Shown here piece by piece: positions 1 through 29,165 of a stretch of DNA of 29,165 bases. The translations under genes and the position numbers were made by a program. The stretch covers positions 1 to 29,165 of IMG/VR virus record IMGVR_UViG_2563366903_000025; one strand, given 5' to 3'. The stretch comes from a virus. Taxonomy: Duplodnaviria > Heunggongvirae > Uroviricota > Caudoviricetes. How positions within the stretch are numbered: position 1 is the first letter of the stretch; each line of letters begins with the position of its first letter. The notes beneath the pieces were generated by a model. The model was given only the letters and a program-made list of their open reading frames with translations. It had not been told where the DNA came from and ran no database searches.

Positions 1-756
1 CAGACGCTTCAGGTGCGCATCCACCTGACGGATTTCCGCTGCGGTGTTGTCGTAATGCTCTTCCTCCTCCACATCCAGCGTGCGCCCTTCCTCTGCGGCT
101 TTGGTCATGACCTCCTCAAGGGAGGCTGCCAGTGCTGCACGCTTGTTTTCAAAACTTTTAATCTGTTCGCCAATATTCATTATGGTCTTTTCCTTATGAA
201 AAACGGTTGTTGACTGTGCCGCAGCGCCGGCAGAAGATGCGATTTTCACCACCGGTTTCCGGTTGCCGGACGCGGCAGAAAACTGGCGGTCGTAAGATTT
301 AATGGTCCGGATGGTGCATTCCGCATTCGCGGGCACGGTGACGGCAGACACCTCCATCAGTTCCCAGCGCAGAAAATGCAGTCCGCCTCCGTCCAGAAAG
401 GTGTATTCATGGGGACGGAAGCCCACGGACAGCCCCCTGACCAGCCCGGTCTTAATGGCCGCCCAGGCCTCATCCAGCCGGGCAGCCAGTTGCGATGGCA
501 TATCCGGCACGGGCTTCGCCAGTGTTGCCGTGATTTCCAGCCCTTCGCTGACCCGGCGCACCGTACACTGCCCCACCGGGCGGGAATGGTCATGCTGCCA
601 GAGAAACGGGATCGCACTGCCAAACTCCGCGCCCTCCGGCTCCAGGATGTCACCATCCCGATCCGGAGAAGGCGTTGACGCAATCCCGGTGATCACCCGC
701 TCATCCTCACTGAAGGATTTCACCGTCAGCAGGGAGCAGGCCCGTTTAAGAGTCAC
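1..756 (-). CDS. HK97-family prohead protease; reading frame continues without a stop into a major-capsid-like N-terminus (partial, runs off window)
   Basis: Minus-strand frame not in the ORF track because it has no stop in the window. GTG at 756..754 is preceded by AGGAGG. My translation reads VTLKRACSLLTVKSFSEDERVITGIASTPSPDRDGDILEPEGAEF...WQHDHSRP...GLSVGF...VPANAEC, a prohead-protease pattern with His and Ser motifs. An in-frame ATG at 180..178 with an AAGGA RBS starts MNIGEQIKSFENKRAALAASLEEVMTKAAEEGRTLD, which looks like a capsid delta-domain coiled coil. Confidence 0.6.
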   Translation of the reverse strand, partial: MTLKRACSLLTVKSFSEDERVITGIASTPSPDRDGDILEPEGAEFGSAIPFLWQHDHSRPVGQCTVRRVSEGLEITATLAKPVPDMPSQLAARLDEAWAAIKTGLVRGLSVGFRPHEYTFLDGGGLHFLRWELMEVSAVTVPANAECTIRTIKSYDRQFSAASGNRKPVVKIASSAGAAAQSTTVFHKEKTIMNIGEQIKSFENKRAALAASLEEVMTKAAEEGRTLDVEEEEHYDNTAAEIRQVDAHLKRL

Positions 757-819
757 ATCAGCCTCCTGAAAATAAAAAAACCGCCGCAGCGGTCCATGAT
801 GGTTACAGGGTGAACAGGG

Positions 820-2481
820 TTATATGAAAAAAACCGCATATTCTTTCTTTTTCGGCTCCGGATTCAGGGACATCAGGGATACCGCATTGAACAGCGCCAT
901 CAGCGGGTCAATTTTCCCCCGCCCGCTGGCCTGTTTGGTAATAAGGATAGCGTTACCTTTAGGCTCCACCCGGGCATTGCCAACGCACCAGGCCATCAGT
1001 GGCTGACCACCATGCACCAGTACTCCCTCAGCCAGTTTGCGCTCGGTGGTTTTAATGGCACCGCCCAGCTTCCAGCCCTGGCTTATCCCCACCACACTCT
1101 CATCGGGGATCCCGGCTTCCGCCAGTGAATCCAGAATCTGCCCCACGCCTGACGGGTCAATACCGATATGGTCCAGTAACTCAGCCTCATGAATGCGACG
1201 CACATACTCCGCCACTTCCGCCGTGTCATCCCCGACCCGACGGACAATGGTCATATCCCCACAGGCAACAAAATCCTGAAAACGGGCTGCCTCACTTTTT
1301 CGTCTGGCCACCGCGGTTTCATGTGCCCAGGCATGGCCCCAGCCCAGCCATTCGCGGGTCTCCCGGTCACGCCCAATCACATACATCCCCAGCAGATCAT
1401 CCAGCCCTCCGCCGTCAATCCCCACCGTCACCACATCAGCACGCTGCAGAATATCGTCCAGACTGATGCGCCTGCCCTGCTGCTCCCAGAAATCCGCCCC
1501 CGCCCAGCGGTCAGAACGCAGGGCAAGACCAATTTCCACATTGGCGTGTTTTGACATGAAACCGCGAAAAGTCTCTTCACCGGCTTCCCGGGCTTTACGG
1601 TACTCCCGGTACAGAAACGCCTCATCCACCGAATAACCGAGATTCGGATTGACCATGGCGAGGTTTTCCATCAGCAGGTGCTCACCGCTCTCCACCATCT
1701 CCGGCGGATGCTCAAAAATCACCGGCAGAAAGTGCGGATCATGAATTTTGCCGTCACGCACATCCCGGGCGTACTGCAGTTTCTGCCTGAACACCCCGGC
1801 AGGCGGCTCATTCGACTGGGTGGTCGTATACACCACAAACCCTTCCGGGCGGGAGGCAAGGCCGCCTATGGCTTCACGTAACATGTCCTCCGCCTTGTAC
1901 TGTTTGCCAAACAGCCATAACTCATCAATCAGCGTACCCACGGACTTGATACCGGACACCGTATTCGGATCGGCTGCCACCACCTTCAGGGTGGTGTCCG
2001 TCACCCGGTGGGTGATGGTCCGGATATGCGTCTGTACCTGGCAGAGGTCATCCAGATCATCGTCGCGTCGTACCATATCCCGGGCAGGGTTGAAGGCGTT
2101 GGCTGCCACCTCCACGGTCGGGGCCAGAATGGTGTAGCCCGCCGCCTGCCGCCAGTTCAGTAACAGCGCCGTCATCATGATCCCGGCGGCCAGCGTGGAC
2201 TTGCTGTTTTTTTTAGGTATCAGAATGAACACTTCCTTGATATGGCGCACACCGGTCTGCGCATCGTAGGAGCCAAACAGGGCCGCCACCAGGTCAAACA
2301 CCCACTGTGCACAGGACTCCCCGAACGTCGGGCTGCCCGGTGCATCCACAATCCGCAGTTGTTTAAAAATCGCCAGGGCATGTGCGGCCTGCTCCGGGTA
2401 AATCGGAGCCGGAATAATCGACAGCCCCTTTTTCAGGCGTACTGCCCAGTCCGGGCAGGCCGTGCTCCACCCTGGTATCAT
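820..2481 (-). CDS. Terminase large subunit
   Basis: 553 aa ORF with a Walker A-like segment (LIPKKNSKST) and a C-terminal nuclease-like region (GIDPSG). Start overlaps the upstream small-subunit stop (ATGA). Confidence 0.88.
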   Translation of the reverse strand: MIPGWSTACPDWAVRLKKGLSIIPAPIYPEQAAHALAIFKQLRIVDAPGSPTFGESCAQWVFDLVAALFGSYDAQTGVRHIKEVFILIPKKNSKSTLAAGIMMTALLLNWRQAAGYTILAPTVEVAANAFNPARDMVRRDDDLDDLCQVQTHIRTITHRVTDTTLKVVAADPNTVSGIKSVGTLIDELWLFGKQYKAEDMLREAIGGLASRPEGFVVYTTTQSNEPPAGVFRQKLQYARDVRDGKIHDPHFLPVIFEHPPEMVESGEHLLMENLAMVNPNLGYSVDEAFLYREYRKAREAGEETFRGFMSKHANVEIGLALRSDRWAGADFWEQQGRRISLDDILQRADVVTVGIDGGGLDDLLGMYVIGRDRETREWLGWGHAWAHETAVARRKSEAARFQDFVACGDMTIVRRVGDDTAEVAEYVRRIHEAELLDHIGIDPSGVGQILDSLAEAGIPDESVVGISQGWKLGGAIKTTERKLAEGVLVHGGQPLMAWCVGNARVEPKGNAILITKQASGRGKIDPLMALFNAVSLMSLNPEPKKKEYAVFFI

Positions 2482-3041
2482 CCGTTGCCCTCATTATCGT
2501 TATTCACCACCAGGCGGGGTGGTGGTGGCACCGCAAAACGGTTAGCCGCTTTTTTCGCCGCGTCACCTTTTGCCGATTTTTTACCGGCATCCCCTTTTTT
2601 ATGGTGCGTGAACTGTGCCAGTCGCCAGGCCGCATCCAGTGCCAGTTTCGGGTCAATGCTCAGGTTTTCCACCAGGATCCTCCCCATCGCTTTTACCGGA
2701 TCAGGAAGACCGTCTTCCATGTAATCAATACCTGGTAGTGGTGTGAGACTTTGCCGGTCATCAGGCGGCAGTGAAACCGGGGTGTTCTTTTCCGCCGGAG
2801 GGGCTTCCTGATGGCACTCCTCCGTCTGCGTCTTTTTCTGCCGGTAAACAGGAACCTCATCCACCTCCACCGTCTCGCCCTGCTTACGGGCAATAAACGC
2901 GAGCACCTCCGGATCTTTTGCCAGCTGCGAGCCTTTAACCCTGGCGGTCTTCGCCGAATAACCGGCGGCAATGGCTGACGCTGTTTTGTTTTTCCCGGAC
3001 ATGAGCGCCAGCGCAAATTTTCGTTTTTGCGTTGTCAGCAC
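2478..3041 (-). CDS. Terminase small subunit (GTG start at 3041; alternative ATG at 3002)
   Basis: 187 aa. N-terminal HTH-like segment KRKFALALMSGKNKTASAIAAGYSAKTA is typical of P27-type small terminase subunits. Sits immediately upstream of and coupled to the large subunit. AGGAGG precedes the GTG. Confidence 0.7.
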   Translation of the reverse strand: MLTTQKRKFALALMSGKNKTASAIAAGYSAKTARVKGSQLAKDPEVLAFIARKQGETVEVDEVPVYRQKKTQTEECHQEAPPAEKNTPVSLPPDDRQSLTPLPGIDYMEDGLPDPVKAMGRILVENLSIDPKLALDAAWRLAQFTHHKKGDAGKKSAKGDAAKKAANRFAVPPPPRLVVNNDNEGNG

Positions 3042-3330
3042 AGCCTCCTCCCGGGTCCAGAACGCACTCAGCCGGGTATGGTTCAGCCCATTTTTCCCGG
3101 CGCCTCATGCCGCAAATGTTAACTGCTGCCTGGTTAACATTTGCTGAAAAAGCCTGTTAACATTTTTTCCATGCAACAAACTGAATAATAAAGATAAAAA
3201 CCGCAAAAATGCCCGGGCAGCCAGTTAACATGTTAACTGCCCTGAAACGGGAATTTTTTCTCTGCGTGAGACGGGGCGCGGTGTCCGGGACGATCGTTTT
3301 TATCGCCGGATGATCCCCCCCCAGGGCGGG

Positions 3331-3696
3331 TCACAGTCCGATGATATCGTCTGCCCTGCCACGACCTCCGGACACCTCCGGCAGCGTCGGGTCCGGCATA
3401 CCACCCGCCGCTTCACGAGCAGACTTTTGTCGATGGCATTCGGTACAGAGCGTCCAGAGATTCGTCTCCTCATTACCACCACCGAACTGAAGTGCAATTC
3501 GGTGATCAAGTTCACTGTCACAGAGGTCAACCACACGACCACAGATACAGCACTGCCCGGCGTCCCTGAGCCAGATATGACGCTTGAGGGAAACACGTGC
3601 ACTGCCACTGACACGACGCTGTTCCCCCTTCAGAATATTCACCCGTCGGGTATTCAGTGTTTTGATTCTGCTCTGGAGTGTACGAAGCTCAGCCAT
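3331..3696 (-). CDS. HNH endonuclease (packaging-associated)
   Basis: 121 aa with CxxC...H-N-H motif (CCICGRVVDLCDSELDHRIALQFGGGNEETNLWTLCTECHRQK), directly upstream of the terminase genes as is common in HK97/P27-like packaging modules. Confidence 0.85.
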   Translation of the reverse strand: MAELRTLQSRIKTLNTRRVNILKGEQRRVSGSARVSLKRHIWLRDAGQCCICGRVVDLCDSELDHRIALQFGGGNEETNLWTLCTECHRQKSAREAAGGMPDPTLPEVSGGRGRADDIIGL

Positions 3697-3737
3697 GTAA
3701 AATCCCCGTCATATGACAATCAGTAAAGGAAATAAAT

Positions 3738-3938
3738 ATGTCATCGAAAAACCGGACCCGCAGAACCACAACCCGCAATATCCGTTTCCCCAATCACATA
3801 ATTGAACAGATCAACATCGCCCTTGAGCATAAAGGATCCGGTAACTTTTCAGCGTGGGTTATTGAAGCCTGCAGGAGAAGGCTGGCAACAGATGCAACGC
3901 ATCTGCGCCCGGCCAGCATGACAAATAACGAGAAATGA
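3738..3938 (+). CDS. Small putative ribbon-helix-helix-like DNA-binding protein (opposite strand to the late operon)
   Basis: 66 aa ORF with an AAGGA RBS 7 nt upstream of the ATG. The segment NIRFPNHIIEQINIALEHKGSGNFSAWVIEACRRRL resembles a strand-helix-helix fold. Family not verified. Confidence 0.4.
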   Translation: MSSKNRTRRTTTRNIRFPNHIIEQINIALEHKGSGNFSAWVIEACRRRLATDATHLRPASMTNNEK

Positions 3939-4128
3939 ACGTTCGGTTTCTTCCACCATCGCACCGGACAGGCGACTATGAGGGGACAACGCCGCGCTCC
4001 GTTAACGCGGTAAACCCCGGTGTGCATCGTTTTTGATTATCCCCGCACACTCGCGCAGAGGAGTCTCCCTGTCGGGCTGCGGTCTCTGTTAATGCAGGAA
4101 TACGGCGACGATACGGCGCATGGCTATG

Positions 4129-4677
4129 TCAGGCTGAAATGCCTTTATCAAATCCGGGTAACGCAATCTGCCCCTGCTGCTCCAGCCTGTCCAGCCTTGC
4201 CAGCAACTGAGGCTTCTTCACCCTGCCCCAGCGATTGAGCAAACGACCTGACATACTGGCAACATCTTTCTCTTTCATGTACTCCAGCATTACAGCGTTG
4301 CGTTCAGCTTCATAACTTTCACTGAACTTACGGAGTTCAGCGGACATCCAGTTAAAGGCATTAATATAGGCTTCTTTAACAGCATCAGCTTTTGCCCCGT
4401 TAAATCCCATAACCAGCATAACGAAGCCGCTAAAGTCCATGCGGTAGTAAATCTGCTTCTTGTCGAAAATCCCTAACTCATTGATTTTTTCGGCAACGCA
4501 AAAATGCGCTCTCCGGAAATCTTCAGAGCAATGGCAATTTTTCAGCGCCCTCAATACGTCCGCATGACGCTTACCAAACGCCTTAGCGATCTGAAAAGAG
4601 TCTGTTATTGGTTCGCCATCTGCCGCTGTTACCAGTTGGCGAAAATCAATACCGTCAACAATCGTCGGATAGTTCAT
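4129..4677 (-). CDS. rha: Rha-family phage regulatory protein
   Basis: 182 aa. N-terminus contains the Rha hallmark (QIAKAFGKRHADVLRAL). Confidence 0.75.
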   Translation of the reverse strand: MNYPTIVDGIDFRQLVTAADGEPITDSFQIAKAFGKRHADVLRALKNCHCSEDFRRAHFCVAEKINELGIFDKKQIYYRMDFSGFVMLVMGFNGAKADAVKEAYINAFNWMSAELRKFSESYEAERNAVMLEYMKEKDVASMSGRLLNRWGRVKKPQLLARLDRLEQQGQIALPGFDKGISA

Positions 4678-4686
4678 CGCGTTTTA

Positions 4687-4778
4687 CCTTTCAGAAAATT
4701 GAGCCTGTCTCACAGAAAAGCCGCCCCGAGATGGTCGCCACCATATACGGCAGTTCTCAGGCTCAACTTTCTGAAAGG
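4687..4778. promoter_or_regulatory. 21-bp inverted repeat (20 of 21 complementary) flanking about 50 bp, immediately upstream of the rha start
   Basis: cctttcagaaaattgagcctg (4687-4707) and caggctcaactttctgaaagg (4758-4778) are near-perfect reverse complements. The left arm overlaps the rha RBS region. A nested CCCCGAG/CTCGGGG repeat lies at 4724-4730 and 4779-4785. Confidence 0.5.
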
Positions 4779-4825
4779 CTCGGGGATGTGATATGCGCGT
4801 GAGATGCGCGGTGAAATTCAGATAT

Positions 4826-4850
4826 GAAAAAGCCAGCGATTAAGCTGGCT
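4826..4850 (-). terminator. Intrinsic terminator-like hairpin just downstream of Rz
   Basis: Minus-strand RNA: AGCCAGC-uuaauc-GCUGGCU followed by UUUUUC (plus-strand A-run at 4826-4830). Confidence 0.45.
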
Positions 4851-4853
4851 CTG

Positions 4854-5321
4854 TTAATTCAGGCACTGAGTGCGGATATAGTCCTGTGCCCCTTCCAGCT
4901 GCTTCTGCATCAGCATCAACCGCTCTCTGAGGGTGAAATAATCCCGTTCAGCGGTGTCTGCCAGTCGGGGGCCGGTTGCATTATCCACGCCGGAGGTGCC
5001 GGTGGCTTCACGCACGGTACCGGAGCAGGTGGCGTTGATCCGCAGGCGCTTACGACCAGCGGCAACATCAGCACGCAGAGTTTCATTTTCAGCTCTCGCA
5101 TCAGCTAATTCCCTCGAGTATTTTGCATCGAGCGCAGCAACATCACGCTGGCGCACCTGCATGTCAGTAATGGTTGCGTTTGCCAGCTCCAGCTCTCTGG
5201 CTTTTTTATCGCGCTGCGCTTTGTAGGTGATGGCGTTATCGCGGTAATGGTTTGCTGCCAGCCACAGCGCACCGCAGCCAACCGCCAGGACAATAATCAC
5301 CACACACAGAACACGGTTCAT
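4854..5321 (-). CDS. Rz: Rz i-spanin
   Basis: 155 aa with N-terminal TM segment and coiled-coil body ([20 protein letters not shown]...[15 protein letters not shown]), closely resembling phage 21/lambda Rz as I recall it. Start overlaps the methyltransferase stop (ATGA). Confidence 0.88.
4916..5086 (-). CDS. Rz1: Rz1 o-spanin lipoprotein (embedded in Rz in the +1 frame)
   Basis: From ATG 5086: [17 protein letters not shown]..., a signal peptide with lipobox (VSAC) followed by a proline-rich body. Embedded position within Rz is diagnostic. Confidence 0.8.
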
Positions 5322-6262
5322 ATCACTACCATTTCACTGTTTTCTTTTTTCAGGCGTTTTTTTGCAACAGCGAAATACCGGTCATCCTTTTCTATTCCGG
5401 TAAACCATCTCCCCGTCCGGATACACGCAACACCTGTTGAACCACTCCCCATAGTAAAATCCAGGACCATATCGCCGGGGTTACTGTACGTCTGAATCAG
5501 CTCTTCCAGTAAGGGCACCGGCTTCTGAGTGGGGTGAAAACGCACTTTTTCCCGTGAGTACTCCAGCACATTTGAACGGTATTTTCTCCCGGCGGGGAGA
5601 TTAAACACCTTTTGACCGTAGGCATGATTAAGCTGACACATCGCTTCATATGTCATGAACCCCGGCATCCGGTCGATGCCAAAGCGTTCGATTAATTCGT
5701 TGTACGTTGCCCGTGAGCAGAGGGAAAACTGCGTGGTGTTAACCCTGAAAAAGTGCTCAGCCCGACAGTGTCCAAGCACCTTGTTAACCTCCTTGCCTGA
5801 CCGGTAACCGGTGAAGGAAAGAATGCTTCTGACGTATTCCCTCAGCGGGTGCTTTTTCTCACTATCATATTTTTTGCTGAACACAACAATGTCCTCGAAC
5901 AGCGATACCGGCGCCTTTGGGGCTACCAGCGGATTGGCAAAATGATTTTTTTTCCACACCATGCGATACGAAAACGGCAGATTGTTCAGCGCCTGAGTAA
6001 TCATCGTGCTGGTGTACGGCTCCTGACCGAACAGAATCAGTGTCCCGTTTACCCTCAGCAGACGCTCACACTGTAAGAATATCTCCACCGGGGGTAATGC
6101 TTCATCCCATGATGCTTTCCCTGAATCCCATGAAGGCAGGTTTAGCCCCTTAATGGTTCCATAGGGTGGATCAACGAGGATAAGGTCAATGCTTCCTTCC
6201 GGTAACGTTGGCATAATCTCCAGACAGTCACCATGATACAGAGAACTGTTCATCTCTTTCAC
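5318..6262 (-). CDS. DNA methyltransferase (beta-class N6-adenine or N4-cytosine; orphan, no restriction partner seen)
   Basis: 314 aa. N-terminal DPPY motif (LILVDPPYG) and C-terminal AdoMet-binding motif ([15 protein letters not shown] with upstream HPTQKP). Motif order IV...I suggests the beta class. No adjacent endonuclease-like ORF. Confidence 0.8.
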
Positions 6263-6390
6263 TCCAGCAGACCGGCCGAAGCCAACGCCATCCAGGCGAT
6301 GGAAAGAAAAAGAGCAACCAGCATGAGTGAAAATGAAACGCCGACAATCACACAGAGGACCTTTGCCGACGTTATGAGTTTGTCTGACAT
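6259..6390 (-). CDS. Small single-TM membrane peptide (43 aa)
   Basis: From ATG 6390 with an AAGGGG RBS: [43 protein letters not shown]. Stop overlaps the methyltransferase start (ATGA). Confidence 0.35.
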   Translation of the reverse strand: MSDKLITSAKVLCVIVGVSFSLMLVALFLSIAWMALASAGLLE

Positions 6391-6395
6391 CTTTA

Positions 6396-6488
6396 CCCCT
6401 TGATAGCAGTAATTAACTGGGCAACCACCCATAAAAACGGAATCAGCCAGACCAGCAAAAATTTCCAGTCCATTTTTATCATCTTCAT
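6396..6488 (-). CDS. Small hydrophobic peptide (30 aa)
   Basis: My translation from ATG 6488, which overlaps the antirepressor stop (ATGA): MKMIKMDWKFLLVWLIPFLWVVAQLITAIKG. Below the ORF-track length cutoff. Confidence 0.3.
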
Positions 6489-7180
6489 GCTGCGGTAGCT
6501 CTCCATGCAGCAAGCAGACCAGCAATCCACTCAACACCTTTTGGGGTGAATTTAACCTGCGTAAAAGCATGACCATTGCCCGCCTCGCCCGTTTTCACGC
6601 TAAACCGCCCCGCATCCAGGTGATGCGAGTAAGGCGTCATTTTTCCAGCGAGGCGATACATTATTCCGTTCTCCAACAAAAACAGCCGGAAATCGGTTTC
6701 TTTGATACCGAGTAACTTAGCAACTTCCCGGAATCCCATCAGACCAGATGCTTCAACATAGTTATCAACAAATTCGGCCTTCGGCGCTGCTATTGCCAGT
6801 TGATTTTCCAGCACTGCTTTCTGTTCAGCCAGTTTTGCCGCAAATCGCAACGCCTCAGGTAAAGTCCGGGGGATCTGAATACCATGCATCGCTTTGAGTC
6901 TTGCCAGCACAGAACGACGAACGGCCTTTGACTCCCTCATGCCAACGAGCATCATCTGGTCAAAATCCAGATCATAGTATGCCGTTCTTGTCTGGTTATT
7001 GTTTAACCGGAATTTTTTTCCGGTTCCATCAAGCTCTAGCTCATCCTCAATTTTTGCAAGAAACTTACGCGGTTCATGAGGGACTTCTCCGGCTTCTGCC
7101 CGGGCTGGATTAATAATGTTATTCAGAAAATCCAGACTACTCATGGATATTTCATGATCGACAGAAATCATCTCTTTCAT
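6485..7180 (-). CDS. Antirepressor-like protein with KilA-C-type C-terminal domain
   Basis: 231 aa. C-terminal segment LPEALRFAAKLAEQKAVLENQLAIAAPKAEFVDNYVEASG... is paralogous to the C-terminus of the 13088..13816 gene ([40 protein letters not shown]). Confidence 0.65.
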   Translation of the reverse strand: MKEMISVDHEISMSSLDFLNNIINPARAEAGEVPHEPRKFLAKIEDELELDGTGKKFRLNNNQTRTAYYDLDFDQMMLVGMRESKAVRRSVLARLKAMHGIQIPRTLPEALRFAAKLAEQKAVLENQLAIAAPKAEFVDNYVEASGLMGFREVAKLLGIKETDFRLFLLENGIMYRLAGKMTPYSHHLDAGRFSVKTGEAGNGHAFTQVKFTPKGVEWIAGLLAAWRATAA

Positions 7181-7453
7181 GGTTGATTCCTTTTAGTGAT
7201 GAACCCTGCGCACAGGAATAACCAGCCCAAAGAGGGTTAACCAGACCACTGCCGGTTATCCACCAGGGCTCATCCTGAAAGGTTCTTTGGTTTATTTACG
7301 CTTGTGCGAAGCGCAGAAATGACAAAGGCACCATTACGGTGCCTCTGCGTGAAATAATGTTCCTGACTTTATTCACTTACATTTTGCCAGCTCGCAGGAT
7401 TTCGTGTTATCCGCCCGCGTTGGCCAACGTCATTTTTCAGCAAAATATTCTGC

Positions 7454-7987
7454 TTATCTGTCGATTCCCCAGCACGCCAGCGCGCTCTCCTGGTCTCGCC
7501 GGGATACCTGACCGTAACAGTTATTTGAGCGAATACGGCAGTCCCTGCCACCGTCCTTAATCCACCAGCGAATCGCCTCACATGCTCCCCTGCGATCACC
7601 AGCATTAATTCGTTTATAAAACGTCGACGGGAAACACTTACCGGGGCCAATGTTGTACGGACAGAATGACGCGATCCCCGCTTTCTGGGGTTCGGTCAGT
7701 GGCACCCGGATGTTTTTCTCCACCCATGCCAGCGCCTTATCACGCTCAATGGCATTAACCCGGTCGCATTTTTCCTTCGACAGCTTCATGCCAGGAATAA
7801 CAGGCTTACCATCCACCCGGGTGGCTCCACGGCAGATGGTCCAGATACCCGCACCATCACGGTATGCTGTGGTGTGGTTGCCTTCTTTTTCATCCAGAAA
7901 CTGGTCGAGAATGTCAGGCGCAGAAGCGCCAGCGGCAATCAGCGCCAGAACGGCAGCCGATAAACCATAGCGGAGTTTTCTGCTCAC
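7454..7987 (-). CDS. R: SAR endolysin (phage 21 R-like lysozyme)
   Basis: 177 aa with an N-terminal signal-anchor-release-like hydrophobic segment (LSAAVLALIAAGASAP), followed by a lysozyme-like body. Sits immediately downstream of the holin. Confidence 0.85.
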   Translation of the reverse strand: MSRKLRYGLSAAVLALIAAGASAPDILDQFLDEKEGNHTTAYRDGAGIWTICRGATRVDGKPVIPGMKLSKEKCDRVNAIERDKALAWVEKNIRVPLTEPQKAGIASFCPYNIGPGKCFPSTFYKRINAGDRRGACEAIRWWIKDGGRDCRIRSNNCYGQVSRRDQESALACWGIDR

Positions 7988-7991
7988 CAGT

Positions 7992-8207
7992 TCATTCTCC
8001 CCGCGCCGCCTTACGCCGGTCCTCTCTGATTTTGAAATACAGGTTAGTCAGATATGTCAGCAGCCCAAACAGCAGACTCCCCAGCACGCCTATTGCCGCC
8101 CACTGAGACGGGGAAACCCTGTCCAGCAACTGCAGGAACCAGTAGCCCGTTCCCACCGCTGACGTGGTGTATGACACACCTGTTGTGATTTTTTCCATCT
8201 GGTACAT
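7992..8207 (-). CDS. S: Holin (S21-type pinholin with dual-start motif)
   Basis: 71 aa: [10 protein letters not shown]...[51 protein letters not shown]. Two TM segments and a basic C-terminus, near-identical in pattern to phage 21 S as I recall it. Met1 and Met4 are candidate antiholin and holin starts. Confidence 0.85.
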
Positions 8208-8282
8208 ACCCCGTCTCCCGTACTCGGAAGCTCACAACAACAAAAGGGCCACCAGCTCTTTACTGATGACCCTGACTCACCG

Positions 8283-8573
8283 TTACAGCATTGTGCCCGA
8301 TTCTGGCTGTGTGTCTGTCATATCCGTCACCGGTGGCTCCGGCTGAATATCACCATTTTCCGTGGTGACATCTTCCGCCTGTGGTTCCGGAAGCAGTTCC
8401 GGGGATGGTTCCGGCTGTGCACCAAGCAATTCATCCAGAATTGAATCCACTTCTGCATCAAGACGCGCCTCAAGGTTCTGCCGAAGTTGCTGTTTCAGTG
8501 CGCTCCGGACTTCTTCAGAGCGCAGGACTTCCTTCACTGCCTCAGCAGTGACCAGCGATTTTATTTCTGACAT
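8283..8573 (-). CDS. Hypothetical acidic protein (96 aa)
   Basis: From ATG 8573: MSEIKSLVTAEAVKEVLRSEEVRSALKQQL..., very acidic and Pro/Glu-rich C-terminus. In the late operon between nanS-like and S. No recognised family. Confidence 0.4.
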   Translation of the reverse strand: MSEIKSLVTAEAVKEVLRSEEVRSALKQQLRQNLEARLDAEVDSILDELLGAQPEPSPELLPEPQAEDVTTENGDIQPEPPVTDMTDTQPESGTML

Positions 8574-8598
8574 AGGATTTTCTCGTTGAAAGGGGTTA

Positions 8599-8793
8599 TT
8601 AAGAAGGTTGTTCCGGAATGAGTGGGGCTTCTGTTTTTGCTCCGGCTGACTGACTGGCGCTGATTTTCTCTGCGGCCCTTTTATCAATCTGCCTGCGCCA
8701 GAAATCGCGCACTGCCCTGTACCCACCCGAAAGAAGATACAGCACACAGACCGCCGTACAGAAGTACAGCATCACCTGATGAACAAATGTCAT
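8599..8793 (-). CDS. Hypothetical small membrane protein (64 aa)
   Basis: One N-terminal hydrophobic segment (VMLYFCTAVCVLYLLSGGY) followed by a basic tail. Confidence 0.4.
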   Translation of the reverse strand: MTFVHQVMLYFCTAVCVLYLLSGGYRAVRDFWRRQIDKRAAEKISASQSAGAKTEAPLIPEQPS

Positions 8794-8890
8794 AGTTTCT
8801 TACCGTTATGGTTGACAATGAGAACTGTTTTCATTTAAAAAACCGATATACGAAAGCATCTTTTCTTTACATTCTCCATTGGGATTACCT

Positions 8891-8927
8891 CCGCCAGCTT
8901 CCGTTCCTGCCGCTGGCGGTTTTTTTT
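8891..8927 (+). terminator. Plus-strand intrinsic terminator abutting the 3' end of the nanS-like gene (antisense orientation relative to late genes)
   Basis: CCGCCAGC-13 nt loop-GCTGGCGG followed by T8 on the plus strand. The minus-strand RNA has no U-tract after the hairpin. Confidence 0.5.
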
Positions 8928-8932
8928 GCCGG

Positions 8933-10915
8933 TTATGATGATGCCCGGCTTTCGTTAACTTTGACTGTGACCGTATCAAGCAGTACCGGATACGTCGCTT
9001 TTGCCCCCGTGATATCTGTCAGCGTCAGCGTATCTGCTGTAAAGCCATCATTTGTCCACATCACCAGGTCAAACGCAGACTGCTCTGCATCATCAATCAC
9101 CGGCACCACTTTTTCGCTGTTATTTCCCGCAAAGCGGAAAACAACTGTATGCCAGTTATGGTCAAATGCCCCAAATGTGCCCAGTTGCGCATTCGACTCC
9201 CCCTTGTGGTACATCAGATTCAGATTTGATGCATCCGTCTGAAGGAAGAAGGACGCCAGCATGCTGTTTGCTGTCGCGCCTGACGCCCACTGCGACACCG
9301 GCCAGTACAGACCAAAGACAAACTGACCGTTAACCAGTTCGACACCCTCCGGGATCTTAAACCGCACGGCAATTTCACCTCCCTTACTGAGAAGATTTTT
9401 TGCCTCCTCCACCGCAACAGTACGGAACATCTTCCAGGAGGTCAGTTTACCCGGCTGTTTTTCCAGTCGCAGCGCCTTCCTGCCACTGTCATCCGTCACA
9501 GTGCCTTTACCACCGGACGCATTCCACTGCTGCTCTGTCCATACACCACTGCCACTGTTCGCATCATATCCGGCCACCATTCTTGTTACGGCTTCAGTAT
9601 GACCGCCTGCAGAAGTACCTGCACCCTGCTGTTGCGTCGGACCCGCAGAGCCAGACTGTGCATCCCCCGTGGAGGCTGGCGTGGTCGCCAGCGGTGCAGA
9701 CTGCCCGCTCAGGAACGGCAGCAAACGCCCGGCTCGCACCAGTATCTCTCCTGCCAGCCGATCTGAAACAATGCCTCTTCGCGCCCAGGAGCTGAAGTGC
9801 GTTTTACGATCGGCTGTCGTCCAGTTACCATTACTGCGTGACGCGGCACCATAGTATCCCGCCGTGATAATGTCCGGATCTTCTGACGGCTCGTTTGTCG
9901 GCACATTCGCACCATGCTCATCCGTCATCAACGGCACAAAGTGAATATTCTGCGCCGCCTTGCCTTTATAGCCTCCGTAAACCGCCTCATACTGCACTGC
10001 ATACTTCGCCTTCCAGTCGTACGTGGTGTCACCGCAAATCCACGGGACGCCGGACGTTGTCCCGCCAATACACTGGTCTGCAATATCTGCCAGGTCTGCA
10101 CGGTATTTATTTACCATGGCAAGAAAAAGTGCATTGTGCTCTGCATGTCTCCCCGAACTGACATCTTTTTCCCCCTGCATCCAGATCACCGACAACAGCA
10201 CGTTTTTCGGATTTTTCTTCAGGGCTGCACGCGTTCTGCTGACCAGGTCACGATACAACGGTTTATCCACCCCCCACAGGGAAGAGCCCGCTGTCGCACC
10301 CGACGCCTCATTAAACGCGCCCTCTGCTCCCGCAGTAAATCCCGAATCGCCACGTCCACACGGGACAAGAAGGATCCCCGCACGGGCAGGCATAAACGGC
10401 AGCAGTTTTTTGGCCACATGCAGGGCATGCCCCACACAGCCATACTGCCCTTTATTGAGGTCTGCTTTCGGGTGATTCAGATTACTCACGTCCTGCACAT
10501 CATGCAGACAATGGTCTGCAGGAATAATGTCGTTATATGCACAGGCCGCACCGCCCGGTGTCACCGTGCTGCGACGCGCCAGTTGCTTAATACGCGGGTC
10601 AGGACGATCATACGTATCCGGCAGCGGCAGCCCCTCGCCAAAAGACATCGAGTTGGACTGCCCGGCCAGCGCAATGACAAAGTAATATTCCGGTTCGCTG
10701 GTGGTGCTGATAACAGCGCCACCATCACCCGACGGTTGCACCACCACCGGTGTGGTGACATCACCTTCCGCCGCAATGGCCTGCATCAGGGTATAGGGCG
10801 TGATGGCCACCGGACTGCCAAATGGCTGCCACCCCTCCTTCAGTTTTTGAGTCAGTCGCTCCGCAAGGTCTGACGGCGACGCCGCCCTGACCACGTCATA
10901 GTGTTTAAATGTCAT
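8933..10915 (-). CDS. nanS: Prophage sialate O-acetylesterase (NanS-p-like; SGNH/SASA esterase)
   Basis: 660 aa. N-terminus MTFKHYDVVRAASPSDLAERL (DUF1737-like), a GQSN block (FVIALAGQSNSMSFGEG) typical of SGNH/SASA esterases, and a long C-terminal extension. Positioned downstream of Q, as NanS-p genes are in Stx and lambdoid prophages. Confidence 0.8.
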   Translation of the reverse strand: MTFKHYDVVRAASPSDLAERLTQKLKEGWQPFGSPVAITPYTLMQAIAAEGDVTTPVVVQPSGDGGAVISTTSEPEYYFVIALAGQSNSMSFGEGLPLPDTYDRPDPRIKQLARRSTVTPGGAACAYNDIIPADHCLHDVQDVSNLNHPKADLNKGQYGCVGHALHVAKKLLPFMPARAGILLVPCGRGDSGFTAGAEGAFNEASGATAGSSLWGVDKPLYRDLVSRTRAALKKNPKNVLLSVIWMQGEKDVSSGRHAEHNALFLAMVNKYRADLADIADQCIGGTTSGVPWICGDTTYDWKAKYAVQYEAVYGGYKGKAAQNIHFVPLMTDEHGANVPTNEPSEDPDIITAGYYGAASRSNGNWTTADRKTHFSSWARRGIVSDRLAGEILVRAGRLLPFLSGQSAPLATTPASTGDAQSGSAGPTQQQGAGTSAGGHTEAVTRMVAGYDANSGSGVWTEQQWNASGGKGTVTDDSGRKALRLEKQPGKLTSWKMFRTVAVEEAKNLLSKGGEIAVRFKIPEGVELVNGQFVFGLYWPVSQWASGATANSMLASFFLQTDASNLNLMYHKGESNAQLGTFGAFDHNWHTVVFRFAGNNSEKVVPVIDDAEQSAFDLVMWTNDGFTADTLTLTDITGAKATYPVLLDTVTVKVNESRASS

Positions 10916-11109
10916 GAATCCTCCCGGTCGGGATAATGTTGTGAGTCAGATGAGGGAACGGGCTGAAGTCCGGAAGTTACAGGACAATGGCAGGAGGAAG
11001 ACTACAGCCCGCAATACGAAAAAGGCCGCGCTATTGCGCAGAGTGATTACTGTCGGATATTATTCGCCAGCTGAAATATTACTTCACGTTTTGTTGTTTA
11101 TTCCTTGCC

Positions 11110-11138
11110 GCCCGCGTCTCCCAGCGCGGGCTTTTTTT
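11110..11138 (+). terminator. Plus-strand intrinsic terminator in the Q-nanS intergenic region
   Basis: GCCCGCG-tctcccag-CGCGGGC followed by T7. Confidence 0.5.
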
Positions 11139-11150
11139 GTCCATAAGAAA

Positions 11151-11168
11151 GCCCCTCCGGAGAGGGGC
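11151..11168 (-). terminator. Minus-strand terminator-like hairpin, convergent with the previous terminator
   Basis: GCCCCTC-cgga-GAGGGGC. Minus-strand RNA is followed by UUUCUUAU. Confidence 0.35.
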
Positions 11169-11469
11169 TGGAGAGTGGCGCTATGTGCCATTGCATGGTG
11201 CCGGGTGCCTCCCGGTGAGTTCAGTATCAGCACCTGAACCCGCACAGAAAGGATAAGGGTCGGTGACAAAACACCAGTTGCTGATTGCCCCTCCGCACAG
11301 GGGGATTCACCATGCCAGTTTCTTTTAACAAACTCCCCGCAAACCAGACAACAGTCAACCGCCTGAATTGTGAGGTATTTAAAAATTTCAACGGGTAACT
11401 GATACCCTGCTAATCGCCTGATGCTTTCTTTTTCAGCAACGGGAAAGCAACAACCACCACACCCACCAG

Positions 11470-11496
11470 CCGCCCATTTACCACAAATAAAAAAGC
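11470..11496 (-). terminator. Intrinsic terminator after the 65-aa gene
   Basis: Minus RNA: GCCUUC-cgcagu-GAAGGC followed by UUUUUUAUUU. Confidence 0.5.
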
Positions 11497-11498
11497 CT

Positions 11499-11696
11499 TC
11501 ACTGCGGAAGGCGTCTGTAACAACCGAACTGATAGTCTGCCAGACCCGCCATAACCAGCTGGGTCAGTATTAACTGGCAGCGTTCGCGTGAAAGGTAAGT
11601 ATTCTGCGCAATCTCCCCGACTGTCGCCGGTTCGGTGGCACTTAATTCATTAAACACCACTCTGGCGGTTTCTGTCATATCCTGCTGTTTTAGCAT
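11499..11696 (-). CDS. Hypothetical small protein (65 aa from ATG 11696)
   Basis: MLKQQDMTETARVVFNELSATEPATVGEIAQNTYLSRERCQLILTQLVMAGLADYQFGCYRRLPQ, a possible small winged-helix-like protein. First gene after tR' in the late transcript. Confidence 0.4.
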   Translation of the reverse strand: MLKQQDMTETARVVFNELSATEPATVGEIAQNTYLSRERCQLILTQLVMAGLADYQFGCYRRLPQ

Positions 11697-11816
11697 GTCT
11701 TTTTCCCTTTTCCGGTTAACGTGACACACCAATAACTCTTGTCGAAAAAGCCAGCAAGCTGAAAGACCGGTATTCACCACCACCAGCACGTTTACTGTAC
11801 TGATGCGATTTCAGTC

Positions 11817-11840
11817 ATAAAAAACCCGCCAGGCGGCGGG
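11817..11840 (-). terminator. tR'-like terminator downstream of Q (end of the short pR' leader transcript)
   Basis: CCCGCC-gccu-GGCGGG followed by UUUUUU on the minus strand, about 60 bp downstream of the Q stop, matching lambda pR'/6S/tR' organisation. Confidence 0.55.
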
Positions 11841-11900
11841 TTTAAGTTGTGTGGCGTAGTAACCACTCTTAACATACTGACATACTTTTTGCGGACCGCG

Positions 11901-12293
11901 CTAATCATTTTTTACTTTTTTGGGCAGCCAGTCGTCCATCTCCAGCCTTACACCCAGCATCGACAGACATCCGTCAATAAATCCTTCAGCAATCTGCATC
12001 TCAATTCGTATTGCCTTTTCGCTCTTCTTTCTTGTTCTGGCAATCTGCCTTTTTGATATGCGCAGCAGATAATGAGCTACCAGCAGCGAATACTCGTCCG
12101 GTTTTTTCTTCTTCAGGCGCGTAAGGCAGTTTTCGATGATAAGGCCGTCATCATCGCTGCAGGCCGGGCGAGGTTTAGCGGTGGATGGTAAAAGGCCTTT
12201 AAATCCAGCAGCTATCGGAGAATAGTCCACCCCGGTGTTACCACTTGCCGCCCATGCCCCCCAGCGTTCAAGAACCTGCTGAATATCACGCAT
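11901..12293 (-). CDS. Q: Late antiterminator Q (933W/21-type Q family)
   Basis: From ATG 12293: [35 protein letters not shown]...LKKKKPDEYSLLVAHYL...RLEMD, matching the Q933W-type pattern as recalled. Overlaps the ninH 3' end. Confidence 0.8.
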   Translation of the reverse strand: MRDIQQVLERWGAWAASGNTGVDYSPIAAGFKGLLPSTAKPRPACSDDDGLIIENCLTRLKKKKPDEYSLLVAHYLLRISKRQIARTRKKSEKAIRIEMQIAEGFIDGCLSMLGVRLEMDDWLPKKVKND

Positions 12294-12486
12294 CAGAGTC
12301 TTTACCCTTATCCCATCCACGATGGACCATAAGGACACCGTTGACGACGGCGTGCCGTTTGCCTTCTTTATCGCCAATATATTTTCTGACCGTGTTGCGA
12401 CTACAGTTCAGTATTCTGGCTACCTCGGTCTGATTTTCATATGCCTCAACGAGCATGTCAGGAATGGTTTTTACTGTGAACGTCAT
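12286..12486 (-). CDS. ninH: NinH
   Basis: 66 aa [58 protein letters not shown], near-identical to lambda NinH as recalled. Confidence 0.85.
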
Positions 12487-13088
12487 GCGGCCTCACTTCT
12501 GCTGTTTCGCAGGTCTTTGAGTTTCTGTTGGTACTCTGCCTTGATGGCCCTGCACTCTTCGACAGTCCAGCGATGGCGGTTATGGTTTGATTCGATTTCA
12601 TCTACTGCTTCCTGCCCGATGCGGCTAATCAGTTCGACGCGATACGGAACGAGATTTCCGCTTTTGTGCTGGTTGCACACCACGCATTGCTTGTGAATAT
12701 TGCGTTCATCAAATCGGAGTTGAGGTGCCGCAGCAGTTGTCCGGTAATGTCCGGCATCCCACTGAGCAGACGTGAGCGTTCCGCACGAGATACATGGTAA
12801 GTCGCGGTCTCTTTCTCTGATGAAGGCGTTTACGGCTTGTTGGGCTTGTTTAATCCAGTAACTGCGGGGCTTTAAGGCGAGTTTTCGAATCTTCAGTTTA
12901 TCTTTCTGTTTCTGCTCCTCTCGTCGTCGTTTCTTCTCTGCTGCTTTTTCCGCTTTTTCGCGTTCTTTACTTCGTCGTTCGAGTGCTAATTGAGTTCCGT
13001 GTTCCGGGCAGCACCACCACTGATTTGAGAATGCCGGGTGAAACCATTCCTTGCATATTTTGCATTTCCTTCGCGCTGGTTTAGCCAT
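12483..13088 (-). CDS. ninG: NinG (Rap) recombination protein
   Basis: 201 aa, near-identical to lambda NinG over most of its length ([61 protein letters not shown]...). Confidence 0.9.
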
Positions 13089-13816
13089 TAAGCAGCCTCC
13101 CCTGTTACTTTCAGCATTCCGTTATCGAGCAGCTTTCTGGTCAGCCACTGTTGACCACGCCCGGTGATTTTTGTGGTGAACGATATCTGTATTCCGTGAT
13201 TTGTGTTGACCGCTGTTTCTTTCACTGTGAAATAGCCGCGCTCCATATATTCCTGCATTGGCACATTTCGCCGGGAACCTGAAGTAATAAGGATTTTGTG
13301 ATCGCGCATCCACGCAAACAGTTTGTTTGGACCAATTCCAACAACCTTTGCATAGTTTCCAATCAAAATTCCGCTGGCCTCGCCAACGCGATCGGCAAAC
13401 TCAACTTTAGGTGCTGCGAGAGCAAGCTGTTTCTCCAGTTCAGCCTTCTGGTCTTCAAGGTCGGCCGCAAGGCGCAATGCCTCAGAAAAGGTTTGTGGTA
13501 TTTTCGCGGTTGCCCCTTCGAGTTCTCGCCAACGGTCAACAAGACGAGCGGTGAATTCCGGCGACAACTGAGCGACGACAATAATGCTGTCGCGCTTACC
13601 TTTTTCGCCTTCGAAGACGTAATGCTCGTACTGAACATTGAACCCTAAGTTATTGATTCTTTCGGAAACCTCAATTTGAGGAAGCCGGATAACTCCACTT
13701 TTAACCAGCGTTTCGATGGTTCGTTTCACATTGTCATGACGCTTACCTGTAAGCTCAGCGATTTCAATGCTAGTCATTTTGATGACGTTGCTATTTATCA
13801 GCTCGTTCATTGTCAT
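13088..13816 (-). CDS. Rha N-terminal / KilA-C C-terminal antirepressor-like protein (Roi-like)
   Basis: 242 aa. N-terminal Rha hallmark ([19 protein letters not shown]) and C-terminal KilA-C-like domain. Located between ninG and the nin accessory gene. Confidence 0.7.
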
Positions 13817-13840
13817 GTCCTCTCATATTGAAAATTCACC

Positions 13841-13865
13841 AATAAAAAACCCAGCCGAAGCTGGG
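13841..13865 (-). terminator. Intrinsic terminator (second of a tandem pair)
   Basis: Minus RNA: CCCAGC-uucg-GCUGGG followed by UUUUUUAUU. Confidence 0.5.
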
Positions 13866-13934
13866 TTTGTTAAGTTGTCAATGGTCAGTAGTAATGCAGT
13901 GAAGGAGGTAAACTTACGCTGAAGGATTTGTACA

Positions 13935-13955
13935 AAAAAACCACCTGAAGGTGGG
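13935..13955 (-). terminator. Intrinsic terminator immediately after the nin accessory gene
   Basis: Minus RNA: CCACC-uuca-GGUGG followed by U7. Confidence 0.5.
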
Positions 13956-13961
13956 TTACTG

Positions 13962-14975
13962 TTACTTGTCTGAATCATCCAGTTCGTCTGTTTTCACATC
14001 CTCAAACCTTGGATGCAGGCGATTCATTTTTGCAATAAAATCTGAATAGTCGTTAGATAGCTTCATAATCGTAACGGTTGATGACAGATGCTCTCTTAAT
14101 TTTTGATATCCAATATTTGGCGTCAGCCCCTGAAACAACTTTGTACCTTTTGAGGCCTTTACGTTCTGCTTTTTAAGCTCCTCAAGGATGTTTGGTGCCA
14201 ATCTCTTGTAGACGATATCATTTGTCAAAACGCCAAAATACTGAGGCCGGAAGCGGGGATTTTCCGGCGGGTATTCTAAGCCCCTTAACCTGAAAAGCTC
14301 TTCATAATAATCAGCAGGAAATGTTGTAATATAAGGTTGAATTTCCTTTGCGACAAAGGCCTCGAGTATTTTGGCGAGCGCATCTTTTTCTCTATCTCGC
14401 TGGTACCCCGTCGCTTCATCAACAAGCGCTATTATTCCGACTTTAGCTAATGAGCGCACCAGAATTTCAGCTTTCTTGGCTGTCTCTAACTGGTTTGGCC
14501 TGGTGATAGCGCCTGCCTCTCTTGCCTTTAAATAAACATCGCAGACAAGAGGTATTATGGATGCGTCATAACCTTCCTGGACGGAGCCAGTAATCGTCTT
14601 GTATTTGACCTTATTGATCACACCCATAACATCTTGATTTATATATTTTTTAAGGTTTGCAGCATCCATAAAAGCGGGCATATTGATCACCCCCTCTTCT
14701 TGAGGTGCTCTACCCCCTCTTTGTGGTCGGCCAAATGCTTTAAAAACAGAAGCTTGTGATATGATACGCCGTCCATTTTCGAGAACCGCGACATCTAATT
14801 CCGCATCACCGATCTTTAACTTTCCCTCATTCGCAGATACGGGCAATAAAGCTTTTTCTTTTTTTGCGGCAACAGCCTTTCTTGAGGATTCTTTTCTTTG
14901 CTCTGCTGTCATTTTTGCCGCGCGTGCCTTACCGCCTTTGGCCTTCCCACTAACATCATCATTTTTCATGAGCAT
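13962..14975 (-). CDS. AT-rich accessory (moron) protein of unknown function, 338 aa from ATG 14975 (possibly P63C-like; unverified)
   Basis: Long ORF with a Lys/Ala-rich N-terminus and a conserved-looking core (IALVDEATGYQRDREKDALAKILEAF...FRPQYFGVLTNDIVYKRL). Codon usage visibly AT-richer than flanking lambda-like nin genes. Own promoter upstream and terminators downstream. Confidence 0.5.
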   Translation of the reverse strand: MLMKNDDVSGKAKGGKARAAKMTAEQRKESSRKAVAAKKEKALLPVSANEGKLKIGDAELDVAVLENGRRIISQASVFKAFGRPQRGGRAPQEEGVINMPAFMDAANLKKYINQDVMGVINKVKYKTITGSVQEGYDASIIPLVCDVYLKAREAGAITRPNQLETAKKAEILVRSLAKVGIIALVDEATGYQRDREKDALAKILEAFVAKEIQPYITTFPADYYEELFRLRGLEYPPENPRFRPQYFGVLTNDIVYKRLAPNILEELKKQNVKASKGTKLFQGLTPNIGYQKLREHLSSTVTIMKLSNDYSDFIAKMNRLHPRFEDVKTDELDDSDK

Positions 14976-15000
14976 ATCTCGTGTTGTGATTGATAAGTCA

Positions 15001-15046
15001 ATTATACACATGCACGTTGTAACGTGCAATATTTAAATATGCACGT
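15001..15046 (-). promoter_or_regulatory. Near-consensus sigma70 promoter with overlapping operator-like palindromes upstream of the nin accessory gene
   Basis: Minus strand reads TTGCAC-17 nt-TATAAT (-35 at 15029..15024, -10 at 15006..15001). A perfect palindrome GCACGTTGTAACGTGC (15012-15027) overlaps the -35 and spacer. A second dyad ACGTGCA-N11-TGCACGT spans 15022-15046. Confidence 0.5.
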
Positions 15047-15192
15047 AAATTGCGAATCAGATAATGAGGAGACTTTCTCCCCCTTGCACTGACATCATGG
15101 TATTCTGCTCAAAACTAAATTTCTGGAGCGTTTCGTTGGAAGGTATTTGCAGTTTTCGCAGATGATGTCGGTGATGCTTCGTCGCTGTCGCC

Positions 15193-15633
15193 TCATGCAG
15201 CCCTGTCTCCCCATCTCGCTTTCCATTCCAGAGCCAGTCTCGCTTCGTCTGACCACTTAACGCCACGCTCTGTACCGAATGCCTGTATAAGCTCTAATAG
15301 CTCCGCAAATTCGCTTACACGCATCCTGCTGGTTGACTGGCCTATTACCACAAAGCCATTCCCGGCAAGGTTAGGAACAACATCCTGCTGCTTTAATGCT
15401 GCGGTAAACACACACTTCCAGCTTTCTGCATCCAGCCAGCGACCATGCCATTCAACCTGACGAGAGACGTCACCTAAGCAGGCCCATAGCTTCCTGTTTT
15501 GGTCTAAGCTGCGGTTGCGTTCCTGAATGGTTACTACGATTGGTTTGGTTGGGTCTGGAAGAATTTGCTGGATAGCTTGAATGGCGTTCTGCTGATGGAT
15601 GGGGCTTCTTAGTTCAAATGTTAGTTTCCTCAT
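15193..15633 (-). CDS. ninB: NinB (Orf) recombination protein
   Basis: From ATG 15633: [76 protein letters not shown]..., near-identical to lambda NinB as recalled. Confidence 0.9.
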
Positions 15634-15802
15634 CACCCTTAATCCTCTCGAAGTTCTTCTCGAAGTTTTTGGTGTCGAACACTGACCACCGACCATTATG
15701 AATGGCGTATGCACAGGTCTTGTTTTCGTCCTGATAAACTACCCTTACCTTGCGATAAAACCGTGGCTTAATCTCTCTGAATATTTGCTCGCTCATGCTC
15801 AC
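15614..15802 (-). CDS. Hypothetical protein (62 aa)
   Basis: Strong AAGGAG RBS upstream of the ATG. Overlaps the ninB start by 20 nt. No recognised family. Confidence 0.45.
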   Translation of the reverse strand: MSMSEQIFREIKPRFYRKVRVVYQDENKTCAYAIHNGRWSVFDTKNFEKNFERIKGDEETNI

Positions 15803-15806
15803 TCCT

Positions 15807-16022
15807 TCACTTTAAATCCAGACTCCGGATAATTCTGTTGCGCTGAAACTCATTGTTGAGTTTGAACAACCGACGAAGAACACGGTCACGCGGATAGCGT
15901 CGTGCGGCAGGTGAATGCTCATACAACTCATCAAGCGGCAAACTGGACGATGAACGATACCGATACCAACGCACCAACTCTTCACGAAAATTAGCCCTGA
16001 CAAGCTCAGCTATCGTACTCAT
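15807..16022 (-). CDS. Hypothetical protein (71 aa)
   Basis: GAGGAGG RBS upstream of the ATG. Basic protein, no recognised family. Confidence 0.45.
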   Translation of the reverse strand: MSTIAELVRANFREELVRWYRYRSSSSLPLDELYEHSPAARRYPRDRVLRRLFKLNNEFQRNRIIRSLDLK

Positions 16023-16154
16023 TTCTTAAAACCTCCTCAAACGCATTCTGACGCATTTTTAATTCTCGCTGCTTATTGGCATGCCTTGCACGCGTTTACC
16101 TCGCTACAGAGCGATTGTGATGCCTTAAAAGCGATTTATTGAAGTGATATTTGC

Positions 16155-16433
16155 TTAATCGAAATTCTTTTCTTTGATTCCTGCGGCCCTGATGGCTTTC
16201 ATTACTACAATTACCGTTTTGTCACGCCCATCCATATAGCCCATCGCATAAGCACCTTCTTCACCATCTTTCCAAAAGTCGTCATTCGATTCGGGCCAGT
16301 CGATATCCAGTTCAATAGCAGAGCGCGATGCCTGCCATATCACCCAGGCAAACTCTTTTAATTCATCGTCTCCCGTGAACTGGCTTTTGTCTTTTGACCA
16401 CCAGTTTTCAAACTGTCGGTAGCTATCGTTCAC
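16155..16433 (-). CDS. Hypothetical acidic protein (about 92 aa; probable GTG start at 16433)
   Basis: ORF track begins at a TTG (16448). GGGGAGAGGGAA precedes an in-frame GTG at 16433. Trp/Asp-rich protein, no recognised family. Confidence 0.4.
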   Translation of the reverse strand: MNDSYRQFENWWSKDKSQFTGDDELKEFAWVIWQASRSAIELDIDWPESNDDFWKDGEEGAYAMGYMDGRDKTVIVVMKAIRAAGIKEKNFD

Positions 16434-16507
16434 TTCCCTCTCCCCCAAATAAAAAGGCCTGCGATTACCAGCAGGCCTGCTATCAGCTCAGTGATGTAGA
16501 TGGTCAT
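16430..16507 (-). CDS. Very small hydrophobic peptide (25 aa), translationally coupled between ren and the downstream gene
   Basis: My translation: MTIYITELIAGLLVIAGLFIWGEGK. The ATG overlaps the ren stop (ATGA) and the stop overlaps the downstream GTG (GTGA). The coding sequence also contains a hairpin-plus-U-tract terminator-like element (16458-16481). Confidence 0.25.
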   Translation of the reverse strand: MTIYITELIAGLLVIAGLFIWGRGK

Positions 16508-16794
16508 CTTTTAACTCCATATACCGCCAATACCCGTTTCATCACTGCACTCTGGCGACACTCCTTAAAAATCAGGTTCGTGCTCACCTTTCCTTCCCGT
16601 TCTTCCCTGGTAGCAAACCGGTAATACACCGTTCGCCAGACCTTACCATCAATGACCAGGATTCCTGCCCGCGCCATTTTAGCCGCAGCCTGATTTATAC
16701 TGGTTACGGTTGCGCCTGTTACCGCGGAAACGTCCTGTGCACAGAAGTTCTTATGCGCCCCGAGGTAATGAATAATTGCCTCTTTGCCCGTCAT
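16504..16794 (-). CDS. ren: Ren
   Basis: 96 aa MTGKEAIIHYLGAHKNFCAQDVSAVTGATVTSINQAAAKMARAGILVIDGKVWRTVYYRFATREEREGK..., near-identical to lambda Ren as recalled. Confidence 0.9.
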   Translation of the reverse strand: MTGKEAIIHYLGAHKNFCAQDVSAVTGATVTSINQAAAKMARAGILVIDGKVWRTVYYRFATREEREGKVSTNLIFKECRQSAVMKRVLAVYGVKR

Positions 16795-17492
16795 ACACTT
16801 GCTCCTTTCAGTCCGAACTTAGCTTTAATTTCTGCGATCTTCGCCAGAGCCTGTGCTCGATTTAGAGGTCTGCCGCCCATGACAGGAAGTTGTTTTACTG
16901 GTTCAGGTATCGTCTCACCACGGTTAATTCGTGCTGTCATACAGGTCAGTTCATCGGCAGCCTTGCGCCGTAATTCCGCGTCAGTCAGCGCATTGGCCCG
17001 CATGTTCTGGTACAGGTTGGTAACCAGCCAGTAGTGCGCGTTTGATTTCCACGGATAAGACTCTGCATCCGGATACAGGCCACGCTTCCGGCAATACTCG
17101 TAAACCATATCAACCAGCTCGCTGACGTTTGGCAGTCCGGCGATAACGGATGCTTCTTCCCGGCACCATGCAACAAACTGCCCGGGTGATGGAAGAAATG
17201 GTCGATTCTGCCGACGGGCTACGCGCATTCCTGCGTTAACCTGTTCCATCGAGGTGATCCCGTTTTCCCGGAAAGCCAGAACCCACTGGCGGCGGATTTC
17301 ATTCAGTTCGTTCTGGCCCCGGTTAGCCAGACTCGCCGGGAAAGTTGCCAGTAACTGGCTGAACACACCGTTGATGATCTGCGCTACCTGTTGTACCTGC
17401 GGCTTTTCGTCGTACTGTTCCGGCATGTTGTTGGCGATCCGACGCATCTGCTCACGGTCAAAGTTAACCATCTGTGCGGCGATGTTTTTCAT
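16791..17492 (-). CDS. P: Replication protein P (DnaB helicase loader)
   Basis: 233 aa, essentially lambda P throughout ([58 protein letters not shown]...). Confidence 0.95.
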   Translation of the reverse strand: MKNIAAQMVNFDREQMRRIANNMPEQYDEKPQVQQVAQIINGVFSQLLATFPASLANRGQNELNEIRRQWVLAFRENGITSMEQVNAGMRVARRQNRPFLPSPGQFVAWCREEASVIAGLPNVSELVDMVYEYCRKRGLYPDAESYPWKSNAHYWLVTNLYQNMRANALTDAELRRKAADELTCMTARINRGETIPEPVKQLPVMGGRPLNRAQALAKIAEIKAKFGLKGASV

Positions 17493-18394
17493 AAATCCAC
17501 CCCGTAAATCCAGTCAGTGTTTGTCAGGTCGAGTTTTGGTTTTCCAGCTGTCACGCCAGCCTGTTGCTTGTTACGGTTGATTTCGAGTTGGGTCCACTTG
17601 TCGCGGAGTTTGGCCGGACTTAGCACGTTACCGGACCAGAAGTTGTCCTGGCATGCCCAGCGGAACAGCACGCACATGTCGCGGTGGTTACGTCCGTCAC
17701 GTTCACGCATCAGGCGGATATCGTTAGCCCACCCTGCAAAATTCGGTTTTCTGGCTGATGGTGCGATGGTCTTCACCATGTCAAACATCCACTCTGCGGC
17801 GGTCAGGTCTTCTGCTGTTCCCCACTTGCTGCCGCTCTGAATTGCAGCATCCGGTTTAACCACAGAAAGATCGTTTTCTGGCTGGTCAGAGGATTCGCCA
17901 GAATTCTCGGACGAATAATCTTTTCTTTTTTCTTTTGTAATAGTTTCTTTTGTGTGTCCCTGTTTTGGTGACAGCGCTGTCACCGTTTTGGTGACACTTT
18001 TTGTCACCAATGCAGTGACATTATCACCAGAGTAGTGACACCCTTCGATTTGCCATTCCTCGATGTTCTTGTTAGGCCCGATTTGCTGGCCTTCGCGAAG
18101 GATAACCTTCATCGCGATAAGCTCATTCTTGGCCTTGTTTACCTTCTGTCTTGGCAGCCTGGTAATTTGAGCTAACTGACTATCAGAGATGCGATCCATC
18201 TTTTTACCGTAGCCGTATGTTTTACGGCATATGGCGTGGGCAACCTTGCTCTGATTTTTCGTTAAATCTGCGCCGATAAGCTCTTCATACAGGGCATTTG
18301 CAAGACGGGTATAACCATCTTCAACTTCTGCCACACGACGCTCCACAGGCCGTTGTGAAGGCCTTAAATGTGTTACGGTTGCAAGATTACTCAT
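17489..18394 (-). CDS. O: Replication initiator O
   Basis: 301 aa. C-terminal half matches lambda O ([13 protein letters not shown]...[100 protein letters not shown]). N-terminal DNA-binding half is diverged, consistent with a different iteron specificity. Confidence 0.95.
17915..18043. repeat. Replication origin: iteron cluster plus adjacent AT-rich region inside the O gene
   Basis: Four tandem dyad iterons built on GTGACA...TGTCAC: GGTGACAGCGCTGTCACC (17967-17984), GGTGACACTTTTTGTCACC (17990-18008), GTGACATTATCACC (18015-18028), GTGACACCC (18035-18043). A T-rich stretch follows at 17915-17950, in the same position as ori-lambda within O. Confidence 0.7.
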
Positions 18395-18533
18395 GACCTT
18401 TCTCCTTCTGCATCAGCTTCACTTTTTCCAACCCAGCCCGGAATCGACCAGGCTGCTTGAAGCTGGACAGGAAGCGATCACGTAGTATGTGTTTGTGAAT
18501 TTTGTCCTGGTAAGGACTGAGTTGTTTTGTCAT
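18387..18533 (-). CDS. Small basic ORF between cII and O (48 aa)
   Basis: My translation from ATG 18533 (AGGAG RBS, 7-nt spacing): [48 protein letters not shown]. Stop overlaps the O start region. Confidence 0.3.
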
Positions 18534-18565
18534 AATGACTCCTGTGGATTGATCCAGTAATTCCC

Positions 18566-18862
18566 TCAGAATTCCATCTGGATTTGTTCAGAACGCTCGG
18601 TTGCCGCCGGGCGTTTTTTATTGGTGATTCCATCAAGCGCATACTTAAAAGCCCTGCTAATCGGACTGATGTCTGATGCCATTCCGAAAGCACACAGGAC
18701 CGAAGCAATAAATCTCCAGTCCGTTCTGCTTATCTTCGATTCATGACAGCCAATCATCTTTGCCAGACCGCGCTGGGTAAGCGTTGACAGGTTGATGAGT
18801 AAATCCGTTTCTGCGCGATCAACGTCGCGCTGGGATAGTTTGCTGTAACTTGTTTGTGTCAT
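18566..18862 (-). CDS. cII: CII transcriptional activator
   Basis: 98 aa. C-terminus ...[18 protein letters not shown] matches lambda CII as recalled; N-terminal HTH is diverged. Confidence 0.85.
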
Positions 18863-18900
18863 TTCTTAATATTTCCAATAGTGAATAGTTAGTTGAAAGG

Positions 18901-18918
18901 TATGCGTGGAAACGCATA
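18901..18918 (-). promoter_or_regulatory. Hairpin between nutR and cII (tR1 position)
   Basis: TATGCGT-ggaa-ACGCATA perfect 7-bp stem. No U-tract, so if it terminates it is not a canonical intrinsic terminator. Confidence 0.3.
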
Positions 18919-18947
18919 TGGCCTTAGTTGGTCAGATATCTTGGGGC

Positions 18948-18962
18948 TCGCTTTGTCAGCGA
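18948..18962 (-). promoter_or_regulatory. nutR boxB-like hairpin (P22 type)
   Basis: Minus-strand TCGCTGACAAAGCGA closely matches the nutL boxB GCGCTGACAAAGCGC at 21811-21825. A boxA-like CGCTATTTT lies upstream on the same strand. Confidence 0.6.
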
Positions 18963-19000
18963 CGTAGGACGAATGTCCATTGTGAAAATAGCGGTGTTAC

Positions 19001-19228
19001 TTATGCAGCCAGAAGGTTCTTTTTGCTTATTTCAAGCATTTCGCTTGCTTGATATTTGCCACCAGAAATCTCTTCGATTTTTGATGCGTATTTCGTTTTC
19101 CCAAAAAACTCAGTCTTAGGGAGGAAGCCGTTTTTGAGCCACTTATAGACAGCCCTTTCGCTAACTCCACAAGCCTTCGCAACTTCAGGGATGCCGACAC
19201 CTTTAATCGGCTCATCAAGATTTTGCAT
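19001..19228 (-). CDS. cro: Cro-like repressor (75 aa from ATG 19228)
   Basis: Small HTH protein (GIPEVAKACGVSERAVYKWLKNG) divergent from cI, with an AAGGA RBS. Position immediately right of the operator region. Confidence 0.7.
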   Translation of the reverse strand: MQNLDEPIKGVGIPEVAKACGVSERAVYKWLKNGFLPKTEFFGKTKYASKIEEISGGKYQASEMLEISKKNLLAA

Positions 19229-19243
19229 AGGGATATCCTTTTT

Positions 19244-19258
19244 CGTACTTTCAGTACG
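19244..19258. promoter_or_regulatory. Operator palindrome in OR (CGTACT-TTC-AGTACG), overlapping the pR start region
   Basis: Perfect 6-bp arms. A related AGTA-TCG-TACT element sits at 19295-19305 just before the cI ATG. Confidence 0.55.
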
Positions 19259-19259
19259 C

Positions 19260-19287
19260 ATTATGATTGAACTGAAAGTTTTTGCAA
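19260..19287 (-). promoter_or_regulatory. pR-like promoter for cro
   Basis: Minus strand reads TTGCAA-16 nt-CATAAT, immediately upstream of the operator palindrome and the cro RBS. Confidence 0.5.
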
Positions 19288-19306
19288 GTGCTTTAGTATC
19301 GTACTC

Positions 19307-20014
19307 ATGGTTCAGAATGAAAAAGTGCGCAAAGAATTCGCCCAGCGGCTAGCGCAAGCCTGTAAAGAAGCTGGTCTTGATGAACATGGTAGGGGAATGG
19401 CTATAGCCCGTGCCCTTTCTCTTTCGTCCAAAGGCGTTAGCAAATGGTTTAATGCTGAGTCTTTACCGCGTCAGGAAAAAATGAATGCGCTTGCGAAATT
19501 TCTAAACGTTGATGTTGTTTGGCTTCAGCACGGCACTTCGTTAAATGGAGCGAATGATGAAGATACTCTTTCATTTGTTGGCAAATTAAAAAAAGGGTTA
19601 GTGCGCGTGGTTGGTGAGGCAATTCTTGGTGTTGATGGTGCCATCGAGATGACCGAAGAGCGCGATGGGTGGCTCAAAATTTATAGCGATGATCCAGATG
19701 CCTTTGGTCTTCGTGTGAAAGGAGACAGCATGTGGCCCAGAATAAAATCAGGAGAATATGTACTCATTGAGCCTAACACCAAAGTATTTCCGGGGGATGA
19801 GGTGTTTGTCAGAACTGTTGAAGGACACAACATGATCAAAGTTCTTGGCTATGACAGAGACGGAGAATACCAATTTACAAGCATCAACCAGGACCACAGG
19901 CCAATAACGTTGCCTTATCATCAAGTAGCAAAGGTGGAGTATGTGGCTGGTATTCTGAAGCAATCTCGCCATCTGGATGACATCGAGGCAAGGGAGTGGC
20001 TGAAAAGTTCGTGA
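19307..20014 (+). CDS. cI: CI-type prophage repressor (HTH plus LexA/S24-like autocleavage domain)
   Basis: 235 aa. N-terminal HTH region, then a C-terminal domain with S24-like features (GDSMWPRIKSGEYVLIEP...). Divergent from cro across the operator region. The ATG sits directly after the operator, suggesting a leaderless pRM-type transcript as in lambda. Confidence 0.88.
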   Translation: MVQNEKVRKEFAQRLAQACKEAGLDEHGRGMAIARALSLSSKGVSKWFNAESLPRQEKMNALAKFLNVDVVWLQHGTSLNGANDEDTLSFVGKLKKGLVRVVGEAILGVDGAIEMTEERDGWLKIYSDDPDAFGLRVKGDSMWPRIKSGEYVLIEPNTKVFPGDEVFVRTVEGHNMIKVLGYDRDGEYQFTSINQDHRPITLPYHQVAKVEYVAGILKQSRHLDDIEAREWLKSS

Positions 20015-20096
20015 CTTCATCGTCACATAGCTGGTAACCAGTGGCCTGAAGAGACGTTTGGGTGATGTACATAGCATTTCTGGATAAAAATACAGA

Positions 20097-20138
20097 TTCC
20101 CTTTATGGGAAATGAATCTATAATTCCCAAAGAGGGAA
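20097..20138 (+). promoter_or_regulatory. Promoter with twin operator palindromes upstream of the toxin gene
   Basis: Perfect -10 TATAAT at 20119-20124, flanked by two TTCCC-N5-GGGAA dyads (20097-20111 and 20124-20138). The -35 is weak. Confidence 0.5.
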
Positions 20139-20150
20139 CAAAATCGGATT

Positions 20151-20438
20151 ATGAAGGTCTTAAACGTAGAGAGGCTTCACAGTTTTAGCCGGAAGCACAA
20201 TCAGGCCAAGGGGGCTTTAGACTCTTGGTATGATGAAGTGATAAGAGAAAACTGGAAAACGACTCAAGACATACGGAATAGATTTAATTCTGCCGACTTC
20301 CTTCCTAACAACAGGGTAATTTTTAATATAAAAGGCAATAACTATCGGCTCGTTGTCCAAGTTGTTTACCAGGCAGGAATGGTCATAGTTGAAAGAGTTG
20401 GAACTCATGCAGAGTACGACAAGTGGAGGCTTAAATGA
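20151..20438 (+). CDS. higB: HigB-family toxin (RelE/ParE superfamily)
   Basis: 95 aa. C-terminal ...GNNYRLVVQVVYQAGMVIVERVGTHAEYDKW parallels E. coli HigB ...NELRVVAMVFFESQKCYIREVMTHKEYD as recalled. Toxin-first order typical of hig loci. Stop overlaps the next start (ATGA). Confidence 0.75.
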   Translation: MKVLNVERLHSFSRKHNQAKGALDSWYDEVIRENWKTTQDIRNRFNSADFLPNNRVIFNIKGNNYRLVVQVVYQAGMVIVERVGTHAEYDKWRLK

Positions 20439-21091
20439 ATCGAACTAGCTGGCGCATCATTAAAAATAGTGAAGAGCATGCTGCAGCTATGGAAAGGCTC
20501 ATTGAACTTGCGTCTAGTGATTTACAACCTGGAACTGAAGATTTTGATGAGTTTGAACTACTAGGCTTGCTTATCGAGCACTATGAGTCACGCGAGTTCC
20601 CTATGGACAAGCCAGATCCCATAGAAGCAATCAAGTTCCGTATGGATCAACAAGGCCTCTCTTATGCCGATATGAAACAATACATTGGCTCAGCATCTAA
20701 AGTATCTGAGGTCTTAAATCGTAAGCGTCCATTAAGTCTTTCAATGATCCGTAGACTACATGACGGACTTGGAATTCCTGCAGATATCTTAATTCAAGAT
20801 ATGAGCGCAATTGAATGGAGCCTAGTTGACGCAGAGGAAGAAGAAACAGCCATGACTAGCGTCATTGCTCGGTGTGAGTCAGCCGTCACATCACCTTCTG
20901 CTTATTTCGCTGAAAAGGCTACAGAATCTTACTTTTCAAAAATGTTGTTCAGCGCAGTAAGGGGTAATGGCAAATGCAAAGAAAAACGGAATGTTTTTTC
21001 TTTGATAAGTAACTTGTCATCAAGTTTCACAGCGGCTAGCAACCTGAATGACGAAATGACTTCTGACGGAAATTACTTATTATTACCATGA
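20435..21091 (+). CDS. higA: HigA-family HTH antitoxin with about 95-aa C-terminal extension
   Basis: 218 aa. Residues up to about 125 match the HigA pattern (PDPIEAIKFRMDQQGLSYADMKQYIGSASKVSEVLNRKRPLSLSMIRRLHDGLGIPADILI). Canonical HigA ends there; this protein continues with an acidic, Ser-rich tail. Confidence 0.75.
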   Translation: MNRTSWRIIKNSEEHAAAMERLIELASSDLQPGTEDFDEFELLGLLIEHYESREFPMDKPDPIEAIKFRMDQQGLSYADMKQYIGSASKVSEVLNRKRPLSLSMIRRLHDGLGIPADILIQDMSAIEWSLVDAEEEETAMTSVIARCESAVTSPSAYFAEKATESYFSKMLFSAVRGNGKCKEKRNVFSLISNLSSSFTAASNLNDEMTSDGNYLLLP

Positions 21092-21492
21092 AAATTGAAC
21101 TCATTAGCAAAAAAGTTGAACGCTTGGTTATGACACGGCTAGAAGGCGATTCAACAGCAAAAAAAGCCATAAAAACAACCGTTAATCTAAATAATGAACT
21201 TTACACTAATGTGAAGGATTCAAAGCTATTTAGAGTGAGATATTTTGCCTCCGTAACTATTGAAGGCAGGCTTGAGATGGACATCACATACGACTTTGAC
21301 TTCCGGTCAGAAGATGATTTTTCTCATGAAATGGCAAAATCATATGAGGTAAGGTCCATTGCTCCCAATATGGCATATCCCTATATAAAAACATATGCCG
21401 AGCAAATTATCCTCATGTCAAACCTTGGTAGGTTCACTCTGCCTTATTTTGATTTCTTGGCCAATCCCATGGAAACGAACAGTAATAAGTGA
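21088..21492 (+). CDS. SecB-like chaperone candidate (third gene of the cassette)
   Basis: 134 aa, translationally coupled (ATGA). Segments FRVRYFASVTIEG and APNMAYPYIKTYAEQIILMSNLGRF resemble E. coli SecB ([34 protein letters not shown]) as recalled from memory. Confidence 0.55.
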   Translation: MKIELISKKVERLVMTRLEGDSTAKKAIKTTVNLNNELYTNVKDSKLFRVRYFASVTIEGRLEMDITYDFDFRSEDDFSHEMAKSYEVRSIAPNMAYPYIKTYAEQIILMSNLGRFTLPYFDFLANPMETNSNK

Positions 21493-21500
21493 AATTCCCC

Positions 21501-21528
21501 ACCCGGCCTCAGCGCCGGGTTTTCTTTG
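21501..21528 (+). terminator. Intrinsic terminator closing the cI-proximal operon (t-imm position)
   Basis: ACCCGGC-ctcagc-GCCGGGT followed by TTTTCTTT, 9 nt after the last stop codon. Confidence 0.6.
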
Positions 21529-21810
21529 CCTCACGATCCCCCACCTAAAAAAACATAACCATTTGTATTTATAGATGTAACTCGCTAAACCATGCAGTTC
21601 TGATCCCTGCCGCATAACCTTCATCAGCCACATTTTCAAAAATAAATTTCCTTATATATCAGAATCATACTTCGTAGAGTTAATAAATCACCAAAATTCG
21701 TACCAATAGTTCTTGATAATGTCGAACTATTGGTTCATCATTATCGTCATCAGCAGGACGCATTACTCACCAGGGCGGTGAATATACAACGATTCGAATA
21801 TGAATCTACG

Positions 21811-21825
21811 GCGCTGACAAAGCGC
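21811..21825 (+). promoter_or_regulatory. nutL boxB (P22 type)
   Basis: GCGCTGACAAAGCGC, identical to the P22 boxB as recalled, about 165 bp upstream of N. Confidence 0.7.
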
Positions 21826-21990
21826 AATAACCAAAGTGAACTTTGGGGTGTGGTGAAGGGTTCATGGACGGGAATATGTCGCACGTAAAGCGGCGAGGCC
21901 TGCGGGACTATTGCCGAATTGAAGTAGGCCGAAACAGGTCGAAATGGGTCTCCCACCTACCACACCACCAAAGTTCATCAGGAGGTCTAT

Positions 21991-22374
21991 ATGACACGCA
22001 GAACTCAGTTCAAAGGCAATTCACGTTCTCGTCGTCGTGAGCGTTTAAAGGCAAAGGCATTAGCTAACTGCGTACTGGCCCGCGAAGAAGCAATAAGTTC
22101 AGAAGTATTACACCGCCCTACTCTAAGCAGAGCGCAGATTCAGGCTAAAGGTACTCACGAAACGCCTGAGCGCATAGAAGACGCTAAGCCAATTAAGTTC
22201 ATTGCACAGGACGTGATCTGGCAACAGAAAGAATACAGACGCAATCTGGAGCGAGCAGCCATTGTGTACGCGAATGAGTTTGGACATAAGCAACCAGAAA
22301 CTGGTGTATGTCTTCCAAACGTAGCCATTTACGCGGCAGGCTACCGGAAATCAAAACAACTGACGGCAAGATGA
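21991..22374 (+). CDS. N: Antiterminator N (P22 gp24-like)
   Basis: 127 aa with N-terminal arginine-rich motif (GNSRSRRRERLKAKALA) and C-terminus LPNVAIYAAGYRKSKQLTAR matching P22 N as recalled. AGGAGG RBS. Confidence 0.8.
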   Translation: MTRRTQFKGNSRSRRRERLKAKALANCVLAREEAISSEVLHRPTLSRAQIQAKGTHETPERIEDAKPIKFIAQDVIWQQKEYRRNLERAAIVYANEFGHKQPETGVCLPNVAIYAAGYRKSKQLTAR

Positions 22375-22715
22375 CTTGTGTTGGTCGCCAGAAAATGAAA
22401 TTAGGCAGCAAACCACTTATTTGAGGACTGATACATGAGAGTAAAAACATGGGCACAAGCCCATTAAGTGGTCGTATTTTTCAAGGAACATTAAACACTG
22501 AAAAAGGAATGTGGGTAGGAAAAAAAAGAAGATGACACCGAACAGGCAGTTAAGGCAGTAGCCGAACACCTGATGATAAAAGACCAGAAATATGCATACG
22601 AAACGAAGGATGGCAAATGGCTGATAATAAGCCATCAACTGGTTGATAAATTACCAGAAGAGTTTATTGCTGGTTAAATTCACTTTGGAACAAATAACAG
22701 AATAAACACTGCACT

Positions 22716-22743
22716 GTGTATTCATTCCAACGAGTGAATACAC
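22716..22743 (+). promoter_or_regulatory. Perfect 9-bp inverted repeat hairpin upstream of cIII
   Basis: GTGTATTCA-N10-TGAATACAC. Confidence 0.35.
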
Positions 22744-22805
22744 GGAGCAATGTCGCTCGTAACTAAACAGGAGCCGACTTGTTCTGATTATTGGAAATCT
22801 TCTTT

Positions 22806-22830
22806 GCCCTCCTATGTGAGGGCCTTTTTA
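22806..22830 (+). terminator. Intrinsic terminator between N and cIII (tL-type)
   Basis: GCCCTC-ctatgt-GAGGGC followed by CTTTTTA. Confidence 0.5.
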
Positions 22831-22891
22831 TATGCATACCAATAACGCTTCACTCGAGGCGTTTTCGTTATGTATAAATAAGGAGCACACC

Positions 22892-23032
22892 ATGCAATAT
22901 GCCATTGCAGGGTGGCCTGTTGCTGGCTGCCCTTCCGAATCTTTACTTGAACGAATCACCCGCAAATTACGTGACGGATGGAAACGACTCATCGACGTAC
23001 TTAATCAGCCAGGAGTTCCCAAAAATGGATAA
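22892..23032 (+). CDS. cIII: CIII (inhibitor of FtsH-mediated CII degradation)
   Basis: 46 aa MQYAIAGWPVAGCPSESLLERITRKLRDGWKRLIDVLNQPGVPKNG, matching lambda CIII as recalled but shorter at the C-terminus. AGGAG RBS. Confidence 0.85.
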   Translation: MQYAIAGWPVAGCPSESLLERITRKLRDGWKRLIDVLNQPGVPKNG

Positions 23033-23138
23033 AACACTTATGGCTATCCAGACTAAATTCACTATCGCCACTTTTATTGGCGATGAAAAGATGTTTCGTG
23101 AAGCCGTCGAAGCCTACAGGAAATGGAGGTCAAAATGA
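23025..23138 (+). CDS. kil: Kil (FtsZ inhibitor)
   Basis: 37 aa MDKTLMAIQTKFTIATFIGDEKMFREAVEAYRKW..., matching lambda Kil N-terminus as recalled. Overlaps the cIII 3' end as in lambda. Confidence 0.8.
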   Translation: MDKTLMAIQTKFTIATFIGDEKMFREAVEAYRKWRSK

Positions 23139-23323
23139 TTCCGGTAGAACTGGCGAAAACTCCAGAGTTAAGTCGATTAAAAAGAGAATATCACATTGCT
23201 GAGGCTCGTTACTGGCGTAAAGCGGGAGATAAATCAAAGAAACAACTTTGCTTATGGCAGGCGCAAAGAGAGCGCATGAATGAGCGCGAGTTTCTTTCCT
23301 CCTCATCCGAATTACCATTCTGA
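23135..23323 (+). CDS. Hypothetical protein (62 aa)
   Basis: Coupled to kil (ATGA). Basic protein, no recognised family. Confidence 0.4.
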   Translation: MIPVELAKTPELSRLKREYHIAEARYWRKAGDKSKKQLCLWQAQRERMNEREFLSSSSELPF

Positions 23324-23331
23324 GGTGAATT

Positions 23332-24012
23332 ATGGGAACTGCAACATTAATACTCGGTGAATCTGGCACCGGAAAATCAACCAGCATGAGAAATATCAAT
23401 CCAGAGGAAGCAATACTTATAAAACCAATAGGCAAGCCGCTACCATTTAAATCAAAAGAATGGCTGGCATGGGATGCCAGAGCAAAAAAAGGAACCGTAG
23501 TTACCACTGACAAATGGGACGTAATAGTTGCCGTAATTAAGCGTGCTCACGAATACGGGAAAAGAATCGTTATTGTTGATGACTTCCAGTATGTGATGAG
23601 CAATGAGTTTATGCGCCGCTCAGAAGAAAAATCGTTTGATAAATTCACTGAGATAGGCCGCCACGCATGGGAGGTGATTAAGGCTGCACAGGATGCACCT
23701 GATGACCTGAGAGTCTATTTTCTTGCACACACCGAAGAAACCCCTATGGGGCGTGTGAAAATGAAAACTATCGGCAAAATGCTGGACGAGAAAATCACTG
23801 TCGAAGGCATGTTTACTATAGTTCTTCGCACCCTTACCCGTGATGACCAGTTCTTTTTCACTACAAAAAACAACGGTGCAGACACTGTTAAATCCCCAAT
23901 GGGAATGTTTGATTCCAATGAGATTGATAACGATCTCTCTTTCGTCGATGCCACTGTTTGTGATTACTACGGCATCAATAATGTTCATCAAATTAAGGAA
24001 AACGCCGCATGA
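23332..24012 (+). CDS. Sak4-like RecA-core ATPase (single-strand annealing/recombination protein)
   Basis: 226 aa. Walker A GESGTGKS near the N-terminus, Walker B-like RIVIVDDFQY. Occupies the gam-bet-exo position. Confidence 0.6.
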   Translation: MGTATLILGESGTGKSTSMRNINPEEAILIKPIGKPLPFKSKEWLAWDARAKKGTVVTTDKWDVIVAVIKRAHEYGKRIVIVDDFQYVMSNEFMRRSEEKSFDKFTEIGRHAWEVIKAAQDAPDDLRVYFLAHTEETPMGRVKMKTIGKMLDEKITVEGMFTIVLRTLTRDDQFFFTTKNNGADTVKSPMGMFDSNEIDNDLSFVDATVCDYYGINNVHQIKENAA

Positions 24013-24596
24013 GCAACGTGATTTTTACTTATAACGAAGAAGCAGCACTGACCGCAGGGCAAGGTGGTTTTATTAACGAAACTGGCGCTCATATCATTAC
24101 CATTACTGAAGCAGAACTAAAGCAATCAGAAAAAGGAGCCAAATTTATTGAGTTTTCTGGCGAATCCGACGACGGACGTAAAATCCAGTATCTTAGCGTT
24201 TGTGTTCAGAAAAATGACGGAACGGAAAACAAGTTTGGTGCAAATGTCGTTCATGCCATGATGGGGTGTGTTGGGATTAAGCAGTTAACGCAACATATGG
24301 TTTCCGCCAGTAAATTTGTTGCACCTGAATTTCATGGAAAGAAAATCGGGTTAGTGCTCCAGAAAGTATTAACCACAAACAAAAGGACTGGTGCAGACAG
24401 CTATCAGATGGAAATACGCATCCCGTTTATTGCACAAACAGGTCAAACCCTTAAAGAAAAGGCAGAAGGCAAGCAACCAGAAACTATCACCAACATGGTT
24501 GCCCATCTCAAAGATAAAGACAATCGCTCTAAAAACGTAAGCCAGAATCATGCAGATGATTATGGTTACAGCCAGAACGATTACCCTTCTTTCTGA
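24009..24596 (+). CDS. DUF669-like protein, putative ssDNA-binding partner of Sak4
   Basis: 195 aa, coupled to the Sak4-like gene (ATGA). Acidic/aromatic C-terminal tail (DDYGYSQNDYPSF) reminiscent of SSB tails. Family assignment from memory. Confidence 0.45.
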   Translation: MSNVIFTYNEEAALTAGQGGFINETGAHIITITEAELKQSEKGAKFIEFSGESDDGRKIQYLSVCVQKNDGTENKFGANVVHAMMGCVGIKQLTQHMVSASKFVAPEFHGKKIGLVLQKVLTTNKRTGADSYQMEIRIPFIAQTGQTLKEKAEGKQPETITNMVAHLKDKDNRSKNVSQNHADDYGYSQNDYPSF

Positions 24597-24619
24597 TTAC
24601 TGAAAATAAGGCTCCCATT

Positions 24620-24916
24620 ATGCCAGCGCCTCTGTATGGTGCGGATGACCCGCGCAACTGCTCCGGTAGCTCCAAGGCGGAGGTGCTGGAAAATATCAAA
24701 AACAATTTCGACGCGTTTCTTGCTCTGACACCAGAAACAAAAGCAGAACGGATGTACCGACGCGATATACAACTCGCAGAAAAACAGGAAAAAGACCGAA
24801 TAAACGAAACATCAATCCGACCATTCCGCAAAGCCACATATACCAACTTCCCTGAATATATCGACCCGCGCCTGCGTAATTACCGCTCACGCTATGGCGC
24901 TATCAGTAATGACTGA
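24620..24916 (+). CDS. Hypothetical protein (98 aa)
   Basis: ORF in the early-left operon. No recognised family. Confidence 0.4.
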
Positions 24917-24926
24917 GGAATTTACC

Positions 24927-25091
24927 ATGAGAGGACTTGCATACAATCCCGGCATTCTTCCGGCAGAAATGATTATTCGCCAACGCGTAAAGCCAATGCC
25001 ATCGAGAGAGGAATTGCTTAAGAGAAATTCTTTTCCATCAGTAAATCAAAACAAATATCTGAATGCGATGTTGCGGAGTGGGAAGAAATGA
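24927..25091 (+). CDS. Hypothetical small protein (54 aa from ATG 24927)
   Basis: GAGGAA RBS precedes the ATG at 24927. The ORF-track start at 24894 would overlap the previous gene. Confidence 0.3.
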
Positions 25092-25573
25092 AACAAATGT
25101 CACTAATTGAGATGGATGGATTTCTGAAAGGTAAATGCATCCCCCGAGATTTAAAGGTTAACGAAACAAACGCTGAATATCTTGTCCGTAAGTTCGGTGA
25201 ACTTGAATCAAAACTAGAAACGGCGTTGCGGGAGTGTCGTTCTTCTGGAATCACGATTGATAACCTTGAGGCCAAGTGCGCGGCGCTGGCAGCGGAGAGT
25301 GCGGGGATGAAGAAGTTCTGCAAAGACGCTGCATTCGATGCCGATTACGAAGCAGAGCTAGGTATGGAGCGTGGTGGATTCAGTGATGCGCTTAACGAAA
25401 TCAAAACCCCAGCCACCGATGCTTTCCTGGCTGAAATTGAACGCAAAGCAATCCGCAAGTTTATTAACAGCATTGAACACATCCTGCGTGACAAGCTGTC
25501 ACCGTATGACACCGAAGAGATGCTTGAGGCTATGCGTATTTTTCTGGAAGAACAGGGAGTTGAGCAAAAATGA
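25088..25573 (+). CDS. Hypothetical protein (161 aa)
   Basis: Coupled start (ATGA). No recognised family. Confidence 0.45.
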
Positions 25574-25875
25574 CGATCACAAAACAACGGGTAGAAGAAA
25601 TCATATCCCGCATTGAAATGTATGGGCATGGTGCCGGGTATACCGCTGATGAGGTTTATGACCTGGCTGTACTGGCGCTGAATTTATCAAATATCGCAAA
25701 CCTGAAGCGATACGAGCTTGATATGGATGGTTGCGACTCGTGCGGTCAGGATTGTGGCGCAGATATGACTGAAGATCCTGATGGTGATTATGTCCTGTTT
25801 GATGACGTGGTTAAGTTGTTTGAGCTTGATACATTCGAAAGCCCAGCAAAGGAGGCAACCAGTGAGCGAGATTAA
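25570..25875 (+). CDS. Hypothetical acidic protein (101 aa)
   Basis: Coupled start (ATGA). Cys/Asp-rich central segment (DMDGCDSCGQDCGADMTEDPDGD). Confidence 0.45.
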   Translation: MTITKQRVEEIISRIEMYGHGAGYTADEVYDLAVLALNLSNIANLKRYELDMDGCDSCGQDCGADMTEDPDGDYVLFDDVVKLFELDTFESPAKEATSERD

Positions 25876-26644
25876 TTATCAGACACTGCGTGAAAAGGCA
25901 GAGAAAGCAACTAAAGGAAGCTACATCGTAGGGCATACATCTGTTAACCAGCACGGCAATTTAACAGGAGTTTTTGTTTGTCAAAAATGGAAAGGAGAAC
26001 CCGGTGGCGTGATTGCAGAATGTCATGTTAACTGCCTGGTTGAAACAGATGCTCAGGCTTATGCAAACGCTGAGTTCATAGCAGAGGCCAATCCGACTGC
26101 TGTCTTGGCACTGCTGGATGAACGGGAAAGAAACCAGCAATACATCAAACGCCGCGACCAGGAGAACGAGGATATTGCGTTAACGGTAGGGAAGCTGCGC
26201 GTTGAGCTTGAGGAGACAAAATCAAAACTCAACGAGCAGCGTGAGTATTACGAAGGTGTTATCTCGGATGGGAGTAAGCGTATTGCTGAACTGGAGAAAA
26301 TCGCCACTGACTATGCACTGAAATTTCAGAAAGCCCAGGACGCATTAAAGTACGCTGTTTTGCTGCGCAAATCAGGGCAGGAAGCACGGGAAATAAAACC
26401 AGCCAAAGGCGAAGTTCTTGTCGTTGTATCTGGTTTTACTGGTTGCGGAAAAAGCGCCATCGCCGGGGAAATAGAAATCGCGATGAAGTCTATTGGTGTA
26501 CCGGTTAAGTGGACTAATGGCGATGCGGAAAAGCGCATGACAGGAGCTGACTGGCTGACAGCGATTGAGATGTACAAACCAACAGTGCGCATCGTGGAAG
26601 TTAATGTGCCACGCGCTGCTGGCATTCGCATCAAAGGAGAGTGA
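25861..26644 (+). CDS. Ea22-like early protein (GTG start)
   Basis: AGGAGG precedes the GTG at 25861. VSEINYQTLREKAEKATKG... N-terminus and central coiled coil resemble ead/Ea22-like prophage proteins as recalled. Confidence 0.45.
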
Positions 26645-26645
26645 G

Positions 26646-27074
26646 ATGACCACTATTACCAATAAGAAACAGTATCCCAGCGAGCAATATCTTAATGAGC
26701 TGATCACCAACATAGAGTTTGCTGCAAGGGCACCAGTTGAAGTCGTGAGAGCAATGGCAGCAGAGCTACAGAAGCGGCGCGAAGCTGATAGTGCAGAACC
26801 TGTAAGCCAAACTTACAGGTTGCCACAAACGCAGTTTGAACAGGTTGCTGACCTCTACGAAATGCAATTTGATGACGGACGCACTTGCGCCTTTCACACT
26901 GATGCACAAAAGGCTGCGCAATGGCTTCAGGCATGCGACGGAAACAGGGTTCAGGAATACGTGAAACTGGAGCGACTGCAGAACGCGCTATCGGACAACT
27001 ATCCGGTAACTCCGGATGGTTGGATAAGCTGTAGTGATCGAATGCCGGACGACAGGCAGGAGGTGAATCAATGA
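26646..27074 (+). CDS. Hypothetical protein (142 aa)
   Basis: GGAGAG RBS before the ATG at 26646. No recognised family. Confidence 0.45.
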   Translation: MTTITNKKQYPSEQYLNELITNIEFAARAPVEVVRAMAAELQKRREADSAEPVSQTYRLPQTQFEQVADLYEMQFDDGRTCAFHTDAQKAAQWLQACDGNRVQEYVKLERLQNALSDNYPVTPDGWISCSDRMPDDRQEVNQ

Positions 27075-27154
27075 GCTGGCCTGATGCAATCGTAACTCTG
27101 GGGGTGGTATTCGCAGCAGCGTTTGTTGTGTTCTCGATTTGTCGATGGGGATAA
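27071..27154 (+). CDS. Small hydrophobic peptide (27 aa)
   Basis: My translation: MSWPDAIVTLGVVFAAAFVVFSICRWG. ATG overlaps the previous stop (ATGA). Confidence 0.25.
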   Translation: MSWPDAIVTLGVVFAAAFVVFSICRWG

Positions 27155-27158
27155 CCAC

Positions 27159-27401
27159 ATGTTCGCTTTGATTCAACGCGGTCAGATATACACGGACAGA
27201 GCTGGATACCCCGTGGTGATTACTCGCATCACTGAGCACTCAGTGTTCTTTCGACGGATGGATGGGCGAACACAGTCAGTAAAAATAAACGATTTCAATG
27301 AACTGTTTGAACGGATTGATCACCAGGAATACCGACAAATTCTGGCAGAAACAGAGCAGGAAGCTCATCTGAAAAAATTACGGGCCATGAAAAGGAAGTA
27401 A
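27159..27401 (+). CDS. Hypothetical protein (80 aa from ATG 27159)
   Basis: MFALIQRGQIYTDRAGYPVVITRITEHSVFFRRMDGRTQSVKINDFNELFERIDHQEYRQILAETEQEAHLKKLRAMKRK. No recognised family. Confidence 0.4.
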   Translation: MFALIQRGQIYTDRAGYPVVITRITEHSVFFRRMDGRTQSVKINDFNELFERIDHQEYRQILAETEQEAHLKKLRAMKRK

Positions 27402-27404
27402 ACA

Positions 27405-27551
27405 ATGAATAAAGCATTTGAACAATGGGTCCACCAGCGTTACGGCAATCGCTATGACCTGACACGAGATGTTGACGGTTTCTACTGTCGTGAAATTGTG
27501 AAACGAATGTTTGAAGTGTGGTGCCACTGCCGTGGGCTGAGTGTTGTGTGA
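27405..27551 (+). CDS. Hypothetical small protein (48 aa)
   Basis: AAAGGAAG RBS before ATG 27405. My translation: MNKAFEQWVHQRYGNRYDLTRDVDGFYCREIVKRMFEVWCHCRGLSVV. Confidence 0.3.
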   Translation: MNKAFEQWVHQRYGNRYDLTRDVDGFYCREIVKRMFEVWCHCRGLSVV

Positions 27552-27559
27552 GGTAATGC

Positions 27560-27796
27560 ATGGGCAATGTGATTCAACTGGCTCCCAATGAATGGGTTTG
27601 TGAAAGCGTTCTAATCGCAATTACCGGGCTCAAACCAGGCACAATTCTTCGGGCCCGGAAAGAATGCTGGATGGTTGGAAGAGAGTATATTCACGTATCA
27701 CCAGACGGTAATCCAAAGCCTTCCAGTGAATGTATGTATAACAGAAAAGCAATAGATGCCTGGGTCGCTTCAATGAAAAACAAACAACCTGGGTGA
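27560..27796 (+). CDS. xis: Excisionase
   Basis: 78 aa small protein directly upstream of int (MGNVIQLAPNEWVCESVLIAITGLKPGTILRARKECWMVGREY...), typical of excisionase-like proteins in this position. Confidence 0.7.
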   Translation: MGNVIQLAPNEWVCESVLIAITGLKPGTILRARKECWMVGREYIHVSPDGNPKPSSECMYNRKAIDAWVASMKNKQPG

Positions 27797-27851
27797 TTTA
27801 ATGCCATGAAGTATGTAAGCTCGTATCGCTCTTGGGCGTCTGGAGGTATCA

Positions 27852-29165
27852 ATGGATAAAGTCAAATATCCAACAGGCGTCGAAAACCACGGCGGCACAT
27901 TACGCATCTGGTTTAATTTTAAAGGTAAACGTGTCAGGGAAAATCTTGGTGTCCCTGACACTGCCAAGAACAGGAAGATCGCCGGGGAACTGCGGACATC
28001 GGTATGTTTTGCCATCCGCACAGGAAGCTTTGATTATGCTGCACAGTTCCCTGACTCCCCCAACCTTCAGGCTTTTGGGGTAAGTAAAAAAGAAATTACG
28101 GTGAAGGAACTTGAAGAAAAGTGGCTGGATCTGAAACGAATGGAAATCTCTGCAAATGCATTCAATCGCTATGAATCCGTTGCAAGAACGATGGTTTCGA
28201 AAATTGGAGGCAGTAGACTGGTGTCATCGGTAACCAAAGAGGAATTGCTGTATATCAGGAAAGATTTGCTAACCGGGTATCAGAATTCAACGAAAAACAA
28301 AGCAGCAGCAAAAGGACGGAGCGTCGTTACTGTAAATTATTACATGACGACAATCGCTGGAATGTTTCAGTTTGCTGCAGATCACGGTTACTTAGAAGCA
28401 AATCCCTTCCAGGGAATTAAGCCTCTTAAAAGAGCCAGGGCAGAGCCAGATCCGCTAACTCGTGACGAATTTATTCGCCTGATAGATGCTTGCCGACATC
28501 AGCAGACGAAAAACCTGTGGTCATTGGCTGTGTACACAGGAATGCGTCACGGTGAACTGGTCTCCCTGGCCTGGGAAGATATCGATCTGAAGGCAGGAAC
28601 AATTACCATCAGGCGCAATTATACGAAACTTGGTGAGTTCACTCTACCGAAAACTGAAGCAAGCACAAACAGGGTTGTGCACCTTATCCAGCCCGCTATC
28701 AGTGTCCTGAAAAATCAGGCTGAAATGACAAGACTGGGTAAGCAGTACAACATCAAGGTGCAACTACGTGAATATGGACGTTCAGTGAACCATGAATGTA
28801 CTTTCGTGTTTAACCCTCAAGTGGTTAGAAAAAGCGAACAGGTAGGTTTTGTCTACAAAGTCGATTCTGTAGGTGACTCATGGGAAACAGCCATTAAGCG
28901 TGCAGGGATCAGGCATCGAAAGGCATACCAGTCACGACACACTTATGCGTGCTGGTCATTATCTGCCGGAGCAAACCCAAGCTTCATTGCCAGCCAGATG
29001 GGCCATGCAAGTGCCCAGATGGTATTCAATGTATACGGAGCATGGATGACTGACAGCAATGCAGAACAGATCGCAATGCTGAATCAGAAGCTGACAGATT
29101 ATGTCCCAATGATGCCCCATAGTCACCAAAGTGACACCAGAGGCTTATTAAAATCAGTAAGTTAA
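27852..29165 (+). CDS. int: Tyrosine integrase (arm-binding N-terminal domain plus catalytic domain)
   Basis: 437 aa. N-terminus MDKVKYPTGVENHGGTLRIWFNFKGKRVRENLGVPDT (arm-type DNA-binding pattern). C-terminal catalytic region with R...H..R...Y context (SRHTYACWSL...NVYGAW). GGAGG RBS. Stop codon is the last triplet of the window. Confidence 0.9.
   Translation: MDKVKYPTGVENHGGTLRIWFNFKGKRVRENLGVPDTAKNRKIAGELRTSVCFAIRTGSFDYAAQFPDSPNLQAFGVSKKEITVKELEEKWLDLKRMEISANAFNRYESVARTMVSKIGGSRLVSSVTKEELLYIRKDLLTGYQNSTKNKAAAKGRSVVTVNYYMTTIAGMFQFAADHGYLEANPFQGIKPLKRARAEPDPLTRDEFIRLIDACRHQQTKNLWSLAVYTGMRHGELVSLAWEDIDLKAGTITIRRNYTKLGEFTLPKTEASTNRVVHLIQPAISVLKNQAEMTRLGKQYNIKVQLREYGRSVNHECTFVFNPQVVRKSEQVGFVYKVDSVGDSWETAIKRAGIRHRKAYQSRHTYACWSLSAGANPSFIASQMGHASAQMVFNVYGAWMTDSNAEQIAMLNQKLTDYVPMMPHSHQSDTRGLLKSVS

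What the first reader, a model, noticed from the sequence alone, without database searches (positions are those of the whole stretch)
20097..20138. Twin TTCCC-N5-GGGAA operators bracket a perfect -10 upstream of the toxin gene
Two identical-arm dyads (20097-20111 and 20124-20138) flank a TATAAT at 20119-20124, with a poor -35. This is the layout expected for an autorepressed toxin-antitoxin promoter. Because the cassette lies downstream of cI, it may also receive read-through from pRM in lysogens, giving two levels of control.
Basis: seen in the sequence. Interest (0 to 1): 0.45.

Follow-up and report, generated by a model that had tools for sequence, protein, structure and literature searches.

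The report
Antitoxin operators of a prophage defence operon
Two matching DNA palindromes sit on the promoter of a prophage toxin-antitoxin-chaperone defence operon (HigBAC) and are almost certainly where its own antitoxin binds to shut the operon off, which is the ordinary way such operons are controlled.

Summary
TTCCCTTTATGGGAA lies at 20097-20111, TTCCCAAAGAGGGAA at 20124-20138, and TATAAT at 20119-20124. About 0.03 exact matches are expected by chance in the window.

- In 64 distant homologous loci from many phyla, 49 carry an exact TCCC-N5-GGGA within 120 nt upstream of the toxin gene. The remaining 354 kb holds 2.
- The site always overlaps core promoter elements.
- Its bases co-vary with residues in and just after the antitoxin's recognition helix.
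- Close relatives in Klebsiella, Salmonella, Serratia and Citrobacter prophages keep both dyads and CTATAAT, while the spacers drift.
- E. coli K-12 higBA has the same layout with different half-sites (TTGCC-N5-GGCAA, twice, around TATCAT).

It is HigB, HigA with a disordered chaperone-addiction tail, and a SecB-like chaperone HigC. It differs by 1-2 residues per protein from the E. coli NT1F31 HigBAC antiphage system (Mets et al. 2024), and the promoter is identical. That preprint does not mention operators or autoregulation.

Read-through from pRM is plausible, because no terminator follows cI and the terminator after higC is the lambda rexB-type one. It was not tested. This is an ordinary mechanism and a new member of a known kind.

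The parts
20097..20111 (.). Operator O1: dyad TTCCC-TTTAT-GGGAA. Its left arm TTCCCT (20097-20102) is the best -35 candidate (3/6, 16-bp spacer).
   Evidence: exact, non-chance. (conserved upstream of homologous toxin genes). (invariant arms and variable spacer in close relatives).
20119..20124 (+). -10 hexamer TATAAT of the higBAC promoter. Its last base is shared with O2.
   Evidence: A TAnnnT hexamer in this register with dyad 2 is kept in nearly all of the two-dyad relatives listed: the Klebsiella, Salmonella, Serratia and Citrobacter HigBAC loci plus L024, L011, L031, L007, L004, L005 and L006.
20124..20138 (.). Operator O2: dyad TTCCC-AAAGA-GGGAA. It covers the predicted transcription start, about 20130-20132, which is inferred as 6-8 nt after the -10.
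   Evidence: Centre-to-centre distance to O1 is 27 bp, the modal spacing in two-dyad relatives.
20069..21500 (+). Variable cargo cassette (promoter, operators, higB, higA, higC) in the slot between cI and the shared terminator. Boundaries are approximate.
   Evidence: Alignments with prophages that share the cI 3' end and the terminator but carry other cargo break at about 20068 and rejoin at about 21500. A 933W-like phage carries stk and other genes in the same slot.
20151..20438 (+). higB, a RelE-like ribosome-dependent mRNase toxin of 95 aa.
   Evidence: Pfam PF09907 HigB_toxin, E 4.6e-30. PADLOC PD-Lambda-2_A, E 5e-42. PDB sequence match to E. coli HigB 5IFG. Two substitutions relative to NT1F31 HigB WP_112844290.1.
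20435..21091 (+). higA, a 218-aa antitoxin. The folded domain spans aa 1-124, with an HTH at aa 78-94. The recognition helix is aa 87-94 (nt 20693-20716). The disordered ChAD tail is aa 122-218 (nt 20798-21088).
   Evidence: Pfam HTH_3 match. AlphaFold model has pLDDT >90 for aa 10-120 and <50 from aa 125 on. Foldseek best hits are E. coli K-12 HigA 6KMQ, 6JQ4 and 6KML at 30% identity. One substitution relative to NT1F31 HigA. W128, F158, F188 and Y214 are present.
21088..21492 (+). higC, a 134-aa SecB-like TA chaperone. Its start overlaps the higA stop.
   Evidence: AlphaFold pLDDT 86.9. Foldseek top hits are M. tuberculosis Rv1957 SecB-like chaperone bound to the HigA1 ChAD (5MTW, TM 0.73-0.75, E 5e-7), then SecB 1QYN and 1FX3. 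PADLOC PD-T4-9_C, E 3e-11. One substitution relative to NT1F31 HigC. Y39, N41, R49 and D71 are present.
21501..21520 (+). Intrinsic terminator hairpin followed by a T-run. It is shared by prophages with different cargo and is homologous to the region at the end of lambda rexB.
   Evidence: 7-bp stem with 6 GC pairs, then TTTTCTTT. (invariant across three cargo types). (hits H57 and H58 lie under 'protein rexB').
19307..20014 (+). cI repressor (HTH plus S24 peptidase). pRM lies at about 19272-19299. The cI operators oR1, oR2 and oR3 lie at 19244-19258, 19268-19282 and 19300-19314, placed by transfer of annotation.
   Evidence: Pfam. Annotation of phage phi345, 99.1% identical over this stretch. 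Sequence read. The operators are of the form CGTACT-N3-AGTACG, unrelated to the dyads.

Best explanation
The two dyads are operators O1 and O2 for the HigA antitoxin on the promoter of the three-gene higB-higA-higC (HigBAC) operon. One HigA dimer, alone or carrying HigB, places its two helix-turn-helix motifs on the TTCCC and GGGAA arms. The arm centres are 10 bp apart, which is one turn of the DNA helix. O1 covers the weak -35 (TTCCCT). O2 starts at the last base of the perfect -10 and covers the predicted transcription start. Occupancy of either site should therefore exclude RNA polymerase, giving negative autoregulation. HigA folds only with the help of HigC, so operator occupancy should also depend on free chaperone. 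When a phage tail protein titrates HigC, repression would be lost at the same time as toxin neutralisation. A second input is likely in lysogens: transcripts from pRM can run through cI into the cassette and stop at the shared terminator after higC. What is shown: the sequence, its position, its conservation, the protein-DNA covariation, and the identity of the proteins. What is inferred: binding, repression, the transcription start, the chaperone link and the read-through.
For: 1. The dyads are not chance: 2 exact sites 27 bp apart against 0.03 expected in the window.
2. Phylogenetic footprint. Among 64 loci with 40-68% identical toxins from Gamma- and Betaproteobacteria, Bacteroidota, Anaerolineae, Verrucomicrobiota, Spirochaetia and others, 49 have an exact TCCC-N5-GGGA within 120 nt upstream of the toxin start, and 60 have one with at most 1 mismatch. 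The other 354 kb of the same loci hold 2 exact sites, an enrichment of roughly 1000-fold. The flanking sequence is not conserved.
3. The site always sits on core promoter elements. In two-dyad relatives the layout is dyad, then 7 nt, then (C/G)TAnAAT, then dyad, with 25-29 bp between centres and a mode of 27. In Betaproteobacteria a single GTCCC-N5-GGGAC fills the 17-bp spacer between a TTGnnn -35 and a TAAACT-like -10.
4. Close HigBAC relatives sit next to different repressors in Klebsiella, Salmonella, Serratia and Citrobacter. They keep both pairs of arms and CTATAAT, while the intra-dyad and inter-dyad spacers change.
5. Protein-DNA covariation. Antitoxins with S at position 91 have outer bases T...A in 45 of 48 cases. 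Those with the N88/R89/Y91 helix have G...C or A...C in 20 of 20 cases (Fisher p = 2e-14, uncorrected for phylogeny). The two antitoxins with R98 replaced by L or Q, from different phyla, have TTCCT...AGGAA on both arms. Residues 88-91 lie in the modelled recognition helix, aa 87-94.
6. Homology. The folded domain matches E. coli K-12 HigA, which is annotated as a DNA-binding repressor of its own operon. The E. coli hig promoter is described as having O1 and O2 sites (PMC12266136), and both HigA and HigBA bind it (PMC11869752). The K-12 promoter reads TTGCCAATCTGGCAA, then 14 nt including TATCAT, then TTGCCAATTTGTCAA.
7. The dyads lie inside the mobile cassette, about 29 bp from its left junction, so they move with the genes.
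8. They are unrelated to the operators of this window's cI or of the ST2-8624 cI.
Against: There is no experimental evidence for binding, repression, promoter activity or the transcription start, either for this sequence or for any member with the TTCCC-N5-GGGAA site. The -35 is weak, so promoter strength is unknown. The covariation classes largely follow clades: the Y91 class is essentially one betaproteobacterial group. The Fisher p-value therefore overstates independence. Fifteen of the 64 loci lack an exact site, and 4 lack even a 1-mismatch site. Whether HigB modulates binding is unknown. The HigBAC study expressed the operon from Ptet with 150 bp of native upstream DNA and did not examine regulation.
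Confidence: 0.85

Rival explanations
1. The sites are operators, but the effective repressor is the HigB-HigA complex. Toxin:antitoxin ratio would then tune repression (conditional cooperativity), rather than HigA acting alone.
For: Many type II TA systems behave this way (introduction of PMC12266136). Two separated operators could be bridged by a higher-order TA complex.
Against: For the closest characterised relative, E. coli K-12 HigBA, HigA and HigBA are reported to bind with similar strength (PMC11869752 citing Jadhav 2020). P. vulgaris HigA represses robustly alone and binds O1 and O2 non-cooperatively. A spacing of 27 bp, about 2.6 helical turns, puts the two dimers on roughly opposite faces of the DNA, which does not favour direct bridging (inference). 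Many relatives manage with a single dyad.
Confidence: 0.25
2. The dyads act as RNA. In read-through transcripts from pRM they form a stem-loop, with dyad 1 pairing with dyad 2, that attenuates, processes or stabilises the message.
For: The 20010-20160 RNA folds with the two dyads paired to each other, at -42.8 kcal/mol against -31.7 for shuffles (z = -2.9). The repeat finder reports the two dyads as an 87% complementary inverted pair.
Against: Any two copies of one palindrome will pair, so the fold is an automatic by-product. No U-tract follows on the + strand, and the terminator scan finds nothing there. Most relatives have a single dyad, or a dyad plus a half-site, and cannot form this structure, yet they keep the arms. 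Conservation follows the DNA half-site and the antitoxin helix, not stem complementarity, since spacers vary freely. Transcripts from the cassette's own promoter would start inside dyad 2 and lack dyad 1.
Confidence: 0.04
3. The dyads are bound by another regulator (phage cI or Cro, or a host factor) rather than by HigA.
For: The site lies 83 bp downstream of cI, in an immunity region dense with repressor sites.
Against: This window's cI operators are of the form CGTACT-N3-AGTACG, and those of ST2-8624 are TTTATCA...TGATAAA. Neither resembles the dyads. The same dyads occur next to unrelated repressors and in non-phage contexts across phyla, always together with the HigA homologue. They co-vary with HigA residues.
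Confidence: 0.03

Closest known systems
E. coli NT1F31 HigBAC toxin-antitoxin-chaperone antiphage system (Mets et al. 2024, bioRxiv 10.1101/2024.02.24.581848)
   Same: It is essentially the same operon. HigB differs by 2 residues, HigA by 1 and HigC by 1. The promoter is identical from 20069 through both dyads. It occupies the same slot downstream of a cI gene in a lambdoid prophage. The ChAD aromatics W128, F158, F188 and Y214 and the HigC pocket residues Y39, N41, R49 and D71 are all present.
   Different: The flanking phage is different: the cI N-terminal domain is unrelated, and this window's cro-cI and N regions are of the Stx2-phage I / 933W type. The preprint contains no occurrence of 'operator' or 'autoregulat', and it expressed the system from Ptet. 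The operators are therefore not described there.
E. coli K-12 HigB-HigA (YgjN-YgjM) and its hig promoter with O1 and O2
   Same: The toxin is in the same Pfam family (PF09907). It is the best structural and sequence match for the folded HigA domain. The gene order is toxin first. The promoter layout matches: two 5-N5-5 dyads with the -10 between them. HigA is a known autorepressor.
   Different: The half-sites differ (TTGCC/GGCAA against TTCCC/GGGAA), as does the spacing (29 against 27 bp). The recognition helix differs: SMVSRVL against SKVSEVL. HigA identity is only about 30%. K-12 HigA has no ChAD tail and no chaperone gene.
Proteus vulgaris Rts1 HigB-HigA with operators O1 and O2 (PMC12266136)
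   Same: Two inverted-repeat operators overlap the -35 and -10. Each is bound by one HigA dimer through two HTH motifs, and HigA alone is sufficient to repress.
   Different: It belongs to a different HigA/HigB lineage. The HTH is N-terminal (PMC6987408) and the toxin is not PF09907. The operator sequence is unrelated, and Foldseek similarity is weak (E about 0.08).
M. tuberculosis TAC (Rv1955-Rv1957: HigB1-HigA1-SecB-like chaperone)
   Same: It has the same tripartite logic: an antitoxin with a C-terminal chaperone-addiction region, plus a SecB-like chaperone that is the best structural match to HigC (5MTW; PMC5105189).
   Different: The ChAD here is more than twice as long. The proteins are distant, at 16-17% identity for the chaperone. 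The Mtb HigA1 operator was not compared here.
Lambda cI-rexA-rexB transcription unit
   Same: A defence cargo sits immediately downstream of cI and upstream of a homologous terminator. Mets et al. note the same slot. In lambda, rexAB is co-transcribed with cI from pRM (established knowledge).
   Different: The cargo is unrelated. Here the cargo also carries its own repressor-controlled promoter. Read-through has not been measured.

Membership tests
Antitoxin operator of an autoregulated type II TA promoter | Inverted repeat with half-site geometry suited to an HTH dimer | tested here: met
   There are two perfect 5-N5-5 dyads, with half-site centres 10 bp apart. The family-wide consensus is (T/G)TCCC-AWWWT-GGGA(A/C).
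Antitoxin operator of an autoregulated type II TA promoter | Overlap with the core promoter of the TA operon itself | tested here: met
   O1 contains the only plausible -35. O2 abuts the TATAAT and covers the predicted +1. The same overlap is seen in relatives with either one or two dyads. Promoter activity and the transcription start themselves were not measured.
Antitoxin operator of an autoregulated type II TA promoter | Site co-occurs and co-varies with the cognate antitoxin across homologues | tested here: met
   49 of 64 loci have an exact site, against 2 sites in 354 kb of background. S91 against Y91 tracks the outer base, and R98 tracks the inner base.
Antitoxin operator of an autoregulated type II TA promoter | Direct binding by the antitoxin and antitoxin-dependent repression | not testable with these tools
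   This needs EMSA or footprinting and reporter assays. No such data were found in the held literature.
HigBAC toxin-antitoxin-chaperone (TAC) system | HigB-family RelE-like toxin encoded first | tested here: met
   PF09907, E 4.6e-30. PD-Lambda-2_A.
HigBAC toxin-antitoxin-chaperone (TAC) system | HTH antitoxin with a disordered C-terminal ChAD extension carrying the aromatic pattern | tested here: met
   pLDDT is below 50 from aa 125 on. W128, F158, F188 and Y214 are present. Short-form homologues of about 130 aa lack the tail.
HigBAC toxin-antitoxin-chaperone (TAC) system | SecB-like chaperone gene as the third, translationally coupled cistron | tested here: met
   The fold matches Rv1957 and SecB. 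PADLOC PD-T4-9_C. The stop and start overlap at 21088-21091. Sequence-only tests failed: Pfam and NCBIfam gave no hit, the PDB profile gave no hit, and hhalign against SecB gave E 0.16.
HigBAC toxin-antitoxin-chaperone (TAC) system | Chaperone-dependent neutralisation and antiphage activity | not testable with these tools
   This was shown experimentally for the near-identical NT1F31 system, not for this allele.
E. coli K-12 HigA (YgjM) operator specificity | Same half-site sequence as the K-12 hig promoter (TTGCC/GGCAA) | tested here: not met
   The window has TTCCC/GGGAA and K-12 has TTGCC/GGCAA. The architecture is shared but the specificity is not.
Lambdoid cI/Cro operator | Match to the operator consensus of the resident repressor | tested here: not met
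   The resident cI operators are of the form CGTACT-N3-AGTACG, with no resemblance to the dyads.
Intrinsic terminator between cI and higB | GC-rich hairpin followed by a U-tract on the + strand | tested here: not met
   There is no + strand hit between 19307 and 21427. The only hit at the dyads is dyad 1 read on the - strand, with a 5-bp stem.

The most novel reading that the evidence does not exclude
Operator occupancy is gated by the chaperone. HigA folds and stays soluble only when HigC holds its ChAD tail, so titration of HigC by an incoming phage's major tail protein would free HigB and also empty O1 and O2. The protein-level trigger would thereby become a burst of higBAC transcription on top of constitutive pRM read-through. 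The system would be a two-input defence operon: the lysogenic repressor promoter sets the baseline, and a chaperone-sensed autorepressor sets the response.
Probability: 0.3. Interest if true: 0.5.

Novelty: new member of a known kind. Interest (0 to 1): 0.3.

Why it matters
It supplies the missing cis-regulatory map for a characterised prophage defence system, HigBAC: a promoter, two operators and a likely transcription start. Anyone cloning the '150 bp upstream' fragment is carrying these along. It also defines a recognition motif, (T/G)TCCC-AWWWT-GGGA(A/C), for a large HigA subfamily found across many phyla. Simple residue-to-base correlations accompany it (S88/K89/S91 against N/R/Y, and R98) that could be used to predict operators or to design orthogonal repressors. 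None of this changes how type II TA regulation is understood.

Tried and rejected
- The consensus sigma-70 scan does not list this promoter, because its -35 fails the 4/6 threshold. This is a limit of the scan, not evidence against the promoter.
- Dyad 1 is flagged as a terminator-like site on the - strand. This was rejected: the stem is only 5 bp and no gene or transcript is expected there.
- A second inverted repeat, AGATTC...GAATCT, flanks dyad 1 (I2). It is not conserved in the Salmonella, Serratia or Citrobacter relatives, so it is treated as chance.
- The 1-mismatch site at 28402 was considered as an extra HigA target. It lies inside an ORF and is within chance expectation.
- Sequence-only identification of the third gene as SecB failed with Pfam, NCBIfam, a PDB profile search and hhalign. 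The fold search and PADLOC succeeded.
- I first assumed the whole window was H-19B or BP-4795. This was wrong. Only the cI 3' end, the cassette and the terminator match those phages. The cro-cI 5' part matches Stx2 phage I and PhiR12, and N matches 933W. The ST2-8624 operators read are therefore not this window's cI operators, and I repeated the check with the correct ones.
- Literature searches for the motif and for the K-12 operator sequence gave nothing usable. Jadhav 2020 and Xu 2019 are not held.
Close relatives had to be fetched one by one.

Full report
OBSERVATION. TTCCC-TTTAT-GGGAA lies at 20097-20111, TATAAT at 20119-20124, and TTCCC-AAAGA-GGGAA at 20124-20138. The last T of the -10 is the first T of the second dyad. 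These are the only two exact matches to TTCCCN5GGGAA in the 29 kb window. Dinucleotide shuffles give 0.03 matches on average, and none of 100 reaches two. With one mismatch allowed, a third site appears at 28402. It lies inside a long ORF and is within the chance expectation of about one. The -35 is indeed poor. The best candidate is TTCCCT at 20097-20102 (3/6, 16-bp spacer), which is the left arm of dyad 1. There is no TG extension. This is why the consensus promoter scan did not list the site.

WHAT SURROUNDS IT. The window is a mosaic lambdoid, Stx-phage-like early region. Its genes are:
- P, 16791-17492 (-)
- O, 17489-18394 (-)
- cII, 18566-18862 (-)
- cro, ending at 19261 (-)
- cI, 19307-20014 (+)
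- three overlapping + strand genes at 20151-20438, 20435-21091 and 21088-21492
- a strong hairpin-plus-T terminator at 21501-21520
- N, 21991-22374 (+)

The stretch from the cI 3' end through the three genes to the terminator is 99.8% identical to BP-4795, ST2-8624 and many Stx1a/Stx2a phages, and 99.0% identical to H-19B. It is present in 88 of 5,426 complete E. coli genomes. The cro-cI 5' part matches Stx2 phage I and PhiR12 instead, and N matches 933W.

Prophages that share the cI 3' end and the terminator but carry other genes include one with a Clp-fold serine proteinase and one with small hypothetical proteins. In a 933W-like phage the slot holds stk and neighbouring genes. These diverge from the window at about 20068 and rejoin at about 21500. 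The dyads and the -10 therefore lie inside a mobile cargo cassette, about 29 bp from its left edge.

WHAT THE CASSETTE IS. The first gene is a HigB-family RelE-like toxin (PF09907, E 4.6e-30). The second is an HTH protein whose first 124 residues model confidently, with helices at 78-84 and 87-94 forming the HTH. This domain is most similar to E. coli K-12 HigA (6KMQ, 6JQ4 and 6KML, 30% identity). Residues 125-218 are predicted to be disordered.

The third gene has no Pfam, NCBIfam or PDB sequence match. Its model (pLDDT 86.9), however, matches the M. tuberculosis SecB-like TA chaperone Rv1957 bound to the HigA1 ChAD peptide (5MTW, TM about 0.74, E 5e-7), and then SecB itself. It also hits the PADLOC model for the CmdTAC chaperone (PD-T4-9_C, E 3e-11).

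This is the HigBAC toxin-antitoxin-chaperone system that Mets et al. (bioRxiv 10.1101/2024.02.24.581848) characterised from E. coli NT1F31. [quoted passage not shown] I fetched the NT1F31 locus, where the annotated proteins carry the accessions used in that study. HigB differs from the window's by 2 residues, HigA by 1 and HigC by 1. The promoter is identical from 20069 through both dyads. All residues they mutated are present: HigA W128, F158, F188 and Y214, and HigC Y39, N41, R49 and D71. That preprint never mentions operators or autoregulation, and it drove the operon from Ptet with 150 bp of native upstream DNA. No other held paper discusses the E. coli HigBAC promoter.

ARE THE DYADS OPERATORS? 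The decisive evidence is comparative. A scan of one genome per species returned 80 loci whose HigA homologues are about 40-62% identical to the window's. They come from very diverse bacteria, and nearly all have the toxin gene immediately upstream, aligned from residue 1.

- Enrichment. In the 120 nt upstream of the toxin start, 49 of 64 loci contain an exact TCCC-N5-GGGA, and 60 contain one with at most 1 mismatch. The remaining 354 kb of the same loci holds 2 exact sites. The surrounding sequence is unalignable. The consensus is (T/G)TCCC-A(A/T)(A/T)(A/T)T-GGGA(A/C).
- Position. The site is always on the core promoter. In the gammaproteobacterial and some other loci there are two dyads 25-29 bp apart (mode 27), with a TAnnnT hexamer ending on the first base of the second dyad, exactly as in the window. 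In Betaproteobacteria one dyad fills the 17-bp spacer between a TTGnnn -35 and a TAAACT-like -10. Several other loci have a dyad plus a downstream GGGAAC half-site.
- Close relatives. Four closer HigBAC operons sit next to unrelated repressors in Klebsiella, Salmonella salamae and Citrobacter prophages and in a Serratia element. They keep all four arms and CTATAAT, while the spacers inside and between the dyads change.
- Covariation. The DNA co-varies with the protein. Antitoxins with the S88-K89-V-S91 helix have T...A as the outer bases in 45 of 48 cases. Those with N-R-V-Y have G...C or A...C in 20 of 20. The only two antitoxins with R98 replaced by L or Q, from different phyla, have TTCCT...AGGAA on both arms. 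Residues 88-91 lie in the modelled recognition helix, and R98 lies in the loop after it. The statistics are inflated by shared ancestry, but the direction of the evidence is clear.
- The K-12 precedent. The E. coli K-12 higBA promoter, read directly, has the same design with a different half-site: TTGCCAATCTGGCAA, then 14 nt containing TATCAT, then TTGCCAATTTGTCAA. K-12 HigA is an annotated autorepressor whose O1 and O2 sites are referred to in the literature.

ALTERNATIVES. The dyads do not resemble the operators of this window's cI (CGTACT-N3-AGTACG type) or those of the ST2-8624 cI. On RNA the two dyads pair with each other (z = -2.9), but any two copies of a palindrome would do so. No U-tract follows, and most relatives have one dyad and cannot form the structure. 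Transcripts from the cassette's own promoter would begin inside dyad 2. I give the RNA reading about 4%. Whether HigA alone or HigB-HigA is the effective repressor cannot be decided here. The K-12 and P. vulgaris precedents favour HigA being sufficient.

MECHANISM. Shown: two perfect HigA-family sites placed over the -35 and from -7 to about +8 of a promoter with a perfect -10, inside the higBAC cassette. Inferred:
- One HigA dimer binds per dyad.
- Either site excludes RNA polymerase.
- The transcription start lies near 20130-20132, leaving a leader of about 20 nt with a weak ribosome-binding site for the toxin.
- The 27-bp spacing (about 2.6 turns) places the two dimers on roughly opposite faces of the DNA. 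This spacing is dictated by promoter geometry rather than by cooperativity.

Also inferred: HigA depends on HigC to fold (shown by Mets et al. for the near-identical system), so repression should require free chaperone and should collapse when gpV titrates HigC.

READ-THROUGH FROM pRM. There is no + strand terminator-like site between cI and the end of higC. The terminator after higC is conserved among prophages with different cargo and matches the region at the end of lambda rexB. In lambda, the cargo in this slot (rexAB) is co-transcribed with cI from pRM (established knowledge).

VERDICT. It needs one correction: the operon is a tripartite TAC defence system that is already characterised at the protein level. 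The operators themselves appear not to be described, but they are a textbook arrangement. This is a new member of a known kind and of modest interest.

Noticed in passing
window 21088-21492: The 134-aa ORF after the antitoxin, annotated 'hypothetical protein' in RefSeq and in phage records, is a SecB-like TA chaperone (HigC). Sequence profiles miss it, but the predicted fold matches Rv1957 and SecB, and PADLOC PD-T4-9_C hits it. The cassette is therefore a three-gene TAC system, not a two-gene TA.
   Followed up: yes
window ~20068 and ~21500: These are the junctions of a cargo hotspot between the cI 3' end and a shared terminator. Other prophages with the same flanks carry a Clp-fold serine proteinase, small hypothetical proteins, or (in a 933W-like phage) RuvC-like, stk and L0081/L0084 genes in this slot.
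   Followed up: partly
L002 (AF034975.3, phage H-19B), upstream of higB: The old H-19B GenBank record lacks one C in dyad 1 (TTCC-TTTATGGGAA) and one A in the preceding A-run, and it leaves the three cassette genes unannotated. The complete genome of strain H19 (NZ_AP027165.1) has the intact dyad. The deletions are therefore probably sequencing errors.
   Followed up: partly
L022-L080 (betaproteobacterial loci), about 30 nt upstream of the toxin ATG: In these homologues a single GTCCC-N5-GGGAC dyad fills the -35/-10 spacer, and the -10 ends only about 10 nt before the ATG. This suggests leaderless or near-leaderless toxin mRNAs.
   Followed up: no
window 18900-19800 versus 19900-21570 versus 21560-22400: The early region is mosaic. 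cro and the cI N-terminal domain match Stx2 phage I, PhiR12 and phi345. The cI C-terminus plus HigBAC match BP-4795, H-19B and ST2-8624. N matches 933W. NT1F31 carries the same cassette behind a cI with an unrelated N-terminal domain but the same C-terminal domain, which suggests recombination within cI.
   Followed up: partly
window 20151-21088: PADLOC assigns HigB and the HigA N-terminal domain to PD-Lambda-2 (A and B). The PD-Lambda-2_B model is 402 positions long and only its first 125 are matched. The HigB/HigA core is thus shared with a differently built defence system.
   Followed up: no
window 20088-20125: A second imperfect inverted repeat (AAATACAGATTC / GAATCTATAATT) flanks dyad 1. 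It is not conserved in the Salmonella, Serratia or Citrobacter relatives and is probably chance.
   Followed up: yes
window 19244-19258: The terminator scan flags CGTACTTTCAGTACG as a hairpin. By annotation transfer from phage phi345 it is the cI operator oR1, not a terminator.
   Followed up: yes

Follow-up and report, generated by a model that had tools for sequence, protein, structure and literature searches.

[quoted passage not shown] It is bound through aromatic or hydrophobic residues, in chaperone pockets equivalent to those of the HigC protein discussed below (PMC5105189; PMC6377645; PDB 5mtw). Two anti-phage systems share some of these components with the locus that is the subject of this article. 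The first, CmdTAC (PD-T4-9; Vassallo et al., 2022, PMC9519451), resembles it in having an antitoxin with a ChAD and a SecB-like chaperone, CmdC, and in being an abortive defense system borne by prophages or mobile elements (PMC9519451). Its toxin, however, is an mRNA ADP-ribosyltransferase rather than HigB, its antitoxin is unrelated to HigA, its ChAD has an Ala-Ala ClpXP degron, and the defense is against T-even phages. The second, PD-lambda-2 (Vassallo et al., 2022), has a HigB-like toxin and, in its antitoxin, a HigA-like HTH core that are close relatives of ours, and it defends against lambda. Here the HigA-like protein has a folded C-terminal peptidase domain where our antitoxin has a tail predicted to be unstructured, and the third gene encodes a P4-antitoxin-like protein, not a SecB-like chaperone.

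The closest described system is HigBAC of Escherichia coli NT1F31, which is encoded by a lambdoid prophage and follows cI, where lambda has its rexAB slot (Mets et al., bioRxiv 10.1101/2024.02.24.581848). HigBA of this strain is toxic in E. coli K-12 (the secB+ strain BW25113) unless HigC is co-expressed. The published ChAD is residues 122-218 of HigA (96 aa); HigA without these residues neutralizes HigB in the absence of HigC, whereas the full-length protein needs HigC. The ChAD has four aromatic anchors (W128, F158, F188, and Y214), and the pocket of HigC is made of Y39, N41, R49, and D71. In isothermal titration calorimetry (ITC), the KD of HigC for a HigA peptide spanning residues 121-148 is 1.3 uM, and the W128A change abolishes the binding. 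Rescue by HigC is abolished when W128, F158, and Y214 are substituted together, and HigC R49A does not rescue. When all four anchors are substituted, HigA is stable without HigC. [quoted passage not shown] This tail protein of lambda and the ChAD compete for HigC, and HigB is thereby released (all from Mets et al., bioRxiv 10.1101/2024.02.24.581848).

Here we analyze a relative of this system in a stretch of 29,165 nt of phage DNA (IMG/VR record IMGVR_UViG_2563366903_000025), called the window in what follows. We are highly confident that positions 20801-21091 of the window encode the ChAD element of an antitoxin, HigA, whose TAC system (HigB-HigA-HigC) is carried by a prophage and fills the slot between cI and a terminator. 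The operon consists of three co-oriented and tightly linked genes on the plus strand, in the order toxin, antitoxin, chaperone. The first, higB (20151-20438), encodes a RelE-type ribosome-dependent mRNA interferase toxin of 95 aa. The second, a HigA-like open reading frame (higA, 20435-21091), encodes 218 aa, and the third, higC (21088-21492; gene 3 of the first-pass annotation of this DNA), a putative SecB-like TAC chaperone of 134 aa. As read from the sequence, both junctions, higB/higA and higA/higC, are ATGA overlaps. A single intrinsic terminator 3′ of higC closes the three genes (21501-21530, plus strand; a stem of seven pairs, six of them G-C, followed by TTTCTTT). HigB belongs to a recognized type II toxin family: it matches Pfam HigB_toxin at 4.6e-30 (104 bits, where the cut-off is 27), the PADLOC profile PD-Lambda-2_A at 5e-42, and HigB of PDB entries 5ycl and 5ifg at E 1e-4.

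Upstream of the higB start, an inverted-repeat search found two TTCCC-N5-GGGAA palindromes, at 20097-20111 and 20124-20138, which bracket a TATAAT at 20119-20124. These elements are candidates for the operators of HigA and for the operon's own promoter, separate from the cI promoter. A simple sigma-70 scan reported no promoter upstream of higB, and the -35 region that goes with the TATAAT is weak, which is why we do not go beyond calling them candidates.

The window operon is an allele of NT1F31 HigBAC. The three genes, their order, the 218-aa length of HigA, and the position downstream of cI are all equal in the two, and the eight published key residues of HigA and HigC are all present in the window proteins at equal numbers (8 of 8), among them the pocket residues Y39, N41, R49, and D71 of HigC. 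At the DNA level, the comparison covered what the supplement of Mets et al. contains, namely the opening ~400 nt of the cloned fragment, higB in full, and the primers. The fragment and the window differ by nine mismatches in 399 nt (~98% identical), two of them in the 288 nt of higB and seven in the leader; the palindrome block, 20058-20139, is identical. The two changes in higB alter two residues of the toxin, R8K and I31R. Of the 22 NT1F31 oligonucleotide sequences that were mapped on the window, 20 are identical to it and the other two differ at one position each, mutagenic primers being scored by their wild-type flanks. The primers for mutagenesis of HigA and HigC are all exact except oKE89, where the one mismatch gives R185 here against Q185 in NT1F31. 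The known differences are thus R8K and I31R in HigB, at least R185Q in HigA, and the seven leader changes, to which should be added the host prophage, a mosaic with an Stx-phage-like backbone, unlike the NT1F31 case. The window proteins (WP_001082382, WP_000687675, and WP_000866443) are absent from the supplement of Mets et al. under these accessions. The 96-residue tail is nevertheless the already published chaperone-addiction element of E. coli HigBAC, and the finding as such is not new. The study that described the element later appeared in Cell Host & Microbe, in 2024.

In HigA, about 122 residues form a folded helical core, and the 96 that follow make up the tail. The core (residues 1-122, positions 20435-20800) is the helical HigB-binding antitoxin domain, with an HTH for DNA binding; the tail comprises residues 123-218 and the stop codon (20801-21091). 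In the AlphaFold2 model, made with an alignment of 31 sequences, residues 11-120 have pLDDT values of 88-96 and form seven helices, the last of which ends at about residue 120. The columns that are invariant in the same alignment are all inside residues 46-119. The match to Pfam HTH_3 (residues 67-118) scores 20.9 bits, which is under the Pfam cut-off of 23, and the match to HigA of PDB entries 5ifg and 5ycl has an E of 5e-5. The latter two (138 aa) are the nearest solved HigA; they align to residues 53-119 of the query and end 3-5 residues beyond. Past the core the prediction changes: residues 130-218 have pLDDT below 50 and no secondary structure, and the extension is accordingly modeled as unstructured by itself.

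The first-pass annotation had placed a C-terminal extension at 20810-21091, and the tail is real. It is in frame from codon 126 to the stop, the solved HigA end at the core, the homologues have a bimodal length distribution, and pLDDT drops. Its start, on the other hand, was drawn three codons late, since the peptide quoted there begins at M123 (nt 20801), and the true boundary is at about D122. The description of the tail as acidic, Ser/Ala-rich, and of low complexity holds to varying degrees. Ser (16.7%) and Ala (11.5%) are indeed abundant, followed by Glu (10.4%), and S, A, T, N, and E together make up 51% of the tail against 30% of the core. The net charge is -5 and there is an EEEE run, but acidity does not distinguish the tail, as the core is at least as acidic (-7). 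Low complexity is true in a weak sense only. Mean entropy in windows of 12 residues is about the same in the tail (2.88) and in the core (2.92), and no such window of the tail is at or below 2.2 bits; there is a mild dip at residues 186-205 (2.28-2.45 bits).

HigA cores do occur fused to real C-terminal domains. The match of our core to the PADLOC profile PD-Lambda-2_B (3.8e-50) covers just positions 1-125 out of 402. One could therefore consider that the tail folds into a domain of its own, perhaps an enzymatic one, or that it adds a module for dimerization or DNA binding, by comparison with the HigA-peptidase fusions (PD-lambda-2B). We find this extremely improbable. No Pfam, NCBIfam, or PADLOC profile matches residues 128-218, and the low pLDDT and the lack of predicted secondary structure in the 31-sequence model are at odds with a folded domain. 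The tail is, moreover, the least conserved and fastest-diverging part of the protein, with 11-46% identity where the core keeps 66-96%. A separate, conserved enzymatic domain, which the first-pass annotation had set against its own proposal, is thus not what the tail looks like, and we return to the tail as a chaperone-addiction element.

The HigA homologues provide another view of the tail. The core has homologues among chaperone-independent antitoxins; HigA homologues number in the thousands, and many are 119-157 aa long. The best 120 homologues fall into two classes by length. Members of the short class are 119-164 aa long and have almost no tail (2-31 aa), and those of the long class are 181-245 aa long with tails of 61-125 aa. 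The long form goes together with the third gene. Scans for relatives of HigC yielded one locus in species-representative genomes and 29 in viral contigs, and at all loci with a HigC relative (33 of 33) higB and a long higA are directly upstream, mostly with the same 4-nt overlap. For each of two divergent long-tailed HigA proteins (P0067 and P0077), the next gene encodes a homologue of HigC (at 43% identity, with an hhalign probability of 99.9%), and both loci adjoin a prophage repressor on its downstream side. At the one locus of a short HigA homologue that was examined (P0123), higB is upstream and the third gene is absent. When 20 distinct HigA/HigC pairs are compared with the window proteins, identity is 66-100% in the HigA core and 40-100% in HigC; in the more distant pairs, tail identity is 11-46%. 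The length of the tail is kept at 88-104 aa (72 in one type) across the Klebsiella, Salmonella, Citrobacter, and Serratia relatives.

These comparisons also bear on the possibility that the extension is an artefact of the annotation or the sequence: a read-through, a frameshift fusion, or an accident of overlapping reading frames. Truncated or frameshifted tails do exist, in the homologues L016 (189 aa), P0048 (144 aa), and P0041, and speak for such an accident. But the 218-aa product recurs: its sequence cluster has 96 members and 88 complete genomes encode it, and both the length of the tail and its anchors are kept in the Klebsiella, Salmonella, Citrobacter, and Serratia relatives in spite of heavy divergence. 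In most loci, in addition, the stop codon of higA overlaps the start codon of higC. We give an artefact next to no credence, and take the extension as a genuine part of HigA that serves chaperone addiction.

What the tail conserves is a series of aromatic residues. W128 (codon at 20816-20818, plus strand, as are the others) is W in 20 of the 20 distinct HigA sequences, F158 (20906-20908) and F188 (20996-20998) are F or Y in 19 each, and Y214 (21074-21076) is Y or F in 18. In other words, these four positions are aromatic in 18-20 of the 20 sequences despite the divergence around them. The NT1F31 primers for W128, F158, and Y214 (oKE85, oKE87, and oKE91) match the window exactly; the primer for F188 is oKE89, which has the single mismatch noted above. 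W128 sits in an [IV]-E-W motif with which nearly all long tails open before they diverge. F188 is in the most hydrophobic patch of the tail, which is also the one of lowest entropy, the stretch 186-205 being the only one of reduced entropy; an aggregation-prone patch around F188 has been published for NT1F31 HigA (Mets et al., bioRxiv 10.1101/2024.02.24.581848). Compared with the M. tuberculosis ChAD, the window tail (96 aa) is more than twice as long, and has its four anchors about 30 residues apart.

The partner of the tail would be HigC. Its AlphaFold2 model (alignment of 20 sequences) has a pLDDT of 86.9 and a pTM of 0.80, and consists of four strands followed by a long helix. With this model as the query, the best match of Foldseek in the PDB is 5mtw, M. 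tuberculosis Rv1957 with a peptide of the HigA1 ChAD (E 5e-7, TM 0.73-0.75), and the next matches are SecB of E. coli and of Haemophilus influenzae; for 5mtw, 1qyn, and 1fx3 taken together, E is 5e-7 to 3e-6 and TM 0.70-0.77. HigC also matches the PADLOC profile of CmdC, PD-T4-9_C, at 3.2e-11. At the level of sequence, there is no match to Pfam SecB or to NCBIfam at E values up to 0.1, and a profile of the 20 sequences against all PDB chains gave just a chance match to a thioredoxin (E 1.1). Identity to Rv1957 is 16-17%. Because these sequence searches were empty, the SecB assignment rests on the predicted fold and the CmdC profile, and it is from these that we identify gene 3 as the chaperone of a TAC system with, by its model, the SecB fold. 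The HigC family is small (28 proteins, all from Enterobacterales). Three of the pocket residues, N41, R49, and D71, are invariant in it and Y39 is nearly so.

We also considered whether HigC could be the housekeeping SecB of protein export, and rejected it. HigC has no match to the SecB family in Pfam or NCBIfam at E values up to 0.1, and in structural alignment its identity to E. coli SecB is 12-14%. The gene context of the export chaperone, yibN-grxC-secB-gpsA, is absent as well; HigC sits in the immunity region of a prophage.

The SecB fold of the gene 3 model, the predicted disorder of the tail, and the co-occurrence of long tail and chaperone at 33 of 33 loci bear out the proposal of the first-pass annotation that the tail is a chaperone-addiction region, a proposal for which the deletion of residues 122-218 had been published with the NT1F31 allele. 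The comparison of truncated and full-length HigA that was suggested there as a check is that same experiment, in which the truncated protein was chaperone-independent and the full-length protein was not. From the NT1F31 data, the window system may be thought to work as follows. Its unstructured tail would make HigA unstable when alone. A tetramer of the SecB-like HigC would grip the tail by the four spaced anchors, W128, F158, F188, and Y214, and so stabilize HigA, whose helical core would then neutralize the HigB mRNA interferase. A siphovirus protein that HigC binds (lambda gpV for the NT1F31 allele) would divert the chaperone, and HigA would be lost. The freed HigB would shut down translation and thereby block the production of phage. 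The present analysis itself contributes the anatomy of the operon, a HigC model with the SecB fold, a tail that is predicted to be disordered and that occurs together with the chaperone, the conservation of the anchors, and the near-identity to NT1F31. Chaperone dependence, binding, triggering by gpV, and defense are carried over by analogy from the near-identical allele of the published work; we infer that the few substitutions leave the behavior of the window allele unchanged.

How free HigA is lost matters for the choice between this scheme and a simpler one, in which the tail is just a degron, a tag for a protease that renders HigA labile, much as antitoxins are in ordinary type II systems, and in which it acts independently of gene 3, an unrelated passenger. 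The tail is unstructured by prediction, as a degron might be. Free NT1F31 HigA is undetectable by immunoblot and a ChAD-tagged reporter forms no aggregates (Mets et al., bioRxiv 10.1101/2024.02.24.581848), from which it follows that proteolysis is involved. HigBA remains toxic in mutants of clpP, clpX, lon, and hslVU, and the data of the authors favor loss of HigA by a protease other than ClpXP, Lon, or HslVU over visible aggregation (Mets et al., bioRxiv 10.1101/2024.02.24.581848). The end of the window tail, Leu-Pro, is not a motif of the ClpX type either. This is a difference from the M. tuberculosis ChAD, which ends in a ClpXP-type Val-Ala degron, whereas the loss of HigA is independent of ClpXP in the NT1F31 data. 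The third gene speaks against a plain degron: higC is translationally coupled to higA, its product is modeled with a SecB fold, it always accompanies a long-tailed HigA, and in NT1F31 it both stabilizes HigA and makes direct contact with the tail (Mets et al., bioRxiv 10.1101/2024.02.24.581848). We therefore consider a plain degron with a passenger gene very improbable and retain the chaperone-addiction element.

The same experiments narrow two mechanistic statements of the first-pass annotation. It had allowed for either aggregation or degradation of the free antitoxin; the loss of HigA on immunoblots of NT1F31 agrees with the statement, but the aggregates were not seen with the reporter. It had also supposed that titration of the partner chaperone or of host SecB, by stress or phage infection, releases the toxin. 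For the partner chaperone, HigC, this is borne out in NT1F31, where the titrating agent is phage gpV. Host SecB has to be dropped from the statement: it is no substitute for HigC, because HigBA is toxic without HigC in BW25113, which is secB+.

The setting of the operon is that of a prophage immunity region. A cI-type prophage repressor gene (19307-20014, plus strand; Pfam Peptidase_S24 at 4.4e-16 and HTH_3) adjoins higBAC upstream, and is called a LexA-family regulator in the annotation of strain 86-24. N is downstream of higBAC at 21991-22374. The gene order is thus cI, higBAC, a terminator common to rexB-bearing prophages, and N. The evidence for the terminator being common is that about 770 other E. 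coli records match just the last ~50 nt of the query (~1400-1451, window ~21500-21550); in two records among the matches listed, this stretch overlaps the end of a gene annotated as 'protein rexB'. From this shared flank, HigBAC and rexAB appear to be alternative cassettes that are exchanged between common flanks. RexAB of phage lambda resembles HigBAC in its slot, between cI and the shared terminator and upstream of PL/N, and in being an exclusion cassette expressed from the prophage. There is no homology between the two, and the mechanisms differ. The setting also separates our locus from the M. tuberculosis TAC system, which is chromosomal and linked to stress, whereas window HigBAC is a prophage defense cassette.

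The late region of the prophage, on the minus strand, is like that of Stx phages, with Q at 11901-12377, an esterase gene of the nanS-p-like SASA type at 8933-10915, and a lysozyme gene at 7454-7987. The gap of ~985 nt between Q and the esterase (10916-11900) has no open reading frame of stxAB size and no tRNA genes, so that the usual stx site appears to be empty. Also on the minus strand are three separate antirepressor-like genes of the Rha and/or ANT (KilAC) type, at 13088-13816, 6485-7180, and 4129-4677. A DNA methylase is encoded at 5318-6262. When positions 1-25000 of the window were compared with phage and E. coli records, no record covered more than 66-67%, and the matches were split into 12-15 pieces of ~94% identity. 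Taken as a whole, the prophage is a mosaic absent from the collections searched, even though its HigBAC cassette is common.

Of 5426 complete E. coli genomes, 88 have the cassette, at 99.8-99.9% identity among the matches listed, and so do at least 30 phage records. The phage records, many of them of Stx-converting phages, include many Stx1a phages as well as BP-4795 and ST2-8624 (of strain 86-24). Among the genomes that carry it are those of two reference EHEC strains, 86-24 and O26:H11 11368. In RefSeq, the three proteins are labeled 'HigB family toxin', 'helix-turn-helix domain-containing protein', and 'hypothetical protein'. The value of the present analysis is mainly one of annotation, in that genes so labeled are those of a characterized anti-phage TAC system. 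Window HigBAC opens no new mechanistic question.

The carriage of the allele by Stx phages invites the thought that, in this stx-negative prophage and in Stx1a and Stx2a phages (O157, O26), it has a trigger range or a role that goes beyond the NT1F31 study, either in exclusion among Stx and lambdoid phages or through an interaction with the tail-tube protein of the resident prophage itself during induction. This seems to us unlikely. If it were true, exclusion of competing lambdoid and Stx phages by HigBAC would shape which Stx phages spread. Stx phages are not mentioned by Mets et al. (bioRxiv 10.1101/2024.02.24.581848), and tying the system to superinfection exclusion between these and lambdoid phages would for that reason be a modest extension of their work. 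The tail genes lie outside the window. The Stx1a prophage of E. coli O26:H11 11368 (L037, 8301-9017) has an identical HigBAC cassette and a tail module of the siphovirus type. Its major tail subunit (WP_001275459.1) matches lambda gpV over 25 residues (E 0.002), and does not align over residues 48-78 of gpV, the trigger loop. Such a pattern fits a resident phage that avoids triggering its own system, but it proves nothing.

Finally, the homologues include some natural variants of the tail. Among the truncated and frameshifted alleles mentioned earlier, L016 (2349-2918) stops right after F188, P0048 is left with 22 tail residues, and in P0041 the tail is frameshifted. By analogy with the published deletion, alleles of this type might be partly or fully independent of the chaperone, and blind to the trigger. 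In four other loci (L025, L026, L028, and L029), HigC is in each case ~74% identical to window HigC, and yet the tails are of two types: that of L028 is 75% identical to the window tail, against 44-46% for those of L025, L026, and L029. Such a pattern suggests that tail and chaperone have recombined, which would be tolerated because the aromatic anchors are kept.

Follow-up and report, generated by a model that had tools for sequence, protein, structure and literature searches.

An HK620-type hkaM-sak4-ssb-abc2 recombination module very probably follows cIII and kil in a lambdoid prophage

The window analyzed here is the whole 29,165-nt stretch of prophage DNA. On its plus strand, three closely packed open reading frames (ORFs) occupy 23135-24596 and encode a 62-aa protein, a 226-aa ATPase with Walker A and B motifs and an acidic-tailed protein of 195 aa, exactly where an earlier sequence-only reading had located them. 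The genes and features of this region, together with two replication genes that bear on its interpretation, are as follows; tRNA genes were absent from the window.

22806..22863, plus strand: two terminator-like hairpins upstream of cIII (terminator scan)
22892..23032, plus strand: cIII, lambda-type, 46 aa (Pfam Lambda_CIII, 3e-30)
23025..23138, plus strand: kil, lambda-type, 37 aa (Pfam Lambda_Kil, 8e-22)
23127..23128, no strand: mosaic junction (blastn against lambda and against HK620)
23135..23323, plus strand: hkaM homologue, 62 aa (97% identical to HK620 HkaM)
23332..24012, plus strand: sak4 (hkaL), 226 aa, assigned by identity to HK620 Sak4 as a RecA-core-only ATP-dependent single-strand annealing protein
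24009..24596, plus strand: ssb (hkaK, SSB-HK620, "SSB-2", DUF669-like), 195 aa (96% identical to HK620 HkaK)
24620..24916, plus strand: abc2, P22-type RecBCD modifier, 98 aa (Pfam Anti-RecBCD_p2 and PHROG 656)
24927..25091, plus strand: hkaI-like DUF2737 gene (Pfam DUF2737, 6.5e-32)
16791..17492, minus strand: P-like helicase loader (PHROG 109, 1.4e-97)
17489..18394, minus strand: O-like initiator

The Pfam matches of cIII and kil agree with the earlier description of both genes as lambda-like. The two hairpins preceding them lie where the HK620 annotation places tL2A/tL2B. A premature stop leaves cIII with 46 aa, compared with 54 aa in lambda, and the tblastn alignment to lambda cIII extends beyond this stop; the HK620 annotation notes that its cIII is shortened likewise. 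Over residues 1-34, the kil product shows 91% identity to lambda Kil (tblastn). At the DNA level, lambda homology (95% identity) spans cIII and kil and breaks off sharply at 23127, which corresponds to lambda 33228 in the region of the gam start codon, while identity to HK620 carries on across 23127/23128. Because the lambda identity ends at the gam start position, the mosaic junction that had been proposed here is real, and it falls within the 3′ end of kil. What follows kil thus stands in place of lambda gam-bet-exo, as the sequence-only reading had also held. By tblastn (E<=0.01), no homologue of lambda Gam, Bet or Exo was found anywhere in the window, nor did lambda orf60a give a tblastn match in it, and the downstream ORFs had no Gam/Bet/Exo-type Pfam or PHROG matches.

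Comparison with HK620 DNA by blastn and sliding identity revealed 95% identity over 22700-25296 (2.6 kb), a shared block that continues through the hkaI-like gene and ends near 25296. ATGA overlaps were found at kil/hkaM (23135-23138, with GGAGG located 6 nt upstream of the hkaM ATG) and at sak4/ssb (24009-24012), and these start-stop overlaps are, as sequence features, consistent with translational coupling. We assign the stretch with high confidence to the HK620-type recombination ("Rec") module of lambdoid prophages, with the gene order hkaM-sak4-ssb-abc2; nothing speaks against this assignment. The fourth gene, abc2, lies outside the coordinates covered by the earlier reading; it is the next gene after ssb and belongs to the same Rec module. 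The finding is already known, in that the module is the prototype of the "HK620-type", real but ordinary, and the HK620 module (Sak4, SSB-2, Abc2) is one listed type of lambdoid Rec module (PMC12315714). None of the four module ORFs is disrupted, their start-stop overlaps are kept, and the Sak4 protein is unchanged relative to HK620; these observations argue against the view that the prophage is defective and the cassette a silent passenger, contributing nothing to host or phage. Defective prophages are frequent in E. coli, and the shortened cIII, as well as a DUF551 ORF (26565..27074) that seems truncated, could be taken as signs of decay. However, the same shortened cIII occurs in the viable phage HK620, and the terminase, lysis, Q, O/P, cI, xis and int genes of the window are all intact, which makes the passenger explanation unlikely.

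The ATPase shows 100% amino-acid identity to HK620 Sak4 (HkaL), a stronger outcome than the "Sak4-like" label originally given to it. Its Walker A motif, GESGTGKS, comprises residues 9-16 (nt 23356-23379), and its Walker B motif, IVIVDD, residues 79-84 (nt 23566-23583). The HMM searches proposed earlier as a check on AAA_24/Sak4 membership returned PHROG 2872 ("Sak4-like ssDNA annealing protein") at 3e-108 over residues 1-220 of 226 and Pfam AAA_24 at 30 bits (cut-off 27), both far above chance; a PDB sequence search with Sak4 yielded nothing meaningful. With 226 aa covered by one spanning domain match, the protein falls in the range of about 220-290 aa of core-only Sak4 proteins, which are without the RecA N- and C-terminal domains. 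The start of the adjoining ssb-type gene overlaps the sak4 stop, and an ssb-type neighbour is found at about 80% of sak4 genes.

On its Pfam matches, which are generic and modest (AAA_24 at 30 bits, AAA_22 at 27 bits), the ATPase might also be read as a replication factor, that is a helicase loader or other AAA+ protein, with an unrelated partner whose acidic tail arose by chance. The databases leave room for such a reading: NCBIfam has no specific model for the ATPase or for any of the other three module proteins, and RefSeq labels the module genes merely "ATP-binding protein", the name of the ATPase, and "hypothetical protein". Nevertheless, the protein is identical to the biochemically characterised Sak4 (PMC5928155) and has the PHROG 2872 match, the prophage possesses a separate O-like initiator and P-like helicase loader, and the OB-fold model of the partner matches SSBs. 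Moreover, replicative helicase loader (lambda P/DnaC-like) profiles in Pfam, PHROG and NCBIfam did not match the 226-aa ATPase. A replication role is hence extremely unlikely, and the identity to HK620 Sak4 already rules out the helicase-loader scenario, which the sequence-only reading had named as the outcome that would overturn it.

HK620 Sak4 has been characterised as an ATP-dependent RecA-core-only annealase, whose ssDNA binding and annealing in vitro require ATP and which gives no strand exchange (Hutinet et al. 2018, PMC5928155). In the same study, sak4 alone increased recombineering 15-fold, and sak4 together with ssb reached the level of the whole module, measured at 210-fold. These published experiments on the same proteins back the earlier proposal of an alternative single-strand annealing system, and by analogy with the identical HK620 protein, the window Sak4 would be expected to bind and anneal ssDNA and to promote recombineering (PMC5928155). 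The RecA/Rad51-core fold family and the Walker motifs, and the 20-fold increase in post-conjugation recombination in vivo upon sak4 and ssb co-expression (PMC5928155), would also fit a genuine RecA-like recombinase, one that assembles into filaments, invades duplex DNA and exchanges strands. We consider this very unlikely, because Sak4 neither exchanged strands nor stimulated RecA in vitro, its activity in vivo was 500-fold below that of RecA, and it is without the C-terminal DNA-binding domain of RecA (PMC5928155).

The partner protein matched PHROG 743 ("single strand DNA binding protein") at 7e-66. It ends in an acidic tail, ...DDYGYSQNDYPSF, with Phe at the end, and nt 24576-24593 code for the final six residues, NDYPSF. 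The AF2 model (pLDDT 81) predicts an OB-fold core followed by a disordered tail (residues 177-195, pLDDT below 50). In a Foldseek search of the PDB, the best 50 matches were almost all OB-fold SSB-type proteins, led by PrgE (8s4s, 4.6e-4) and followed by SsbA and others, with modest TM-scores of 0.4-0.56; a PDB sequence search with the SSB yielded nothing meaningful. The SSB-like character and acidic-aromatic tail recognized earlier hold up, as residues 177-195 are the disordered part and all 31 homologues keep the terminal Phe. The accompanying "DUF669-like" label fared unevenly: the window protein itself did not match the Pfam DUF669 model (PF05037) even at E<=10, and the family assignment rests instead on fold matches (best BFVD match by Foldseek a DUF669 protein at E 2.5e-13, with N4-like SSB proteins also found), on sub-threshold DUF669 matches in 6 of the 31 homologues (best E 0.0052) and on the literature, with NCBI naming the homologues "DUF669 domain-containing".

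The SSB tip reads NDYPSF here and NDYPPF in the tested HK620 protein, and the NDYPSF variant was found in none of 65 related IMG/VR loci. Across the family alignment of 31 homologues only the terminal Phe is invariant, and the position before it may be P, A, S, Q or D without restriction, which makes it likely that the change is tolerated. The E. coli ssb-113 mutation is P176S, and an analogy with it would cast the P-to-S tip change as disabling; this was not pressed, given the variability of the penultimate residue across the family. SSB-HK620 (tail NDYPPF) binds ssDNA and stimulates Sak4 via its last six residues, without which recombineering was 10-fold lower (PMC5928155), and both activities may be expected of the window SSB by analogy with this 96%-identical protein.

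Immediately downstream, Abc2 matched Pfam Anti-RecBCD_p2 (PF11043) at 1.1e-39, with residues 1-98 aligned on model positions 1-97, and PHROG 656 at 1.8e-48. It is 68% identical to HK620 Abc2 and 65% identical to P22 Abc2, for which PMC12315714 cites a structure in complex with RecBCD; relative to HK620, the centre of the gene (about 24650-24800) has been replaced by a diverged patch. The sequence-only reading had found no gam-like anti-RecBCD gene; gam is indeed absent, but the claim was wrong in substance, since abc2 is a RecBCD modifier gene.

The 62-aa ORF, correctly described as preceding the sak4-ssb pair, encodes an HkaM homologue that matched PHROG 1723 at 1e-32. It is labelled "recombinase" in PHROG and RefSeq, which is annotation only, and a literature search for "hkaM" returned unrelated papers only. 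HkaM had no effect in the oligo recombineering assay that has been published. In the AF2 model, helices at residues 10-30 and 33-49 are followed by a tail at 53-62 with pLDDT below 50; HkaM is thus predicted to be a basic helical hairpin with a disordered tail ending in ELPF-COOH. The family alignment (34-68% identity) contains only seven invariant columns, two of which are the terminal Pro-Phe-COOH, with the consensus ...FLG-x-PF. Without exception, the family gene is the immediate upstream neighbour of a phage annealase gene, which may be of the Sak4/AAA_24, Rad52-like or Erf type, and in 102 of 111 HkaM loci a downstream ORF has an SSB-type ...[IP]PF tail; locus scans with single proteins gave 26 loci with one query and none with two others. 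The C-terminus of E. coli SSB is D-I-P-F and that of SSB-HK620 is Y-P-P-F, and the SSB tip is read by annealases of unrelated folds. P22 Arf, considered as a further bearer of the xPF tail, was ruled out, as it ends in ...FAGYYS. The coincidence of the Pro-Phe tip with annealase adjacency is a point previously unreported.

Based on the hairpin-plus-tail model, the invariant Pro-Phe, the adjacency to annealases, the SSB-type tails at these loci and the existence of tip-reading annealases, we tentatively suggest that HkaM may represent a small family of annealase/SSB-module accessory factors acting via a mimic of the SSB C-terminal tip, a possibility that we regard as doubtful on balance. Its PF tip could dock in the pocket that receives the SSB tip, either in the annealase or in host SSB clients such as ExoI, RecJ, RecQ or PriA, tuning recombination. 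If the Pro-Phe tip were such a mimic, HkaM would represent a new type of small regulator in the SSB interaction network, common to three unrelated annealase families.

As for how the module may work, the gene identities, their order and overlaps, the lambda junction and the predicted OB fold with its disordered tail come from this analysis, and published work on the identical (Sak4) and 96%-identical (SSB) proteins provides the ATP dependence of ssDNA binding and annealing, the stimulating effect of the SSB tail and the recombineering activity. Transcription of the module very probably starts at pL, as part of the early-left operon behind N, cIII and kil and under N antitermination. The phage OB-fold SSB would cover ssDNA, and its NDYPSF tip would bring Sak4 to the coated strand and stimulate annealing; Sak4, as a RecA-core-only ATPase, would bind ssDNA and anneal complementary single strands in an ATP-dependent manner. 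Abc2 would bind host RecBCD and alter it, whereas Gam blocks it, and because the enzyme would be altered instead of blocked, RecBCD could supply the end-processing that lambda Exo gives in Red. We infer that the proteins encoded in the window act like those studied, even with the NDYPSF variant of the SSB tail and an Abc2 that has diverged.

Of 5426 complete E. coli genomes, 240 (~4%) carry the cassette, as do 352 phage records, and it is common in Stx-converting phages, which makes it relevant to the recombination and diversification of these phages. Among lambdoid phages it is the textbook substitute for lambda Red, biochemically characterised and already serving as a reference type when Rec modules are catalogued. 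The practical value of identifying it here lies in annotation, given the vague RefSeq names.

Among known systems, the HK620 module hkaM-hkaL(sak4)-hkaK(ssb)-hkaJ(abc2) (Clark 2001; Lopes 2010; Hutinet 2018, PMC5928155) has the same genes in the same order and at the same place behind cIII-kil, whereas the remainder of the prophage, with its immunity region, int and late genes, is unrelated to HK620. The DUF669/N4-type phage SSBs (N4, Lc-Nu, PhiAT3) also sit beside sak4 and combine an OB-fold core with an acidic tail, and the best BFVD matches of the window SSB are DUF669 proteins and the SSBs of Vibrio phage phi50-12 and Roseobacter phage RD-1410W1-01, although its sequence similarity to this group is below the Pfam DUF669 threshold. 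The P22 module arf-erf-abc1-abc2 shares the four-gene layout, the position and a homologous abc2, with Sak4 standing for Erf, SSB for Abc1 and HkaM for Arf, pairs that have no sequence similarity (PMC5928155; tblastn). Lambda Red occupies the same place in the pL operon, right after cIII-kil, and does the same overall job of RecA-independent, annealing-based recombination with RecBCD control. The proteins are nevertheless unrelated: the annealase here is a RecA-fold ATPase that needs its own SSB, not a Rad52-like ring, and in place of a dedicated exonuclease, RecBCD would be re-purposed by Abc2 rather than blocked.

The ORF list and the sequence confirmed that three ORFs follow cIII and kil at 23135-24596, as the sequence-only reading had described, and the Pfam matches bear out its view that cIII and kil are lambda-like. 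The genes of this region are as follows.

22892..23032, + strand: cIII (Pfam Lambda_CIII, 3e-30)
23025..23138, + strand: kil (Pfam Lambda_Kil, 8e-22)
23135..23323, + strand: hkaM homologue, 62 aa (ORF list and sequence; PHROG 1723 match)
23332..24012, + strand: sak4, ATPase of 226 aa (ORF list; Walker A GESGTGKS at residues 9-16, Walker B IVIVDD at residues 79-84)
24009..24596, + strand: ssb, partner protein of 195 aa with the C-terminus ...DDYGYSQNDYPSF (ORF list and sequence)
24620..24916, + strand: abc2, P22-type (Pfam Anti-RecBCD_p2, 1.1e-39; PHROG 656, 1.8e-48)

The kil stop codon contains the hkaM start within an ATGA (23135-23138), with GGAGG lying 6 nt upstream, and the sak4 stop codon contains the ssb start in the same arrangement (ATGA, 24009-24012); both overlaps are consistent with translational coupling. 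The cIII gene encodes 46 aa, compared with 54 aa in lambda, owing to a premature stop beyond which the similarity to lambda cIII extends (22892..23053), and the HK620 annotation carries the same stop.

The ATPase, read earlier as Sak4-like, was identified as Sak4: it matched PHROG 2872 (“Sak4-like ssDNA annealing protein”) at 3e-108 and Pfam AAA_24 at 30 bits (cut-off 27), and is 100% identical to the Sak4 of phage HK620. The 195-aa partner matched PHROG 743 (“single strand DNA binding protein”) at 7e-66. Among the 352 phage records matched by megablast, HK620 displayed 95% identity across the whole 2.3-kb query, with the homologous genes hkaM, hkaL (sak4), hkaK (ssb) and hkaJ (abc2), and its SSB and HkaM proteins are 96% and 97% identical to those of the window. 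The block shared with HK620 spans 22700-25296 at 95% identity, whereas the remainder of the prophage is unrelated to HK620. These high protein identities indicate that the module is the system of Hutinet et al. (2018; PMC5928155) itself and not a relative. The earlier interpretation was essentially right, except that it missed abc2 and that the DUF669 match is sub-threshold.

Comparison of the window with lambda by blastn returned two segments of 95% identity, window 22684-22833 (lambda 34072-33923) and window 22834-23127 (lambda 33522-33228), between which ea10 (lambda 33523-33922) is cleanly missing, at 22833/22834. The lambda identity stops at 23127, which corresponds to the gam start codon of lambda (gam, 33232 to 32816, lambda complement strand); the “clear mosaic junction” claimed after kil is thus correct and lies at 23127/23128, within the kil 3′ end. 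No homologues of Gam, Bet, Exo, orf60a, P22 Erf, Arf or Abc1 were found in the window by tblastn. The statement that no gam-like anti-RecBCD gene is evident therefore holds for Gam itself but overlooked abc2, the gene directly downstream of ssb, which gives the phage an anti-RecBCD function other than gam. The window Abc2 is only 68% identical to that of HK620 and 65% to that of P22, because its central part has been replaced: in this second mosaic patch (~24650-24800) the DNA identity to HK620 is 56%, against 94-100% in the flanks. Abc2 binds RecC and blocks the Chi response, by which RecBCD is modified (PMC12315714), and it thereby stands in for a phage exonuclease. The module and two genes of the nin region complete the usual lambdoid recombination toolkit.

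15193..15714, − strand: NinB/Orf recombination mediator
12483..13088, − strand: NinG/Rap junction endonuclease

Whether the partner is DUF669-like, as had been proposed, depends on the level of comparison. The current Pfam DUF669 model gave no match to the window SSB at E<=10, and matched weakly in 6 of 31 homologues (best E 0.0052), yet most of the homologues are named “DUF669 domain-containing protein” by NCBI, and the HK620 SSB corresponds to DUF669 according to Hutinet et al. (PMC5928155). An AlphaFold2 model built from the 31 homologues (pLDDT 81) combines a core rich in beta structure with a disordered tail (residues 177-195). Nearly all Foldseek matches of this model in the PDB were OB-fold proteins of SSB type, including PrgE (8s4s, 4.6e-4), B. 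subtilis SsbA and many more, with modest TM-scores; in BFVD, the top match was a DUF669 protein (E 2.5e-13, TM 0.66), followed by the SSBs of Vibrio phage phi50-12 and Roseobacter phage RD-1410W1-01 and more DUF669 proteins. These matches support the designation “DUF669-like SSB” at the level of the predicted fold; at the profile level the relation stays sub-threshold.

The SSB tail of the window ends in NDYPSF (24576..24593), where HK620 has NDYPPF. Across 65 related IMG/VR loci the tips were NDYPPF (57/65), NDYPAF (7/65) and NNYPPF (1/65), with NDYPSF in 0/65. The changed penultimate residue occupies the position of the E. coli ssb-113 mutation P176S. The variant is rare but probably tolerated, because the terminal Phe is the only tip residue invariant across the SSB family.

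HkaM is labelled “recombinase” in PHROG 1723 and in the RefSeq HK620 record, and a literature search found no experimental basis for the label, which seems to be an artefact of annotation. Oligo recombineering with sak4 and ssb did not change when hkaM and abc2 were included, and the only experimental paper on HkaM gives its function as unknown (PMC5928155). Word-index and exhaustive profile searches of 1.84 billion representative proteins returned only a small family of 54-73 aa, whose alignment (34-68% identity) has seven invariant columns, S13, A24, R28, G31, E46, P61 and F62. The C-terminal consensus is ...FLG-x-PF-COOH, in which Pro-Phe is among the most conserved residues and resembles the tip of SSB tails. 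The protein carries 13 K/R and 9 D/E, and its AlphaFold2 model shows a helical hairpin (residues 10-30 and 33-49) and a disordered tail (53-62).

In the compared IMG/VR loci (L003-L114), hkaM always lies immediately upstream of an annealase, whether Sak4/AAA_24, Rad52_Rad22 or ERF. Close homologues of HkaM occur in 80 loci, of which 65 have the full sak4-ssb-abc2 set downstream and another 13 a Rad52_Rad22 annealase with a canonical SSB. In a distant branch (26 loci), the downstream gene encodes ERF in 24 cases and AAA_24 or a Rad52-type annealase in one case each; behind it comes either a canonical SSB or small SSB-like ORFs ending ...D[SDEW]IPF. Other hkaM/annealase combinations were found in Buttiauxella and Salmonella genomes, and an ORF whose tail is of SSB type (...[IP]PF) lies downstream in 102 of 111 hkaM loci, counted crudely. 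The final seven residues of SSB are recognised by RecT-type annealases (bioRxiv 10.1101/2020.04.14.041095), and the tip of the cognate SSB by Sak4, so a shared SSB-tip pocket is the sole feature by which these otherwise unrelated annealases could be linked, and a PF-tipped HkaM could target it. That HkaM is an SSB-tip mimic, an accessory of annealase/SSB modules, is a speculative idea that we consider rather unlikely, and the absent effect in the published recombineering assay argues for caution.

Two further variations were seen among these loci. Proteins of 127-150 aa without a Pfam match (L090, for instance at 4284..4670, L092-L102, L103, L104, L109 and L110) begin with M(A/G)H(S/T)IT(V/I)(R/K)L(N/Q)K and end ...DDSIPF, DWDIPF or DDDIPF, their genes lying between Erf and either abc2 or other genes; they look like one more mini-SSB family whose tip is of the E. 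coli type, and may be the “SSB-1b/1c” of PMC12315714. L020, L026 and L075 carry a Sak4 variant 51% identical to that of the window and ~600 bp extra before an ssb of 96-97% identity, a pattern indicating that sak4 alleles have been exchanged while the surrounding hkaM/ssb frame stayed conserved.

Elsewhere in the prophage, three genes (20151..21492) occupy the interval between cI and N where lambda has rexAB, and the 218-aa HTH protein among them is likely a HigA-type antitoxin. On the − strand, anti-repressor-type genes lie at 4129..4677, 6485..7180 and 13088..13816; one of the three is Rha-like and the other two are Ant-like. The ORF at 26565..27074 matches Pfam DUF551 over positions 1-16 only, at the extreme C-terminus of the ORF, where it stops; it is probably a DUF551 (eaA/hkaE-like) gene that has been truncated or frameshifted.

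19307..20014: cI
20151..20438: HigB-type toxin gene (Pfam HigB_toxin, 4.6e-30)
20435..21091: 218-aa HTH protein with a long C-terminal extension, overlapping the toxin gene
21088..21492: 134-aa ORF overlapping the HTH gene (PHROG 10298)
21991..22374: N
5318..6262, − strand: DNA methyltransferase
7454..7987, − strand: endolysin gene
8933..10915, − strand: 660-aa protein, between Q and the endolysin gene (PHROG 143)
11901..12377, − strand: Q

The mechanism is drawn from work on the HK620 proteins (PMC5928155). Purified Sak4 requires ATP for ssDNA binding and for annealing of complementary strands, and performs no strand exchange and gives no help to RecA. In oligo recombineering, Sak4 alone gave a 15-fold increase and SSB alone had no effect, while Sak4 with its SSB did as well as the full module of four genes, measured at 210-fold; removal of the last six SSB residues lowered the stimulation 10-fold, and Sak4 then failed to bind SSB-coated ssDNA. 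The window copies would be expected to act likewise, a short step given the identities. The 1.46-kb segment was found in 240 of 5426 complete E. coli genomes (179 at >=80% coverage), almost all copies being chromosomal, and many Stx1a- and Stx2a-converting phages among the megablast-matched phage records also carry it. A published catalogue counts the HK620 module among 13 types of lambdoid Rec module (PMC12315714), and the module of the window is this already known and experimentally characterised system rather than a novel one.
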